Origin: Spirochaetota bacterium
Lineage (GTDB): Bacteria > Spirochaetota > UBA12135 > COTS27 > CBDBHE01
DNA: 64,000 bases
Direction: 5' to 3'
Assembly: GCA_965205605.1 (NCBI GenBank)
Contig: CBDBHE010000007.1
Coordinates: 1-64,000 of the forward strand
In this document: piece after piece, positions 1 to 64,000 of the stretch
How the letters are laid out: every line of letters starts with the position of its first letter
Numbering within the stretch: position 1 is the first letter of the stretch
Made by a program: the position numbers and the translations under genes
The notes under the pieces: model-generated
Database searches by the model: none
What the model was told of the DNA's origin: nothing
What the model saw: the letters and a program-made list of their open reading frames with translations, nothing else

Positions 1-1
1 A

Positions 2-941
2 AGTAAAGATAATAATAAAAAATTAAAAAAAATAGGAGCCCCTAACCTTATCAAACAACTGACTAAAAACATTGATTGGAATAAACGAATCATTAAATAC
101 ATTCTGATCGTTTTAATACTCAGCTTTTTAACGCTTGGTTTGATGAACCCTAAATGGGGCAGAAAAAAAAACAATTCTAAATCAAAAAGGAAGAGACCTT
201 ATTCTTTTAATTGACATTAGCAAATCGATGCTAACAGAAGACATTACCCCAAGTCGACTTGAAAAAGTAAAAATAAAGCTGAATCAATTTATCAACAAAC
301 TCAAAAATGAACGCGTAGGAATTGTGCTTTTTGCTGGATCTTCTTTTGTTTTTTGTCCCTTGACTCTCGATCATGGGGCTTTAAAATTATACCTTAATCA
401 TATTGCAGTAAACCTTATTCAAAACCAAGGAACGTCTTTAGCAGATGCACTTAAAACAGCAAAAAGCTGCTTTGATCCAAAAGAAAAAACTCACAAAGCG
501 ATTATTTTACTGACAGATGGTGAAAATCATGAAAAAGGTGTTATAAAAACGGCAAAAGAATGCTATAAAGAAAATATTCGGATTTTTATTGCTGGTATTG
601 GCAATCCAAAAGGAGAATTGATTCCTATTAAAAACCAAAATGGAGAAATCATCGAATATTTAAAAAACCAGCAAGGAAATCTTGTTGTTTCAAAATTAAA
701 TGAAGACCTTCTTAAAAAAATTGCCCAATTATCTAAAGGAAAATATTATAATTTTTCCTCAAATAAATTTATTTTGGACACCATCTATAAGAATATTCAA
801 TCAATTGAAAGAAAATCATTTGGCTCTAGGGAAATCAAACAAAAAGCTAGTCAATACCAATTTTTTATCTCAATTGTCATTATTTTATTAGTCATAGAAA
901 CTTATTTAAAAGAAACCAAGAAAAATCCATTAAAAAAATGA
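2..941 (+). CDS. batB: BatB-like VWA domain membrane protein; 5'-truncated by the window, apparent +1 frameshift in the A9 run at 163-171
   Basis: The frame from position 2 reads ...ILIVLILSFLTLGLMNPKWGRKK. The frame of ORF 228..941 continues TILNQKGRDLILLIDISKSMLTED (MIDAS DxSxS), then PLTLD, LLTDGE and a C-terminal TM. Followed by batC/D/E-like genes. Confidence 0.8.
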
Positions 942-1615
942 AGCTTCATTTTAAAATATTTTTTTTTCTTTGTTTCATGCTTTGGGTTTTCCCTCAAAAC
1001 GTATTTTGTTTTTGGGAAATCCTAAAGCACCAAAACCAAAAAGGACAAAAATATTATGAAGAAAAGCAATATCAACAAGCTATAAAAGAATACCAAAAAC
1101 TTTTAAAAAAAGACAAAAACAATCCCTTTTTATCTTACAACATAGCCAGTAGTTATTATCAGTTGAATGCTTTTGATCAAGCTATTTTAAACTATGAAAA
1201 AGCACTTATTAATTCCACTGAAAATTTCAAAAGTCAAGTTTATTACAATTTAGGTAATGCTTATTTTAAACAAAAAAATTATCAAAAAGCTATAGAAAAT
1301 TACATTAAAAATTTAAATTTAAATAATGAAGATTTACAAACTAAAATTAATTTAGAACTAGCCCTAAAACAATTAAAAAAACAAAATTCCTCCAAAGAAG
1401 ATCCTTCAAATCAAAAAAAAAATAAAGAAAAGAGTCAGCCACAAAAAAAAAGCTCTAAATCAAAAAAAACAAAACCTAATGATGCCAAACAAAAAGAAAA
1501 AAAAATTCCTCTAGAAAATGCCGAAGAAATTTTAAAAGCTCTTGAAAAAAAAAATCAAAAAATGTTCTATCAAAACAAAAAATCAAAAGGAAGCCATCTT
1601 GATAAAAATTGGTAA
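938..1615 (+). CDS. batC: BatC-like TPR protein
   Basis: Signal peptide, TPR motifs (YNIASSYY, YYNLGNAYFK, NLELA), Lys/Gln-rich linker and AEEILKAL...DKNW C-terminus typical of BatC; overlaps the batB stop. Confidence 0.75.
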   Translation: MKLHFKIFFFLCFMLWVFPQNVFCFWEILKHQNQKGQKYYEEKQYQQAIKEYQKLLKKDKNNPFLSYNIASSYYQLNAFDQAILNYEKALINSTENFKSQVYYNLGNAYFKQKNYQKAIENYIKNLNLNNEDLQTKINLELALKQLKKQNSSKEDPSNQKKNKEKSQPQKKSSKSKKTKPNDAKQKEKKIPLENAEEILKALEKKNQKMFYQNKKSKGSHLDKNW

Positions 1616-3329
1616 TCATTTAATTTTTAAAATTATTTTCTTACTTCCTATCAGTTTTTTAACTTTATGTGCTGAAAAAGAAAATATTTTTTTCTCAAAA
1701 AAAAAAATTAATTTTAACGAAACCATCGAAATAACCATCTCAGTGATCAATAAAAAAACTGATATTCAGTTTCAAAGTGATGACTTCAAGCTTCTCCCTC
1801 AAAAAAAAGAAACAACTCATCTTTCTTTAATCAATAATCAACTAACTCGAGAAAAAACAATCATTTACACACTAAAGCCTCTTAAAAAAGGAAAATGCTT
1901 TTTAAGTATTTTCATCAATAAAAAAAAAAAAGGTCCTTTTGAAATCACCGTTTCAAGTAGCCCCAAAGAAGGAAAATCAAGTCCTTCTCAAAGCTTGGAA
2001 AAAAATCAAACGGTTATCATTAAAAACATTCCTTCAAAGAAAAACTTTTATATTAATGAGGGTATTACTGTCACAACTTTAATTTTCTATAAAATAAACA
2101 TCGAAAATCCTAGAATTTTAAAAGAAGATGATTTGAATGGATTTAACGTAGAAAAAATTACTTTAGAAAAACCAAACCCCTCAAAAAAACAACTGATAAA
2201 CGAAGAACCTTATCAAGTTTCCATAGGAAGAAAACGCTTGATTTATCCTCATTATCCAGGTAAATTTCAAATTAAAGGAGGGGAATTTTTAATAGAAAAA
2301 TCAAGTTTTTTCCTTTCTTCTGCTGGGGAAATTAAAGTGAAAGCTTCTGATATGACCTTAAGCGTCTTGCCATTACCAAAAAAAAATAAACCTAAAGCCT
2401 TTCAAAATGCAGTCGGTGATTTTTCAATTGAAATGAGTCCTTTTAAAAAAGAAATCCAAAACAATCAACCTATTAACATTAAACTCACTGTTTTTGGAAA
2501 AGGTAATTTTAAAAACTTAATGATGCCAGAAATCATTGTTGTAGAAAAACAAACTCTCATTAAAAAATCAAAAATAAAAGATAATTTTAAACCTACTGAA
2601 AATGGTTATGAAGGAGAAATATCAATCCAATACTTTTTGATCCCCCAAGATCAAAAAACAATCACTATTGAGAAAATTGATTTTTCTTTTTTTTCTTTAA
2701 AAAAAAAAAAATATATCCAATTGAAAATTCCTCAAAAAACAATCAATATTCTAACAAATCCAACAAATCTTTCAAAAAGTCTAACAAACCATTTAAGCCT
2801 TCAGACAAATAAATCCCAAAGCATTCACTATCTCTATACAGAAAATTTAAATAAAAAACCCTTCAAAAAACCTTTTTTTTCTACTTTTACCAAGGGCATA
2901 CATTTATTAAGTTTTTTAGTTTTAACCTTTGCTTTTTACTCGAAAACAAAAAAACAAAAAAATAAAAATTTAGAGGAAACTAGTCTTTTTATAAAAGAAA
3001 GCCGCTCTTCTATTTTTAAGCAAGCTGAGTTTTTATTCAAAGATCTTTTAGTGAAAAACAAATCTCAAGAATTTTTAAAACAAAGTCAAAAAATCATTTT
3101 TACTTATTTAACTAAAAAATTTCAACTAGAAAAAGGAACCTCCACCTACAAAATAAAACAAGATCTCAAAATCAAGCAAGCCCCAAAACAAGCTCTCGAT
3201 TTACTTTCAAAAATTAACTTGTATCAAAAAATTCTCTTCTCTCCTAACAAACAATCTATTACACTAAAGCAAGAAATCAATAAATGCCTAAATTTGATTA
3301 AATCAATTGAGGAACAAAAAAAGATATGA
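1542..3329 (+). CDS. batD: BatD family protein (true start probably nearer 1610)
   Basis: VLPLP...FQNAVGDF and GKGNF motifs of BatD Ig-like modules, late TM segment, position in the bat operon. Confidence 0.75.
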   Translation: MKKKIKKCSIKTKNQKEAILIKIGNHLIFKIIFLLPISFLTLCAEKENIFFSKKKINFNETIEITISVINKKTDIQFQSDDFKLLPQKKETTHLSLINNQLTREKTIIYTLKPLKKGKCFLSIFINKKKKGPFEITVSSSPKEGKSSPSQSLEKNQTVIIKNIPSKKNFYINEGITVTTLIFYKINIENPRILKEDDLNGFNVEKITLEKPNPSKKQLINEEPYQVSIGRKRLIYPHYPGKFQIKGGEFLIEKSSFFLSSAGEIKVKASDMTLSVLPLPKKNKPKAFQNAVGDFSIEMSPFKKEIQNNQPINIKLTVFGKGNFKNLMMPEIIVVEKQTLIKKSKIKDNFKPTENGYEGEISIQYFLIPQDQKTITIEKIDFSFFSLKKKKYIQLKIPQKTINILTNPTNLSKSLTNHLSLQTNKSQSIHYLYTENLNKKPFKKPFFSTFTKGIHLLSFLVLTFAFYSKTKKQKNKNLEETSLFIKESRSSIFKQAEFLFKDLLVKNKSQEFLKQSQKIIFTYLTKKFQLEKGTSTYKIKQDLKIKQAPKQALDLLSKINLYQKILFSPNKQSITLKQEINKCLNLIKSIEEQKKI

Positions 3330-4123
3330 AGGGGAAAATTTTTTTTATTTATTTTATTTATTTATTTTTATTTCATTTAAATGCAGAAAGCTTTTGGGGA
3401 AAACAATTTCCTGAGCAATATTTTGCTGAAGCTCATCAATATTATAAAAATCAACAATATCAAGATGCCGTTAGAATTTATACTGATTTACTTAAAGAAT
3501 TTCCAAATCACTTTGGACTTTATTATAATTTAGCAAATACTCACTTTAAAATTCACAAACAAATTAATCAAACCAATCAACATTTAGCTCACGCTATTTA
3601 TTTTTATCAAAAAACAATTGAAACTAATCCTAACTTTACAAATGCAATCCAAAATCTACAAACTACCATGCTTCATGTGAGCAATAATTACGAAACCATC
3701 AAACTTTATCAACCCACTCCATGGTATCTATTGTTTTCGTTTTCAGATAAGATGAATCAAATTCTTTTAAATATTTTATTTTTATTGGTTTGTATTTTAA
3801 TGAGTTTTTTAATCTTAAAAAGAAGAAAAAAAGGTTATAAAATAGCCATTATTTTATTAAGTATGTTGTATTTAGTTTTAATCACGAATAAAATTTCTGC
3901 TTATTATTTTTTAAAAAAAAGTAATTTTTCAAACAAAAAAATTATTGGTTTAAAAAGTGCTTTTCTAAAAAAAGAACCTTTAGAAACCTCTGAAAATGAA
4001 TTTGAACTGCACGAAGGAAACCTTGTCACCATTCTTAAAAAAGAAGATCTTTGGTATTTAGTGACGCTACCAAATGGACAAAGTGGATGGATTGAAGATA
4101 AAGCTTTTTTACGTATTGATTAA
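3326..4123 (+). CDS. batE: BatE-like TPR + TM + SH3b protein
   Basis: N-terminal TPR (YYNLANTHFK), two TM helices, C-terminal FELHEG...W..V.LPNGQSGWI SH3b signature. Confidence 0.75.
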   Translation: MKGKIFFIYFIYLFLFHLNAESFWGKQFPEQYFAEAHQYYKNQQYQDAVRIYTDLLKEFPNHFGLYYNLANTHFKIHKQINQTNQHLAHAIYFYQKTIETNPNFTNAIQNLQTTMLHVSNNYETIKLYQPTPWYLLFSFSDKMNQILLNILFLLVCILMSFLILKRRKKGYKIAIILLSMLYLVLITNKISAYYFLKKSNFSNKKIIGLKSAFLKKEPLETSENEFELHEGNLVTILKKEDLWYLVTLPNGQSGWIEDKAFLRID

Positions 4124-5284
4124 ACGAGTTTTTCTGATTCCCTCTCCACTAGAGATTTTGTCTAACAACTCTTGAGAAGGCCTATTTTGAAGATCAATAA
4201 CCGTATAAGCAATATCATCTCTACTTTGACTGACCATATCAACAATATTGAGGTCTTCTTGACCTAAAAATTCGGAAATAAAATTAATCATTTTTGGCAC
4301 ATTGTCATGAATAACGGTTAAACGAAAACAGTTTTCTCTAAAAAACAAATTAAGATTAGGGAGATTAACTGAGTTTGTGATATTACCTGTGATTAAATAT
4401 TGATAGATTTGTTCACAAGCCATTAAAGCACAATTATTTTCTGCTTCTTTTGTCGAAGCTCCTAAATGAGGAATCAATAGCGTATTTTCAAGACCAAGTA
4501 GTTTTTCATCAACAAAGTCAGTGATATAATAAGCTACTTTTTTTTCTTTAATTGATTTTATCAAGTCTTGATAAGAAACAATATCTCTTCTAGAAAAGTT
4601 AAGTAGCTTGACACCATCTTTCATTTTAGAAAGAAGACGATCACTAATATATTCTTTTGTACTGGGAGTAGATGGGATGTGAAAGGTTAAATAATCTGAT
4701 TTTTTCAAGATTTCATTGATATCAGCTGACTGTTTGGCATGAGAGGGAATATCCCAAGCGTTTTTGACAGACATATATGGATCATACCCCAAGACTTCCA
4801 TTCCAAGAGCAAGAGCAGCTTGAGCCACTTTAACACCAATGGTTCCCAGTCCGATAACGCCTAGTGTTTTATTTGCTATTTCTTGACCAGCAAATTCTTT
4901 TTTGATTTGCTCAACTGATTTACTTATATTTTCTTTTTTTTCTTCTTTTAAATTTAAAATGAAGTTAATCCCTTCATAAATTTTTCTAGAAGAAAGCAAA
5001 AGAGAAGCAATCACGAGTTCTTTAACTGCATTGGCATTGGCCCCTGGAGTATTAAGCACAACGATGCCTTTTTTAGAGCAAATTTCAAGAGGAATATTAT
5101 CGATTCCCATTCCAGCACGACCAATGGCTAAAAGATTGTCTCCGATTTCTTCTTGCTTTAAAAAGTGACTTCTTAAAACAATTGCTTCAGGATTATCTAA
5201 TTTTGAAGTAATTTTCAACCCTTTTCTTTCTAAAAAAACGATCCCACTATTTGCAATTTTATTATAAGTTTTAACAGAATACAT
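4109..5284 (-). CDS. serA: D-3-phosphoglycerate dehydrogenase with C-terminal ACT domain
   Basis: GRAGMGIDNIP, NTPGANANAVKE, Rossmann GLGTIG, PHLGAST and ACT HDNVP motifs. Confidence 0.9.
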   Translation of the reverse strand: MYSVKTYNKIANSGIVFLERKGLKITSKLDNPEAIVLRSHFLKQEEIGDNLLAIGRAGMGIDNIPLEICSKKGIVVLNTPGANANAVKELVIASLLLSSRKIYEGINFILNLKEEKKENISKSVEQIKKEFAGQEIANKTLGVIGLGTIGVKVAQAALALGMEVLGYDPYMSVKNAWDIPSHAKQSADINEILKKSDYLTFHIPSTPSTKEYISDRLLSKMKDGVKLLNFSRRDIVSYQDLIKSIKEKKVAYYITDFVDEKLLGLENTLLIPHLGASTKEAENNCALMACEQIYQYLITGNITNSVNLPNLNLFFRENCFRLTVIHDNVPKMINFISEFLGQEDLNIVDMVSQSRDDIAYTVIDLQNRPSQELLDKISSGEGIRKTRLINT

Positions 5285-5340
5285 TACTAATCTTATCCTT
5301 TAAAAAGAATTAATTTTTTATAAAAAAACAGATTTTTATC

Positions 5341-6177
5341 TCATGAAACAAAAAAAAAGCCTTCAGCAACATTGGTGACTTCGCCTTTCATCAAAACATT
5401 TTTAGTTTCTTTCTGCCAATTAATTTCCAAATCTCCACCTAAAAGCTTTACTTTTTTGTTATTTTCTTTTATTTTACCATTAAAAATACTTGCAACAACC
5501 ACTGCACATGCTCCCGTTCCACAGCTTTTTGTTTCTCCACACCCTCTTTCCCATACACGGACTTCAAGGGCATTTTTTTTAAGATCATAAAAAACATATT
5601 CAACATTTGTTTTATTAGGAAAAAAAGCTTGATAATTTTCAACATTTTTCCCTTCTTTATGGTAATCAAAAGAAAAATCATCTACAAAACAAACCGCGTG
5701 AGGATTGCCCATAGAAACATAAAAATAGTGTCTTCCTTTCATTTCAAAAAAAGATCGTTCTTTCCCTTTAAAGTTTTCATCTCCAAAAAGAGGCACTCCC
5801 ATATCCACACAAACATAAGCTTGATTTTCTAAGTAAGACAAAATTTCAACGACTTTTTCACCACTATCTGTTTCGAATCGATTTTTTTTCTTAATGGTTT
5901 TTTTTTTATCAAAAACATATTTTCCAAGACAGCAAATGGCATTGCCACACATTTCAGCCAAGCTACCATCTTGATTGTAAACTCTCATCTTAAAATCAGC
6001 GGTAAACGACTTTTCTAAAAAAACAACCCCATCAACCCCTAAGCCATAAGAAGTAGAACAAATTTTTTGGATTAAATGAGTCTTATTACTTTTAAAAATA
6101 CTTGCATCTTCTAAATTTTCTAAAATTAAGAAACTATTACCCGTTCCTTGCATTTTACTAAATGGAATTTTTTTCAT
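5341..6177 (-). CDS. dapF: Diaminopimelate epimerase
   Basis: FSKMQGTGN, EMCGNAI, SMGNPH, ERGCGETKSCGTGA motifs. Confidence 0.95.
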   Translation of the reverse strand: MKKIPFSKMQGTGNSFLILENLEDASIFKSNKTHLIQKICSTSYGLGVDGVVFLEKSFTADFKMRVYNQDGSLAEMCGNAICCLGKYVFDKKKTIKKKNRFETDSGEKVVEILSYLENQAYVCVDMGVPLFGDENFKGKERSFFEMKGRHYFYVSMGNPHAVCFVDDFSFDYHKEGKNVENYQAFFPNKTNVEYVFYDLKKNALEVRVWERGCGETKSCGTGACAVVVASIFNGKIKENNKKVKLLGGDLEINWQKETKNVLMKGEVTNVAEGFFFVS

Positions 6178-6262
6178 TTATAAACAAAATTATATTTTAG
6201 GGAGGGTGGAAAATCAATCAAAATAAAAAAAGATAGCTATTTACTTGAAACAACTCATTTTA

Positions 6263-6325
6263 TTGATTGACAAAAATATGAAGGTTTATAATAATTAAAA
6301 GTTATGATTATAAATAAAAAAGGAG
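6263..6325 (+). promoter_or_regulatory. Putative sigma70 promoter and RBS of sdhCAB
   Basis: TTGATT (6263) and TTGACA (6267) hexamers, TATAATAAT at 6287-6295 (17-18 bp spacing options), AAGGAG RBS just upstream of ATG 6331. Confidence 0.5.
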
Positions 6326-6330
6326 TTTGA

Positions 6331-6990
6331 ATGGGTTATTCTTTTTCATCATCAAATATAGGCAGAAAAGTTATTATGTCTCTTACAGGCATTGCGCTTA
6401 TCTTTTTTTTAATTGCTCATTTAGCAGGGAATCTTCTTCTTTATGTTAGCAAAGACGTTTTCAACCTCTATTCTCATAAATTAACAAGCAATCCTTTTAT
6501 TTATGTATTAGAAGCCATCTTATTATTAGGTTTTTTGACTCATGTATACGAAGGAATTGTTTTATCAATTAAAAGCAAAAAAGCAAGGGGGAAAAGCTAT
6601 AAAGTAAAAAAAACGTTTGGAAAAAGCAATTTACTTTCTTCTAATATGCTTTTATCAGGTTCGATTATTTTTATTTTTTTAGTTTTACATATTAAATCAT
6701 TTAAATTTGGAGAATCTATCTACTATGAAATAAATGAGCAAAAGATTAGAGATCTTTATACGATAGTTGTTGAGCATTTTCAAAGTCCTATTTATTCATT
6801 GTTTTATCTTTTAGCGATTAGTCTTCTTAGTGCTCATCTCATTCATGGTAGTCTTAGTGCATGGAAAACTTTAGGAGTACACAATAAAAAATATGCCAAA
6901 ATGATTCGAAACATAGGCATTATTTTTTCTGTTTTTATATGGAGTGGATTTTCAAGTATTCCTTTATATTTTTTACTTTTTCACTCATAG
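6331..6990 (+). CDS. sdhC: Succinate dehydrogenase/fumarate reductase cytochrome b558 subunit
   Basis: SNIGRKVIMSLTG, HLAGNL, five TM helices with haem-ligand His; first gene of the sdh operon. Confidence 0.92.
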   Translation: MGYSFSSSNIGRKVIMSLTGIALIFFLIAHLAGNLLLYVSKDVFNLYSHKLTSNPFIYVLEAILLLGFLTHVYEGIVLSIKSKKARGKSYKVKKTFGKSNLLSSNMLLSGSIIFIFLVLHIKSFKFGESIYYEINEQKIRDLYTIVVEHFQSPIYSLFYLLAISLLSAHLIHGSLSAWKTLGVHNKKYAKMIRNIGIIFSVFIWSGFSSIPLYFLLFHS

Positions 6991-7005
6991 AATAAGGATT
7001 AAAAG

Positions 7006-8922
7006 ATGAAAATAGATTCTAAAGTACCAAGTGGTCCCATTGAAAAAAAATGGGAAAAACATAAGTTTGATTTAAAACTGATTAATCCTGCTAATAAAAG
7101 AAAATATGAAATCATTGTTGTAGGAGCAGGTCTAGCGGGATCGGCTGCGGCGAGTAGCTTAGCTGAGCTTGGATATAATGTAAAACTATTTTTTCTCCAT
7201 GACAGTCCTAGAAGGGCTCATTCTATTGCAGCGCAAGGGGGGATTAATGCTGCTAAAAATTATCAAAATGATGGCGATAGTGTTTGGCGTCTTTTTTACG
7301 ACACCGTTAAAGGAGGTGATTACAGATCTAGAGAAGCCAATGTCTATAGGCTAGCTGAAGTTTCAAATAATATTATTGATCAATGTGTGGCTCAAGGAGT
7401 CCCTTTTGCCAGGGAATATAGTGGGCTTTTAGACAATCGTTCTTTTGGTGGAGCTCAAGTTTCAAGGACATTTTATGCTAGAGGTCAAACAGGTCAGCAG
7501 CTTTTGTTAGGAGCTTATAGTGCTCTTAATCGTCAAATTAAAGCCAAAAAAATAACGTCTTATCATAAGAAAGAAATGATTGATCTTTTAATTTCTGATA
7601 ATATGGCAAGAGGTATTGTTACAAGAGACCTTATTACCGGGAAAATAGAATCTCATCTCGCTCATGCGGTCATGCTTTGTACAGGTGGATATGGGAATGT
7701 GTATTATCTTTCAACAAATGCGATGAACTGTAACGTCACTGCTGCTTATCGTTGTTATAAAAGAGGGGCTGGATTTGCCAACCCATGTTTTACTCAAATT
7801 CACCCAACGTGTATTCCTGTTTCAGGAGACTATCAGTCAAAACTAACTCTTATGAGTGAATCTCTTAGGAATGACGGTCGTGTTTGGGTCCCTAAAAATT
7901 CTAAAGATAGAAAAAAACACCCAAACCAAATTAAAGAAAGGGATCGAGATTATTATTTAGAAAGGCGTTACCCTAGTTTTGGAAATTTAGTTCCAAGAGA
8001 CGTAGCTTCTAGAGCCGCAAAACAAATGTGTGATGATGGGAAAGGAGTGGGAAGCACTGGACTTTCTGTTTATCTTGATTTTGAAGAAGCTATTAAACGA
8101 TATGGTCAAAAAGCCATTTCAGATAAATATGGCAACTTGTTTGAAATGTATGAAAGAATTACCGATAAAAATCCGTATAATGTCCCGATGGAGATTTATC
8201 CTGCTGTACACTATACAATGGGGGGAGTTTGGGTTGACTACAATTTAATGAGTACAATTGATGGACTATTTGTGCTTGGAGAAGCCAATTTCTCAGATCA
8301 CGGGGCAAATCGACTAGGAGCTAGTGCTTTAATGCAGGGACTTGCTGATGGGTATTTTATTGTTCCCTCAACGATTGGTGGGTATTTAGGCTCTAGGGAA
8401 TTTAAACCTGTATCAAAAGACCTCAGTTATTTCAAAAAAACTGAAAAAGAAGCAGAAAATAAAATTAAAAAACTTTTGAATTTAAAAGGAAAAAAGCCTA
8501 TTGATGATTTTCACAGAGAACTTGGAAAAGTGATGTGGGATTATTGTGGCATGTCTCGAAATGAAAAAGGGCTAAAAAAAGCACTTAAAATTATCCCTGA
8601 AATTAGAGAGCGATTTTGGAGAGAAGCCGCCGTTTACGGAGATCAAAAAACAATCAATCAAACTCTTGAAAAAGCAGGTCGAATTGCTGATTTTTTAGAA
8701 TTCGCTGAAATGATGTGTTTGGATGCTCTTGAAAGAAAAGAATCCTGCGGAGGACACTTTAGAGAAGAATACCAAACCAAAGAAAATGAAGCCAAACGTA
8801 ATGACAAAGATTATGCCGAAGCTTTCATTTGGGAATATCAAGGAGACAATAAAAAACCTAAAAAACACAAAGAGGATCTTAAATTTGAAAACGTCAAACT
8901 TACTCAAAGGAGTTATAAATGA
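7006..8922 (+). CDS. sdhA: Succinate dehydrogenase/fumarate reductase flavoprotein subunit
   Basis: GAGLAG FAD fold, [10 protein letters not shown] covalent FAD His motif, HYTMGG, HGANRLG. Confidence 0.96.
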
Positions 8923-9662
8923 AATTAAAACTCAAAATCTGGAAACAAAATACTAAAGATTCAAAAGGAAAATTAGTTTCTTACGTTCTAAGTAACATTA
9001 AAAAAGACATGTCTTTTTTAGAAATGCTTGATGTTTTAAATGACAAACTTGAAAGAGAAGGTAAAGAAGCTATTGCTTTTGATCATGATTGTAGAGAAGG
9101 TATTTGTGGGACTTGCTCCTTAATGATTAATGGAAAACCTCACGGGGGACAAAAAAAAACAGCAACTTGCCAGCTTCATATGCGTCATTTTCAAGATGGT
9201 CAAATCGTCGTCATCGAACCTTTTAGAGCAAAAGCTTTTCCTGTTTTAAAAGATTTAATAGTTGATCGAGGTGCTTTTGATAAAATTCAACAAGCAGGAG
9301 CATATACTTCTGTCAACACAGGATCCGCTCCTGATGCTAATTCTATTATCATTGAAAAAAGAAAAGCAGATCAAGCCTTTGATGCTGCTGCTTGTATCGG
9401 TTGTGGAGCGTGTGTGGCAGCTTGTAAAAATGCTTCGGCAATGCTTTTTGTTTCAGCAAAAGTATCCCAATATGCCCTCCTTCCCCAAGGACAATTAGAA
9501 GCCAAAAGCCGTGTTTTAAAGATGGTCAAAACCATGGACGAACAACAATTCGGCCACTGCACAAATGAAAAAGAATGCGAGGCTGCTTGTCCTAAAGAAA
9601 TTAGAGCTGATAACATTATCAAATTGAATCAAGAATACCTAAAAGCTTCTTTTCTTGGATGA
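8919..9662 (+). CDS. sdhB: Succinate dehydrogenase/fumarate reductase Fe-S subunit
   Basis: [10 protein letters not shown] (2Fe-2S), [11 protein letters not shown] and [10 protein letters not shown] clusters. Confidence 0.96.
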
Positions 9663-9699
9663 GTAAGGGTTATTTTAATTTTCTATCAAGTTTGAAAAA

Positions 9700-10797
9700 T
9701 TAAATTTGTTTTTTGCGATTACTAACAAAGTTTTCAATCATAAATCTTCCTAAATTATCCACAGAAGAATAAAATGCTTTTCCTCGATTCACTTCAGAAA
9801 GTTTTTTAATAAAATCCTTGAGCTCAGAATCTTGAGCAATCATAAAATTAGTAATTGAAATCTTTCTTTTACGACATAAAATAGCTTCATCTAAAGTTTT
9901 ACTTACAATCATAGGGTCTAGACCAAAGGAGTTTTTATAATACTTCCCCTCTGCCACTTTTAACATCGTTGGCTTGCCATCAGTAATCATTAAAATTTGT
10001 TTGTTTTTTTGCTTTTTTTTAACAAGAACCTCTCTTGCCACTTTAAGAGCCATTTGAGTATTTGTATGATAAGGCCCAACGCTTATGTAAGGAATTTCAC
10101 TTATCGAAATTTCTTTAGCATCATCTCCAAAAACAATCACTGTTAAATCATCTTTAGGATATTTTGACAAGACTAAATGAACAAAAGCAAGAGCTACTTG
10201 TTTAGCAGGAGTAATCCGATCTTCCCCGTATAAAATCATAGAATGCGAAATATCAATTAAAAGTGCTGTCGCACAACTTGATCCTGTTTCTTTTTGATAC
10301 ACTTCTAAATCTTCTTCTTTAAGAGAAAGATCAAAGTTGACATCTCTTTTAATTGTGTTTAATAAAGAAGCCGTAACATCAACAGAGTCAAAATCATCTC
10401 CAAAAGCATATTTTTTTTTCTCAGGTAACAAGTCTTCCACTTCTTTTTTTGCAAAAGGATTTTGATGCTCTCCATCATCTCTACTTTTAGCCATCTTTTG
10501 GAAAATTTCATTAAAAGCTTTTTCACGAAGATTTTTTTCTCCTTTAAAAGACATTTTAAGTGAACCTTTTGAGTCAAAATTAACCAAACCTTTCTCTAAA
10601 AGTCTTTTTTTAAAATCTTCTAAATTTAAATTTGAATCAATATAACCACCTGACTGTAAATTTTCTAACAATTCTAAAGCTTTTTTAACCTCTCCCCCTA
10701 AGCTCATAAGAAGATAATTATAAATTTCATTTAATTTTTTAAAATTAGAAATAGTTTCTAAAAAAGTACTATCGAGTTTTTTATAATGAAATTGCAC
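9700..10797 (-). CDS. VWA domain protein, partner of the upstream AAA+ ATPase
   Basis: [26 protein letters not shown]; conserved [11 protein letters not shown] motif. Confidence 0.85.
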
Positions 10798-10817
10798 GCT
10801 TTTTTTATAAACCTTTT

Positions 10818-12296
10818 TTACGTAAACCCTCTCATCATTTTTGAATAAGAATCTAAAAAAATGACACTACTTTCTGAAACTTCTCGACTAATCATTTGAG
10901 TATAATGTAAAGCTTCTAAAACCATTTCCATATAAATAAAATCTTCTGCTGTTTTATCTTTTGAGAGGAGCTGTTCTTTAATAAAAGATGAAAGCCCATC
11001 AATTTTTTTTAAAGCTGTTTCATAAGTAGATTGGCTCATCTCTTCTTTAAGAATAATTTCTTTACCAGAAGCAAAGAAATCTTTAATAAAGGAATACGGG
11101 TCTTTTAAATGATTTGAATCTTTTTTATCAAATTTGTTTTTTGGAATTTTTGGAAATATTCTAATGAATTCTCGGTAAATTCCTTCGCTAATAAGAAGTG
11201 TTGCAATTTTTTCTTGACCTTCCTTATCACCTTCATGAATTAGCTCCACTCTACCTGTGATAGAGGACACCATCGCATATAAATCCATTAAACGTGCCTT
11301 AGCCTTAGGCTTATCTTTTGAAATTAAAGCTCGCCTCTCAACACTAGAGCGTAAATTTTGATAAGCACAAATTGTCATCCTAGCTGAAACTCCCGAATGA
11401 TGATCGACATATTCACTTTCTCTTGCACAAAAACCAACTTGTTCTACAATATTTTTCATCACTTCTGGAATCTCAAAAGCTTCTTGACCTTCTTCAATTT
11501 GACTTTCTGTGATTTTTCTAGAAACGCCAATTGTTTTTGGATAATGAGTCATAATCTGACTACCAATTCGATCTTTTAAAGGAGTTACAATGCTCCCTCG
11601 ATTGGTATAATCTTCTGGATTCGCTGAAAAAGCTAAAAACATATCTATTTTTATACGTATAGGAAAACCTCTAATTTGAAGATCATTTTCTTCTAAAATA
11701 TTAAAAAGCCCTACTTGAATTCTAGGTTGAAGATCAGGCAGTTCATTAATAGCAAAAATACCTCTATTGGTTCTTGGGATTAGTCCCCAGTGAATGATTT
11801 CTTCATTACTAATATCTAGTTTTTCTCTGGCTGCTTTAATAGGATCGATATCCCCTATGAGATCAGAAATAGAAACATCAGGAGTCGCAAGTTTTTCTTG
11901 ATAACGTTCATCACGATGAATCCATTCAATAGGAGTGTCTCCTTGATATTTTTTAACCATTTCAACTGATTTAGGTAATATTGGAAAGTAAGGATCTTCA
12001 TTTAAAGGGGACCCTTCAATAATAGGGACATACTCATCTAAAAGATTTTTTAATGATCGAATAATTTTTGTTTTTCCTTGCCCCCTAAGCCCTAACAAAA
12101 TCACATCATGCTTTGAAAAAAGGGCATGAATTAATTGCTTAAAAACAGTTTTCTCATATCCTATAATATCGGGGATAAGGGTTTCTCCATTTTTAATTTT
12201 GTCAATGAGATTAACTCTCATTTCTTCTTTAACACTAAAACTCTTCCAAGATTGCTCTCGAAGAGAAGCTAAATTTTTAACTTTTTTTATTTTCAT
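10818..12296 (-). CDS. ChlI/MoxR-like AAA+ ATPase (magnesium chelatase-like family)
   Basis: Walker A GLRGQGKT, EKLATPD, DLIGDIDPIKAA, Walker B variant FAINELPDL, ANPEDYTNRG. Confidence 0.85.
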   Translation of the reverse strand: MKIKKVKNLASLREQSWKSFSVKEEMRVNLIDKIKNGETLIPDIIGYEKTVFKQLIHALFSKHDVILLGLRGQGKTKIIRSLKNLLDEYVPIIEGSPLNEDPYFPILPKSVEMVKKYQGDTPIEWIHRDERYQEKLATPDVSISDLIGDIDPIKAAREKLDISNEEIIHWGLIPRTNRGIFAINELPDLQPRIQVGLFNILEENDLQIRGFPIRIKIDMFLAFSANPEDYTNRGSIVTPLKDRIGSQIMTHYPKTIGVSRKITESQIEEGQEAFEIPEVMKNIVEQVGFCARESEYVDHHSGVSARMTICAYQNLRSSVERRALISKDKPKAKARLMDLYAMVSSITGRVELIHEGDKEGQEKIATLLISEGIYREFIRIFPKIPKNKFDKKDSNHLKDPYSFIKDFFASGKEIILKEEMSQSTYETALKKIDGLSSFIKEQLLSKDKTAEDFIYMEMVLEALHYTQMISREVSESSVIFLDSYSKMMRGFT

Positions 12297-12371
12297 TATA
12301 AATTATTTTAATTAGTGATGAGTTTACTACAAATAAAAAAAATTATCTTTTCTTATTTTTATAAACAAAAA

Positions 12372-12626
12372 CTAAATATCAAGTATCACTTCATCTTTTA
12401 AAATAGTGCATTGACATATTAGTCTTTCTCCTTCATTAAGCCCATATTCTTGCTCTTTGTTAGTTTCAGAGCTTAAGTTTTCCATCCCTTCTTTAATAAT
12501 AGTGATACAAGTACCACAATTTCCTTTTGTACACCCAAATGGGACTCCAAGTTCTTCAGCTTTTTCCTGTATCAAAGAACCATCTTCAATATCTAATGAT
12601 TCACTATTACTACTTATAATTGCCAT
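12372..12626 (-). CDS. 2Fe-2S ferredoxin
   Basis: GVPFGCTKGNCGTC...ERLICQC pattern; AGGGGG RBS upstream. Confidence 0.9.
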   Translation of the reverse strand: MAIISSNSESLDIEDGSLIQEKAEELGVPFGCTKGNCGTCITIIKEGMENLSSETNKEQEYGLNEGERLICQCTILKDEVILDI

Positions 12627-12676
12627 TATAAAAACCCCCTATTATCTGTTTATTGATTTTAAAAAATTAAAATACC

Positions 12677-13074
12677 CCTATTATTAGATGTAAGCCGGAT
12701 TCTGTTTACGAGGTTTATTTATCTATGTAATGTTAATTACTTAACAACTATAGCGATCCACCTTTGTCATAAGTAAGGATGAAAATCTTACTAGTTTTTT
12801 TAAAAAAAAAACTAATGACAACACTTGACCTTGCTCCAAACAGGGTTTACCATTCCGTTTTCATTGCTGAATAACGAGGGGGTCTCTTACACCTCCTTTT
12901 CACCATCACTTTCTTCAAAAAATGAAAAAAGCTGTTTTTTTTCTGTGGCACTTTCCATGTCTAAAAAATATCTTTTTTAAACTCCGGTTATTAACCGGTG
13001 TTTTTTTCAATGGAGTCCGGACTTTCCTCAATTAAGCAAATTAATCTTAATTACAAACCTCCTCTAATAATAGG
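12677..13074 (-). ncRNA. rnpB: RNase P RNA (bacterial type A)
   Basis: Minus strand has GAGGAAAGTCCGGACTCCA, GGAAAGTGCCACAGAAA, GGTAAACCC..GGAGCAAG and 3' ACAGAATCCGGCTTAC. P1 helix CCTATTATTAGA (12677-12688) pairs with TCTAATAATAGG (13063-13074). TATAAT -10 at 13081-13086. Confidence 0.96.
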
Positions 13075-13145
13075 AAAATTATTATACATTCAAAATAATA
13101 AAAAATGAGGCTAAAATAAAAAAGAAATAGTACTGATGACTATCT

Positions 13146-15311
13146 TTATTCAAATGACTGGAAAAATCTTAAATAGACACCTGGATAGGCTTTCAAAAAA
13201 CCCCTAAAAGCCTCACCTTGTATTTTAAATAAAAGGGTGTTAGGTTTAACAACACATTCCACTGATGACGGGAGATTTAAGTTAAAATCTCGATACCGCC
13301 CTATAAAATCACCCATTTTAAAATCACTAAAATAACCATTCTTATCTCGCTGAATCACTTCTCCAGAATGAAAAAAATAAATGTCTTTTAAAGACCCTTC
13401 TTTTTTAATCAGACTTGTCCTTTCATTAACTTTAAATCTTTTTAAAAGAACTTCTAGCTCTGTTTTTTGTACCGCTGTTAATTTATGAAAAAAATTAGTC
13501 GCTTTTAATGTATTCCAACTATCTTTATCACGATTAAGTGCCAGTTGTAATAACTTTTTCTCAATACTAGTCCCTTTAATAAGTTCTAAAAAAGAAACTT
13601 TGTTAATAGTAAATGATTCTATATCTGTTTCAGCATAAATATCCGCTGTTCTAGGTTTATTAAGCAAAATAGAAGTTTCCCCAAAGTATTGATAGTTTCC
13701 AAATCGTTTCTGTTCTGCTTCATGATTTCCTCCTTCTCCAACCACCCGAATTAACCCAGAAACAATAATATAAAATCGATCCCCAAGAGAGCCTTTTTTT
13801 ATAATTTGTTCCCCTTTTTTGATATTTTCTCTCTTTAAAAAAGAAACAACTTCTTTAAGTTGCTCAATAGAAAAATTCTTTAAAAAATCAACTTTTGAAA
13901 AAATATCCAAAATATTATAAACCTTTTGAAATTCATTTTCACCAACATTAATAATATAAGAAGCATTAATTCCAAATTTAGCTAAAGAAAGATTGGTTTT
14001 TTTTGGGAATTCTTTCTTAGGAATATGGTAAATAATTATTTTTTTTTGAATTTTTTCTGGTAAACTATTGAGGTAATCAATAGGAGTATGTAAAGGAGGA
14101 ATCCCTGATTCATGATAAATTACATCAGCTTCTTCAAAAGGAAAACTATTAAGCTCCTTATAACGTTCTTTAGAAATGATTCCTTTCTCTAAAAGTTCAT
14201 TGAATTTAACAGGATAATTTAAATGATCAGAGCTGTAAGCAAAAAGCTTCTCTCTATAACGAAAAGAAAAGCCAATAGTAGGAACAGAATGAAGAGTATA
14301 AAAAAACTTAAAAAATACGTTATGAATACTAATTTTAGAACCAATTAAAACAGGATGAAAATCAAAAAGACTAGTAAACTCTTTACGACTAACTCCAGCT
14401 AAAATAGAATACTTGTTAATCCAAGAATCCATAATGGTATTAGTCGTATAAATTTTTATCTTGTCTTCTAAAAGAATTTTTTGAAACGTTCCGGCGTCAT
14501 GATCTGCATGTGTATGCGTTAAAATAATAGAATCAATTAATTTTGAATTAACGTTAGATTTTTGCAACCACTCAATAGAATTAACAGGTGGATCAATGAT
14601 GACCCCAGATCCATTAAACCAAAGAATAAATCCAGAAGTATTACTTTTGGGATCAAACCCATGCGAGTACCCCAAGCAAGTCACTCCAAATGGAGGAGGG
14701 GTAAACACTTTATTAGACAAATGCCCTAAATCAAAATTAACTTTGTATTCAACTTCTCCAGAAACTACAATAGGGTTTTTAGAGTCAGCCGGATCAACAA
14801 TTTCATACTTGTCATTGAAATAAGAAATCTTACACCCGTCTACAACAACACTTTTAGACTTATTAAAAGTTTTAAACTCAATGACATCTTCAAAACGAAA
14901 GTTAACAAAAGAGTCCATCTCTGCTTTTAAGTTAGGAATTAAATGAAAACTTTCATTAGGATAATCATTTTTCAGATTAATTTCATCGGGTCCAAATAAA
15001 GATTCTTTCACCACTCTTTCAAAAAGAGAGCGGTGCTCTTCTAAACAAATAATAACGATTTTCTTTTTATTAATGAAAAAATTATAATAAAGAGGAAACT
15101 CAATCTCAGCAACTGAAATCCCTTTGTCTCGATGAAAAAAATTCTTGGGAAGGCAAAAAATCCTAGGAACTCCCTTTTCATAAAGCATCGTGTCTTTAAC
15201 TGTCTCCGGGGGAGAGCCTATTTGAACATAGCCAATAGACGTATCAATTAAATAACCTCCTCTAGGAAGAGTGATTACTTTAGTATCTTTAGGAAAAGTT
15301 TTTAAATTCAT
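13146..15311 (-). CDS. Metallo-beta-lactamase-fold cyclic nucleotide phosphodiesterase with two C-terminal cNMP-binding domains
   Basis: THTHADHDAG metal motif, LGYSHGFDP, IDPP, TLHSVPT, YSSDH; CNB domain YFGETSILLNKPRTA plus a second degenerate CNB. Confidence 0.8.
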   Translation of the reverse strand: MNLKTFPKDTKVITLPRGGYLIDTSIGYVQIGSPPETVKDTMLYEKGVPRIFCLPKNFFHRDKGISVAEIEFPLYYNFFINKKKIVIICLEEHRSLFERVVKESLFGPDEINLKNDYPNESFHLIPNLKAEMDSFVNFRFEDVIEFKTFNKSKSVVVDGCKISYFNDKYEIVDPADSKNPIVVSGEVEYKVNFDLGHLSNKVFTPPPFGVTCLGYSHGFDPKSNTSGFILWFNGSGVIIDPPVNSIEWLQKSNVNSKLIDSIILTHTHADHDAGTFQKILLEDKIKIYTTNTIMDSWINKYSILAGVSRKEFTSLFDFHPVLIGSKISIHNVFFKFFYTLHSVPTIGFSFRYREKLFAYSSDHLNYPVKFNELLEKGIISKERYKELNSFPFEEADVIYHESGIPPLHTPIDYLNSLPEKIQKKIIIYHIPKKEFPKKTNLSLAKFGINASYIINVGENEFQKVYNILDIFSKVDFLKNFSIEQLKEVVSFLKRENIKKGEQIIKKGSLGDRFYIIVSGLIRVVGEGGNHEAEQKRFGNYQYFGETSILLNKPRTADIYAETDIESFTINKVSFLELIKGTSIEKKLLQLALNRDKDSWNTLKATNFFHKLTAVQKTELEVLLKRFKVNERTSLIKKEGSLKDIYFFHSGEVIQRDKNGYFSDFKMGDFIGRYRDFNLNLPSSVECVVKPNTLLFKIQGEAFRGFLKAYPGVYLRFFQSFE

Positions 15312-15415
15312 TCGGACACAAAAATAATTTTAATGGGTTTAATTGAAAAAATCAAATTTTAAATCAAAAAAATCTCTAAGATAAAAATTCAATTAGAGAG
15401 ACTTCATAAATATCA

Positions 15416-15769
15416 TTAAATATAGCGACTAAGTTGATTATAAACTTGATTTGCAATATCAAATGATTTCGTTTCAGAAGATTTTTTAGCATATTCTTCT
15501 GTTAAAAAATCATCAAAAATCTCTTCCCCAAACCCTCCTTTAAAAAAAGAAGATTTGAAAACATTTTTTTTCATTTGTTTAAAAAGCATTTTAGTAAAAA
15601 TAGATTCCATTTCAATAGCGGCTTTCATCAGTTTTTTATCTTTGTTTTTTTCATTTTGAGTATTAGAAATCACTTCTTTTGAAAATTTCTTTTGAAAAAA
15701 AGCTGTGTCATCTTTCAAAAAAGAAGTTCTTAATTTGATCGCTTGAGATGAAGATGAAATCCTTAACAT
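15416..15769 (-). CDS. flgJ: Single-domain FlgJ rod-binding protein
   Basis: KLMKAAIEMESIF.KMLFKQMKK...GGFGEEIFDDFL.EEYA...IANQVYNQL rod-binding motif; directly downstream of flgI. Confidence 0.85.
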   Translation of the reverse strand: MLRISSSSQAIKLRTSFLKDDTAFFQKKFSKEVISNTQNEKNKDKKLMKAAIEMESIFTKMLFKQMKKNVFKSSFFKGGFGEEIFDDFLTEEYAKKSSETKSFDIANQVYNQLSRYI

Positions 15770-15788
15770 TTAAAAATTGTATAACGTT

Positions 15789-16778
15789 TTATCTAACGAT
15801 GATTTCAGCATTCATCGCCCCACTTTTATTAAGAGCGTCAAAAATAGAAATGATTTCTTTAGACCCAACTCCTAAAAGAAGAAGACCATCTGCCAATTCT
15901 TCGACGGTTGTATTTGAAGACAAAACAGATGATTGTTTTTCTTTATTATCTTCCTCAATTTGAACTTTTAAATCAGGAAGAAGCACTAAAGAAGAATCAA
16001 TTCGTACATTATTTCCTACAACAACCAAGCCTGTTTTTTTATCAATAATTACTTTTGGAATAGGGGTGATGTTAATTTCTAGATTCATAAACTTGGAAAT
16101 AATCTCATAAGTTAAATCCAAACCATTTTGATGATTAAGCTCAACTCTTTTATTATCAATAATTTTCAAATTAAGCTCATCTAAAGCTTCACTTACTTTT
16201 TTCTTAATAGACCAAACAACATCAAAAGAAGATTTTTTTAACATCAAATCAAGTTTTTTCCGATCTTGCAAGAGGTTTGCCATACTCCCAAAAGTTTTTT
16301 CTACTACCCCTCCAGAAAAAATCATTCCCCGACTCGAACTACCAACCCCCCCTGCATCAACAACACCTTCTGCAACAAGATACACTTGACCATCAGCTCC
16401 TTTTAAAGTTGTCATCAATAAAAAACCATTATCAATACTCGCTGCATCCCCTATAGAGGCCACATGCACATCAATCACATCTCCTTTATCGCTAAACCCA
16501 TCAATTTTAGCACTAACCGCTACTACAGCAATATTTCTCGTTTGTAGTCGATTTTCATTAACGCTAATCCCACTAAACTCTAGAAATTTCTTAAGACTTT
16601 TACGGCTCAATTCACTTCTACTATCTCCCGTACCAGAAAGACCAACAACAAGCCCATAACCTGAAAAATTATTTTTCTTCACTCCATTAATATAAACCAA
16701 ATTTTTGATTCTAGAAATATATTGAGAAAAAACAACATTAAACAATATCGTTACTACCAATAAAAACTTAAAGAACAT
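15789..16778 (-). CDS. flgI: Flagellar basal body P-ring protein
   Basis: RIKNLV.I.GVK.N.FSGYGLVVGLSGTGD, NIAVVAV, ASIGDA.S, LKGADGQVY, GAMNAEI. Confidence 0.92.
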   Translation of the reverse strand: MFFKFLLVVTILFNVVFSQYISRIKNLVYINGVKKNNFSGYGLVVGLSGTGDSRSELSRKSLKKFLEFSGISVNENRLQTRNIAVVAVSAKIDGFSDKGDVIDVHVASIGDAASIDNGFLLMTTLKGADGQVYLVAEGVVDAGGVGSSSRGMIFSGGVVEKTFGSMANLLQDRKKLDLMLKKSSFDVVWSIKKKVSEALDELNLKIIDNKRVELNHQNGLDLTYEIISKFMNLEINITPIPKVIIDKKTGLVVVGNNVRIDSSLVLLPDLKVQIEEDNKEKQSSVLSSNTTVEELADGLLLLGVGSKEIISIFDALNKSGAMNAEIIVR

Positions 16779-16838
16779 ATCGTTTTATTGATCGGTATTA
16801 AAGCTTAAATAAAAAGAAATTTTTATTAGGTGAAAAAA

Positions 16839-17831
16839 TTAATGAATCTTAATAACATTTTGTACTTTTTTTTCTTTTTTAAAAAGAAAGTGGTAAAGCT
16901 TAGTTTTATTCCCTAATGGGTCAAGAGCATAATAAAAAAAATGAGTTGTTTCTTTTATTTTTAAAAGACTTTCAAACAATTTAAAAGATTCTTTTTTTAA
17001 TGGCCCACTGTGATAATAAATTTGGTCACTTACTTTCTCTTTTTCAAAATTCACTTCAAGGCTTTCTTTTTTAAAATTAAAGACTTTATAACTCTCATTT
17101 AAAACAATTTTATTATCAACAAGTATTGCTACCTTCGGAGCTTTTTGATCCCAAAAGAGAGTAATGCGTTTAATTAAATTATTGTCTAACTCATCTGAAG
17201 TGCGAATTAATAAAGAATTATTAGGAACATTCAAATAAATGATTTCATTTGAAGTAATAGAGACATCATTAAAAAGAATACTCGCTTTTTTAATAGAAAG
17301 AAATTGATCAAAAAAAACAATTTGTGCCTTTGTTTTTGGAGAAACAAAAACTTTGTTTTCATCTTTCCAATAAGCAGGGCCAAAAAAATGAAGATAAAAA
17401 TAAGGAGCTTGATGATCAACAATTAGATGTATTTTTTTTTGTTGGGTTTTTCCTTGAATCAAAAAACTTGAAGAAGACTTAACAAAAAGGTAATATTTAT
17501 TATAATATTGTCTTTTCCCTTTAAGAATAAAACCCCCTTCTTTTAAAATTTTCTTGGGGTTGATTTCAAGCAAAGTATTTTTTTTAATATAATAAACATT
17601 ATCTTTAATAATAATTTCTTTATTTCTATTACGATATTTTTTTTTAGAAAGAACAAACTCTTCTTTATATTTTTTACCATTTTCAATATAAGTATTTTGA
17701 AAAGAAATCACATCACAAAATAAATTCGAATCTACAATTAAAAGGAAAAAAAATACTTTTTTTATTTTGTTTCTACTCAATATTATCTTCTTCAAAACAA
17801 CGCTTATAGTTACTTTTAACCACTTTCTCAA
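16839..17831 (-). CDS. Hypothetical exported protein with Ig-like (OmpL47-type) modules
   Basis: D..AP module boundaries (DHQAP, DQKAP) and (A/S)xDxLxN motifs (TSDELDN, YALDPLGN); start uncertain. Confidence 0.45.
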   Translation of the reverse strand: MRKWLKVTISVVLKKIILSRNKIKKVFFFLLIVDSNLFCDVISFQNTYIENGKKYKEEFVLSKKKYRNRNKEIIIKDNVYYIKKNTLLEINPKKILKEGGFILKGKRQYYNKYYLFVKSSSSFLIQGKTQQKKIHLIVDHQAPYFYLHFFGPAYWKDENKVFVSPKTKAQIVFFDQFLSIKKASILFNDVSITSNEIIYLNVPNNSLLIRTSDELDNNLIKRITLFWDQKAPKVAILVDNKIVLNESYKVFNFKKESLEVNFEKEKVSDQIYYHSGPLKKESFKLFESLLKIKETTHFFYYALDPLGNKTKLYHFLFKKEKKVQNVIKIH

Positions 17832-18522
17832 TTTTTTCTAAAAGTTTCTTTTTTGATTCAGGCGTTTTAAGTTGTGAATTTTTACAAGCAATAGGCTTAT
17901 TAATAATCATACGTGTCTTTTTAAAAGAAGAAATCAAGATACTATTTTTTTTACAGATTTCCCTAGTCCCATAAAGGCAAACAGGTAAAATATTAAATTC
18001 TTCAAGATAATAAGCTATTTTCAAAGCTCCTGTTTTAAAAGAGGAGATCCGACCATCAAAGCTGCGAGTCCCTTCTGGAAAGATAACAATAGAATGCCCT
18101 TTGGCTAGTTTTTGAGCTGCTTTTTTAATAGATTTAATTGCTTTTCTAGGTTTATTATTATCAATAGAAATGTGTCCTGCATTTTTCATGGACCAACCAA
18201 GAAATGGAATTTTAAAATAAAATTCTCTAGAAATAAACAAAAAAGAAAGTTTTAAAAAACTCATAACCATAATATCAAAAATAGACTGATGATTTGAAAC
18301 AACAATATAAGATTTTTTAGGATCATAATTTTCTTCGCCTTCAATGATAATTTCAGAACCACTTTGACGAAAAAAAAGTTGTAGCCAAAAATGAGAAGTT
18401 TCTTCAGCTTTTTTTAAAAAATTTTTTTTATGAATTGTTATTAAATAAAAATAACAATGTTGAAAAAAAATAATAGGAGCACAACTTAAAACAAAAACAA
18501 ACCAATAAATTGTTCTAAACAT
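17773..18522 (-). CDS. plsC: 1-acyl-sn-glycerol-3-phosphate acyltransferase
   Basis: SNHQSIFD (HxxxxD) and IFPEGTRS...FKTGA motifs. Confidence 0.92.
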   Translation of the reverse strand: MFRTIYWFVFVLSCAPIIFFQHCYFYLITIHKKNFLKKAEETSHFWLQLFFRQSGSEIIIEGEENYDPKKSYIVVSNHQSIFDIMVMSFLKLSFLFISREFYFKIPFLGWSMKNAGHISIDNNKPRKAIKSIKKAAQKLAKGHSIVIFPEGTRSFDGRISSFKTGALKIAYYLEEFNILPVCLYGTREICKKNSILISSFKKTRMIINKPIACKNSQLKTPESKKKLLEKIEKVVKSNYKRCFEEDNIE

Positions 18523-19075
18523 TATAAATTTCTTTTTCTGTAATAATCATATCAAGTGACCTATCATACAAATCAGCAACCCAAGTAGAAAGATATTGAA
18601 AATTAAAAAAACAACCTATTTTTAAAAAATGGTTATTTTTAGAGAAAAACCGATCGTAATACCCTCCCCCATAACCTAGACGATGTAGTGCTTTATTAAA
18701 TCCCAAACCACTCACAACAACAATATCAATCTCTTTATTTTTCACCTTCAAACTTCTCTCTTTAGGCTCTCTAATGCCTTTAAATCCTTTTACTAGATCC
18801 TTTTCCAAATTATGACATAAAAAAGGAACTATCGAAATATTACTGACAACTTTTGGGAAGGCAATTTTTTTATTTTGTTTTAATAAGTAGTTTGCTAAAG
18901 GGAAAATATCGACTTCTTTTTGAAAGGGGGCGTAAAATAATATCAAACGATATGGGTGTTTTTCAAGGATTTTTCTTAAAGAAAAACAAATATTACTTGA
19001 GGCTTTTTTATAAAAATCAGGCTGTAAATTTTTTCTCTTTTTAAGGTTTTTATTTCTAAAAAAATTCTTTTGCAA
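18515..19075 (-). CDS. ygfA: 5-formyltetrahydrofolate cyclo-ligase
   Basis: GIREP, DIVVVSGLGFN, RLGYGGGYYDRF, D.IITE motifs. Confidence 0.92.
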   Translation of the reverse strand: MQKNFFRNKNLKKRKNLQPDFYKKASSNICFSLRKILEKHPYRLILFYAPFQKEVDIFPLANYLLKQNKKIAFPKVVSNISIVPFLCHNLEKDLVKGFKGIREPKERSLKVKNKEIDIVVVSGLGFNKALHRLGYGGGYYDRFFSKNNHFLKIGCFFNFQYLSTWVADLYDRSLDMIITEKEIYNV

Positions 19076-19215
19076 AATTTTTATTTATAAAAAAAAATTC
19101 AATGAAAAAATCTTTAAAAAACTGCTCAATCGTGTCATTATGCTTTTTCTTGATAGTCTGGTAAATTTTTTAATTTATCTAAATACCTGTGTTTTTCTTT
19201 ATAAAACATAACTAA

Positions 19216-19865
19216 TTGTATCATTTTTTTAAAAAAAGGGAGTTTTGTCCATATTATCACTACAATAAAACCCACGAGTTTAAAACAAGAAAGCTTTACA
19301 ATTTTATAAGTGGTGCGATTTTTCATAGCAAAAAAAGGAATGTCAAATCTACAGTTAGCTGGGCGATTAGGTGTTATTCAAAAAACGACTTGATGTTTAA
19401 ATCATGAAGTAAAAAATATGATGGAGCGAGAGGTAGTTATTTTTTTAGTGAAGTAGAAATTGATGAGACATACATTGGGGTAAGGAGAAAAACAAGTGAA
19501 AGCCTATCAAATGGATAATGTTAATATTAAAGAAGTAAAAAAAAAAGTGTTTACTAATGTAAAAATCGATTCATCGGTTGTTGCTGATGATTTTAAAAAT
19601 CATCAGCCTTTAAAAGCAATGCTCAATGACTACAAAACCAATTATTCTAAAAAAGAATATATGAGGTTACAATGTTTTTCATACAAATACAATAGAGAGC
19701 TTTTGGTCTATCTTTAAAAGAGGGTACATAGGAATTTATTATTACTCAGAGAAACATTTGTAAAAATATGTGCTTGAGTTTTGCTTTAGATACAATAAGC
19801 TTCATTCAAAAGACATTTTATTGGATGATTTAAAGAAACTGACTTGACTTATAAGGCATTGCTAA
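19216..19865 (+). pseudogene. IS1595-family (ISXO2-like DDE) transposase pseudogene
   Basis: Fragments across frames: CPY..K Zn-ribbon remnant, GAIFHSK, GMSNLQLAGRLGVIQKTT*, EVEIDETYIG(G)KEKNK, NV..DS.VVADD, NTIESFWSIFKRGYIGIY..SEKHL*KYV.EFCFRYN, LTYKAL. Stops, frameshifts and internal deletions. Confidence 0.9.
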
Positions 19866-20708
19866 GTGAAAAAATTTGATAAAGTTTTAGAGAAGGTAGC
19901 AGGGATGCCTACTCACATTAAAATTTTTGCAAAACCATTTATAAAATGGGTAGGTGGTAAGCATGCTCTTTTAAAAGAGTTAAAGATTCACATACCAAAA
20001 AATTATAAAGACTATTATGAGCCTTTTCTTGGCGGTGGTGCATTGTTTTTTCATTTACAGCCTATGCGTGCTTTTTTATCAGATACCAATCTTGATTTAA
20101 TTATTACTTATAAAGTTGTTAAAGAAAATGTCATGGTTTTGATTGATCAGCTAAAAAAGTACAAGAAAAATCACAATAAGGAATTTTACTACAAAATAAG
20201 GACACAAAGAAACGAGCTTGATAATATTATTTTAGTAGCGTCAAGATTTATCTATCTAAATAAGACTTGTTACAATGGGCTTTATCGGGTTAACTCTAAA
20301 GGAGATTTTAATGTTCCTATAGGAAGTTATAAAAACCCTTTAATCTGTGATGTCAATACTTTAGAAAACGCAAATATTGTTTTAAAAAATAAAACAATAG
20401 AATGTAAAGAGTATCATAAAATTGAACCCTCTAAAAATGACTTTGTATATCTCGATCCGCCTTATGATGATTGTTTTAATGGGTATTCTAAAAATGGTTT
20501 TAATTTTGAAAAACAAAAAGAATTAAGTCTTTTTTGTAAAAGCTTGGATAAAAAAGGCGTGAAGTTTTTGCTATCAAATTCGGACACAGAGGATATAAAA
20601 AAGCTTTACAAAAATTTTAAAATTATCGAAGTTTCGAATATTCGAATGGTGAGTTGTAAAGGAAAAGGTAGGGGTAAGACTACAGAGCTTATGATAAAAA
20701 ACTATTAA
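19866..20708 (+). CDS. dam: Dam/DpnM-like N6-adenine DNA methyltransferase (D12 class)
   Basis: KPFIKWVGGK, YEPFLGGGA, YLNKTCYNGLYRVN..G.FNVP, YLDPPY, LLSNSD. Confidence 0.93.
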   Translation: MKKFDKVLEKVAGMPTHIKIFAKPFIKWVGGKHALLKELKIHIPKNYKDYYEPFLGGGALFFHLQPMRAFLSDTNLDLIITYKVVKENVMVLIDQLKKYKKNHNKEFYYKIRTQRNELDNIILVASRFIYLNKTCYNGLYRVNSKGDFNVPIGSYKNPLICDVNTLENANIVLKNKTIECKEYHKIEPSKNDFVYLDPPYDDCFNGYSKNGFNFEKQKELSLFCKSLDKKGVKFLLSNSDTEDIKKLYKNFKIIEVSNIRMVSCKGKGRGKTTELMIKNY

Positions 20709-21163
20709 TGGGAAAAGAAGCTAACAAATCAGGAATTAGGCTAGAAAATTGGGTTGAAACTCTCATTAAAGACAATCATTATCACTTTGTTCCTGCTAAT
20801 CGATATAAGGCTTCAAAAGAATTAGATCAAAAAATCTATTCAAAGCAAATAGTTATAGGGAAAACGATTTATGATACAAATAGAAAATGTGATTTTATTA
20901 CTTACAATCCTTATACAACAAAGACAGAAATAGTTATAGAATGCAAATGGCAAGATGTTGGGGGTTCTGTAGATGAGAAATACCCTTTTTTAGTTTTAAA
21001 TATCAAAAAAATAGGCATCAATACTATTATTATTTTAGATGGTGATGGATATAAAAAGAAAGCTAAAGAGTGGTTAAAAGAGCAAGTGAATGGTTGTCTA
21101 CTTGAAGTGATGTCACTTACGGAGTTTGCAAAGTATGTCAAAAAAAAGATTTATTTTAGGTAA
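20708..21163 (+). CDS. Small PD-(D/E)XK endonuclease, probable cognate restriction enzyme
   Basis: G..LE, CDF...IECKWQ..GGSVDEK.P motif; TAATG overlap with the methylase stop. Confidence 0.7.
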   Translation: MGKEANKSGIRLENWVETLIKDNHYHFVPANRYKASKELDQKIYSKQIVIGKTIYDTNRKCDFITYNPYTTKTEIVIECKWQDVGGSVDEKYPFLVLNIKKIGINTIIILDGDGYKKKAKEWLKEQVNGCLLEVMSLTEFAKYVKKKIYFR

Positions 21164-21297
21164 AACTGATAGGTCGCTATCATAAAAAATCATCTTTGAA
21201 ACTATCAATTATTGCGATAGCAATAAAATTAATGCCGATAAAGCATAATAGCTACCGAAGAGAAAAAAGCAAGAAGAACAAATACATGACTAACTAT

Positions 21298-24045
21298 TTA
21301 TTTGCTGACTTCTTTTAGACCTATTTCAAAATCTTCCTGCTGTTTAGCAACATTCTCTAATTCTTTGGAATTGGGATCAAGAGGGAAATTGGTATTTTTT
21401 CGCAACTTCATCTTTGTTATAGTTGGCTTAATTGAATACACAAATTGCTCTTTAGAGGGAACACTATTAAAAACAGCAGTCGTGCCTTTGTATCCCACTC
21501 TTCCTGCATAATTAGGAAAAGCCCTGACGGTTATTTTACCTGGTTTTAAGGTAGAACGAATCAAAACTGATGCCACTCCCATTGATACTTTTTGAGGATT
21601 AATTTCGGCCTGAAGCTTGTCACCTATACCGATGATTTCACCTTCCCCTTCAATTTCAAAATAAATACAAGCATCGCTTAAGCGCACAGGTCTACCTTGC
21701 TTGTCTGTAAGGTAGGCATCGACTCTAATAATGTCGCTACCATTAGCGACAAAGGGGATGTCTTGTCTGTCTAAAAACAGTCTTATTTGATCAGACCTTA
21801 AAGAAGCAAAGCGTTTATGGGTAGCCACTAATTTACCGTTGATGTACCCCTCTGCTCGAATAAATAGTTGCTCAAATTTCTTGGCACGCCCTAGTTTTTT
21901 GTGCTCATGAAATTTAAAAGCTTTCTTAAAAATAAAAGGTTTAGGATCAATACTACTTTTTTTTTGTGTGTAAGTTTTTTCATCAAACACAGAGAGTCTT
22001 ACCTCATCGCAGTTGGCAAAAACGACAACATCGGTGGGCGAAACGGGAGTCATGTAATTAGCTACGTACACCATAGGGCCACTATCTATGCCATTGCCGA
22101 GTTTCACAAAAGGATTTCGTGCGGCTTGAAAAGCGTAATAAGATATTTTAGGGCGCCTGTAGGCATCAGCTATTCCACCCGTAAAGTTAACAGGATGATA
22201 ACCCCTAGGATGGTCAAACGAATGCCAAAGAGCTTGACCGATGAAGTTTTTAGGCCTTCGAAAATACTTATACAAACTACCCCAGTAACTAGCTTTTGCA
22301 ATGGGATTATCGGGATTTTCGGTGTCTGTGTAATGAAAAGCCTGAATCAATTGAGGCCATTCACCTATTCGCATCGATATACGTGAGGTCGAATTTTGCG
22401 TATGCCAAGAATCAACGTTATCACCCCATTCACGCTGAAAAAAAACTACATTTGTCATTTTTTTAGAACCGCGATATAAAACAGTGGCATGCTCTTTTAC
22501 TGCTTTAGAATCGTCTCCACTGGTATAAAAACCATCATAAGGATACTCCTCATCCGCAGCCTGATAAGCTTGTTTTTCTACTTCATACACCGCATGTGTT
22601 TCATTTAAAGAAGCCTCCCATAGCAAAACGGACGGACGGTTTCTATCGCGTCGTACCATCCATCGATTGTTTTGGATGTATCGTTTAGAAAAATTATCGT
22701 TTGTTTTATTAAAAAATTGCCATCCAGGGGTTGTACTGATGAAAAACATACCAAGGCTATCGCATGCATCCATGAAAGCAGGATCTTGTACATAGTGGGC
22801 TGAGCGAATAATGCGCATTCCAGCGTCACGCAATTTTTTGACGTCCTTGTAGTGCAGCGAATTAGGCAAAGCATTGCCAATGTGTGCGTACTCTTGATGA
22901 CGATTGGCCCCGCTTAATTTTTCACTAAAATATTCTTCGTTAAGAAAAAAACCATCGATCGTTATTTTAAGCGAGCGAAGCCCTATTTTCATGCGTACTT
23001 TATCCACGAGTTTACCCTTGGGATTATAAACACTTATCACGAGATCGTGTAAGTTAGGATAATCGGGATGCCAAAGAATGGGCTTATTAATCACAAATTT
23101 TTGTTCTACGTGATTTTGCTTGCCCTCCTGCAGAGTAAAGGAAGTGGTTTTTTTGATAATGAGTTTATTTTTTTGATTAAAAAATTCGGTCTTGATACGA
23201 TGCTTTTTATTATTTTTAGTGCCATCGTTTTGCACATGGGTTTTCACAAACACTTCGGCTTGCTTTTTATTCACTTTCCCAAAATGCACAAACACTCCTC
23301 CACCAGCTACGTAATCTACGTAGTTTGGATCGGTAATGTAGGTTTTTTCTGTAGCAATTAAAAACACATCTCGATAAATCCCACCGCTATAAACAAAGTC
23401 CAAAGAGCTCTGAGATTTGCCAGGTGGGTAACTATCATTATCAGAATTATCCGCCATCACCGCAATCACATTCTTACCTCTTTTAAGTTTACCGGTTAAA
23501 TCCACAATAATAGGCATGTAGCCACCAAAGTACTCTTTCATTAAACTGCCGTTAACATAAATTTTACTACGGCCCATAATGGCTTCAAAATGCAAAAAAA
23601 CCTTTCTGTTTTCTAAATAAGGAGGAGGTGTGAAAGTTTTTCTGTACCACACAACTCCTTGATAATTAACACCCCCACTAGCTTCTTCTGGTAAGTACTC
23701 AATAGGATGAGGAGTGTTAACCACCTTCCAAGTGCTATCATTAAAGTCAATACTATACACGCCCTCTACATCGACATCGCCTTTGTAAAAACGCCAACCT
23801 ATATTAAAGTTGTAAGTTTTTCGTGGGCTATTCTTGACGTTATAAAAATGTGCTTTAGAAAATTCAAACCTGCCATCAGGTCGCTTGTTATCTATTTTGA
23901 CAATACTTTTTTCTTTGTCTTGCTTATCAACAAAATAATCATCTTGAGCATAAATAGTACTGCTAGAAATAAACAAAATAAAGCTGACGATTAACTTAAC
24001 AATTATAATTTTTTTTATCATTTTTACCTCTCTTTGAAAAATCAC
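21298..24045 (-). CDS. Secreted glycoside hydrolase family 2 (beta-galactosidase-like)
   Basis: Signal peptide, GVVWYRKTF, HFEAIM, GGIYRDV, GANRHQE, IRSAHY, RDRNRPSVLLWE.SLNE acid/base motif, C-terminal Ig domains; probable start MIKKII at about 24021. Confidence 0.9.
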   Translation of the reverse strand: MIFQREVKMIKKIIIVKLIVSFILFISSSTIYAQDDYFVDKQDKEKSIVKIDNKRPDGRFEFSKAHFYNVKNSPRKTYNFNIGWRFYKGDVDVEGVYSIDFNDSTWKVVNTPHPIEYLPEEASGGVNYQGVVWYRKTFTPPPYLENRKVFLHFEAIMGRSKIYVNGSLMKEYFGGYMPIIVDLTGKLKRGKNVIAVMADNSDNDSYPPGKSQSSLDFVYSGGIYRDVFLIATEKTYITDPNYVDYVAGGGVFVHFGKVNKKQAEVFVKTHVQNDGTKNNKKHRIKTEFFNQKNKLIIKKTTSFTLQEGKQNHVEQKFVINKPILWHPDYPNLHDLVISVYNPKGKLVDKVRMKIGLRSLKITIDGFFLNEEYFSEKLSGANRHQEYAHIGNALPNSLHYKDVKKLRDAGMRIIRSAHYVQDPAFMDACDSLGMFFISTTPGWQFFNKTNDNFSKRYIQNNRWMVRRDRNRPSVLLWEASLNETHAVYEVEKQAYQAADEEYPYDGFYTSGDDSKAVKEHATVLYRGSKKMTNVVFFQREWGDNVDSWHTQNSTSRISMRIGEWPQLIQAFHYTDTENPDNPIAKASYWGSLYKYFRRPKNFIGQALWHSFDHPRGYHPVNFTGGIADAYRRPKISYYAFQAARNPFVKLGNGIDSGPMVYVANYMTPVSPTDVVVFANCDEVRLSVFDEKTYTQKKSSIDPKPFIFKKAFKFHEHKKLGRAKKFEQLFIRAEGYINGKLVATHKRFASLRSDQIRLFLDRQDIPFVANGSDIIRVDAYLTDKQGRPVRLSDACIYFEIEGEGEIIGIGDKLQAEINPQKVSMGVASVLIRSTLKPGKITVRAFPNYAGRVGYKGTTAVFNSVPSKEQFVYSIKPTITKMKLRKNTNFPLDPNSKELENVAKQQEDFEIGLKEVSK

Positions 24046-24626
24046 TACATTGGTTAATAGAAATCTGCACGTTCATTAAGTATAGCAAACAATAAAATCA
24101 TAACAAACAACAAAATTAAAATCAAATTGACACTACCAAATTTTTCACTTGCCCTTTAACCTTAAAAAGTACACACACTTACCACCATGACAAATTTTAA
24201 AGTACGCCCAGCTACTTAGCACCAGCTATCGGATTAAAAAAAAAAAATTAAGACAAATCAAAAGCTCTATTGATATTTTTTGTCCAAATTTCAGGAAATC
24301 GAAAAATCTTAAACCCAACTACTTTCAGAAATAATTTTATTTCAAACACCTTCCCTTTTATTACACGAAGAAAACTTTTCCTTTACCTAAAAAAATAAGG
24401 ATTTTTTATTTTGTATCTTTCAATTATACGTTTATAGCTTCTTTCAAAGAGCTCAGGCGAAGAATCGCTTTTAATTAAAAAGTTATTATTAAAAAATTTT
24501 CTTGCAGGTTAACTTTATAAACATAAATATCATGCTATTTTTTAGATAGGTGGTTATTATTTTGACCTCATATTACAATCCTATTAATTAGGAAATAATA
24601 CTTAAAAAATTAAAATAAAAAAACAA

Positions 24627-25100
24627 ATGATTAACTATTGGTTAATGAAAACAGAGCCCTCTGTGTATTCTATTAATGATTTAAAAAAAGATAAACAATG
24701 TTTTTGGGAAGGAGTTAGAAATTATCAAGCTAGAAATTACTTAAGGGACAGCATTAAAAAAGAAGATCGGATCCTTATTTATCATTCCAATCAAAATCCC
24801 CCTGCTACTGTGGGGACAGCTATCGTCATTAAAGAAGGTTATGCAGATCATACGGCTTGGGATAAAGAAAGTCGTTATTATGACTCTAAATCTTCTAAAG
24901 AAAATCCAAGGTGGTTTATGGTTGACCTTGCTTTTGAAAAAAAATTTCAACAAGAAGTTTCTTTAGAACTCATTAAAAAAACAAAAAGTTTAGAAGGTAT
25001 TTTAGTCGCTCAAAAAGGGTCCAGGCTTTCAGTCCAACCTGTCACTCAAAAACATTTTAAAATCATTGAGCAAATAGGAAATCTCCAATTAAAAAACTAA
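24627..25100 (+). CDS. EVE domain protein (THYN1-like, PUA superfamily)
   Basis: YWLMKTEP..YSI.DL, WEGVRNYQARN, YHS, YYDSKS..ENPRWFMVD, RLSVQPV. Confidence 0.93.
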   Translation: MINYWLMKTEPSVYSINDLKKDKQCFWEGVRNYQARNYLRDSIKKEDRILIYHSNQNPPATVGTAIVIKEGYADHTAWDKESRYYDSKSSKENPRWFMVDLAFEKKFQQEVSLELIKKTKSLEGILVAQKGSRLSVQPVTQKHFKIIEQIGNLQLKN

Positions 25101-25895
25101 ATGCCTCTTAAGACTCTAAGCCAAAAAAAAATTGTACTTTCAACCATCAATCAAAAAAATATCGAAAAACAATTTGATCATATTTCTTTTGAAGCCCAAA
25201 GACATCTTTATTTTTCAGACAAACAAGAATATATTTCTGTAAGTGCTTTTTTAGAACAATTTACTAAAGTTTTTGATCGAAACAATATTGCTAAAAAAGT
25301 CTCAAAAAAAAAAGGAATTTCAGCAGAAGAAATTAAAACACATTGGGAGATTAGAAGAGATTATTCGATCGTAAGGGGGACAGAGTTTCACTTGTATGTT
25401 GAAAAATATTTAAAAGAAAACAGAAAAAATATGCCTTGTACTCCCATCGATCATGAAATTAAAGAATTTCATCGATTTTGGGATCAGAAAAATAAAAATC
25501 GATACGAAGTCGTCGCCACAGAACTTGTCGTCGCAGATGATGAGCTTCTTATTGCAGGGACGCTTGATTGTTTAGTTAAAAATAATCATAATAATCATTT
25601 CTATCTTTTTGATTGGAAAACAAATCAAGAAATTAAAAATAGCAATACTTATGAAAATTTTAAAAAGCCTTTATCTCACTTGGAAAATTGTCACTTAAAT
25701 AAATATTCTCTTCAGTCTTCTATTTACAAAAAGCTTTTAGAAAAAAAAATTGATATCACCATTAAAAAAAAATTTTTAATTCACTTCCCTAGAAATAAAA
25801 CCTACCAAGTGATTCCCATCAAAAATTTGGATCAAGAAGTAGAAGCGCTTTTTGAAGAAAGACAAAAAAAACTAAAAACGTCTATTTATGCTTAA
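25101..25895 (+). CDS. PD-(D/E)XK nuclease (RecB/Cas4-like exonuclease, phage-type)
   Basis: H.Y......SVS, RGTEFH.YVE, E.VV......IAGTLD, FDWKT, Y.LQ...Y motifs. Confidence 0.8.
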   Translation: MPLKTLSQKKIVLSTINQKNIEKQFDHISFEAQRHLYFSDKQEYISVSAFLEQFTKVFDRNNIAKKVSKKKGISAEEIKTHWEIRRDYSIVRGTEFHLYVEKYLKENRKNMPCTPIDHEIKEFHRFWDQKNKNRYEVVATELVVADDELLIAGTLDCLVKNNHNNHFYLFDWKTNQEIKNSNTYENFKKPLSHLENCHLNKYSLQSSIYKKLLEKKIDITIKKKFLIHFPRNKTYQVIPIKNLDQEVEALFEERQKKLKTSIYA

Positions 25896-26488
25896 AAAAA
25901 ATTCAAATGTTCAAAAACTTCATCAATTAAATAAGACATACTATTAGGCAAAGAAGAAAGTTTTAATCCTTCTTTTTTGACAGCTTTAATCATTTGTCCT
26001 TGTTTAATTTTTTCTTTTTTATGAGTATTGTTATCAAAAAAAACTTCTGCTTCTCCTTTGATGATCCCAAAATAAGAAGCCTCTTGATTTACAAAAACAT
26101 AAGCTTGCATTTTATCACTTAAAAATCTTGTTGTTGCGTAAGAAGTCTTCATCAAAAAATCTCTCCATTCCCATTTATTTTTTATAACAATATAAGCTCT
26201 ACCTGAATAAAGCTGAAGGTAAAAATTTAAAAAATTATTTCCAATTTTCATTTCGCCTGACTCTAAACGAACTAAGTAATGATCAAAAAAAACAATATCA
26301 ACAACAGATCCTATTCCTTTCGTCGTAATAATCGAATTGCCTCTAACCCTATCTCCCTTAACAAGTTTTTTGCTATTATTTAAGGTAACTTCACCAGTAA
26401 GGTATTTGACTTTTCCTTGAATAAAACCTTGAGAACAACTTATCAAGAAACCAAAGATTAAAAACGATATTAAAATAAAAAAATTCAT
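25892..26488 (-). CDS. FecR-domain putative lipoprotein (LipL45-like)
   Basis: Lipobox-like FLISC; G.V.Y..GEV...L..GD.V.....I.T......D, L.SG, TSYAT, IIKGEAEV FecR pattern. Confidence 0.6.
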   Translation of the reverse strand: MNFFILISFLIFGFLISCSQGFIQGKVKYLTGEVTLNNSKKLVKGDRVRGNSIITTKGIGSVVDIVFFDHYLVRLESGEMKIGNNFLNFYLQLYSGRAYIVIKNKWEWRDFLMKTSYATTRFLSDKMQAYVFVNQEASYFGIIKGEAEVFFDNNTHKKEKIKQGQMIKAVKKEGLKLSSLPNSMSYLIDEVFEHLNFF

Positions 26489-26795
26489 TATATCGTAAAG
26501 TGATTTACGCTTTCCAACCCTTTCACTAGCTCATTTAAAAATACTTAAACACTCATAAAATCTCAGCTGTAATGACTAAAATAATTTTAGTAAAAAAACT
26601 ACTTTTTTTAAAAAAAATAAACAAGCTATTGCCTTTTGCTAAACGATTAATTATACTAGGATTAATAAAATATCTATAGCAAAATGTTTTAAAAATTAAG
26701 TGATTTTGAAGAAATAGAAGAGATTTTTGTTACTAGATTTATTGATCGTCTAAAGCAAAAATAATTTACATCAAACAAAATTTGGATTTAAAAAA

Positions 26796-27947
26796 ATGAA
26801 AATGAAAAAAATTCTAAAAAAAAGCAAACTTATTTTTTCTCTGATTTTTTTTCTTATCACTTCTTTATTAAGCCAAAACGTTCTTCATCAAATTAAACTT
26901 CCAAAAAATTTTCAAATTGATTACTTTGCAAAAAATGTTCCCTCAGCTCGCTCTATGACTTTAAGTCCTTCAGGAGTCCTCTACGTCGGGACTCGTACCT
27001 CAAAACTCTATGCCATTTTTGATAACAACAAAGACTACAAAGCAGACAAAGTTTTAATTTTAAGAAATGATTTAGAAATGCCAAATGGAGTGGCCTTTTA
27101 CAAGAAAGCTCTTTATGTTGCTGAAAAAACTCGAATTTTAAAATTTGATCATATAGAAGATTATTTTAAAACACCAAAAGGTTTAACTCAAAGCATTCCT
27201 TTCAAAGTGATCAGAGGTGATTTCCCAACAAATCGTTCGCATAGCTGGAAATTCATTGGTGTTGGACCTGATGAAAAACTGTATGTCCCTGTTGGAGCTC
27301 CTTGTAATATTTGTAAACCCAATCCTAAAAAATATGCTGCTATATTTAGACTGAGTTTGGATGGTAGAAAAAAAGAAGTCTTTGCCAAAGGGATTCGAAA
27401 TACAGTTGGTTTTGATTGGCATCCTAAAACAAAAGAACTTTGGTTTACAGACAATGGAAGAGATTGGTTAGGTGATCACTTACCACCAGATGAACTCAAT
27501 CGAGCTACAAAAGAAAAAATGCATTTTGGCTACCCATATATTCACGGAAAAAACATTAAAGATCCTAAATATGGAAAAAAAAGTGATCCTTTTGACTATA
27601 CTCCTTCGGCTTTTGATTTTAAAGCTCACGTAGCTCCTTTAGGAATGCGGTTTTATCAAGGAGATTTATTCCCAAAAAAATATCATCATCAAATTTTCAT
27701 CGCTCAACATGGATCTTGGAACCGATCCAAAAAAATAGGGTATCGACTTGTCGTTGTTTTTTTAGAAAACAATAAAGCCATTAAAAAAGAAATCTTTGCC
27801 AAAGGGTGGCTAAATGAAAAAACTCAAAAAATCACTGGTAGACCGGTGGATGTTTTAACGATGCCTGATGGATCATTACTCATCTCAGATGATTATAGAG
27901 GTTGTATTTATCGAGTGACTTATCTATCAAAAAATAAATTGAAATAA
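26796..27947 (+). CDS. PQQ-dependent sugar/sorbosone dehydrogenase family beta-propeller
   Basis: Signal peptide, GPDEKLYVPVGAPCNIC, GIRNTVGFDWHP, DNGRDWLGD..PPDELN, HGSWNRS, GRPVD...DGSLLISDD. Confidence 0.9.
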   Translation: MKMKKILKKSKLIFSLIFFLITSLLSQNVLHQIKLPKNFQIDYFAKNVPSARSMTLSPSGVLYVGTRTSKLYAIFDNNKDYKADKVLILRNDLEMPNGVAFYKKALYVAEKTRILKFDHIEDYFKTPKGLTQSIPFKVIRGDFPTNRSHSWKFIGVGPDEKLYVPVGAPCNICKPNPKKYAAIFRLSLDGRKKEVFAKGIRNTVGFDWHPKTKELWFTDNGRDWLGDHLPPDELNRATKEKMHFGYPYIHGKNIKDPKYGKKSDPFDYTPSAFDFKAHVAPLGMRFYQGDLFPKKYHHQIFIAQHGSWNRSKKIGYRLVVVFLENNKAIKKEIFAKGWLNEKTQKITGRPVDVLTMPDGSLLISDDYRGCIYRVTYLSKNKLK

Positions 27948-27978
27948 AATAAAAATTATAAAATAAATAATCCTCTAA

Positions 27979-29307
27979 TTAAAAAAGAATCATTTTCTTT
28001 TTAATCAAAAAAATCAATCTAAGCCATAAAAGAAAAAAATAAAAAAACACATTTACCCCAAAACTAACAACCAATCCTTTATCTCCAAAAGCCCAAAAAA
28101 GCAAACTCGAATGAATAAAAAAAAATATTAAATTACCCAACGCTGAAAAAAAGAGATCCTTCATTCTTTCCAAAACATACATCATTGGACTAATCCAAAA
28201 AATAACGAGATATCCCAAATATCCAGGGAACAATAAAAGAAAATAAGTAAAAGATTTTGTATAAGCACTCCCATACAAAAAATAAATGACTTGCTCAAAA
28301 AATAAAAAACTAAAACCATAAAAAACACCTAAAATTAACACCCAAAAAGGACTTAATTTTTTGACGTATAAAAAAAATTGCTTGATGTTTTTTTCAGCCA
28401 TTATTTGATTTAAGTCATGAAAAAGAATCTTATTGAAATTTAAAAAAAAATTGATGAAAATCGAAGAAAGCGATTTAGCCAATTTATACAACCCAACATT
28501 TGCCTTAGAAGTTAATAAACTCATTAATAAAACATCTCCATTTTTTAGCAAATTATTTAAAAAATTTAAAAAATAAGAATATTTTAAAAAAAATCCAAAA
28601 TCTTTCAATATAGACCATTTAAAAAAACCTATGAAAGGATTTTTAGAAGAAAAATACTTTTGATAATATTTTTTAATTAAATAAAAAACTTGGGAAAATG
28701 TAATCAAAAAAGTAAGAAACCGATAAAACAAATAAGTCCATGCTATGCAATAAAGTGTTAAAAGATTCATTTTAAATAATGAAAAAATAATCCCAAGTAA
28801 AAAGAATTGTAAAATCATACTTGTGATAGAAAAAAGCAACATTTTTTTACGATCCCTTAAAATAGAAAAATAGATGGGTTCTAAAAAACCAAATAGTAAG
28901 ATAAAACTATAAATAAAAGCAGCTTGTTGGTTGGAAGGGAAAAAACGAGTATGAAAAAATTTCAAACAAATAAGATATGTCAGTAAAGGCAAAAAAGATT
29001 GACTTAAAAAATTAAGAAAAAAAGTCGCTCTAAAAAGATGTAATAGCTTCTCTTGACTTTCTAATTGATATTTAAACAAGTATTTTGAAAAAGCTTCTTG
29101 CATTTTAAAAGAAAAAAAGGCTTGAACAAAAAGAGAAAACGAAATAATAATCGCCCACACCCCATAAATCGAAGGTGAAAACGATCTTATTAAAATTAAA
29201 TTAATTAAAAATCCAACAAAAATTTTGAAAAAATCAGAAATAGTATAAAAAGCTGAATTTTTAAAAAAATCAAAAAACCTTTTAGATTTTAAAAGTTTAC
29301 CTATCAT
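27979..29307 (-). CDS. Wzx/MOP-superfamily oligosaccharide flippase
   Basis: About 12 hydrophobic TM segments; R.FSP..YG.W, D.LL......VGLY.LA and LYG..Y motifs. Confidence 0.75.
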   Translation of the reverse strand: MIGKLLKSKRFFDFFKNSAFYTISDFFKIFVGFLINLILIRSFSPSIYGVWAIIISFSLFVQAFFSFKMQEAFSKYLFKYQLESQEKLLHLFRATFFLNFLSQSFLPLLTYLICLKFFHTRFFPSNQQAAFIYSFILLFGFLEPIYFSILRDRKKMLLFSITSMILQFFLLGIIFSLFKMNLLTLYCIAWTYLFYRFLTFLITFSQVFYLIKKYYQKYFSSKNPFIGFFKWSILKDFGFFLKYSYFLNFLNNLLKNGDVLLMSLLTSKANVGLYKLAKSLSSIFINFFLNFNKILFHDLNQIMAEKNIKQFFLYVKKLSPFWVLILGVFYGFSFLFFEQVIYFLYGSAYTKSFTYFLLLFPGYLGYLVIFWISPMMYVLERMKDLFFSALGNLIFFFIHSSLLFWAFGDKGLVVSFGVNVFFYFFLLWLRLIFLIKKKMILF

Positions 29308-29707
29308 TAAAAAACATATATTTTATTATATAATAGCAAAACCACTTCTTTTAAAAAATAATATTTTTTTTAACAAAGAAACCATGCAAATCTTCAAATA
29401 ATTTTTCCTTAATTTTCTAGAAAAGTGAGCTTACTTTTAAAAAAAAACGGATATAAAATAAAATATTTTTTACAAGATAATCCTAAAAAATAAATTTCAT
29501 AAAAAGAAAATTTTTACTGCAGACGTCCATTCAGAAATAAAATTAAGTAAAGTATTTTTAGAGGAAAAAGCCTACGTTTATGGACTGGGTCAAAAAAATC
29601 TTTCAATAAAGGTAAACCATCATCCCCATTTTTCATTTTTATCTTTAGATTTTTTAAAAAGAAAAAATTTCAACTCACTTATGACTAAGTTAATACGTTA
29701 TTCATTT

Positions 29708-30277
29708 TTAAAAATTCTTTTTAATTTTAATCAATAAGGCATTATTGTAAATATCAGCAAAAGATTTTGCTGTTTGGTAACTAGTGGCTTGTGTTGAAAA
29801 TAACTCTAAACTGATTAAACCAAAAATAGGTGCTACCACAGAAGAAAGTCCACAACCTATTAATGTAAAGGGGAGTATGTCACTGGTAAAGGTAGTAGAA
29901 TGTATATCAGGTTTAGAAAGAAAAGGAATGACTATAAAAGCAATCCCTCCAATAAAAGTGCCCCATCCAGTTAAACCAAAAGACGAGGCTAACTCTTCTT
30001 TATTTTTTGCTCTTTTATAATATTCATTATCACCCACTATTTTGTAAAAAGTACTTTCATTAAGAAACAAATTGTTTTTAGACACATTCCATCTTTCAAC
30101 CTCTACAGAGCTGCCTCCTCCATAATATTTTCCTGTATAAAAAAATGTTTGTGTTTTTCTAAGCAGATTTACATCCAATCTTTGTTTTATAAATTTTATT
30201 TGTTGTTCTGGTGTTAAGTTTTGACTATAAACAAATCCACTCCATATCAAACTAACAATTAATATGATTTTTTTCAT
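29708..30277 (-). CDS. Hypothetical exported/membrane protein
   Basis: Signal peptide MKKIILIVSLIW, two C-terminal TM helices, AAGGAG RBS. Confidence 0.65.
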   Translation of the reverse strand: MKKIILIVSLIWSGFVYSQNLTPEQQIKFIKQRLDVNLLRKTQTFFYTGKYYGGGSSVEVERWNVSKNNLFLNESTFYKIVGDNEYYKRAKNKEELASSFGLTGWGTFIGGIAFIVIPFLSKPDIHSTTFTSDILPFTLIGCGLSSVVAPIFGLISLELFSTQATSYQTAKSFADIYNNALLIKIKKNF

Positions 30278-30317
30278 TGTAATTCTCCTTTATTAATATA
30301 CAAAAATTAAAAAAAAA

Positions 30318-30401
30318 TACCGAAAGAGGGACTCGAACCCTCATGAAGTCGCCCTCGGTGGATTTTGAATCCACTGCGTCTACCAATTCCGCCATTTCGG
30401 C
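30318..30401 (-). tRNA. tRNA-Leu (anticodon CAA)
   Basis: Reverse complement GCCGAAATGGCGGAATTGGTAGACGCAGTGGATTCAAAATCCACCGAGGGCGACTTCATGAGGGTTCGAGTCCCTCTTTCGGTA gives a cloverleaf with long variable arm; CCA not encoded. Confidence 0.97.
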
Positions 30402-30407
30402 AAAAAG

Positions 30408-30425
30408 TATCAAAATTAATTGAAA
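30408..30425. promoter_or_regulatory. Putative SahR-type operator (ATCAA-N6-TTGAA)
   Basis: TATCAAAATTAATTGAAA imperfect palindrome about 35 bp upstream of the ArsR-methyltransferase gene; fits the recalled SahR consensus ATCAA-N6-TTGAT with one mismatch. Confidence 0.45.
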
Positions 30426-30427
30426 TG

Positions 30428-30456
30428 ATTGTATTATGAAAATAAAGCTTAATCAA
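30428..30456 (-). promoter_or_regulatory. Putative sigma70 promoter of tRNA-Leu
   Basis: Minus strand TTGATT-17 bp-TACAAT upstream of the tRNA 5' end. Confidence 0.55.
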
Positions 30457-30460
30457 AAAA

Positions 30461-31405
30461 ATGAAAAATAAAGAGTTTCTCGGTATTTACAAAATTTTAA
30501 GTGATGAAAGTCGATTTCGTATTATTAATATTTTAAATCAAGAAGAACTCACTGTTTCAGAAATACAAAAAATCTTAAAAGTCACTCAATCAGGACTCTC
30601 TTCTAATTTAGCCCTGATGCGAAAAGCTAATATTGTCATTAGCCGTAAAGATGGCAAACAAGTTTTTTATCATATAGACAGTAAAGCTTTTTGTAAAGAA
30701 ATTGAAATTATTTTAGAAAATTCGTATAAAATAGCCAAAAAAATGGCCTGGTACCAAAGAGATAAGCGTCTTTTAAATCAGATCATTCAACTAAGAAGAG
30801 AAGACACTTTAAATTATTTTAATACTAAGTCAAATCAAAACAAAAGATCCCCGGGCCAAACTTGGCAATTGCTTTTTCAAGGAATTCGATTTTTAATTAG
30901 TGGGAAGAAAATCGCTGATTTTGGTTGTGGGAATGGGCACTTATCTTTTATGCTAGCAAAAGCAGGTAATGACGTTTGGGGGATTGATGATTCAAAAGAG
31001 CAAATAAAATTAGCCAATGAACTTTATGAAAAAAAAAAGGATTTAAAAGGAAGCTCCCTTGAGTTTTTATGTCAAAATATGGAAAAAACAACATTAGAAA
31101 ATAACTATTTGGATATTATTATCTATTCACATTCTCTCCATCACGTATCAAGACCTAATGCCGCTCTCAAAGAAGCTCATCGTATCTTAAAAAAAAATGG
31201 AAAAATCATCATCTTAGACGTTCACAAGCATGAAGAAGAATGGATGCGTAATTTTTATGGAGATTTTTGGTTGGGGCTAGATCCAAATCAATTGCATCAA
31301 TCCCTATCTAAAATAGGATTTACTGAGATTTTTCATCAAATTTTAGAACCTTCTAAAAAAAATCCTGAAATCGAACCCATGCTAATCGTTGCCAAAAAAA
31401 AATAA
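30461..31405 (+). CDS. ArsR-family HTH fused to class I SAM-binding methyltransferase fold (SahR-like regulator)
   Basis: LSDESRFRII..L...ELTVSEI...L.VTQSGLSSNL..MR.A..V..RKDG..VFY; ADFGCGNG; SLHH...P..ALKEA.RILK..G; YGDFWLG. Confidence 0.85.
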   Translation: MKNKEFLGIYKILSDESRFRIINILNQEELTVSEIQKILKVTQSGLSSNLALMRKANIVISRKDGKQVFYHIDSKAFCKEIEIILENSYKIAKKMAWYQRDKRLLNQIIQLRREDTLNYFNTKSNQNKRSPGQTWQLLFQGIRFLISGKKIADFGCGNGHLSFMLAKAGNDVWGIDDSKEQIKLANELYEKKKDLKGSSLEFLCQNMEKTTLENNYLDIIIYSHSLHHVSRPNAALKEAHRILKKNGKIIILDVHKHEEEWMRNFYGDFWLGLDPNQLHQSLSKIGFTEIFHQILEPSKKNPEIEPMLIVAKKK

Positions 31406-31443
31406 CTTGATTTACTTGCCATTAAAAACAAATTATATAATCG

Positions 31444-34400
31444 ATGTCTCTATATTTTTATAGCTCTAATCAAGCGACTCATCTCATTTCTAATTTTAAC
31501 GATAATTTAAAAAAACCACTTTTTAAACCTTTAGAAAAAGAAATTGTCTTAATTCAAAGTCAAGCTATGCAAGATTGGTTGTCTATGCAATTAGCTGAAA
31601 AAAATACGATTTGCATTAATACATTATTTTTATTTCCAGAGTCTTTTTTACAAAAAATACTACCAGAAGAAGCTCTTGAAAATCCTTATGAGGTCCCTTA
31701 TTTAAGGTGGACCTTAATGAAAATTATTGGAAATTTACCTCAAAAAGAAGAATTTAGTTTTTTTTCAAACTTCTTAAAAAAAGAAAAAAATGACAAAATT
31801 CTTTTTAACTTATCTAAAGAACTAGCCAATCTTTATGGTCAATATCTAACTTTTCGACCTGACCTAATTTTAAAATGGGAAACTTCAAAAAAAGCCACTC
31901 ATTGGCAAGAAGCATTGTGGAAAGAAATCGCTAAAGAAATAAACGCAAAACACAAAGCTCATTTAAGAAACAAATTACTTTTGATGCTAAAAAATAAAGA
32001 TACTTCTTTAGATTTGCCTGGGAGGCTTTCTGTTTTTGGCGTTTCATTTTTACCTTCTATTTTCATTAAGATTTTAAAAGAAATCAGTGTTTATATTGAT
32101 GTTTTTATTTACTTTATAAACCCTTTTGAAAAGGATGCTAAAAGCAACGCGCACCCTTTCATCAATGATTTAAAGGAGCAGGGAAAAGCATTAAAAGAAA
32201 CGTGGTTAGAAGGGAGTCAAAACAATACCCAAGATTATCAACTATCAAATGAAATTTCAATTTTAAACTTTTTTAAACAATACTTACTAGAAAACAAAAA
32301 AATGGATTCAAAGTCCTTAAATCAATTTTTAACAAATCAAGATCCTTCCATACAGATTCACCAATGCAGTAGCTTGCTAAGAGAAGTAGAAATTCTTCAC
32401 CACCAATTACTTTATTTTTTTAATCATTTACCAAATCTCAAACCAAATGAAATCGTTGTTATTGCCCCTGAAATCGAACTTTACAGAAATTCAATTGAAG
32501 CAGTCTTTTCTAATACAGAAGATGAATCCATGCTAATTCCTCATACGATTTCTCAACATGAGTCTAAAGAAGAAAATAAAGTAATTGAAAGCTTTATTTC
32601 TTTTTTAAACCTGATAAAAGCAAGAGTCACGCTTAATGAGATTTTTGATTTTTTAGAAATAGAAAATGTTAGATTGCGATTTAATTTTTCTGAAAAAGAG
32701 ATTGAAAATTTAAAATATCATTTTCAAAAAGCTGGTGCAAGATGGGGATATGGTGAAGAAAGAGAAGAGAATTTACCAAGTTTTAAAGAAAATTCATGGA
32801 GTTTTGCCATTGAAAGACTTTTAGTTAAGTATAGTTTTTTAAGCGAAAAACATCATTATTTTCAAGGAATATTACCGGTAGAAACAGAAGTTGGTAACGA
32901 TGAAGAGGAAGGTATTGCTAAATTAGCTTTTTTTTTAGATTTTATTTTTGAAACCAAAAAAAAATGGTCTGAAAAAGCAACTTTAAGTGAGTGGAAAAAG
33001 CGTTTTGAAAGTATAAGTGAAAATTATTTGGTAAACTCTTTTTTAAATCAAGAGCATCTTTATTTAACTGAAAAATTTCAAAAATTAAAAGATGTCGAGA
33101 AAATTGCTAATTTTAAAGAACCCGTTTCTTTTGACGTTGCCAGTAAATATGCTTTAGAGTTATTGTCTCGTATCAAAAACTCAAGTGTTTTTTTTAGAGG
33201 GACTGTTACTTTCTCTTCTGCCCTTCCTATAAGAAGCCTCCCTTTTAAAATCATTTGTTTCATTGGACTCAATGGAGGAAAAAAATCAGATGAACTTGCT
33301 TTTCCCAGAAAAGACAACACTTTTTCTTTTAATTTAATCAAGCAAAACCCTAGAAAAGGGGATCGTTCTAAAAAAAAAGATGATGAATATCTTTTTTTAG
33401 AATCATTTATAGCCGCTTCTAGTATTTTTTACATAAGCTATAACAGGGAAAATAATTTTAATAAAAACCAATCATTCCCTTCCAATATTGTTTTAAATTA
33501 CCTCGAAGCTTTTAAAGAAATGTTTCCCCAAGAAAAGCAAACTTTCGCTTTAGAAAAAATTTGCCACAAACATCCTTCGTATGGCTTTGACAAAGAATAT
33601 TTTATTAAAAACAGTCCTCTTAAAAATTTCTCCAAAGAAGATTATTTGATTTCAAAACAGCTTAATGAAACCAAGCCAAAAAAACAAAACAACCCTAAAA
33701 AAGAGACCTCAAAAAAAAAAAAATTATTAAATGAAAATAAAAAAACTTTAATTTCTCTAGAAGAAATGCTTTTATTTTTTTCAAACCCTTGTAAATTTTT
33801 TTATAAAAACACATTAAACACAACCCTCTATAAACCAAGAGAAGAAGAAAAAGAAGAAGAACCTTTTGAAATTAATTTTTTAACTACTTATCAAATAGCA
33901 GAAGAAATGATTAACCGGACTGAGGGCATCAAATCTTTTAAAGAAGAATATCGTTATTTTTTATCTCAAGGCAAACTTCCTATCGGAATTATGGGAGAAA
34001 AAAAGTTTCAAAAAATTTATCAAGAAGTAAAAAAATATTTAAAAACCTTAGAAATTTATAAGAAAAAAGAAACGGTTATAATAGATTGTGACTTTGAAAA
34101 CTATCATCTAAAAGGGAATACTTTTTATTTTGATCAAACTATATTTCTTTATCATCAATTTGCAAAATTTAAAAAAAAATATTTTCTTTATGCATGGCTT
34201 CCAGTCCTTTTTTTACAAGCACAAGAAAGAAAAAAAATCTTTGTTTCAAGAATTGTAAGTAAAGATAAAGAATGTTTTTTAAATCTAAAAGGAGGTGAAG
34301 AAAATCATTTATTAAAGCTAATCGATCTTTTTTTAGAAGGAAAAAACAAACCCATCCCTTTTTTCACAGAAGCTTCTTATCTCTATGCTCATGAAAAACA

Positions 34401-34611
34401 AGGTAAGAAAAAAAATCATTATGAAGTAATTAAAAAAGTTAAAAGTAAATTTGACAATCAAAACAAATTTAACAAAGAAAGCAAAAATCTTAGGCAAGAT
34501 CCTTACATTAATCTAGCTTATAAAGACCAAGAGCTTTTTAGTTCATCTTTTGAGACCATTGCTGATCTTGTTTATCAACCAATTATCCAATCTAGCAGTA
34601 AAATAAAATGA
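31444..34611 (+). CDS. recC: Exodeoxyribonuclease V gamma subunit
   Basis: SN...L, P...EIVLIQS..MQDWL, LY.QYL.FRPD, S.LREVEILH, IVVIAPEIE.Y, RSLPFKII..IGLN, FFSNP. Confidence 0.9.
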   Translation: MSLYFYSSNQATHLISNFNDNLKKPLFKPLEKEIVLIQSQAMQDWLSMQLAEKNTICINTLFLFPESFLQKILPEEALENPYEVPYLRWTLMKIIGNLPQKEEFSFFSNFLKKEKNDKILFNLSKELANLYGQYLTFRPDLILKWETSKKATHWQEALWKEIAKEINAKHKAHLRNKLLLMLKNKDTSLDLPGRLSVFGVSFLPSIFIKILKEISVYIDVFIYFINPFEKDAKSNAHPFINDLKEQGKALKETWLEGSQNNTQDYQLSNEISILNFFKQYLLENKKMDSKSLNQFLTNQDPSIQIHQCSSLLREVEILHHQLLYFFNHLPNLKPNEIVVIAPEIELYRNSIEAVFSNTEDESMLIPHTISQHESKEENKVIESFISFLNLIKARVTLNEIFDFLEIENVRLRFNFSEKEIENLKYHFQKAGARWGYGEEREENLPSFKENSWSFAIERLLVKYSFLSEKHHYFQGILPVETEVGNDEEEGIAKLAFFLDFIFETKKKWSEKATLSEWKKRFESISENYLVNSFLNQEHLYLTEKFQKLKDVEKIANFKEPVSFDVASKYALELLSRIKNSSVFFRGTVTFSSALPIRSLPFKIICFIGLNGGKKSDELAFPRKDNTFSFNLIKQNPRKGDRSKKKDDEYLFLESFIAASSIFYISYNRENNFNKNQSFPSNIVLNYLEAFKEMFPQEKQTFALEKICHKHPSYGFDKEYFIKNSPLKNFSKEDYLISKQLNETKPKKQNNPKKETSKKKKLLNENKKTLISLEEMLLFFSNPCKFFYKNTLNTTLYKPREEEKEEEPFEINFLTTYQIAEEMINRTEGIKSFKEEYRYFLSQGKLPIGIMGEKKFQKIYQEVKKYLKTLEIYKKKETVIIDCDFENYHLKGNTFYFDQTIFLYHQFAKFKKKYFLYAWLPVLFLQAQERKKIFVSRIVSKDKECFLNLKGGEENHLLKLIDLFLEGKNKPIPFFTEASYLYAHEKQGKKKNHYEVIKKVKSKFDNQNKFNKESKNLRQDPYINLAYKDQELFSSSFETIADLVYQPIIQSSSKIK

Positions 34612-37600
34612 AGCCTCTTAATCTTTTTTCTTGTCCTTTAGAAAAACCACTCCTTATAGAAGCCAGTGCTGGGACAGGAAAAACTTATACTTTATCTGTT
34701 TTAGTGGTCAGGCTACTTTTAGAAAAAAAACATTCTATAAAAGAAATTTTAATCACTACTTACACTAATGCTGCCTGTGAAGAAATCAAAATAAGAATAA
34801 GAAACATCTTAATTAGTCTACAAGTTATTTTAAAAGAAAACAATTCTATCAAAAAAGATGCTTTTTTAGATCATTATAAAAAAATAATTTTACATTTAAA
34901 TGAAAGTGAAAAAAAAAAACACCTAAGCTTAGTTACTCAAGCTTTAAAAGATCTCGACGACACCCTTATTGGGACGATTCATCATATTGGGATGCATCTT
35001 TTATCAGAGTTTAGTTTTGAAAGTGGTTTGAATTTACAATCTCCTAGAATAGAAGAATCAAAACAATGGATCGAAAAAGCAATTAAAGATTTTTGGAGAC
35101 ATTATTTTTATACAACAAAAGATGTTGATTTTGCTCATTATTTAATGGAAGAAGCAAAAATTAATTCCCCAGAATGTCTTTTTAATTTCGTAAAAAATTT
35201 CTTTTTAAAAGAATACCTTTTATTACCTTCCTTGGAAAGTTTAAAAAAAAGAAAAACAAAATCAAAAAAAAATGAATGGTTTAAAATTTGGGATCAGTTT
35301 TGTTGCTATTGGAAAAAAAATAGAAAAGAACTTTCTAAGCTGGTTTCAAATTTAAGAAAAGTAGAAGCAGAAAAAATCTTAAAAGAAGGTGATGAGTGGA
35401 CTCAAATCAATCAAATCCCAGTAAATCTCCCAAAATCATTTGAAAATAAAAAGCTCTTAAAACTCAAAACAAAAGAAGCCTTCAAAACACACTCTTTTTT
35501 TTATTTCCTTGAAACATTACAAACCCTTATTCTAAACATCAAAAAAGAACATTTCCTCAAAATGCTTTTTTTAAAACATGAATTGCTTATTTATGTCAAA
35601 AAAAGAATTGCCTTTTTTAAAGAAAAATGGGACTGGCAAGATTATAATGATCCTTTAGAAACATTAAGACACTCCCTTCTTACAAAAAAAAATGAAGCCA
35701 TCACTAAAGAAATACAAGCAAAGTATCAAGTCGCTTTTATTGATGAATTTCAAGACACTAATGCTTCCCAATATGAAATCTTTTTTCATTTATTTGGACA
35801 AAAAAAATTATTCCTTATCGGCGATCCCAAGCAGTCTATTTTTGAATTTCAAGGAGCAAATATTTATACTTATTTGAAAGCCAAAAAAGAAATTAAACTT
35901 CATTACACCTTAAAAAAAAACTGGCGTTCTTCTAAAAATCTTTTACAAGGCCTCAATTGTCTCTTCTCTGAAATAAAAAACCCCTTCAAAATAAAAGAAA
36001 TCCCCTTTGTTTCTTTAGACCCTTCTTTAGAAATTTCTCCTTTAATTAAAAATGGTCTCGAAGAGACAAAGCCTATTAAGATTCATTACCTCCTTAAAGA
36101 AGAAAACAATCTCTCAAAAAAAATAGCCAATGAAAAAATCTATCAACTCATCACCCATGAAATTACCAAGCTTTTAAAAAAAAGATCTTCTATTACTTTT
36201 GCTAACAAAGCATTAAAGCCAAACGACATCGCTGTCCTCGTACGAACAAACGAACAAATCCTTTCTTTTAAGAAATACTTTGAAAAAGCAAATATTCCTT
36301 ATCAGGCAACCACTCAAGAAGACCCTTTTAAAACAGAAGAAGCCGAAAATCTACTTCATTTTTTAAAAAGTGTTTATGACAATCACAAAGAAGATTTGCT
36401 TAAGGGTTCATTAGCAGGTCCTTTTTTTGATTATTCAAACGAAAAAATAAAAAATGAACTTGAAAATCAAGCTATCCTCTTTAAAACTTATAAACAACTT
36501 TGGAAAGAAAAAGGGTTTATGGCAATGATTAAAAAATGGATTCAAGACAGTCATCTAAGATCACATCTTTTAAAAACCAATATGGGAAAAAATAAACTAT
36601 CTAATTTTTTAACTTTAATTGAAATTTTAAACCTTCATCATTTCAAAAAGAAAACCAATGCTTTATCGTTATTAAATTATTTTGAAAAAAAAATAAACAC
36701 AAAAGTAAAAACATCTCAAGACGATCTCCTCGAAAATCAAAAACAAATTTATCAAGAAGGGGTTATTTTAAGCACCATCCATAAAAGCAAAGGCCTTGAG
36801 TATCCAATGGTTTATTGTCCTTTTTTATGGGATAAAATAGATCCTACTAATAAAGAAAAAGCAATTTCTTTTTACGATTTAAAAGAAGAAAAATTTACTT
36901 ATTATTTCGATAGCGAAAACAATCAGTACCAACAATACAAAGAAAAAGAAGAAGAACAAACATTTCATGAAAGTACAAGACTTTTATATGTGGGGATGAC
37001 AAGGGCAAAATATCAACTTTCTATTATTTATGGAAATATTAATAAAAGTGAAAAATCAGCTTTATTTAATCTACTAAAACCTTACCATCAAAAAGAAAAA
37101 GAAAAGGATGAAATGATAGAAGACTTCTTTAATATTTCTTTGTTAAAGCAAAAAAATCCTTTTATAGAAGTCATTCTCGAAAATCAAACTCTAAAAGAAT
37201 CTCCACTAAAAGAAAGTAAAACAAATCTAGAATATTTAGAAAAACCTCCTGCATTAAAAAAAATTGAAAAAAAATTTCAAATTGGAAGTTTTTCTTCTTG
37301 GATTCATGGAATCGAAGAACACAAATTAAATAAAGAAGACGATCAAGAAGACCCTTTGTCTCCTTTTAATGAAGACTTAGAAAATGAAGATAGTATTTTT
37401 TCTCTTCCAAAAGGAATCTTTATGGGAAAACTCTTTCATTCTCTTTTAGAAGAATGGGTTGTTTTAAAAAATGAAAAAGAGATTTTTAAAAAAAAAATTA
37501 AAGAAGTGTGTCTTAAAAAAGGAATTAGTAAACTCAATGAACAAAAAATTAAAATAATTTTAAAAAGAGCCACTTCTCTTTACTTGAAATCTCCTGAAGA

Positions 37601-38102
37601 AAATTACTTTTCTCTTAAAGACATTAATTCAAAAGAGATGGTAAGTGAAATGGGGTTTATTTATCCTCTTAAAAAAGCCAATTTTGATTTCGTAAAAAAA
37701 TTTTTCTTACAACAAGAAATGCTTAAGTCGTTTAGGATTTCAAAAGGATTTTTCAAAGGATTTATTGATCTTGTGTTCAAAAAAGAAAAACGCTACTATT
37801 TAATTGACTGGAAAAGCAATTATCTTGGTAATCAATTTGAAAATTATGAAAACAAATTTTTAAAACAAGCCATGGAAAAATATCATTATTTTATTCAAGC
37901 TTCTATGTATTTACTCGCTCTTCATCTTTATTTAAAAAATAAACTACAACATTATGATTATCAAAAAGATATAGGAGGAATTTATTATATTTTCTTAAGG
38001 GGCCTTAAGGAAGAAAATCAAAAAAAAAATCAAAACGGTATTTTTTACTTTAATCCAGGAAAAAAAATCATTGAGATCCTAGAAAGAGAATTGATTAAAT
38101 GA
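34608..38102 (+). CDS. recB: Exodeoxyribonuclease V beta subunit
   Basis: IEASAGTGKT, IDEFQDT, IGDPKQSI, NWRS, TIHKSKGLEY, LYVGMTRA; nuclease GFIDLVF...YYLIDWKSN. Confidence 0.95.
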   Translation: MKPLNLFSCPLEKPLLIEASAGTGKTYTLSVLVVRLLLEKKHSIKEILITTYTNAACEEIKIRIRNILISLQVILKENNSIKKDAFLDHYKKIILHLNESEKKKHLSLVTQALKDLDDTLIGTIHHIGMHLLSEFSFESGLNLQSPRIEESKQWIEKAIKDFWRHYFYTTKDVDFAHYLMEEAKINSPECLFNFVKNFFLKEYLLLPSLESLKKRKTKSKKNEWFKIWDQFCCYWKKNRKELSKLVSNLRKVEAEKILKEGDEWTQINQIPVNLPKSFENKKLLKLKTKEAFKTHSFFYFLETLQTLILNIKKEHFLKMLFLKHELLIYVKKRIAFFKEKWDWQDYNDPLETLRHSLLTKKNEAITKEIQAKYQVAFIDEFQDTNASQYEIFFHLFGQKKLFLIGDPKQSIFEFQGANIYTYLKAKKEIKLHYTLKKNWRSSKNLLQGLNCLFSEIKNPFKIKEIPFVSLDPSLEISPLIKNGLEETKPIKIHYLLKEENNLSKKIANEKIYQLITHEITKLLKKRSSITFANKALKPNDIAVLVRTNEQILSFKKYFEKANIPYQATTQEDPFKTEEAENLLHFLKSVYDNHKEDLLKGSLAGPFFDYSNEKIKNELENQAILFKTYKQLWKEKGFMAMIKKWIQDSHLRSHLLKTNMGKNKLSNFLTLIEILNLHHFKKKTNALSLLNYFEKKINTKVKTSQDDLLENQKQIYQEGVILSTIHKSKGLEYPMVYCPFLWDKIDPTNKEKAISFYDLKEEKFTYYFDSENNQYQQYKEKEEEQTFHESTRLLYVGMTRAKYQLSIIYGNINKSEKSALFNLLKPYHQKEKEKDEMIEDFFNISLLKQKNPFIEVILENQTLKESPLKESKTNLEYLEKPPALKKIEKKFQIGSFSSWIHGIEEHKLNKEDDQEDPLSPFNEDLENEDSIFSLPKGIFMGKLFHSLLEEWVVLKNEKEIFKKKIKEVCLKKGISKLNEQKIKIILKRATSLYLKSPEENYFSLKDINSKEMVSEMGFIYPLKKANFDFVKKFFLQQEMLKSFRISKGFFKGFIDLVFKKEKRYYLIDWKSNYLGNQFENYENKFLKQAMEKYHYFIQASMYLLALHLYLKNKLQHYDYQKDIGGIYYIFLRGLKEENQKKNQNGIFYFNPGKKIIEILERELIK

Positions 38103-39946
38103 CTTATTTTTCGAAAAATCTTTTTCAAAAAATGCCCCTTCTTAAAGAAGAGCACCGTTTTAATAATATGGATGCTTTATGGGCTAATTTTATTTGCTCA
38201 AAAACCCAAAAGCCAGATAATTTACTTTGGATCACAGCTGCTTTGACTAATTATCATAGTAGACAAGGCAATAGCTTTCTACCTTTAAATCATTATGCTA
38301 AAAAAAGTCTTTTTAAAGAAAATCATTCTTTTATTTTTCCAGACTTAGAAAATTGGACCTCTTATTTCAAAAAACACCCCAATATTATAGGAAAAGATCC
38401 CATGTTAAGCCCCTTAATTTTTGAAGAACCAGATTGTCTTTATAAACAGATTTACTATATTTTAGAAAAAAAATTAGCTTCTTTTTTTAAAAAAAGAAGT
38501 CAAAAAAAAAAAAACATTAACCATCATTTCAAAAAAACTTGGGAAGATTTTTTTTTACAAGACAACACCACTTCTGATGAACAAAAAATAGCTATTTACA
38601 CTGCTTTAACTCGATACTTAACCATCATTTCAGGATATCCCGGCACAGGTAAAACTACTATCATTTCAAAAATTATTTCACTTCACACCAAAATCAAAAA
38701 TCAAAATTATTTAAAAATTATTTTACTTGCACCCACAGGAAAAGCCGTCTCAAGGCTAAAAGAAACTTTTCAAATCGCAAACAAATCAAACTCTTTACAA
38801 GACTCCGTTTTTTCCATTATTAATGAAAAAATTTTGACCATTCATCGATTTTTAAAAAAATACAAAAAAAACCAACAGCTTAATATTAACGAAACCTTTG
38901 ATCTTCTCATTGTTGACGAAGTATCTATGGTTCCTCTTTCTTTAATGTATGAGCTAAGCTTGACTCTTCAAAAAGATACTCAATTAATTTTATTAGGAGA
39001 CAAAAATCAGCTTTTTTCTATTGAAGCAGCTTCTTTAATGAAAGATTTGACTTTTTTGAGTCAAAAAAATAGTTATTCAAAATCTTTTTTAGAAGAAATC
39101 AAACCTTTTGTTACAATCAAAGAAAATTTTTTAAAAAAAAATAAACCTAGTGTTTTAAAAGATAACCTTGTTTTACTAACAAACTCTTATCGATTTAAAG
39201 AAAAAAGTAATATTAACCGTTTGGCTTATTTAATTAATGAGCAAAAAATTGAATCTTTAAACCAACTTTTAAACGAAGAAAATACCTCACAACCCTTTTT
39301 CTATGAAATAAAAACACAAAATGACTTAAAAAAAACATTAGAAAAGCTTTTAATAGGGCACTATCAATCTTTTTTTAATCTTGTAAAAAAAAAAGACTAT
39401 CATGATTTATCTTCTTTTTTTGATTGGGGAATTTTGTGTGCTTTTAAAAAAGGGATATTTGGTGCTGAAAAAATTAATAATTTTATTGAACAACTTCTTT
39501 TTAAAAAAAAAATGATTGAAGCCGATTTATTTAAGAAAGAAAACCTTTATTATGAAGGCAAACCGATTATGATTATTGAAAATGATTATTCTTATAATCT
39601 TTTTAACGGGGATATCGGTTTTTTGTTAAAAAATAAAGATGGGAAAAAAGAAGCTTTTTTTGAAAAAAGTGGTGATCAATCTCAATTTTTTTCTCCTTAC
39701 CTTATTGGAAAATACCAATCGTTTTATGCAAGTACGGTCCATAAAAGTCAGGGGTCAGAATTTAATCATGTCATTTTTATTCTTCCAGAAAAAAACAATG
39801 ATTTATTAACCAAAGAGCTCATTTATACTGCTATCAGTCGAGCTAAAAAAAGCATAACTATTTTAGGAAAAAAAGAAGTCTTTATACAAGGAGTAAATCA
39901 AAAAATAAATCGTTCATCTAATCTCAGAAAAAAAATCGAAAACTAA
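38099..39946 (+). CDS. recD: Exodeoxyribonuclease V alpha subunit
   Basis: SGYPGTGKTT, APTGKA, VDEVSM, LGDKNQL, FNGDIG, TVHKSQGSEF, ELIYTAISRA. Confidence 0.95.
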   Translation: MTYFSKNLFQKMPLLKEEHRFNNMDALWANFICSKTQKPDNLLWITAALTNYHSRQGNSFLPLNHYAKKSLFKENHSFIFPDLENWTSYFKKHPNIIGKDPMLSPLIFEEPDCLYKQIYYILEKKLASFFKKRSQKKKNINHHFKKTWEDFFLQDNTTSDEQKIAIYTALTRYLTIISGYPGTGKTTIISKIISLHTKIKNQNYLKIILLAPTGKAVSRLKETFQIANKSNSLQDSVFSIINEKILTIHRFLKKYKKNQQLNINETFDLLIVDEVSMVPLSLMYELSLTLQKDTQLILLGDKNQLFSIEAASLMKDLTFLSQKNSYSKSFLEEIKPFVTIKENFLKKNKPSVLKDNLVLLTNSYRFKEKSNINRLAYLINEQKIESLNQLLNEENTSQPFFYEIKTQNDLKKTLEKLLIGHYQSFFNLVKKKDYHDLSSFFDWGILCAFKKGIFGAEKINNFIEQLLFKKKMIEADLFKKENLYYEGKPIMIIENDYSYNLFNGDIGFLLKNKDGKKEAFFEKSGDQSQFFSPYLIGKYQSFYASTVHKSQGSEFNHVIFILPEKNNDLLTKELIYTAISRAKKSITILGKKEVFIQGVNQKINRSSNLRKKIEN

Positions 39947-39958
39947 TTTTTAACCAAT

Positions 39959-41356
39959 TTAAAGAGACTTCAAAAAATCAATCATATTTTTTCTTTCTTT
40001 TTTGGAAAATTTTAAAAATGCTTTTTTTGATTTTTTTCCCTCTCCCCCATGCCACAAAATAGCTTCTTCTAAAGAAAAAGCTCTGCCATCATGCAAGTAA
40101 CGAGTATGTTTGTTGACTGTTTCAATAAGGCCAATCCCCCAAAGAGGTGGTGTCCTCCATTCATTACCTGTTGCTTCAAAGTCTTCCCTACCATCTGAAA
40201 GTAAATCACCCATGTCATGAAGTAAAAGATCTGTATAAGGATGAATCGTTTGCTCACTAAGAGCTTTAATAGAATGAATGCTTGTTTTTAAAGTTTCTAC
40301 ATGGCAAGCCGTACACTTTGCTTTTTTAAAAAGCTTTCTTCCTTTTCTTACAGAACGATTTTTAACATTACGCCTAGCTGGGACAGCGAGCGTTTGAACA
40401 TAAAAAGTAGTACTTTCTAATTGCTTTTCACTCAAATCAATTTCTTTTTTTCTTCCTTTTTTTGGAAACTTATGGTTTTCATTTGAAAACATAGAAGAGG
40501 TAATTCCAATATCATTGATAAAAGCAAATGCTACTTGTTCTTTAACAGAAGCCTTATTTGCTTTCCAACCAAACCGACCGATTATTTTTTTATTTTTAAT
40601 ATGATCCCAAACATAGTTTGGCTTTCCTGAAACACCATCACCATCAAAATCATTTTCATCGCTTAATTTAATAAGCACGTCTTCACTTACTGCTTCTAAA
40701 AGCCCCACCCCAATCATTTGAGGAGCCACTCTAGGAGAAGTTAAAAGTTTTTTAGATGGCTTACCATAGCGATAAGTATCTATCGTATAAATAGGGTTTT
40801 TTAAAATATAACCATCTCCATCCGAATAATTGCCATAAATATACTCATAATTAATAGAAAAAGAACCTTCTTCTAAAAAACCCAAAATAGCTTGATTTTG
40901 TAATTGATTTCCATAAACAGGGTCTGCCTTGGGCCCCCCATGCTTGTTTTCCCCTGCAATACTAATACGCATAATTAAAGATAAAGGAATTTCATTTTTT
41001 CCTATTGGAGGGCGCCCTCTCCCATCCATAAAGTGACAAGTAGAACAACTTTTTGCATTAAAAAGAGGCCCCAAACCATCTCGAGATTTTGTTGAAGCCC
41101 CCAAACGAACCCAGTTTTCCTTAAAGAAAGAATCTCCTAAAAAAAAAGAAATAATTTCTTTAGGGGAATGAATATTCCTAGCTCTAAAAGTAAAACTTCT
41201 AGGAGAAGCATCAAAAACAGTTGTCTCTCCACCTAATTTAATAGGCCCTTTATTTGCACAAGAAATAAAAGAAAAGCAAAAAACTATAAGTAAAAAAGAT
41301 GATTCAAAAAAACTATAGGTTAACTTCAATCCCAAACTCTTTAGCAGAAGAAGCAA
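39959..41356 (-). CDS. Di-haem oxidoreductase (DUF1111/IrpB-like) lipoprotein
   Basis: GGETT, DGLGPLFN, two CXXCH motifs (CSTCH, CTACH), GRFGWKA, PYTDLLLHDMG, WRTPPLWG, YLHDGRA; start uncertain. Confidence 0.9.
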   Translation of the reverse strand: MLLLLKSLGLKLTYSFFESSFLLIVFCFSFISCANKGPIKLGGETTVFDASPRSFTFRARNIHSPKEIISFFLGDSFFKENWVRLGASTKSRDGLGPLFNAKSCSTCHFMDGRGRPPIGKNEIPLSLIMRISIAGENKHGGPKADPVYGNQLQNQAILGFLEEGSFSINYEYIYGNYSDGDGYILKNPIYTIDTYRYGKPSKKLLTSPRVAPQMIGVGLLEAVSEDVLIKLSDENDFDGDGVSGKPNYVWDHIKNKKIIGRFGWKANKASVKEQVAFAFINDIGITSSMFSNENHKFPKKGRKKEIDLSEKQLESTTFYVQTLAVPARRNVKNRSVRKGRKLFKKAKCTACHVETLKTSIHSIKALSEQTIHPYTDLLLHDMGDLLSDGREDFEATGNEWRTPPLWGIGLIETVNKHTRYLHDGRAFSLEEAILWHGGEGKKSKKAFLKFSKKERKNMIDFLKSL

Positions 41357-42512
41357 TTAAAAACCCAAGCGAAAGTATTTTTTCCGAAGCAGTTGCAATT
41401 CTTTTTCTACCCTCTTCATTAGAAATTTTGATTTCTTGATCAAAAGGGTCTTCAATTGCTTTGCAAGCTTTTTCAGCTACTTGTAAAGCCATTTCAATTT
41501 GCTTTGATTTTTTTTTGTTTTTTCTTCTAAGTAAACTTAAATAATTTGCTTTAAGTTTTTCTGATCCGTATAAGCCTTTTAAAACTTGCTTCGCTCCATT
41601 AAAATTATTAATAATATCCAATTTCGTTTGATCAGAAAAACAAGATTGCTCATTTTCCTTATCATTTGATTCAAAAGCAACCATCATTCTCTCTCCAGCA
41701 AGCTCTTCATAAAGTAAAAAAGAAACCCCTTGTAATATTTTCTTAAGGGCCTCTTGATGAGAAAAAGCAAGGAATTGACTTCTATAATTATTACCATTAT
41801 CAACCTTCCAAGCTTCTACAATCTCTTTAAGATGATTTACTAAAATTTCAGCCGTGAGCATTAAATATTGTTTTCTTCTTTCATAATTTTTTTTACTTTT
41901 TGTATAATCGGTATAGGCTCTTTTTCCCGCTTCTTTATTATCACTTAAATCTTGCCCCCAAAGTAAAAACTCAATCGCATGATAGCCCAAACTAATACTC
42001 TTTTCTCCCGGATTTCCATTAAGCTTTATGAGTTTTTCTTTGCTAAGAGCAATACTAATGTCATTAATAATGCCACTGCTTTCATTACCTAAAACATAAT
42101 CAATATGTGCTTCATCTAAAGGCCAAGGGTTAATAAAAGATTCAATATTTTTTTCATTATCAATAGGACCCCCATAAAAACGAAATACTTCCGTTTTTCC
42201 ATAAGCAATTCTCGCATTGATCCAAGCTAGCTTTACTTTTTTAAACTTTTGATCACTAGGATCATTAATAAAAACTTCTATTTCATTTTTTAATTTAAGT
42301 GCCGACTGATAACTCCCATCATAAGCTTTAAAAGCTAACTCAACATATGCCTCAATAAATTTTTTAGTTTGATTAACATTAGTTTCTCTTAAAGAACAAC
42401 CTGCTAAAGCCAAAGCTAACAAACAAAAAAGACTCCAAAATAAAAAAAATTGCTTATTAATAACAAGATTTTTTTTATTTTTAAATGAATTTGTATTGTT
42501 ATTCATTTTCAT
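41313..42512 (-). CDS. Imelysin-family iron-regulated lipoprotein (IrpA/LruB-like)
   Basis: Lipobox LAGC, TEVFRFYGGPID, NPWPLDE..IDY, GYHAIEFLLWGQD, ELAGERM, E.SCFSD.T. Confidence 0.92.
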   Translation of the reverse strand: MKMNNNTNSFKNKKNLVINKQFFLFWSLFCLLALALAGCSLRETNVNQTKKFIEAYVELAFKAYDGSYQSALKLKNEIEVFINDPSDQKFKKVKLAWINARIAYGKTEVFRFYGGPIDNEKNIESFINPWPLDEAHIDYVLGNESSGIINDISIALSKEKLIKLNGNPGEKSISLGYHAIEFLLWGQDLSDNKEAGKRAYTDYTKSKKNYERRKQYLMLTAEILVNHLKEIVEAWKVDNGNNYRSQFLAFSHQEALKKILQGVSFLLYEELAGERMMVAFESNDKENEQSCFSDQTKLDIINNFNGAKQVLKGLYGSEKLKANYLSLLRRKNKKKSKQIEMALQVAEKACKAIEDPFDQEIKISNEEGRKRIATASEKILSLGFLIASSAKEFGIEVNL

Positions 42513-42530
42513 TTCTTTCTATCCTTAAAA

Positions 42531-42594
42531 TAAGTTTCTTTTTTGAAAAAAAGTTAACTTAATGAAACATTATATACTTTTTGAAAAAAAAAAT
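42531..42594 (-). promoter_or_regulatory. Promoter/operator cassette, copy 1 (upstream of imelysin)
   Basis: Near-identical to 43624-43686; minus-strand TATAAT -10 overlapped by the imperfect palindrome AAAGTTAACTTAATGAAACATT (42550-42571). Confidence 0.75.
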
Positions 42595-42642
42595 CGACTA
42601 AATTTTTTTTTATTCTATTCTTAATATTTTAATTAAGCTTAA

Positions 42643-43605
42643 TCAAGATATTAATTTGTTTTTAGAAGTATTTAAAAAAATTTTAGCCCGATACCATATA
42701 AACAACCCAAGTGAAAGACTAAAAATCCATAAAAAAAATTCAATCCAATTAGGGTTGGAATTATACCCAAAAAATATTTTTAAATACATTCCTATTAAAC
42801 CTTTATCATGAAAATAGTGATAATATTTACCATCTTTATATTGATAAAAAAATACCCAATCTTTTTCACTTAAAGTTTTTTTAGGCTTTAAAATATCCCA
42901 AGGTCGTTTAATCTGATCAGCTGCTTTAATAATCACTTGTTGATTTTCATCAACTTTATCTTTAATACCAAAAAATTTTAATTGATCGCTTTTCACAAAA
43001 AACTCTTCTATCTCATGAGTCCCATAAGTAATCATTCCAGAAGCAAAAATAATTAAAAGTAAAGTCGTTACCGTAAAAAGAGGTTTTAAAGAAAGCTTTT
43101 TCCCCTTTACAAAAATTAAATAACCAACCAAAATCGCCAGAAAAAACCCTAAAAAAAACCCTAAATAAGAAAATTTTTCAGCAATGTTAAACGAAGAAAT
43201 TAAAAAAATTGCTGTTTCAAAACCTTCTCTTAAAACAGCAAAAAAAGCCATTAAAAACACAATCGAATAACGCCTTAATGTATGCGCTTTATGCGTTTTT
43301 TCTTTTATTTCTTCCTGATATTTCGTAATACTTCCAAGCCAAACGACCAAATAAAAAATAAGCCCTCCTGCAAGATACATCATAAGACCTTCAAAGAGCT
43401 TTTCTACAAAATGATGATCCATCATACGGTTAATCACAATAAGAAAATAAGCACAAAGAATAGACCCTAAAAGACCTAAAGCAGCCCCAAGAACAGTATA
43501 AAAAACACCTTTTTTATCATTAAATTTATTAAATAAAATGAGAATCAATCCAATAATAATAGAAAACTCTAAGGTTTCTCTAAAAACAATTAAAAATTCG
43601 TTCAT
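42643..43605 (-). CDS. FTR1/EfeU-family iron permease
   Basis: Two REXXE motifs (FRETLE, LREGFE), multiple TMs, C-terminal FFGYN.NP. Confidence 0.9.
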   Translation of the reverse strand: MNEFLIVFRETLEFSIIIGLILILFNKFNDKKGVFYTVLGAALGLLGSILCAYFLIVINRMMDHHFVEKLFEGLMMYLAGGLIFYLVVWLGSITKYQEEIKEKTHKAHTLRRYSIVFLMAFFAVLREGFETAIFLISSFNIAEKFSYLGFFLGFFLAILVGYLIFVKGKKLSLKPLFTVTTLLLIIFASGMITYGTHEIEEFFVKSDQLKFFGIKDKVDENQQVIIKAADQIKRPWDILKPKKTLSEKDWVFFYQYKDGKYYHYFHDKGLIGMYLKIFFGYNSNPNWIEFFLWIFSLSLGLFIWYRAKIFLNTSKNKLIS

Positions 43606-43623
43606 AAGTTTTTTCTAAGAAAT

Positions 43624-43690
43624 TAAGTTAATTTTTTGAAAAAAAGTTAACTTGAAGAAACATTTTACACTTTTTGAAAAAAAAATGCAA
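43624..43690 (-). promoter_or_regulatory. Promoter/operator cassette, copy 2 (upstream of FTR1)
   Basis: Minus strand TTGCAT-17 bp-TAAAAT; palindrome AAAGTTAACTTGAAGAAACATT (43643-43664) overlaps -10/+1. Confidence 0.75.
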
Positions 43691-43699
43691 AAAAAAGGA

Positions 43700-44449
43700 T
43701 TATTTTTTATTTTTAGGTTTGTAATATTTCCATTTTCTTCCAAGGATATCAGCTAGCTTTTTTTCTAAAGCTTTGACTTGCAACAAAACTTTCTGCATTT
43801 CCTTATCTAAGTGAGACAGTTGATCAGCAAGATAATACGGATTTTCTTTTTCTAAAAATCGATTAAAAGATTGAACATTCTCCCCAATCTTAGCTAAAAG
43901 ATCCTCCATTCCCCAATAAGGACCCTTAATACGAATATAATTATTTTTAGAAAAAATTCTAAAATCATAAAATAAAGTTTGCTCATAATAAAACCGAAAT
44001 CCCGATGGTAAAGATTCTTTAAATCCTACTATGTCAGATTTGACTTTTTTAGGATAAATAACGAAACTTAGTTTTTCATCCCCTTCATAATAAAAAGTAA
44101 TTTTATCAAAAGTCATCATTTTGTTTTGATAAAACATATCAATGGTTTCTTTAATTAAGTCTTGAGTTGGTTTTAAAAGATTGTTTTTATAATTTACAAA
44201 AACCGTTACTTTATTTTTGTAATTCAATTTAAAAACTTTATAATACTTACTAACTTTAAAATCAACCTCTTTTAATTCTGCTACAAACCATTTATCGTTT
44301 TCAGACTTTACGGCAGAAGCTTTATTTTTATTTTTTAAGATTTTTTTTTTTGTGAGTGTCTTTTTATTATTCTTCAAAGGTTTATTCTGAGAAAAAACAC
44401 CTGAAAACAGTAAAAATAAAAAAGTGGTGGACATTATTAACTTAATCAT
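43700..44449 (-). CDS. Hypothetical secreted protein with C-terminal coiled coil
   Basis: Signal peptide (LLFSGVFSQ); LPSGFRFYY....YDFRI block; last gene of the cyclase operon; AAGGA RBS. Confidence 0.7.
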   Translation of the reverse strand: MIKLIMSTTFLFLLFSGVFSQNKPLKNNKKTLTKKKILKNKNKASAVKSENDKWFVAELKEVDFKVSKYYKVFKLNYKNKVTVFVNYKNNLLKPTQDLIKETIDMFYQNKMMTFDKITFYYEGDEKLSFVIYPKKVKSDIVGFKESLPSGFRFYYEQTLFYDFRIFSKNNYIRIKGPYWGMEDLLAKIGENVQSFNRFLEKENPYYLADQLSHLDKEMQKVLLQVKALEKKLADILGRKWKYYKPKNKK

Positions 44450-44475
44450 TTTTTTTTAATTCCTTTATATCTTGT

Positions 44476-45552
44476 TTATAAAAAAAGTACAATACTATCT
44501 AAAGACTCTATTTTTTCACTACTTTCATCAGGAGAAATCCATTTGATAACTTCTCCTTCAAAAGAATTGTCTTTTTTTCTAACTAAAATTTCTGCTTTAA
44601 GATTATCATTTTTTCCAATAACATGAGCCTTTGTGTTATTTTTCACTTTGTCATAAAGAGGGTGAATATAAAGCTGAAGAATCTTCCCTTTAATATTTAA
44701 AACAATGCCAACTTGTCCCGTTTTATGCATATAATAATTAATACTTTTACGATAATTATCGATTTCATTTTCATATTTATTTTTTAAATTACGAACAAAA
44801 ATATCAAAGGTTTTTTTTCTTTCTAAAAGGATTTTATCAAAGTTTTCTTCTGCTATTTCTAAATCAGACAAAACGAGATTTACGGCTGCTTTAATTTTAA
44901 GATCCATCAACTTTTTATTATTATCAATAGCAGTATCTCCATCTCCAATAATATTTTTATTTTTTTTCTTTTCTAATAAAATTTTTTGTTGAATTACGGC
45001 AATATCCACACTATTTTTTCTAAATTTTTTTGCAAAAAAAGTCGTAAGTCTAGTAATGTGATAATTAGATTTTATGTCTAAATCGTTGAGTTTTTTTTCA
45101 AATAAAGCCGGATCTATTTCTTCTTTTTCTAAAAGCTCCCTTTTGAAAGCATGAAGGCTTTTATGTTTCTTAAAAGCTCTCTTTTTTCTTCTTAATATTT
45201 CATCTTTTTGAGAAAGGAACCCATCAAGTTCATTTTTTAAATCTCTGATTTTAAAATTAACATCTTGAATATCAATAGTCGCAAAATCATTAATACCAAG
45301 ACCAGCATCTTGTTCCTGACCTTTTTCCTTAATAAAACTAGCCCCAAAAAAGGAAAAAAGAAAAAAACAACTCACAAAACTCAACATGATGATAGGAATA
45401 AAAAAATTTTTCTTTTTCTTTAATTTTAAAATTTCTTCATTAAGAAAATAATCTGTTTTCTTTTCAACTCTTTGTCTAACTGCTTTTGCATCAACTGATA
45501 AAAAAGCTTCTTTAATTTCAGTAATAATTTTTTCTTTATTTGTCTTACTCAT
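44476..45552 (-). CDS. Hypothetical single-TM coiled-coil protein with small C-terminal beta-barrel
   Basis: Likely start ATG 45552 overlaps the cyclase stop (ATGA); one TM, long helical region, C-terminal G.V..I.G....L...K.EI.V....F.G.V......I...D.I pattern. Confidence 0.7.
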   Translation of the reverse strand: MSKTNKEKIITEIKEAFLSVDAKAVRQRVEKKTDYFLNEEILKLKKKKNFFIPIIMLSFVSCFFLFSFFGASFIKEKGQEQDAGLGINDFATIDIQDVNFKIRDLKNELDGFLSQKDEILRRKKRAFKKHKSLHAFKRELLEKEEIDPALFEKKLNDLDIKSNYHITRLTTFFAKKFRKNSVDIAVIQQKILLEKKKNKNIIGDGDTAIDNNKKLMDLKIKAAVNLVLSDLEIAEENFDKILLERKKTFDIFVRNLKNKYENEIDNYRKSINYYMHKTGQVGIVLNIKGKILQLYIHPLYDKVKNNTKAHVIGKNDNLKAEILVRKKDNSFEGEVIKWISPDESSEKIESLDSIVLFL

Positions 45553-47282
45553 TTTTTGGTCATCTCCCAAATTCCTTGCCAATTAGGAGGGACTTTCATC
45601 TTTGTTCTCTTTAAAAATTCATCCTTTATAGGAAGATCTATTTTTTCTAAAAGCTCATTGGCTTGCTTCCAATCGCCTTGATAATATTTTTTCAAAGCAA
45701 TTTTAAAAGCATCCATATTTTTAACCTGCTTTGGTGAAACCATATTTTTATAAACAGGCCAGTAAACTTTACTAAACTCTCTCTTCCCTTTTACTCGCAC
45801 CATATCAATTTCCAAGAAAATGATATCATGATTTAAAACATTTTTTTCAATATCCTCCTTAATAAAAGAAGAACAAATTACAGGGACTTTATACACTCGC
45901 GTCAGACTCTCTAAACGAGAAGCCGAATTAACCCTATCCCCGATAACCGTATTTGTCATTTGCCTATTTGAACCAATATTCCCATAAAAAACTTCTCCCA
46001 TATCTAAACCAACACCCACATCAATTAAAATAGCCTTATAAATATTTTCTTCTTCTTCAGTGAAATCTCTTCCTTTTGTTTTTAAAAGCTCTTTTTTTCT
46101 TTCTTCCATTTTAGATCTAAAACCTAAAGTAGAGTTAATGATTTTATAAGCAGATAAAAGAGCTTGATAAGATTTATTTTTCTTTTTACTACTAAACGTG
46201 CCATAAATAGCCAACAAAGCATCTCCGATAATAGCTCCCATAATGCCTTCTTCTTCAATAATATTTGAAATCGCTTTATCATAATGAATGTTAAGTAATT
46301 CAATAATATCACTACCTAAGGTTTCTGTAATAAAAGTAAAACTTTTAATATCTGTAAAAAGAATCGCTAGTTCTTTTTTGCTTCCTTCAAGCCGAATGTC
46401 TTTTTCTTTATAAATTTTTTCAACAAGGTCATCACTAACGAATTTTCTAAAAATAGTAATTAAATTATTAATCGTACTAGAAAGAGCATTAAAAGACATC
46501 CCTAAATAAGTAATTTGATCCACAGGAGCATTTTTTAAATCAACATATTCAATTTTTTGACTCCGGTTCATGCCCATTAAAGCATTTGTAATATAACCGA
46601 TAAAGCGAAGAATACTCCTCATAACAATAAGCCCTAAAATAGAACAAATAAAAGTAAGAATAATGATAATAAAGACTATATTCTTAAAAGCTTTTTTACT
46701 TTCTGCTTGGAATTCATTTGTTTCTTCGGCTTTTAAAATAAAAAGCTTCCAATCAGGGTGATATTTATAAACACCATAGTATTCTCTATTTAGAAAATTA
46801 AAAGAAAGGATCCCTTCGCCTTTATCTTGTTTATCATTTTTATCGATACCAATAGTTGTAAAATGAAGTTTTTTGTAATCTTTAAATTTTTCTTCTGAGC
46901 CAATTTTAGAAGAATAAAAAGCAATTTTTCCATTTTTTTCAATGCCTAAAATAATGGAATTTTTATTTTCTAAAAGACCATCTCCTATTTGAGTAATGGT
47001 CTTATAAGACTCTTGATTATTATTATTAGGTTGATATTTTTGAATTTTATATTGATTGCTTGTGAAGGTATAAATTTCTTTTAAATCTTTAATTAGAATT
47101 TTTTTTAAAAGCCTTGTCATAATCGATCGATTATAAGCCAAATTAAAATAATTAGTTGTGAAATTAGAAACAAAAATGAAAATAATAAAAACAAATAAAA
47201 TTTTAATCGTAACAGGAGTAATTCGAGCTTGCCCGATTTTTTCTCCTAAAATACTTTCAACTAATTTTTTAAAAAATGACAT
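45549..47282 (-). CDS. Membrane class III nucleotide (adenylate/guanylate-type) cyclase
   Basis: Two TMs around an extracytoplasmic Cache-like region, HAMP-like linker, LFTDIKSFT, IIGDA, G.VFYGNIGS, TVIGDRVNSASRLE, RVKGK, C-terminal PPNWQG tail. Confidence 0.9.
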   Translation of the reverse strand: MSFFKKLVESILGEKIGQARITPVTIKILFVFIIFIFVSNFTTNYFNLAYNRSIMTRLLKKILIKDLKEIYTFTSNQYKIQKYQPNNNNQESYKTITQIGDGLLENKNSIILGIEKNGKIAFYSSKIGSEEKFKDYKKLHFTTIGIDKNDKQDKGEGILSFNFLNREYYGVYKYHPDWKLFILKAEETNEFQAESKKAFKNIVFIIIILTFICSILGLIVMRSILRFIGYITNALMGMNRSQKIEYVDLKNAPVDQITYLGMSFNALSSTINNLITIFRKFVSDDLVEKIYKEKDIRLEGSKKELAILFTDIKSFTFITETLGSDIIELLNIHYDKAISNIIEEEGIMGAIIGDALLAIYGTFSSKKKNKSYQALLSAYKIINSTLGFRSKMEERKKELLKTKGRDFTEEEENIYKAILIDVGVGLDMGEVFYGNIGSNRQMTNTVIGDRVNSASRLESLTRVYKVPVICSSFIKEDIEKNVLNHDIIFLEIDMVRVKGKREFSKVYWPVYKNMVSPKQVKNMDAFKIALKKYYQGDWKQANELLEKIDLPIKDEFLKRTKMKVPPNWQGIWEMTKK

Positions 47283-47326
47283 GACTAAATAATGCTAGTA
47301 TCTTAAATTAATTAGAAACAACTCCT

Positions 47327-50300
47327 TTATTTGTCTTGTACATCGGTATTTTTTTTATGTTCATTAACTAAAAAAAACTCGACTCTTCGATTTTTCAAAT
47401 AATTAAGTTCTGTTAATTTTTTTCTTTCAGAAGAAGAAAACCGAGATCTTCTGATAACTTCTTGCTTCACAAGCAATTCTTTTTTACCTTTTCCTAAAAA
47501 AGAAAGCGTACTTGGCTCAACCCCACTTTTAATAAAATAATTATAAACTGCTTTCGATCGTTTTTCTGAAAGTTTCTGATTATATTCATCACTCCCTCTA
47601 GAATCTGTATGCCCCACAATTAATATATTATATCCTTTAAAACTAACTAAAACATCAAGTATTCTAGTTAAAATTTTCTGATAGTCTCCGACCATTTTAT
47701 CCGAATCAAAAACAAAATTAACCGTATTAATAATAATGCGAAACTTTCCATCTTGAGTGGTTTCGACTAAAAAACCAACTTTGATTTTTTTAGAAACTAA
47801 TTTCACATTCCCTGCCGCATCTGTTGTCTTAAGAACAATAGCATATTCTTGACCTGTTTTAAGATTTTTACCCTTTTTTTTATCATCCCAAGCAACATAA
47901 AGCAAATTGGTTAAAACACTTCCTTCCCACTCCCAAACTTGTAATGGATCTTCATCGAAACTCTTTAAAAATTTGGCTTGATTTGTCTCTCCTTTACGGA
48001 AATTAAATTTAGGTGCATTTTGATAAATGAGCAATTCTGTTTTACCAACACTCTGATTATCTTCACTTTCAACCCCAATCGTCAGTTGATTTAAATTTTC
48101 AACTTCTACAGAGGGCTTAAATTTACCTGATGCTTTAAGAAAAATAACAGGTGGCTTACTATCCACAATCAATTTAATTTTTTTAGAAACAATATTAATT
48201 CGATGCTTATATTTAGCCACTGCCCATATTTTATAAACATTATCTTCTCTCCAAAACGCTTCTTCAAGATTTTTATTTAGAATAATTGAAGATGGCTTTT
48301 TGTATGAAATGATATTAGTTATTATTTTTCTATTTCGCCTATTTCTAAAAGTAAAATAATAGTCAATCCCTTCAAAATATTTGAAGTTATCAAGAGTCGA
48401 CAATAATTTGATAGGGTTTTTCTCTGCCTTTAAATTAAAGTACCCTTCTCCCTCAGAAAAAAACAATTTAAGATTAGCTACGTTTTTTCGAATCAAAATT
48501 ACTTTCAAGGCTTCACTAGACCAAACATTATTTCCTCCATCTTTTGTAATTAAACGAATAAAATAAGTCCCTTCAGGAACATCTTTCCTATTGTCATCTT
48601 TTCCTTTCCAAACACATTTTCTTAAATCAAAATTCATTCCTTCAAGTGTAACCGTTTTACCTTTTTGATCCTTCACTTCAATCCAAACAGCGTTTCCTTT
48701 TCTCCATTTTTTAAAATCTTCTTTAGCGATATCTAGTTCAAACTGTTCATTAAAACCATCTCCATTAGGAGAAAAATAAAGATTTTTAAAAGAAAAATTA
48801 AGTTTCAAAGGCTCGGTATCAACCACAAAAAAACGACTAGTCGTTAAATTTTCATTGCCATCAAAAAACAAACTATATTCATACTTATAATCAGTCCCAT
48901 CTGAATATGGAAAAGGAGTTTTGTTATTATCAGGATAATTGACACCTTCCACATCATTTTTAAGCTCATATTTTTTAATGACTCTATCTCCTTTAAAAAC
49001 CCTTAAAAAACCTCTTAAAAACCGTTTTCTTGTTTCTAAAGGAAGATTAAAACTAACTGTAAAATAGTCCTTTTCTCCGTCTCCATTAGGCGAGATTCTC
49101 ACCAATTCAGAAGAGACGGAAACATTCACCTTTTTAGCAAAAACCCTAAATGCTTTAGTCCTAACTAAAGCTTCATTACCCGCCTTGTCAGTTACCTTTA
49201 ACTCATAAATATAATTACCACCTACAACACTTTCCCCTTTATTATCTAAACCCGCCCAATTAAAACTCCACTCTTCTTGAAAAGATTCTTTATTCTCAGG
49301 AGTAATCTCATAATTTTTACTTAAAAAAACTTGTCTTTTATTCGTCTTAGATGAAAAAATTTTTAGATTAATGCTCTTCACATTCCTATCTTGTGTTTCT
49401 TGGTAAAAGTTAATCGACCGATTGCCAGTTAAGCTCGTTTTATCTGTAATAAAAGAAGTTACGTCATGATTTAATGTTACCTTCGGCTTTGTGTTATCTA
49501 TCACAAAACTACCTGTAAACTTTAATACCTGTGCTCCATCAAACCAAAACTCACTATCATACCCATATTCCCCGTCTTGAAGCTTTTGGTTTTTAAAAGA
49601 GTACACTCTCTCTTTTTTTAAAAGATCCTTCACTTTTTCTTCATACACAACCTTCTTTACACCAGTCCCGTTTTTTTTATAAAAAACAATTTTTCCATCT
49701 TTGAAAATCTGACGACTTGCCTTGGGAAAACTAAAATTGAGTTTCAAAGCATCTAAAACATTATCTCCATTAAGAGAAATATACTTCGTTTTCGTTTCAA
49801 CGTTCCCCTTAGCTTTTTCTTTACATACCCTAAATGCTTTAGTCCTAACTAAAGCTTCATTACCCGCCTTGTCAGTTACCTTTAACTCATAAATATAATT
49901 ACCACCTACAACACTTTCCCCTTTATTATCTAAACCCGCCCAATTAAAACTCCACTCTTCTTGAAAAGATTCTTTATTCTCAGGAGTAATCTCATAATTT
50001 TTACTTAAAAAAACTTGTCTTTTATTCGTCTTAGATGAAAAAATTTTTAGATTAATGCTCTTCACATTCCTATCTTGTGTTTCTTGGTAAAAGTTAATCG
50101 ACCGATTGCCAGTTAAGCTCGTTTTATCTGTAATAAAAGAAGTTGCGTCATGATTTAATGTTACCTTCGGCTTTGTGTTATCTATCACAAAACTACCTGT
50201 AAACTTTAATACCTGTGCTCCATCAAACCAAAACTCACTATCATACCCATATTCCCCGTCTTGAAGCTTTTGGTTTTTAAAAGAGTACACTCTCTCTTTT

Positions 50301-53300
50301 TTTAAAAGATCCTTCACTTTTTCTTCATACACAACCTTCTTTACACCAGTCCCGTTTTTTTTATAAAAAACAATTTTTCCATCTTTGAAAATCTGACGAC
50401 TTGCCTTGGGAAAACTAAAATTGAGTTTCAAAGCATCTAAAACATTATCTCCATTAAGAGAAATATACTTCGTTTTCGTTTCAACGTTCCCCTTAGCTTT
50501 TTCTTTACATACCCTAAATGCTTTAGTCCTAACTAAAGCTTCATTACCCGCCTTGTCAGTTACCTTTAACTCATAAATATAATTACCACCTACAACACTT
50601 TCCCCTTTATTATCTAAACCCGCCCAATTAAAACTCCACTCTTCTTGAAAAGATTCTTTATTCTCAGGAGTAATCTCATAATTTTTACTTAAAAAAACTT
50701 GTCTTTTATTCGTCTTAGATGAAAAAATTTTTAGATTAATGCTCTTCACATTCCTATCTTGTGTTTCTTGGTAAAAGTTAATCGACCGATTGCCAGTTAA
50801 GCTCGTTTTATCTGTAATAAAAGAAGTTGCGTCATGATTTAATGTTACCTTCGGCTTTGTGTTATCTATCACAAAACTACCTGTAAACTTTAATACCTGT
50901 GCTCCATCAAACCAAAACTCACTATCATACCCATATTCCCCGTCTTGAAGCTTTTGGTTTTTAAAAGAGTACACTCTCTCTTTTTTTAAAAGATCCTTCA
51001 CTTTTTCTTCATACACAACCTTCTTTACACCAGTCCCGTTTTTTTTATAAAAAACAATTTTTCCATCTTTGAAAATCTGACGACTTGCCTTGGGAAAACT
51101 AAAATTGAGTTTCAAAGCATCTAAAACATTATCTCCATTAAGAGAAATATACTTCGTTTTCGTTTCAACGTTCCCCTTAGCTTTTTCTTTACATACCCTA
51201 AATGCTTTAGTCCTAACTAAAGCTTCATTACCCGCCTTGTCAGTTACCTTTAACTCATAAATATAATTACCACCTACAACACTTTCCCCTTTATTATCTA
51301 AACCCGCCCAATTAAAACTCCACTCTTCTTGAAAAGATTCTTTATTCTCAGGAGTAATCTCATAATTTTTACTTAAAAAAACTTGTCTTTTATTCGTCTT
51401 AGATGAAAAAATTTTTAGATTAATGCTCTTCACATTCCTATCTTGTGTTTCTTGGTAAAAGTTAATCGACCGATTGCCAGTTAAGCTCGTTTTATCTGTA
51501 ATAAAAGAAGTTGCGTCATGATTTAATGTTACCTTCGGCTTTGTGTTATCTATCACAAAACTACCTGTAAACTTTAATACCTGTGCTCCATCAAACCAAA
51601 ACTCACTATCATACCCATATTCCCCGTCTTGAAGCTTTTGGTTTTTAAAAGAGTACACTCTCTCTTTTTTTAAAAGATCCTTCACTTTTTCTTCATACAC
51701 AACCTTCTTTACACCAGTCCCGTTTTTTTTATAAAAAACAATTTTTCCATCTTTGAAAATCTGACGACTTGCCTTGGGAAAACTAAAATTGAGTTTCAAA
51801 GCATCTAAAACATTATCTCCATTAAGAGAAATATACTTCGTTTTCGTTTCAACGTTCCCCTTAGCTTTTTCTTTACATACCCTAAATGCTTTAGTCCTAA
51901 CTAAAGCTTCATTACCCGCCTTGTCAGTTACCTTTAACTCATAAATATAATTACCTGTCTTAACTTTAGTGCCTGTCTGATCATATCCATTCCAATGCCA
52001 TTTTTTTTCAAAAACACTTTTTGCTTTAAAAATCACATCTCCCTCAAACCATTCTTCTTCTGAAAAAACAACTTTTTTATTTTTTGGTGCATCTTTCAAA
52101 ACTCTAAACTTTAAAGAATGAAGATTTTTATCAATCAATTTATAGGTAAAAACAATCCCTTCTTTGTCTTGTAAAGTAGGATCTTCTGAAATAACAAACA
52201 CATTTCGATTTTTTTCAACAAAGATTTTTGGCAATGTGTTATCAATAATAAAAGTGCTTTGACTTTTTACTCTAAAACCTGTTTTGTAAAACGTTTTTAA
52301 ATTAGCAACATAAACCCCTTCTCTTAATTGATTGGCTTGTTTAAAAGCAAAAGTTTTTTTAAAAGTAGCCCTTTTTTGACTAAAAATAACAGTGTTTATT
52401 TTTTTATTAACAATAGAGAGCGTCTCATAATCTAAATTTCTTTGACTCTCTCTTTGAATATTAAAAACTAATGGAAGCTCTTTTTCCCCTCCTTTCTTTT
52501 TACTAAAATAACGAGGATTTTCAAAAGAAACTTTGGGGGGATTAATAAAAATTTTAAAAAATTGTTTTTTAGAAATAGATTTGTTATTTGCTAAATCCTT
52601 ACCTTTTAAAAAAACGGAATAATTTCCTTCTTCTAGCAATTGTCCTGACTTATCTTTCCCATCCCAATAAAAGCTAAATTGATGATTTTTTTTTAAAAAG
52701 TCATTTCCTTTAAATAATATTTCATTAACGATTTTTCCGTTTTTGTCTTCATTTAAAAATATAAGTTTTATTGTATCAAAAACACCGTAATAGCTCATCT
52801 TAAGATGCAGTTCAAGCTCTTCTTTTTCCCCATCTCCATTAGGAGAAAAAAAATCACTGATAATAGTTACTTTATTAACCGAAGGATCTTTATCTAAAAA
52901 CACTTTTCGAAAAGGTGTTGTGATCTTTTGTCCGTCTTCATCAATGGCTTCAACAAAGTATAAATAAAGTCCTTCAGAACAATCTATTTCTTTTTTATCA
53001 GACGTTTGCTCTTGTTTACCATCCCAAAAGACACTTTTTTGATCCAAGTAATCTTTTGAATCATAAGTTTTAATAATTTTGAGTTTATTAACATTTAGTT
53101 GGAGTACCTTAATAGTCCAATTAGTGATTTTAGGGTTTTTTAAAACTTCGTGTGAAAGTAAAATCGTGTCTCTATCGCCATCTCCATTAGGAGAAAAATA
53201 AAGAGCCGTTTCTCGAGGCATTGAAAAAGAACAAACAATTAAAGTAATTAAAAAAATTAAAAAAAATGTTTTTTTAATTTTAAAAATAAAGGTGAACATC

Positions 53301-53302
53301 AA
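47327..53302 (-). CDS. Giant FlgD-Ig/CHU_C-repeat protein with C-terminal OmpA peptidoglycan-binding domain
   Basis: Signal peptide, repeated FSPNGDG, WDG and D.AGN Ig modules; OmpA motif GHTDSRGSDEYNQKLSEKR...NRRVEF. Confidence 0.88.
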   Translation of the reverse strand: MMFTFIFKIKKTFFLIFLITLIVCSFSMPRETALYFSPNGDGDRDTILLSHEVLKNPKITNWTIKVLQLNVNKLKIIKTYDSKDYLDQKSVFWDGKQEQTSDKKEIDCSEGLYLYFVEAIDEDGQKITTPFRKVFLDKDPSVNKVTIISDFFSPNGDGEKEELELHLKMSYYGVFDTIKLIFLNEDKNGKIVNEILFKGNDFLKKNHQFSFYWDGKDKSGQLLEEGNYSVFLKGKDLANNKSISKKQFFKIFINPPKVSFENPRYFSKKKGGEKELPLVFNIQRESQRNLDYETLSIVNKKINTVIFSQKRATFKKTFAFKQANQLREGVYVANLKTFYKTGFRVKSQSTFIIDNTLPKIFVEKNRNVFVISEDPTLQDKEGIVFTYKLIDKNLHSLKFRVLKDAPKNKKVVFSEEEWFEGDVIFKAKSVFEKKWHWNGYDQTGTKVKTGNYIYELKVTDKAGNEALVRTKAFRVCKEKAKGNVETKTKYISLNGDNVLDALKLNFSFPKASRQIFKDGKIVFYKKNGTGVKKVVYEEKVKDLLKKERVYSFKNQKLQDGEYGYDSEFWFDGAQVLKFTGSFVIDNTKPKVTLNHDATSFITDKTSLTGNRSINFYQETQDRNVKSINLKIFSSKTNKRQVFLSKNYEITPENKESFQEEWSFNWAGLDNKGESVVGGNYIYELKVTDKAGNEALVRTKAFRVCKEKAKGNVETKTKYISLNGDNVLDALKLNFSFPKASRQIFKDGKIVFYKKNGTGVKKVVYEEKVKDLLKKERVYSFKNQKLQDGEYGYDSEFWFDGAQVLKFTGSFVIDNTKPKVTLNHDATSFITDKTSLTGNRSINFYQETQDRNVKSINLKIFSSKTNKRQVFLSKNYEITPENKESFQEEWSFNWAGLDNKGESVVGGNYIYELKVTDKAGNEALVRTKAFRVCKEKAKGNVETKTKYISLNGDNVLDALKLNFSFPKASRQIFKDGKIVFYKKNGTGVKKVVYEEKVKDLLKKERVYSFKNQKLQDGEYGYDSEFWFDGAQVLKFTGSFVIDNTKPKVTLNHDATSFITDKTSLTGNRSINFYQETQDRNVKSINLKIFSSKTNKRQVFLSKNYEITPENKESFQEEWSFNWAGLDNKGESVVGGNYIYELKVTDKAGNEALVRTKAFRVCKEKAKGNVETKTKYISLNGDNVLDALKLNFSFPKASRQIFKDGKIVFYKKNGTGVKKVVYEEKVKDLLKKERVYSFKNQKLQDGEYGYDSEFWFDGAQVLKFTGSFVIDNTKPKVTLNHDVTSFITDKTSLTGNRSINFYQETQDRNVKSINLKIFSSKTNKRQVFLSKNYEITPENKESFQEEWSFNWAGLDNKGESVVGGNYIYELKVTDKAGNEALVRTKAFRVFAKKVNVSVSSELVRISPNGDGEKDYFTVSFNLPLETRKRFLRGFLRVFKGDRVIKKYELKNDVEGVNYPDNNKTPFPYSDGTDYKYEYSLFFDGNENLTTSRFFVVDTEPLKLNFSFKNLYFSPNGDGFNEQFELDIAKEDFKKWRKGNAVWIEVKDQKGKTVTLEGMNFDLRKCVWKGKDDNRKDVPEGTYFIRLITKDGGNNVWSSEALKVILIRKNVANLKLFFSEGEGYFNLKAEKNPIKLLSTLDNFKYFEGIDYYFTFRNRRNRKIITNIISYKKPSSIILNKNLEEAFWREDNVYKIWAVAKYKHRINIVSKKIKLIVDSKPPVIFLKASGKFKPSVEVENLNQLTIGVESEDNQSVGKTELLIYQNAPKFNFRKGETNQAKFLKSFDEDPLQVWEWEGSVLTNLLYVAWDDKKKGKNLKTGQEYAIVLKTTDAAGNVKLVSKKIKVGFLVETTQDGKFRIIINTVNFVFDSDKMVGDYQKILTRILDVLVSFKGYNILIVGHTDSRGSDEYNQKLSEKRSKAVYNYFIKSGVEPSTLSFLGKGKKELLVKQEVIRRSRFSSSERKKLTELNYLKNRRVEFFLVNEHKKNTDVQDK
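49143..51955. repeat. Intragenic tandem repeat, 684-bp unit (228 aa), 4.1 copies
   Basis: ACCCTAAATGCTTTAGTCC recurs at 49143, 49827, 50511, 51195 and 51879; the only difference noticed is A49461 vs G (Val vs Ala). Confidence 0.97.
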
Positions 53303-53472
53303 ATTAAACTAAATTAATAAATAATTTAAGTATCAAAAATATATCATGAGACTCAACTAATAAAAACTGAAAACAATCACTATTTTCTAAAATAAAGATA
53401 TTTTTTATCATCCAGAAGAGATATGCTAAAATAACATTTAAGTAAAAAATTAAATAACTTACAAAATAAAAA

Positions 53473-56055
53473 ATGTTAAATATACTAAAATTTTTTTTTG
53501 GAACTAAACACGAAAGAGATATAAAAAAAATAAAACCTCTTGTAGAAAAAATTAATGCCTTTGAAAAAAAATTAGAACCATTAAGTGACAAAGTTTTAAA
53601 AGAAAAAACCAACTTTTTTAAAAAACGTCTTCAAAAAGGAGAGAAACTAGAGTCCGTTTTGCCAGAAGCCTTTGCTGTCGTAAGAGAAGCTTCTAAAAGA
53701 ACTCTTAAATTACGTCATTTTGATGTCCAAATGATTGGAGGATTTGTTCTTTTTCAAGGAAAAATTGCTGAAATGAAAACAGGGGAAGGAAAAACTCTTG
53801 TTGCTACTTTAACAGCGTATTTAAGAGCCCTTGAAGAAAAAGGGGTCCACGTCGTAACAGTCAATGATCATTTAGCAAAACGAGATGCTAATTGGATGAG
53901 ACCTATTTATGAGTTTTTAGGACTTTCGGTAGGATATATTGTTCATGATCTAGACCCTCAAACAAGAAAAGAAATGTATACCTGTGACATCACATATGGG
54001 ACTAATAATGAGTTTGGTTTTGATTATTTACGAGATAATATGGTCGATGAAATTGGACATAAATCCCAAAGAGAACATTACTTTTGCATTATTGATGAAG
54101 TGGATTCTATTTTAATTGATGAAGCAAGAACTCCTTTGATTATTTCAGGACCTTCTGATTCGTCCGTGGATAAGTATTATCAAATTGACAAGATCATCCC
54201 TCGCCTTAAAGAAGCACAAAAAGACATAAAAGGAAAAGAAGTTGCCAATACAGGTGATTTTATTATTGATATCAAAGACCGAAACCTTATTATTACAGAA
54301 GATGGTGTTAAAACAGTTGAGAAACTACTTAGCATTAAAAATCTTTTTGATGTTAACAATATGGAAATACTCCACCATGTCAATCAAGGCTTAAAATCGC
54401 ATCATCTTTATAAAAAAAACATTGATTATATTGTAGAAAATGGGGAAGTGGTGATTATTGATGAGTTTACAGGCAGAAAAATGGGAGGACGTCGCTTTTC
54501 TGATGGGCTCCATCAAGCCATCGAAGCCAAAGAAAGAGTGCAAATTCTTTCTGAAAATCAAACCCTCGCTTCAATTACCTTTCAAAACTACTTTAGAATG
54601 TATTCGGTTATTTCAGGGATGACAGGGACAGCTGATACAGAAGCTATCGAATTTAAAAAAATATATAATTTAGAAGTTGTTTGCATCCCTACCAATGTTT
54701 CTGTTGCTAGGAAAGATCAAAATGACAAAGTTTATCGAACTGAAAAAGAAAAATTTAATGCCATTTCAAAACTTGTTAGTCAAAAGCATCAAAAAGGAGT
54801 CCCAATATTAATCGGGACTTCTTCAGTAGAAAATTCAGAAGCTTTAAGTCAAATTTTCAAAAAAAATCGCCTCCCTCATGAAGTCCTTAATGCCAAAAAC
54901 CATGAAAGAGAAGCTATCATTACAACTAAAGCAGGAGAAAAACATTCCATTACAATCGCTACAAATATGGCAGGTAGAGGGACTGACATAAAACTAGGCA
55001 AAGGAGTAAAAGAATTGGGCGGCCTTTTAGTCATTGGAAGTGAAAGACACGAATCAAGAAGAATTGACAATCAATTAAGAGGTCGTTCTGGGAGACAAGG
55101 TGATCCTGGAGAATCTATTTTTTACTTATCTCTTGAAGATGACCTCATGAAACGCTTTGGTAGTGAAAAATTGTCTAACATCATGCTTAGACTTGGAATG
55201 GAAGAAGGGCAAGAAATTGAAAACCCAATTATTTCTAGAGCCATTCGGGGGGCTCAAAAAAAAGTAGAGGGCATTAATTTTGAAATAAGAAAGTACCTTT
55301 TAGAATATGATGATGTGATGAATAAACAAAGAGTTTATATTTACAAAGAAAGAAATGAAATCTTAAAAGGAGAGCATTTAATCAAAAAAATAGAAGACTA
55401 TTTTGATGAAAGTTTGACCCATCAATTTTATCTTTTTTCCAACAAAAGTGAAAAAACTTCCGAAAATCTTTTTGAAAAAAGTAAACTTTATTTAGAAGGG
55501 GCTTTATCGATTCAATTTTCTATGGAGTTAAATGCTTTTTTAAAAAATAGTTATTATGAAAATGAAGACATTCTTTTTGAATACATTTTAAAACAATACA
55601 AAGAAAAACAAAAAGAGCATCCAAAGGATTTAATTAATTTTATTGAAAAATATGTTTTACTTCAAATTTTAGACACAAAATGGAAAGACCATTTATTACA
55701 AATGGATCACTTAAAAGAAGGGATCAACTTAAGATCTTACGGAGAAAAAAAACCACTAAATGAATTCAAACAAGAAGGATTTAAAATCTTTAAAGCCATG
55801 TTAAGCGCTATTCATCAAGAGTCAATGGAAAAATTATTTCAAGTTAAAGCCGTCAAAGCACCAACTCAAATGAGCTCAAATTATGATATCCATTCGGAAG
55901 AAAGTAATAAAGAAATCTTTTCTTCAAATGAAACTAGAAAACAAATTGCTAATCAAAAAAAAAATCAAGTCATTAATCCTTCTAAAATAGGCAGAAACGA
56001 ACCTTGCTATTGTCAAAGTGGGAAAAAATACAAATATTGTCATGGAAAAATCTAA
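53473..56055 (+). CDS. secA: Preprotein translocase subunit SecA
   Basis: EMKTGEGKT, YGTNNEFGFDYLRDNM, DEVDSILIDEARTPLIISG, QLRGRSGRQGDPG, SEC-C GRNEPCYCQSGKKYKYCHG. Confidence 0.98.
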   Translation: MLNILKFFFGTKHERDIKKIKPLVEKINAFEKKLEPLSDKVLKEKTNFFKKRLQKGEKLESVLPEAFAVVREASKRTLKLRHFDVQMIGGFVLFQGKIAEMKTGEGKTLVATLTAYLRALEEKGVHVVTVNDHLAKRDANWMRPIYEFLGLSVGYIVHDLDPQTRKEMYTCDITYGTNNEFGFDYLRDNMVDEIGHKSQREHYFCIIDEVDSILIDEARTPLIISGPSDSSVDKYYQIDKIIPRLKEAQKDIKGKEVANTGDFIIDIKDRNLIITEDGVKTVEKLLSIKNLFDVNNMEILHHVNQGLKSHHLYKKNIDYIVENGEVVIIDEFTGRKMGGRRFSDGLHQAIEAKERVQILSENQTLASITFQNYFRMYSVISGMTGTADTEAIEFKKIYNLEVVCIPTNVSVARKDQNDKVYRTEKEKFNAISKLVSQKHQKGVPILIGTSSVENSEALSQIFKKNRLPHEVLNAKNHEREAIITTKAGEKHSITIATNMAGRGTDIKLGKGVKELGGLLVIGSERHESRRIDNQLRGRSGRQGDPGESIFYLSLEDDLMKRFGSEKLSNIMLRLGMEEGQEIENPIISRAIRGAQKKVEGINFEIRKYLLEYDDVMNKQRVYIYKERNEILKGEHLIKKIEDYFDESLTHQFYLFSNKSEKTSENLFEKSKLYLEGALSIQFSMELNAFLKNSYYENEDILFEYILKQYKEKQKEHPKDLINFIEKYVLLQILDTKWKDHLLQMDHLKEGINLRSYGEKKPLNEFKQEGFKIFKAMLSAIHQESMEKLFQVKAVKAPTQMSSNYDIHSEESNKEIFSSNETRKQIANQKKNQVINPSKIGRNEPCYCQSGKKYKYCHGKI

Positions 56056-57031
56056 ACTTAATTTTTTAAATCTTTTTTTATTTTTATTTTTAAGTATTTT
56101 TTTTATTAGTAGTTTTACAAACTGCAATCAAGTCCATACTCTAAAAATGGAAAAAATTAATTTTATCGAATTAAAAACAACTTTAACTAATCAAGAGGCT
56201 TTTTCCTTCTTTTTAAAAAAAAAACCCTACTCCACTTACAAAAAAAATCTTGTTTATATTGATAAAGATCAAAATAAAATCTATTATAAAAATCAAAAAA
56301 GCACGCTTATTTATTCTAATAAAACCCAACAACCTATTCAATACATTACTCTTTTTGAAAATAAAATTTTAGGACTTACAACAGACACTACCAATCAAAA
56401 ATGCACTCTCTTTACAATCGAAACAAAGACCAAAAGTGATCTTTTAGTCTTATCCAATAAGATTGATTTTCAAGAACTTGCTATTACGGATGTAAATCAA
56501 TTTTCTTTTGAGAAAATTAGATCAAAAAAATATAAAGACGGGACCATTTGTCTACTTTTTAAAAATTTTTATATTTTAAAAATAAAAAAAAATCAGAAGA
56601 TTCACATTTTCAAGTTACCTAAATTAATCTTAAAAAAAAATCCTAAAGACATCGAAAAATTTATTTATTTTACAAAAAAACAAAATCATCTCTTTTTAAT
56701 CAAGTATCTCTATAAAGGCAATCAATATCAAGGGGTTGAAATTACAACTTACAATTACATGAAAGACAAAGTCATCAATATCAAAAAAATAACGCTTAAA
56801 AAAGAATATTTCTTTGACTTTTATAAAAATCAGTATGCTGTTTTCAACTATTATGACAAAAAAAAATCAACGATTCAATTTAACTATTATAAGGGACCTA
56901 CTTTTAAAAAGCAAGTGAGTAAAATCTTTAAAATCAATAATCGTTATCCTTATAATCTTTCTCATGAAAATGGCAAATTAGAAGGTTTTTTAATTTTGTC
57001 CAATCAAATTCATTTTTATCAATGGAAATAA
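56018..57031 (+). CDS. Hypothetical putative lipoprotein (probable start ATG 56042)
   Basis: Hydrophobic N-terminus ending FTNC; beta-rich; sits between secA and nnr with overlaps. Confidence 0.55.
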   Translation: MGKNTNIVMEKSKLNFLNLFLFLFLSIFFISSFTNCNQVHTLKMEKINFIELKTTLTNQEAFSFFLKKKPYSTYKKNLVYIDKDQNKIYYKNQKSTLIYSNKTQQPIQYITLFENKILGLTTDTTNQKCTLFTIETKTKSDLLVLSNKIDFQELAITDVNQFSFEKIRSKKYKDGTICLLFKNFYILKIKKNQKIHIFKLPKLILKKNPKDIEKFIYFTKKQNHLFLIKYLYKGNQYQGVEITTYNYMKDKVINIKKITLKKEYFFDFYKNQYAVFNYYDKKKSTIQFNYYKGPTFKKQVSKIFKINNRYPYNLSHENGKLEGFLILSNQIHFYQWK

Positions 57032-58530
57032 TTCCTTATTTTTCCTTAAAAGATAGTATCAAAATCGATCAAAAAAGTATAAAAACCTATAAGATTAATC
57101 CCTCCCTTTTAATGGAAAATGCAGGGAATGAAATGGGGCAAATTGTTTTAAAATTTGTCAAAAAATTAAACAAAAAAGAAGTTTGGGTTTTTTGTGGAAA
57201 CGGAAATAATGGAGGGGATGGTTTAGTTTTATCTCGATACTTAATTAAGCATCAAGTAACTGTAAAAGTATTGATTGCAGATGAAAAACAAGTTTTAGAA
57301 AAAAAAAATATTTTAAAAGAAAAACTCTCTCTTTTGAAACTGCATACTAAAAATATTCATTATTTAACAAAAGAAAACCTAAGGAATGCATTACTTATTG
57401 AAAATGAAAAAGAAATCCTTATTGTAGATGCTCTTTTTGGCACAGGGTTAAATCGTTTGGTAGAGGGTCTTTTTAAAAAAATCATTGATTGGGTTAATTT
57501 ATTAAAGAACACTTTTGTTGTTTCTTTAGACATTCCCTCGGGGCTAATCAAAACAGTAGAAAAAGGAAGCTCGATTAAAGCATCTCTTACGATTACGGTA
57601 TCTGCGTATAAAGATATATTTTTTTACCCTTGGTATGCTTCTTATTTAGGAAAAATAAAAGTAATTCCGCTTGATTTTCCTCCCAAGCTTTTACAAGAAA
57701 CTCTAAAAAAAATGAAAAAAGGACTTCATCAATCTATTGCTAAAAGAAGCCCTTATCACCATAAACTAAGTTGTGGAAAAACACTTATTATTGCAGGCAG
57801 TCATCGTTATCAAGGAGCTGGATTTTTATCTACTAAAGGTTGTTTAACGACAGGAGGCTCCTATGTCAATGCCATTGGGCACAAAAATATTAATTCACCT
57901 CCTGAAGTCATAAAAGAGTCTTTTAAAAAAGATTATTTTTCTAAAGAAGATCTTGTTTATAATAAAATTCTTTTTGAAAAATCCGCTCATATTTTAATAG
58001 GGCCTGGATTAGATCGAAGCAAAGAAACTACAAACGCAATAAAAGAAATGTTTTTTTTAATCAAAAAAACACCTAAAAATATTATTATTGATGCCGATGG
58101 GCTTTATCATTTCAAACAAATAATTCATCAAAAAGATTGGGATCAAAAGCATCCCCATCAAATTCTTTTAACCCCTCATTTAGGTGAATTAATCTTTCTT
58201 TTAGAGCTTACTAAAAAAGAACTAAATAAAGATTACTTAAATCACATTGTTACTTTTTGTAAAAAACAAAACGTTTTTTTACTTGCAAAAGAAGTGACTT
58301 CTTTACTTTACATGGAATGTTTTTACTTATACAATAAACCTAATGCATTTCTTGGAAAAGCAGGTAGTGGGGATATTCTTTCAGGGATGATGTTAGGCCC
58401 CTTATCTTATGCCCCTTCTTTTAAAGAAGGCATCCTTACAGGACTTTGTCTTTATTACAAAAAAGCCGATTTTATTAACAAAAATTTAGGAGACAAGACT
58501 CCCATTACAGCACTTTTGGAAAAGCTTTAA
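57022..58530 (+). CDS. nnr: Bifunctional NAD(P)HX epimerase/dehydratase
   Basis: LMENAG, CGNGNNGGDG, VDALFGTG, SLDIPSG; HK...G..LIIAGS..Y.GA, IGPGL, IDADG, TPHLGE, AGSGDILSG. Confidence 0.9.
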   Translation: MEIIPYFSLKDSIKIDQKSIKTYKINPSLLMENAGNEMGQIVLKFVKKLNKKEVWVFCGNGNNGGDGLVLSRYLIKHQVTVKVLIADEKQVLEKKNILKEKLSLLKLHTKNIHYLTKENLRNALLIENEKEILIVDALFGTGLNRLVEGLFKKIIDWVNLLKNTFVVSLDIPSGLIKTVEKGSSIKASLTITVSAYKDIFFYPWYASYLGKIKVIPLDFPPKLLQETLKKMKKGLHQSIAKRSPYHHKLSCGKTLIIAGSHRYQGAGFLSTKGCLTTGGSYVNAIGHKNINSPPEVIKESFKKDYFSKEDLVYNKILFEKSAHILIGPGLDRSKETTNAIKEMFFLIKKTPKNIIIDADGLYHFKQIIHQKDWDQKHPHQILLTPHLGELIFLLELTKKELNKDYLNHIVTFCKKQNVFLLAKEVTSLLYMECFYLYNKPNAFLGKAGSGDILSGMMLGPLSYAPSFKEGILTGLCLYYKKADFINKNLGDKTPITALLEKL

Positions 58531-58546
58531 CCTCCATTAATTTAAT

Positions 58547-59110
58547 ATGAACTTACCCAATAAAAAAAATCAAAAAAAAACACTTTCAAGTGAAAATGAA
58601 ATGAAACGACTTAAAGCCAAAGGGATTCATTTTCATTACGATAAGAAAATTGACTCTGCTAGTAAGAGCAGCAGAAAAAAAAATTCTCGTTACGCAACCT
58701 CTCATTTTCGTATTAGTGTTTTACTTTCAATCATTGCTTTTACGATGCTTTATGTTTTTTTCTACATAAAGCAAAGGCAAGATAATTTTGTCGCTTTAGG
58801 CAAAGATATTTCAATAGAAACAACTTTTTTTCACCCTAAAGATTTAGAAACTTCTATCATTAAGCTTTCATTTTTCCCTAAAAAAGAAAGTTTCTTAATA
58901 GAAAAAAATACAGATATTAAAATTATTTTTAAAAACCCTTCTTATCAATTTGATGAAAAAACTTTTTTCATAGAAAAAGATCTTCTTATCAAAAAAAACA
59001 ATCCTTTAATCAGCCAGCTTATTATTTCAAGAGGTAATTTTTTTAAATCAACTCATATGATCATTACATCTCAAAAGCTAGAAATTAATAAAAAAATTAC
59101 TCTAAAATAA
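58547..59110 (+). CDS. Hypothetical single-TM protein
   Basis: 187-aa ORF in operon orientation with one TM (ISVLLSIIAFTMLYVFFYI). Confidence 0.6.
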   Translation: MNLPNKKNQKKTLSSENEMKRLKAKGIHFHYDKKIDSASKSSRKKNSRYATSHFRISVLLSIIAFTMLYVFFYIKQRQDNFVALGKDISIETTFFHPKDLETSIIKLSFFPKKESFLIEKNTDIKIIFKNPSYQFDEKTFFIEKDLLIKKNNPLISQLIISRGNFFKSTHMIITSQKLEINKKITLK

Positions 59111-59140
59111 AAGGGTTTTTTTTTCCAAATAATATTAAAA

Positions 59141-60208
59141 ATGAAAGAAGAATTTTTTATCAGTAAAAAAATCAAACAATTAAAGCCTTATATTCCAGGT
59201 GAACAAACTAAAAACAAAAATATCATTAAACTCAACACCAATGAAAATCCTTACCAACCAAATGGAGAAATAAAATCGGTTTTAAAAAAAATTAAAATCA
59301 AGCAATTAAAATTTTACCCAGATTCAAAATGTGAACAATTAAAAGAAAAAACAGCTTTATTTTTTAAAACACTAAAAAATCAAATTGCTTTTGGAAATGG
59401 CTCCGACGAACTCATTCATGCTATTTTTAGAGGATTTTTTAATCCAAAAGAATCTGTTTTATTCACCCAATACACCTATAGTGCTTATGAAGTTTATGCT
59501 CATATGTATGGGATTGCTATTAAAAAAATCAAAATGAAAGAAGACTTTTTGATTCCTCTACAAGTGCTTAAAAAATTCTCTGCTAAAGTGTTTTTCTTGA
59601 CCAACCCCAGTGCCCCTACAGGGACACTGATTGATTTAAAATCAATTGAAAAAGCAGTATTAGAAAACCCAAAAAAACTTTTCGTCATTGATGAAGCTTA
59701 TCACGATTTTAGTGATAAAAATAAAAGTGCGCTTTGTTTATTGCCTCATCATAACAATTTAATCATTTTAAAAACACTTTCAAAATCTTTTTCACTAGCT
59801 GCAATTCGTCTTGGAATGGCGTTTGCTCATCCAAAAATCATTGAAGCTTTTTATAAAATCTTAGACCCTTACAATATCAACACTTTAACTCAGTTAATTG
59901 CAATAAATGCTTTTCACCACACTTCCCACTACACTAAGAACTTAAACAAAATAAAAAACACAAGAGAAGACTTCAAAAAAAAACTACAACAACTTCATTT
60001 TAAAGTGATCCCTTCTTCTGCTAATTTTCTTTTGGTTACTCACCAAAATATCAACATGGAACATTTATATTTATTTTTAAAAAAAAAAAATATCCTTGTT
60101 CGTTATTTTAAACGTCCTACTTTAGACCAATACTTAAGAATTACAATCGGAAAAAATCGTGATATGAAAAAATTATATAAAACCATTAAACGATATGAAA
60201 AAATTTAA
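59141..60208 (+). CDS. hisC: Histidinol-phosphate aminotransferase
   Basis: PYIPGEQ, KLNTNENPY, GNGSDE, NP.APTG, DEAY, TLSKSFSLA.IRLG (PLP Lys), LRITIG. Confidence 0.95.
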   Translation: MKEEFFISKKIKQLKPYIPGEQTKNKNIIKLNTNENPYQPNGEIKSVLKKIKIKQLKFYPDSKCEQLKEKTALFFKTLKNQIAFGNGSDELIHAIFRGFFNPKESVLFTQYTYSAYEVYAHMYGIAIKKIKMKEDFLIPLQVLKKFSAKVFFLTNPSAPTGTLIDLKSIEKAVLENPKKLFVIDEAYHDFSDKNKSALCLLPHHNNLIILKTLSKSFSLAAIRLGMAFAHPKIIEAFYKILDPYNINTLTQLIAINAFHHTSHYTKNLNKIKNTREDFKKKLQQLHFKVIPSSANFLLVTHQNINMEHLYLFLKKKNILVRYFKRPTLDQYLRITIGKNRDMKKLYKTIKRYEKI

Positions 60209-61220
60209 ATCAATTTATCATTTTATTTTTCTAATCTTTCTTTTTTTAGACAACCGTTATTTATTAGCTCAAGAAAGCCAAGATAAAAAAATTTTAGAAA
60301 AAATAAAAGAAACTTTTTATTATGGAACTTATCAAGAACAAGCTGATATCTTACAAAATTATTCGAAAAAAAAATACCCCACCAATGACAATCGATACAT
60401 TCAAGCCATTGGAATTTTAATCAAAAACGAAGAAACCAATCCAATAATCAATTTTAGATTAGTAGAAACAATTTCTTCTCTAAAGTTAAAAAATTACTAC
60501 AAACATTTTGAAACTATTTTGAAAAAAGATGATCCTTTAAAAAAAGATCGAGAAACAATTGCTCTTATAGAAAAAACACTAAAAACGATGTGTGATTTGA
60601 CCAATAAAATTTATAGCGACTTCTTTAAAAATTATTTTGATGATCCAAAAAAAAATCGAGAAAATAACAGCCTTATCGCTACTTGCATTTTAGGGCTAGG
60701 GATCACACAAGCGTCTGATTATAGAGAAAAAATAAAAAAACTCTATTTAGAAAGCTCTCAAGAAGCCATTAAAAAAAATATTATAACCAGCATTAGCTTA
60801 TACAAACAAGGAGAAGATATTTCTTTTTTTGAGGAAATTATTAATTCGGAAGAAGAAAAAGAATATTATAAATGGATTGCCATTATTGCTCTTAAAGAAT
60901 ATGCCCCTAATAAAAATGCACAAAAAATTTTAATTGAAAATACAAAATCAAAAAATCCTAAAATAAGCTCTAGAGCGATTTATGCTCTAAGTGATTTTGA
61001 TAAAACATTAATTTACCCTATTTTTGTAGAGGGTAGTAAAAATAATTCTGTTATTGTACGCACAGAAGCAATTAAAGCACTTAGATTCTTTAAAGATGAG
61101 CAAACAAACAAACTTTTAAAGTATAAATACAAATATGATCCTGAATATCGTGTTAGAGAAGCCGCTAAAACAATCCTAATGGAACGAAAAGTAATTAGTG
61201 ATGAAGCAAAAAAAAAATAA
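60195..61220 (+). CDS. Exported HEAT-repeat protein
   Basis: Signal peptide; HEAT-like repeats (RAIYALS, VRTEAIKAL, YDPEYRVREAA). Confidence 0.7.
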   Translation: MKKFKSIYHFIFLIFLFLDNRYLLAQESQDKKILEKIKETFYYGTYQEQADILQNYSKKKYPTNDNRYIQAIGILIKNEETNPIINFRLVETISSLKLKNYYKHFETILKKDDPLKKDRETIALIEKTLKTMCDLTNKIYSDFFKNYFDDPKKNRENNSLIATCILGLGITQASDYREKIKKLYLESSQEAIKKNIITSISLYKQGEDISFFEEIINSEEEKEYYKWIAIIALKEYAPNKNAQKILIENTKSKNPKISSRAIYALSDFDKTLIYPIFVEGSKNNSVIVRTEAIKALRFFKDEQTNKLLKYKYKYDPEYRVREAAKTILMERKVISDEAKKK

Positions 61221-61228
61221 CGACTTTA

Positions 61229-63340
61229 TTATTGACTAAAGTCATTTAAGATATAAATACTTTCTTCAAGATAAGCATCTTTTTCTAACTCACGATACCA
61301 ATCTTGAGCGTTTTTTTTCTTTTCTTTAAACCCAATTTTTTCTTTTTCTCCTTTAGAATATTTTTTTTCCAAAAAAGCAAGACTTCTTTTTTCTAAATTA
61401 ATGTCTTGAAGTTTGTCACTCCATTTTTTAACTTCATTTCTATTTTCAAAATAATTTTTTCTATCTAAATTAATAAGTGTATCTTTATTACGTTTTCTAA
61501 TATCATTTTCGTGTTCATTTAAGAAAGCAAAAAAAGTATTTTCTTTAACTCTTTGACGGCTTTTTTTTCTTAGAGAATTAAAGTCAAAAGAACGATTCCA
61601 TGGCTCATAAGAAACTTCATTAATTTCGTCCCAAGGAAGGGAGTAATCCAAACCTTTTTCACCATAATCATCTGAAAAGCTATAAATATCTGGTAAAACA
61701 ATATCTGAATTGACTCCTTTAAATTGGGTAGTGCCTCCATTAATACGATAAAATTTTTGGATTGTCAGACGCAATGTCCCAAAAGATTTATATTTACTAT
61801 CAACTAAAGCTCTAAAAATTTGGTCTAAAGGAAGCAACTGCTGAACGGTCCCTTTACCAAAACTATGTGCGGATCCAACAATAATTGCTCTTTTATAATC
61901 TTGAAGAGCAGCGGCTAAAATTTCAGAAGCTGAAGCACTACTGGCATTGATTAAAATAACCAAAGGGCCTTCATAAACAATTTTTTTATCAGGATCTTCA
62001 TAAATATTAATGCCTTTATATTGATTAAGCACTTGCACAATAGGCCCTTTTCTAACAAAAAGTCCTGCTGTTTCAATGGCATCAACCAAAGCCCCTCCAC
62101 TATTATCTCTTAAGTCAAGTAAGATCCCCTTAACTCCCATTTTATTAAATTTGATCAATTCTTTTCTAACATCATCGCTGGCATTTCTCCCACCACTGTC
62201 TTGAAAATCTCGATAAAATTTAGGCAAATAAATATACCCAAAAGTAGTCCTTGCCTCTTTGTTTAGTTTAATAGCCGCTGATCTAGCATAGGTTTCTTCA
62301 ATGACAACCACATCTCGAACAATAGGGATTTCTATAAAACTTCCATCTTTTTTCTTTACCGTAAGACAAACTTTTGTTCCTTTTTTTCCTCTGATAAATC
62401 GCACTACTTCGGAAGGGGTCATCCCCACGACATCAATAGGTTCCTTATCTCCCTGTCCTACTTTAAGAATAATATCCCCAGCCTTTAGTTGTTTTTGTCT
62501 ATAAGAAGCACTGCCGGGAATAATGCGAATGACTTCAATAAAGCCATCTTTACCAGAAAGCACTGCCCCAATACCTTCTAATTTACCAGACATAGAAATA
62601 TCAAAATCTTCTTTACTACTAGGAGGCAAGAAAGAAGAATGCGGGTCGTGGGGATTGATAATGGAGTTTAGATAAACATTAAATTGTTCGGTTGTGGAAA
62701 TTTCTATAAGACGTTTGAAAAAAAGATTGATTTCTTTTTTAACATATTTATTAGCCTTTTTTTCTAAAACTGTAAATGGTATTTTTTTTTTAGAATTTTC
62801 TTCTTTATTTTTTTCTAAATAAATTTTATCTAAAATAGCAAGTTTGATTTTTTTTCTCCAAAAATCTTTTAATTCTCCATTAGTTGCAAAAAAATCTCTT
62901 TTTTCAGGATCCACTTCAAACGCCTCTTTTTTTTCATAATTAAAAGAAGAATCAAATAATGTTTCAACAATTTTTTTCATAAGTCGCACACGTTTTTCCT
63001 TAAGTGTCATAACGATTTTGAAAAAATCTAAATTAGCTTTCTTAAGTTGATCGTCAATTTCTGTCTGATAACGATTAATAATAACAATATCTTTTTGTAG
63101 AAAAAACTCTTTATTATAATCAATTCTTTTTAAATAAAGTTCATAAACTTTTTTAGAAAAAAGATCATTATAAATTTGAGGGTTGTAATGATGAGTTTTC
63201 ACAGAACTCATAATCAATTTAGTTAATATTTCTTCTCTTGAAAGATTTTTGTTTCCAAGAGAACAATTAGAAAGTAAGATTAAAAAACAAATTGTAAAAA
63301 TAACAAAACGATTTAAAAAAAAATATTTTTTCAATTTCAT
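61229..63340 (-). CDS. prc: Carboxy-terminal processing (tail-specific) protease, S41
   Basis: DPHS, LEGIGA.L PDZ, LDLRDNSGGAL, SASASEILAAALQDY.RA, GKGTVQ, KFYRINGGTTQ, DUF3340-type tail. Confidence 0.93.
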   Translation of the reverse strand: MKLKKYFFLNRFVIFTICFLILLSNCSLGNKNLSREEILTKLIMSSVKTHHYNPQIYNDLFSKKVYELYLKRIDYNKEFFLQKDIVIINRYQTEIDDQLKKANLDFFKIVMTLKEKRVRLMKKIVETLFDSSFNYEKKEAFEVDPEKRDFFATNGELKDFWRKKIKLAILDKIYLEKNKEENSKKKIPFTVLEKKANKYVKKEINLFFKRLIEISTTEQFNVYLNSIINPHDPHSSFLPPSSKEDFDISMSGKLEGIGAVLSGKDGFIEVIRIIPGSASYRQKQLKAGDIILKVGQGDKEPIDVVGMTPSEVVRFIRGKKGTKVCLTVKKKDGSFIEIPIVRDVVVIEETYARSAAIKLNKEARTTFGYIYLPKFYRDFQDSGGRNASDDVRKELIKFNKMGVKGILLDLRDNSGGALVDAIETAGLFVRKGPIVQVLNQYKGINIYEDPDKKIVYEGPLVILINASSASASEILAAALQDYKRAIIVGSAHSFGKGTVQQLLPLDQIFRALVDSKYKSFGTLRLTIQKFYRINGGTTQFKGVNSDIVLPDIYSFSDDYGEKGLDYSLPWDEINEVSYEPWNRSFDFNSLRKKSRQRVKENTFFAFLNEHENDIRKRNKDTLINLDRKNYFENRNEVKKWSDKLQDINLEKRSLAFLEKKYSKGEKEKIGFKEKKKNAQDWYRELEKDAYLEESIYILNDFSQ

Positions 63341-63425
63341 AGTGATAATAAAAGACAGGTTCTTAAAAAACAGACCTTCATTTTAACTTGAATTAAAATC
63401 TTAAACAATGATAAATTAAAAAATA

Positions 63426-64000
63426 ATGAGTGCTATAATTTTAGATGGAAGAGAAATAAGTCGCTCAATTTTAGAAGGACTTAAAAAAAAAGTTAAACAA
63501 ATTAAATCAAAATACAATATCGTTCCTGGACTGACAACTCTTTTAATTGGAGATCATCCTGCTTCAAAATCGTATGTTCGCTTAAAAATAAAAACAGCCA
63601 AAGAGCTTGGTTTTTATGAAGTGCAAGATGATCAACAAAGCTCTATTACCCAAGAAGCTCTTTTAAAAAAAATAAATTCTTATAATCAAGATAAAAACAT
63701 CCACGGGATTCTCTTGCAGCTTCCTTTACCCAAACACCTCGACTCAAAAAAAATTCTTTTATCCATTAACCCCAATAAAGATGTAGATGGATTTCATCCT
63801 TTCAATGTAGGTAATTTGGTCATCGAAGGAGAAAACAATCTTTTTACTCCTTGTACCCCAGCAGGCATCTTAGAACTCCTTCGTCGCTACAATATCGAAG
63901 TAAAAGGAAAAGAAGTGGTTATTGTAGGTCGCTCTAATATTGTTGGCAAACCTATGGCAAATTTATTATTTCAAAAAACATCTTCTGCAAATGCAACTGT
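63426..64000 (+). CDS. folD: Bifunctional methylenetetrahydrofolate dehydrogenase/cyclohydrolase (3'-truncated by the window)
   Basis: MSAIILDG, PGL....IGDHPAS.SYV..K, IHGILLQLPLP, KDVDGFHP.N.G, PCTPAG, GRSNIVGKP. Confidence 0.95.
   Translation, partial: MSAIILDGREISRSILEGLKKKVKQIKSKYNIVPGLTTLLIGDHPASKSYVRLKIKTAKELGFYEVQDDQQSSITQEALLKKINSYNQDKNIHGILLQLPLPKHLDSKKILLSINPNKDVDGFHPFNVGNLVIEGENNLFTPCTPAGILELLRRYNIEVKGKEVVIVGRSNIVGKPMANLLFQKTSSANAT

Follow-up and report, generated by a model that had tools for sequence, protein, structure and literature searches.

Organization of the locus

The window, by which we mean the whole 64,000-nt stretch of DNA analyzed here, carries four co-oriented ORFs on its minus strand, labelled A, B, C, and D in this work. 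Their coordinates and spacing, as obtained from ORF calls, are collected in Table 1. All three junctions were read directly from the bases and agree with an earlier note on this DNA, which had described four tightly spaced genes separated by a 44-nt gap, an ATGA overlap, and a 26-nt gap; the divergent secA that it placed beside gene A is present as well. The start of C was set at an ATG because the only close homolog, P0002, begins at the same MSKTNKEK, which makes a TTG at 45582 an over-extension. A promoter and terminator scan of the window was at chance level (49 promoter-like sites vs 47.5 expected and 3 terminator-like sites vs 3.0 expected), and hence the fact that it called no terminator-like site in the A-B spacer is uninformative. 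The scan likewise lends no support to the separate FTR1 promoter that the earlier note had assumed.

Table 1. Features of the locus (positions are those of the window)
Feature	Coordinates	Strand	Description
FTR1	42643-43605		94 nt beyond D
Gene D	43700..44449	-	249 aa, predicted exported protein
C-D spacer	44450..44475	-	26 nt; AAGGA 13 nt before ATG; read base by base
Gene C	44476..45552	-	358 aa counted from ATG, predicted single-pass membrane protein
B stop/C start overlap	45549..45552	-	Shared ATGA, read base by base
Gene B	45549..47282	-	577 aa, predicted membrane class III nucleotide cyclase
A-B spacer	47283..47326	-	44 nt, junction read base by base
Gene A	47327..53302	-	1991 aa from TTG; next codon is ATG; database copy P0172 is 1990 aa
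Tandem repeat in gene A	49143..51955	-	4.11 copies of 684 bp (228 aa), single mismatch at 49461
secA	53473-56055		Divergent from gene A

Gene B encodes a predicted membrane class III nucleotide cyclase

A Pfam search matched residues 302-502 of B to PF00211 (E 1.1e-12, 48.4 bits vs a cut-off of 21.9). The protein is laid out as two hydrophobic segments around a ∼155-aa loop, a linker, the cyclase domain (∼302-502), and a conserved 75-aa C-terminal tail, and in its orthologs the loop between the two hydrophobic segments spans 145-171 residues with a median of 156. Domain and layout together show B to be a predicted class III nucleotide cyclase of the inner membrane, with a loop in the periplasm. 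Among solved structures, it is most closely related to adenylate cyclases of the photoactivated and bacteriophytochrome-linked kinds.

Residue roles were assigned through one HMMER alignment to the photoactivated cyclase bPAC, by which we take D311 and D354 to be the metal-binding Asp pair, N452 and R456 to be the transition-state residues, and T445 to be the second base-contact or specificity position, where Thr presumably marks the class IIIb type. All five residues are invariant in 52/52 B orthologs. The predicted catalytic residues are thus kept in every ortholog, which suggests catalytic competence. Position 350, four residues before the second metal-binding Asp, presumably corresponds to the adenine-reading Lys of canonical adenylate cyclases, the specificity of which relies on a Lys and Asp/Thr pair. 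This position is Ala in the window, and among the 52 orthologs it is Ser in 48, Ala in 4, and Lys in none. Because every ortholog is without the adenine-reading Lys, the product of B may not be plain cAMP.

Taken as a membrane class III adenylate cyclase, B has the expected PF00211 domain above threshold, the Asp pair, the Asn, the Arg, the second-position Thr, two TM segments, a predicted periplasmic loop, and a cytoplasmic catalytic domain. It differs from such enzymes in the Ser/Ala that replaces Lys, in the conserved C-terminal tail, in its two obligatory neighbor genes, and in that no HAMP or Cache domain was matched by Pfam at E ≤ 0.01. A language-model search (Atlas) with the periplasmic loop pointed to sCache_2 and sCache_3 clusters (0.90-0.91), which we regard as leads only. 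The window's genome contains six cNMP-binding domain matches in five ORFs.

Predicted structures of C and D

Neither C nor D belongs to a Pfam or NCBIfam family by sequence, and profile searches of the PDB returned coiled-coil noise only (best E 0.014 for C and 0.067 for D). An AlphaFold2 model of C was built from a 54-sequence alignment, with a mean pLDDT of 79.6 and values of 91-95 in the barrel blocks. It consists of a conserved, presumably cytoplasmic N-terminus, a TM helix (51-80), a helical hairpin (95-199) with antiparallel arms (95-143 and 148-199), a long helix (207-278), and a six-strand β-barrel (282-356). An N-in topology is indicated by the larger number of Lys and Arg residues before the TM helix than after it in 50/54 family members. 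The model shows C as a protein anchored in the inner membrane, with coiled coils and a crown-type barrel that are predicted to lie in the periplasm. The C of the window is without a middle region of ∼70-90 aa that is found in 51 other members.

The barrel of C (280-358) superposes on the N-terminal barrel of the F1/V1-ATPase α/β subunits with Z 9.3-9.9 and rmsd 1.6-2.5 Å over 64-72 residues, and the best Foldseek matches are to the same domain (E 2e-3). The earlier note had predicted a terminal β-barrel, which the model and the fold alignment bear out, and had likened it to FlgT-C. The F1 crown barrel and FlgT-C are themselves similar; the matches listed in our fold searches are taken up by ATP synthase entries, and FlgT is not among them. 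A wide fold search with C returned generic helical hairpins (Z about 9-11). C nonetheless differs from the F1/V1-ATPase crown domain in that it has no ATPase domain, shares 4-21% identity, and is predicted to carry its barrel in the periplasm at the end of a coiled coil. The crown-type barrel is a common small fold, and a common fold does not show a common function.

D begins with a signal-type N-terminus, which is found in 54/54 D proteins, followed by a Lys-rich disordered stretch (∼21-55), an α/β domain (59-200), and a long helix (204-239). The AlphaFold2 model has a mean pLDDT of 82.2 and core blocks of 84-97. These features show D to be a predicted exported α/β protein. Fold comparison gave no convincing match: the best Foldseek hit (histidine racemase, E 0.019, rmsd 14.7 Å) and the best VIA-align hits (AcrIIA11, Z 5.3, then the ToxR periplasmic domain, Z 4.9) fall within the noise band, and an Atlas search with D had no usable match. 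The modelled fold of D thus offers no clue to its function. Of 1.84 billion cluster representatives, 485 were matched by a profile of the D family at E ≤ 0.001. The D of the window is without the ∼65-aa C-terminal helical domain of other members, and this domain has weak HTH_32 matches in 3/14 typical D proteins (E 0.0044).

Structure prediction of the C-D pair gave ipSAE scores of 0.35, 0.35, and 0.46 in three runs, with the best of three controls at 0.00. At least 58% of the contacts are common to the runs, with a partner pLDDT of at least 72. In calibration, the mark was reached by 116/157 solved complexes and 2/215 mismatched pairs; at scores ≤ 0.60, only 18/157 solved complexes reached it, as did both mismatched pairs. 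The prediction lends weak support to a contact between C and D.

Recurrence of B, C, and D across Spirochaetota

The D profile matched 77/401 sampled Spirochaetota genomes in 52/152 genera. Leaving aside the window's own genome, 76 genomes had a match, and the loci of 53 of them were fetched. In 53/53 loci, the genes that are present share a strand and follow each other as B-C-D. All three genes are whole in 50 of these, and the remaining three loci are cut by a contig end. The junctions mostly overlap, by -4 to -46 nt, although these lengths were measured from longest-ORF starts of mechanically called ORFs and their exact values are uncertain. Among the 12 nearest relatives, whole-length B orthologs (E ≤ 1e-150) are present in five, the same five that have D. 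The flanks of the triad vary and include Mfd, SNF2 helicase, CoA activase, YceI, AsmA, ClpB, and a tRNA synthetase, among others, and the nearest upstream ORF lies on the opposite strand in 32/48 loci.

Chance adjacency of the three genes is ruled out by their recurrence in every one of the 53 loci, which places the clustering far beyond chance. The gene order and junctions show that B, C, and D are inherited together in a fixed order and that they are usually, as predicted from the overlaps, translationally coupled. A scan of 185,579 species genomes with a 6-row D alignment found 12 relatives, all titled as spirochaete or uncultured bacterium. The literature searches made found no paper describing a B-C-D module. 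A sequence identical to the D homolog of the complete genome at locus L031 is deposited as a hypothetical protein of Thermospira aquatica, and this named organism may therefore offer an experimental route.

A paralogous module with a D domain fused to a probable outer-membrane barrel

Besides the common arrangement described above (type-1), a rarer paralogous module (type-2) was found in which the D domain is fused to a probable outer-membrane barrel. The C-terminal half of the type-2 D-like proteins matched OMP_b-brl in 2/6 proteins (E 4.5e-5 and 6.6e-3, neither match reaching the cut-off). It also matched the MXAN_2562, TP0733, and Bd0486 outer-membrane barrel models in one member each (E 0.0036-0.05), and the PDB entry 3dzm at E 0.21. 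From these matches, all of them weak, the outer membrane is the probable site of type-2 D. In 5/7 type-2 loci, the D-like gene is followed directly by a gene for a large exported repeat or β-propeller protein (Big_13; Flg_new+GLUG; Flg_new+DUF285+PKD; PD40; and DUF5018+propeller), and the D-like protein of a sixth locus carries fn3 repeats in its own chain.

The middle region of C and the C-terminal domain of D are both present in 51 type-1 loci and both absent in the window lineage and the type-2 modules. In a tree of B, the window groups with type-1 relatives of the same order (SH-aLRT 88), apart from the type-2 clade, and the coupled loss in C and D therefore happened at least twice. The C and D of the window are reduced forms by this comparison, and their module may not function in the way that the typical one does.

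The adjoining giant protein A

Gene A encodes a predicted exported protein. Pfam finds in it Ig-like domains (CHU_C, FlgD_ig, and Big-type) and, at the C-terminal end, an OmpA domain of the peptidoglycan-binding family (PF00691, residues 1863-1948, 62.4 bits vs a cut-off of 27.2). Its tandem repeat is variable between species, since the sister-species homolog P0173 (1555 aa) has two 230-aa units between three seeds vs four units in A. Shorter members of the A family (1051-1135 aa) are found in 7/8 genomes of the same order, unlinked to the triad, and members of ∼1335 aa are widespread. The family-specific model NF053608 (the Lsa66 equivalog) matches residues 1459-1945 of A with E 2.9e-46, at 158.1 bits vs a cut-off of 700. 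Lsa66 of Leptospira is an OmpA-like protein that is reported to bind extracellular matrix and plasminogen (PMC3130794). A shares with Lsa66 a C-terminal OmpA domain preceded by Ig-like modules. It differs in that it scores as no equivalog, is three times longer, has a 228-aa tandem repeat, and comes from a free-living lineage. A is best described as a putative adhesin-like envelope protein of its own widespread spirochaete family with a variable repeat number.

The genomic context of the A family is separate from that of the triad. No A-like gene occupies the window position of A in 53 type-1 loci (0/53), and a phmmer search with A found only three OmpA-type ORFs in all flanks of these loci, none of them in that position. 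In the two complete genomes of the same order that carry both, the A-family gene lies ∼0.6 Mb from the triad (38-41 kb vs 626-631 kb in G005) and ∼1.2 Mb from it (473 kb vs 1,674-1,678 kb in G007). Five further genomes of that order, with completeness of 75-89%, have an A-family gene and neither a D nor a B ortholog was found in them (G001, G002, G003, G006, and G008). The conserved neighbor of the A-family gene in relatives is a different gene of 340-424 aa. The closest relative, a sister species, has homologs of A (P0173, 81%), C (P0002, 66%), and D (P0008, 80% identity), each on a 67,663-bp contig, so that the genes are probably linked there too. These comparisons suggest that A is a neighbor with no part in the conserved unit, or at most something added to it in one lineage; its place upstream of the triad is peculiar to this lineage, the sister species probably included.

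The earlier note had read all four genes as a unit for trans-envelope signalling, and it is partly supported. The products fit its descriptions of an exported Ig-module protein with an OmpA end, a two-TM cyclase, a single-TM coiled-coil protein, and a secreted protein, as judged from domain searches, hydrophobic segments, and the model of C. On the synteny check, B, C, and D emerge as dedicated and conserved (53/53 loci), and A drops out because it is unlinked elsewhere. The signalling proposal fares similarly: domains of B, C, and D are predicted in the periplasm, and the type-2 D domain joined to a probable outer-membrane barrel fits envelope-spanning signalling, without A as a member.

Discussion

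On balance, we are modestly inclined to read this part of the window as two separate things, a phylum-wide and undescribed B-C-D operon and an unrelated large surface protein, A, that adjoins it. For the triad, our working model is that B, C, and D form one periplasm-facing complex, in which C and D would be dedicated accessory or sensor subunits that set the activity of B. Control could be exerted via the periplasmic loop of B, or via the TM helix and conserved cytoplasmic N-terminus of C. An envelope or periplasmic cue would be turned into a cyclic nucleotide signal, to be read by the genome's cNMP-binding proteins.

A bolder version of this model, which we consider speculative and rather unlikely, is that B-C-D is a spirochaete-specific trans-envelope sensor. 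C would be a periplasm-spanning coiled-coil stalk with its crown-type barrel docked on the D domain, and when the outer envelope is deformed, contacted, or damaged, this would be relayed through the TM helix and cytoplasmic N-terminus of C to B. In the common form the D domain would lie free in the periplasm, and in type-2 modules it would be an integral part of the outer membrane. In the window lineage it may couple to the wall through the OmpA-anchored Ig-repeat protein A. The product of the cyclase, which has Ser/Ala for Lys, may be a cyclic nucleotide that is not cAMP.

The alternatives differ in what C and D do and in whether A belongs with them. C and D could be structural or assembly proteins of the envelope or the periplasm, for example a scaffold or ring with crown-type barrels, that are the target or platform of B rather than its regulators, so that B would monitor the structure or be localized by it. 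The barrel of C does have the fold of the ring-shaped F1/V1-ATPase crown (Z 9.3-9.9), its long coiled coils are typical of scaffolds, the weak barrel matches of type-2 D make the outer membrane its probable site, and the family appears confined to one phylum with a peculiar periplasm (the 12 relatives among 185,579 species genomes). Matches to the D profile, however, are absent or few in big spirochaete families (0/75 in f13, 0/11 in f16, 1/38 in f18, and 5/51 in f20), which argues against C and D as core components of the envelope, and strict one-to-one linkage with one cyclase ortholog fits a dedicated signalling unit better than a structural role. We regard a structural role as unlikely. 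Far less probable still, to the point that we give it very little credence, is that C is a divergent periplasmic adaptor resembling membrane-fusion proteins that serves transport together with D, the link to the cyclase being only regulatory or fortuitous. The TM helix, antiparallel hairpin (95-143/148-199), and terminal β-barrel in the model of C recall the layout of TM helix, α-hairpin, and β-barrel typical of HlyD/AcrA-type adaptors. Against this, none of the 15 scanned C members matched an HlyD-type or other adaptor family (six unrelated single-member matches were the only ones), and the model of C shows no lipoyl-type domain, although its fold searches are dominated by other matches. Among 40 Pfam-scanned flanking ORFs of the 53 loci, there was no ABC, RND, or MFS pump and no TolC-like gene, and two BPD_transp_2 permeases were the only transporters; moreover, linkage to the cyclase in 53/53 loci is not fortuitous.

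That all four proteins, A included, build one cell-wall-anchored trans-envelope complex feeding the cyclase seems to us improbable. This reading draws on the position of A, which shares its strand with B and is followed by it after 44 nt, a spacer in which no terminator-like site was called, and on the probable linkage of the A, C, and D homologs on the 67,663-bp contig of the closest relative. It also draws on the type-2 modules, beside which big exported envelope proteins recur (5/7 loci, with the fn3 fusion in a sixth), and whose C and D lack the same parts that are missing from C and D in the window. What weighs against it is the context of A elsewhere: its absence beside the triad in the 53 type-1 loci, the distances of ∼0.6 and ∼1.2 Mb in G005 and G007, the five incomplete (75-89%) genomes of the same order with an A-family gene and no triad found, and the different 340-424-aa gene that is its conserved neighbor in relatives.

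The earlier note knew of no characterized system with this architecture, and in this it overlooked YfiBNR (TpbB) of Pseudomonas aeruginosa. One operon is reported to encode the inner-membrane cyclase YfiN, the periplasmic protein YfiR, which controls the cyclase, and the OmpA-like outer-membrane lipoprotein YfiB, which sequesters YfiR; the system reports periplasmic or envelope signals (PMC4655355, PMC4887326). The logic is the one proposed in the earlier note, an inner-membrane cyclase with a periplasmic sensor part and an OmpA-like partner. The components differ, however. YfiN is a GGDEF diguanylate cyclase, whereas B carries PF00211 with no GGDEF domain reported by Pfam; neither C nor D belongs to a known family by Pfam or NCBIfam, and that of YfiR is no exception; and C, the second partner here, is predicted to be inner-membrane-anchored with a coiled coil. 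A scores 49.8 bits vs a cut-off of 128 for the YfiB model NF053585 and is no conserved companion of the module.

Little is understood of cyclic-nucleotide signalling in spirochaetes, and next to nothing of what activates their many membrane cyclases. Roughly one in five of the spirochaete genomes sampled has the module described here, and the active-site change of B questions the identity of the messenger. Type-2 offers a natural variant of the module that is probably tethered to the outer membrane. One cyclase ortholog that is always accompanied by two partners from unannotated families constitutes a concrete and testable candidate for a three-protein sensory module.

Organization of the locus

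The genome consists of 1.69 Mb in eight contigs and is the sole member of its family among the genomes compared; the window spans the first 64 kb of contig C7 (CBDBHE010000007.1), with a local G+C content of ∼28%. The region from 43700 to 53302 is occupied by four minus-strand ORFs, which encode a giant Ig-repeat OmpA protein (A), a membrane class III cyclase (B), a single-pass coiled-coil protein (C), and an exported protein (D). The tight spacing described in the earlier note was confirmed when the junctions were checked, with a gap of 44 nt between A and B, an ATGA overlap between B and C, and a gap of 26 nt between C and D. A divergent secA lies upstream of A, and a row of FTR1 permease, imelysin (Peptidase_M75), and dihaem peroxidase (DHOR) genes starts 94 nt downstream of D. 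This latter row looks like an iron-uptake cluster that is unrelated to the B-C-D triad. A short ORF in the spacer between secA and A, overlapping the secA start, is probably not a gene because its translation is hydrophobic and of low complexity.

Features of the locus and of related regions in the same and other genomes
Feature	Location	Strand	Remarks
A	window 47327-53302	minus	1991 aa from TTG; ATG is the next codon; database copy 1990 aa
B	window 45549-47282	minus	577 aa
C	window 44476-45552	minus	358 aa; ATG start confirmed by the sole close homologue
D	window 43700-44449	minus	249 aa
Tandem array in A	window 49143-51955		684-bp unit, 4.11 copies
FTR1-imelysin-DHOR row	window 39959-43605	minus	
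ORF in secA-A spacer	window 53304-53612	minus	102 aa; probably not a gene
cNMP-binding domain	window 13575-13829	minus	within a 727-aa ORF
Split cyclase domain	C7:739994-740537, outside the window		two short ORFs, in-frame TGA
Homologue of the partner of A	contig C8, 74907-76790 region, outside the window		may be the ancestral A locus
Extra C-profile ORF	L029:12521-13243 (genome G005)		240 aa

B, C, and D are one conserved unit

When C alone was used as the query, only weak coiled-coil matches were found in relatives; D and B queries led to matching places in the same contigs. In an even sample of part of the phylum (401 genomes, 152 genera), the D profile matched 77 genomes from 52 genera, with no match in families f13 (0/75) and f16 (0/11) and few in f18 (1/38) and f20 (5/51). 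Neighbourhoods were taken from 53 of the other 76 D-positive genomes, and the ORFs in them were called mechanically. The order B, C, D on one strand was found in all 53 loci, 50 of which hold the three genes whole and three of which are cut by a contig end. The cyclases at these loci are orthologous to B (hmmsearch, 640-940 bits), and most junctions are overlaps. Unrelated housekeeping genes make up the flanks, and in 32 of 48 loci the first ORF upstream runs on the opposite strand. Of the 12 nearest relatives, five have a B orthologue of whole length, and D occurs in exactly these five. The fixed gene order, the co-occurrence of B and D, and the unrelated flanks show that B, C, and D belong together as a conserved unit, and the expectation that the cyclase and the two hypothetical genes would remain neighbours elsewhere is borne out. 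An extra ORF matching the C profile sits between the cyclase and full-length C in G005, a genome of the same order, and is absent from its sister G007.

Protein A lies outside the unit

A combines Ig-like modules of the FlgD_ig, CHU_C, and Big types with an OmpA domain at its C-terminus, and resembles Leptospira Lsa66 with a score far under that model's cut-off. Its tandem array has a single mismatch overall. The homologue in the sister species (1555 aa, 81% identity) has two units (230 aa) as compared to four here, so the length of A varies between close relatives, in a manner reminiscent of surface adhesins.

The earlier note read all four genes as one cell-wall-anchored signalling system, a reading that does not extend to A. 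An A-like gene occupies the position of A in none of the 53 triad loci, and the two are far apart in G005 (A-family gene at 38-41 kb, triad at 626-631 kb) and G007 (473 kb and 1,674-1,678 kb); A is not part of the conserved B-C-D unit. A-family genes encoding 1051-1135 aa were found in seven of eight same-order genomes, and neither a D nor a B orthologue was found in the other five carriers (completeness 75-89%). Their neighbourhoods share nothing with the window apart from A, and the constant partner is an upstream gene of 340-424 aa that belongs to no known family. In our genome, the homologue of this partner is on contig C8 and is followed by a 255-aa ORF that is ∼27% identical to the N-terminal 240 residues of A, which may mark the ancestral A locus, now with a short paralogue only. 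In the closest relative, the homologues of A (81%), C (66%), and D (80%) each lie on a 67,663-bp contig, and therefore the linkage of A to the triad is probably common to this small lineage, as an exception.

Cyclase B has an unusual active site

B is a class III cyclase with a periplasmic loop between two hydrophobic segments, for which the only lead, from a language model, was to single-Cache domains. The closest solved relatives of B are photoactivated adenylate cyclases, and residues were mapped through an alignment to a photoactivated cyclase and 51 orthologues (52 sequences with the window copy). All 52 sequences keep, without change, the residues that we take to be the Asp pair for metal binding, the Asn, the Arg, and the Thr of the second base-contact position. 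The position presumed to hold the adenine-reading Lys is Ser in 48 sequences and Ala in four, including the window copy. With Ser or Ala in place of this Lys, the nucleotide made by B may be one other than cAMP. The genome has four cyclase loci and five ORFs with cNMP-binding domains, and therefore readers for a cyclic-nucleotide signal exist. One of the five is in the window, 30 kb from the cyclase. The class III cyclase domain split over two ORFs further along contig C7 is probably a broken paralogue.

Models and topology of C and D

C and D had no match in Pfam, NCBIfam, or PDB sequences, and both were modelled with AlphaFold2 using 54-sequence alignments. In the C model (mean pLDDT 79.6, barrel >90), a TM helix (51-80) is followed by a helical hairpin (95-199) and a 72-residue helix, and the chain ends in a six-strand barrel (282-356). 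This barrel can be superposed on the crown barrel at the N-terminus of F1/V1-ATPase subunits (Z 9.3-9.9, rmsd 1.6-2.5 Å, 64-72 residues). In the D model, which is a confident one (pLDDT 82.2), the signal peptide is followed by a disordered basic stretch, then an alpha/beta domain, and finally a long helix; fold searches with it gave no convincing match. The disordered stretch (residues 21-55) is Lys/Asn-rich, of low complexity, and absent from the other family members in the alignment. With 485 of 1.84 billion cluster representatives matching at E ≤ 0.001, the D family is moderate in size, and all named proteins in the cluster look-up are annotated "hypothetical protein". Lys and Arg are more numerous before the TM helix than after it in 50/54 C proteins, and all 54 D proteins have a signal-type hydrophobic N-terminal region. 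Judged from these sequence features, the C rod and barrel, D, and the B loop are predicted to share the periplasmic side.

Type-2 modules

A longer D-like protein is additionally present in 10/401 genomes. It consists of the D domain followed by a half that has the look of an outer-membrane barrel; the matches of this half are weak and all to outer-membrane barrel families, which makes a barrel the probable, if weakly assigned, identity. We took seven such type-2 loci (L134-L140, from G036, G309, G375, G315, G033, G202, and G369). The D-like gene has its own B and C paralogues beside it in four and a C-like domain only in one; at one locus, a 954-aa protein without a family match has C as its C-terminal third. 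Directly after the D-like gene, 5/7 loci encode a large exported protein of the Ig-like, Listeria-Bacteroides-repeat, PKD, or beta-propeller type, and a sixth locus has a D-like protein that itself carries fused fn3 repeats.

As in the window, the type-2 C paralogues are without the middle region and the D-like proteins without the C-terminal helical domain. In a quick maximum-likelihood tree of B, the window groups with type-1 (common-form) relatives of the same order (SH-aLRT 88), and three of four type-2 cyclases form a separate clade (support 100). Both regions have therefore disappeared jointly on at least two occasions, an indication that their functions are linked.

Proposed working of the triad

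Given their co-inheritance, fixed gene order, shared compartment, and intact catalytic core, we infer that B, C, and D probably form a complex that faces the periplasm, with B under the control of C and D. A signal would most obviously pass from the periplasm to the enzyme through the TM helix and the conserved cytoplasmic N-terminus of C. Complex prediction of C 85-358 with D 50-249 gave ipSAE values of 0.35, 0.35, and 0.46 (best of three controls, 0.00), in a range (0.60 or under) where, by the calibration of the method, most passes are false unless the two proteins were already likely partners, as the synteny makes them here; the prediction thus lends weak backing to a C-D contact.

The literature search found no description of the B-C-D module. 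YfiBNR is the known system that comes closest in its logic; it is described as consisting of an OmpA-like outer-membrane lipoprotein, a periplasmic regulator, and an inner-membrane cyclase. The enzyme class and the partner families differ, and the OmpA component has no conserved counterpart in the B-C-D module. The module can be placed among known membrane cyclases that have periplasmic partners of their own; what sets it apart is the novelty of its partner families and its unusual active site.
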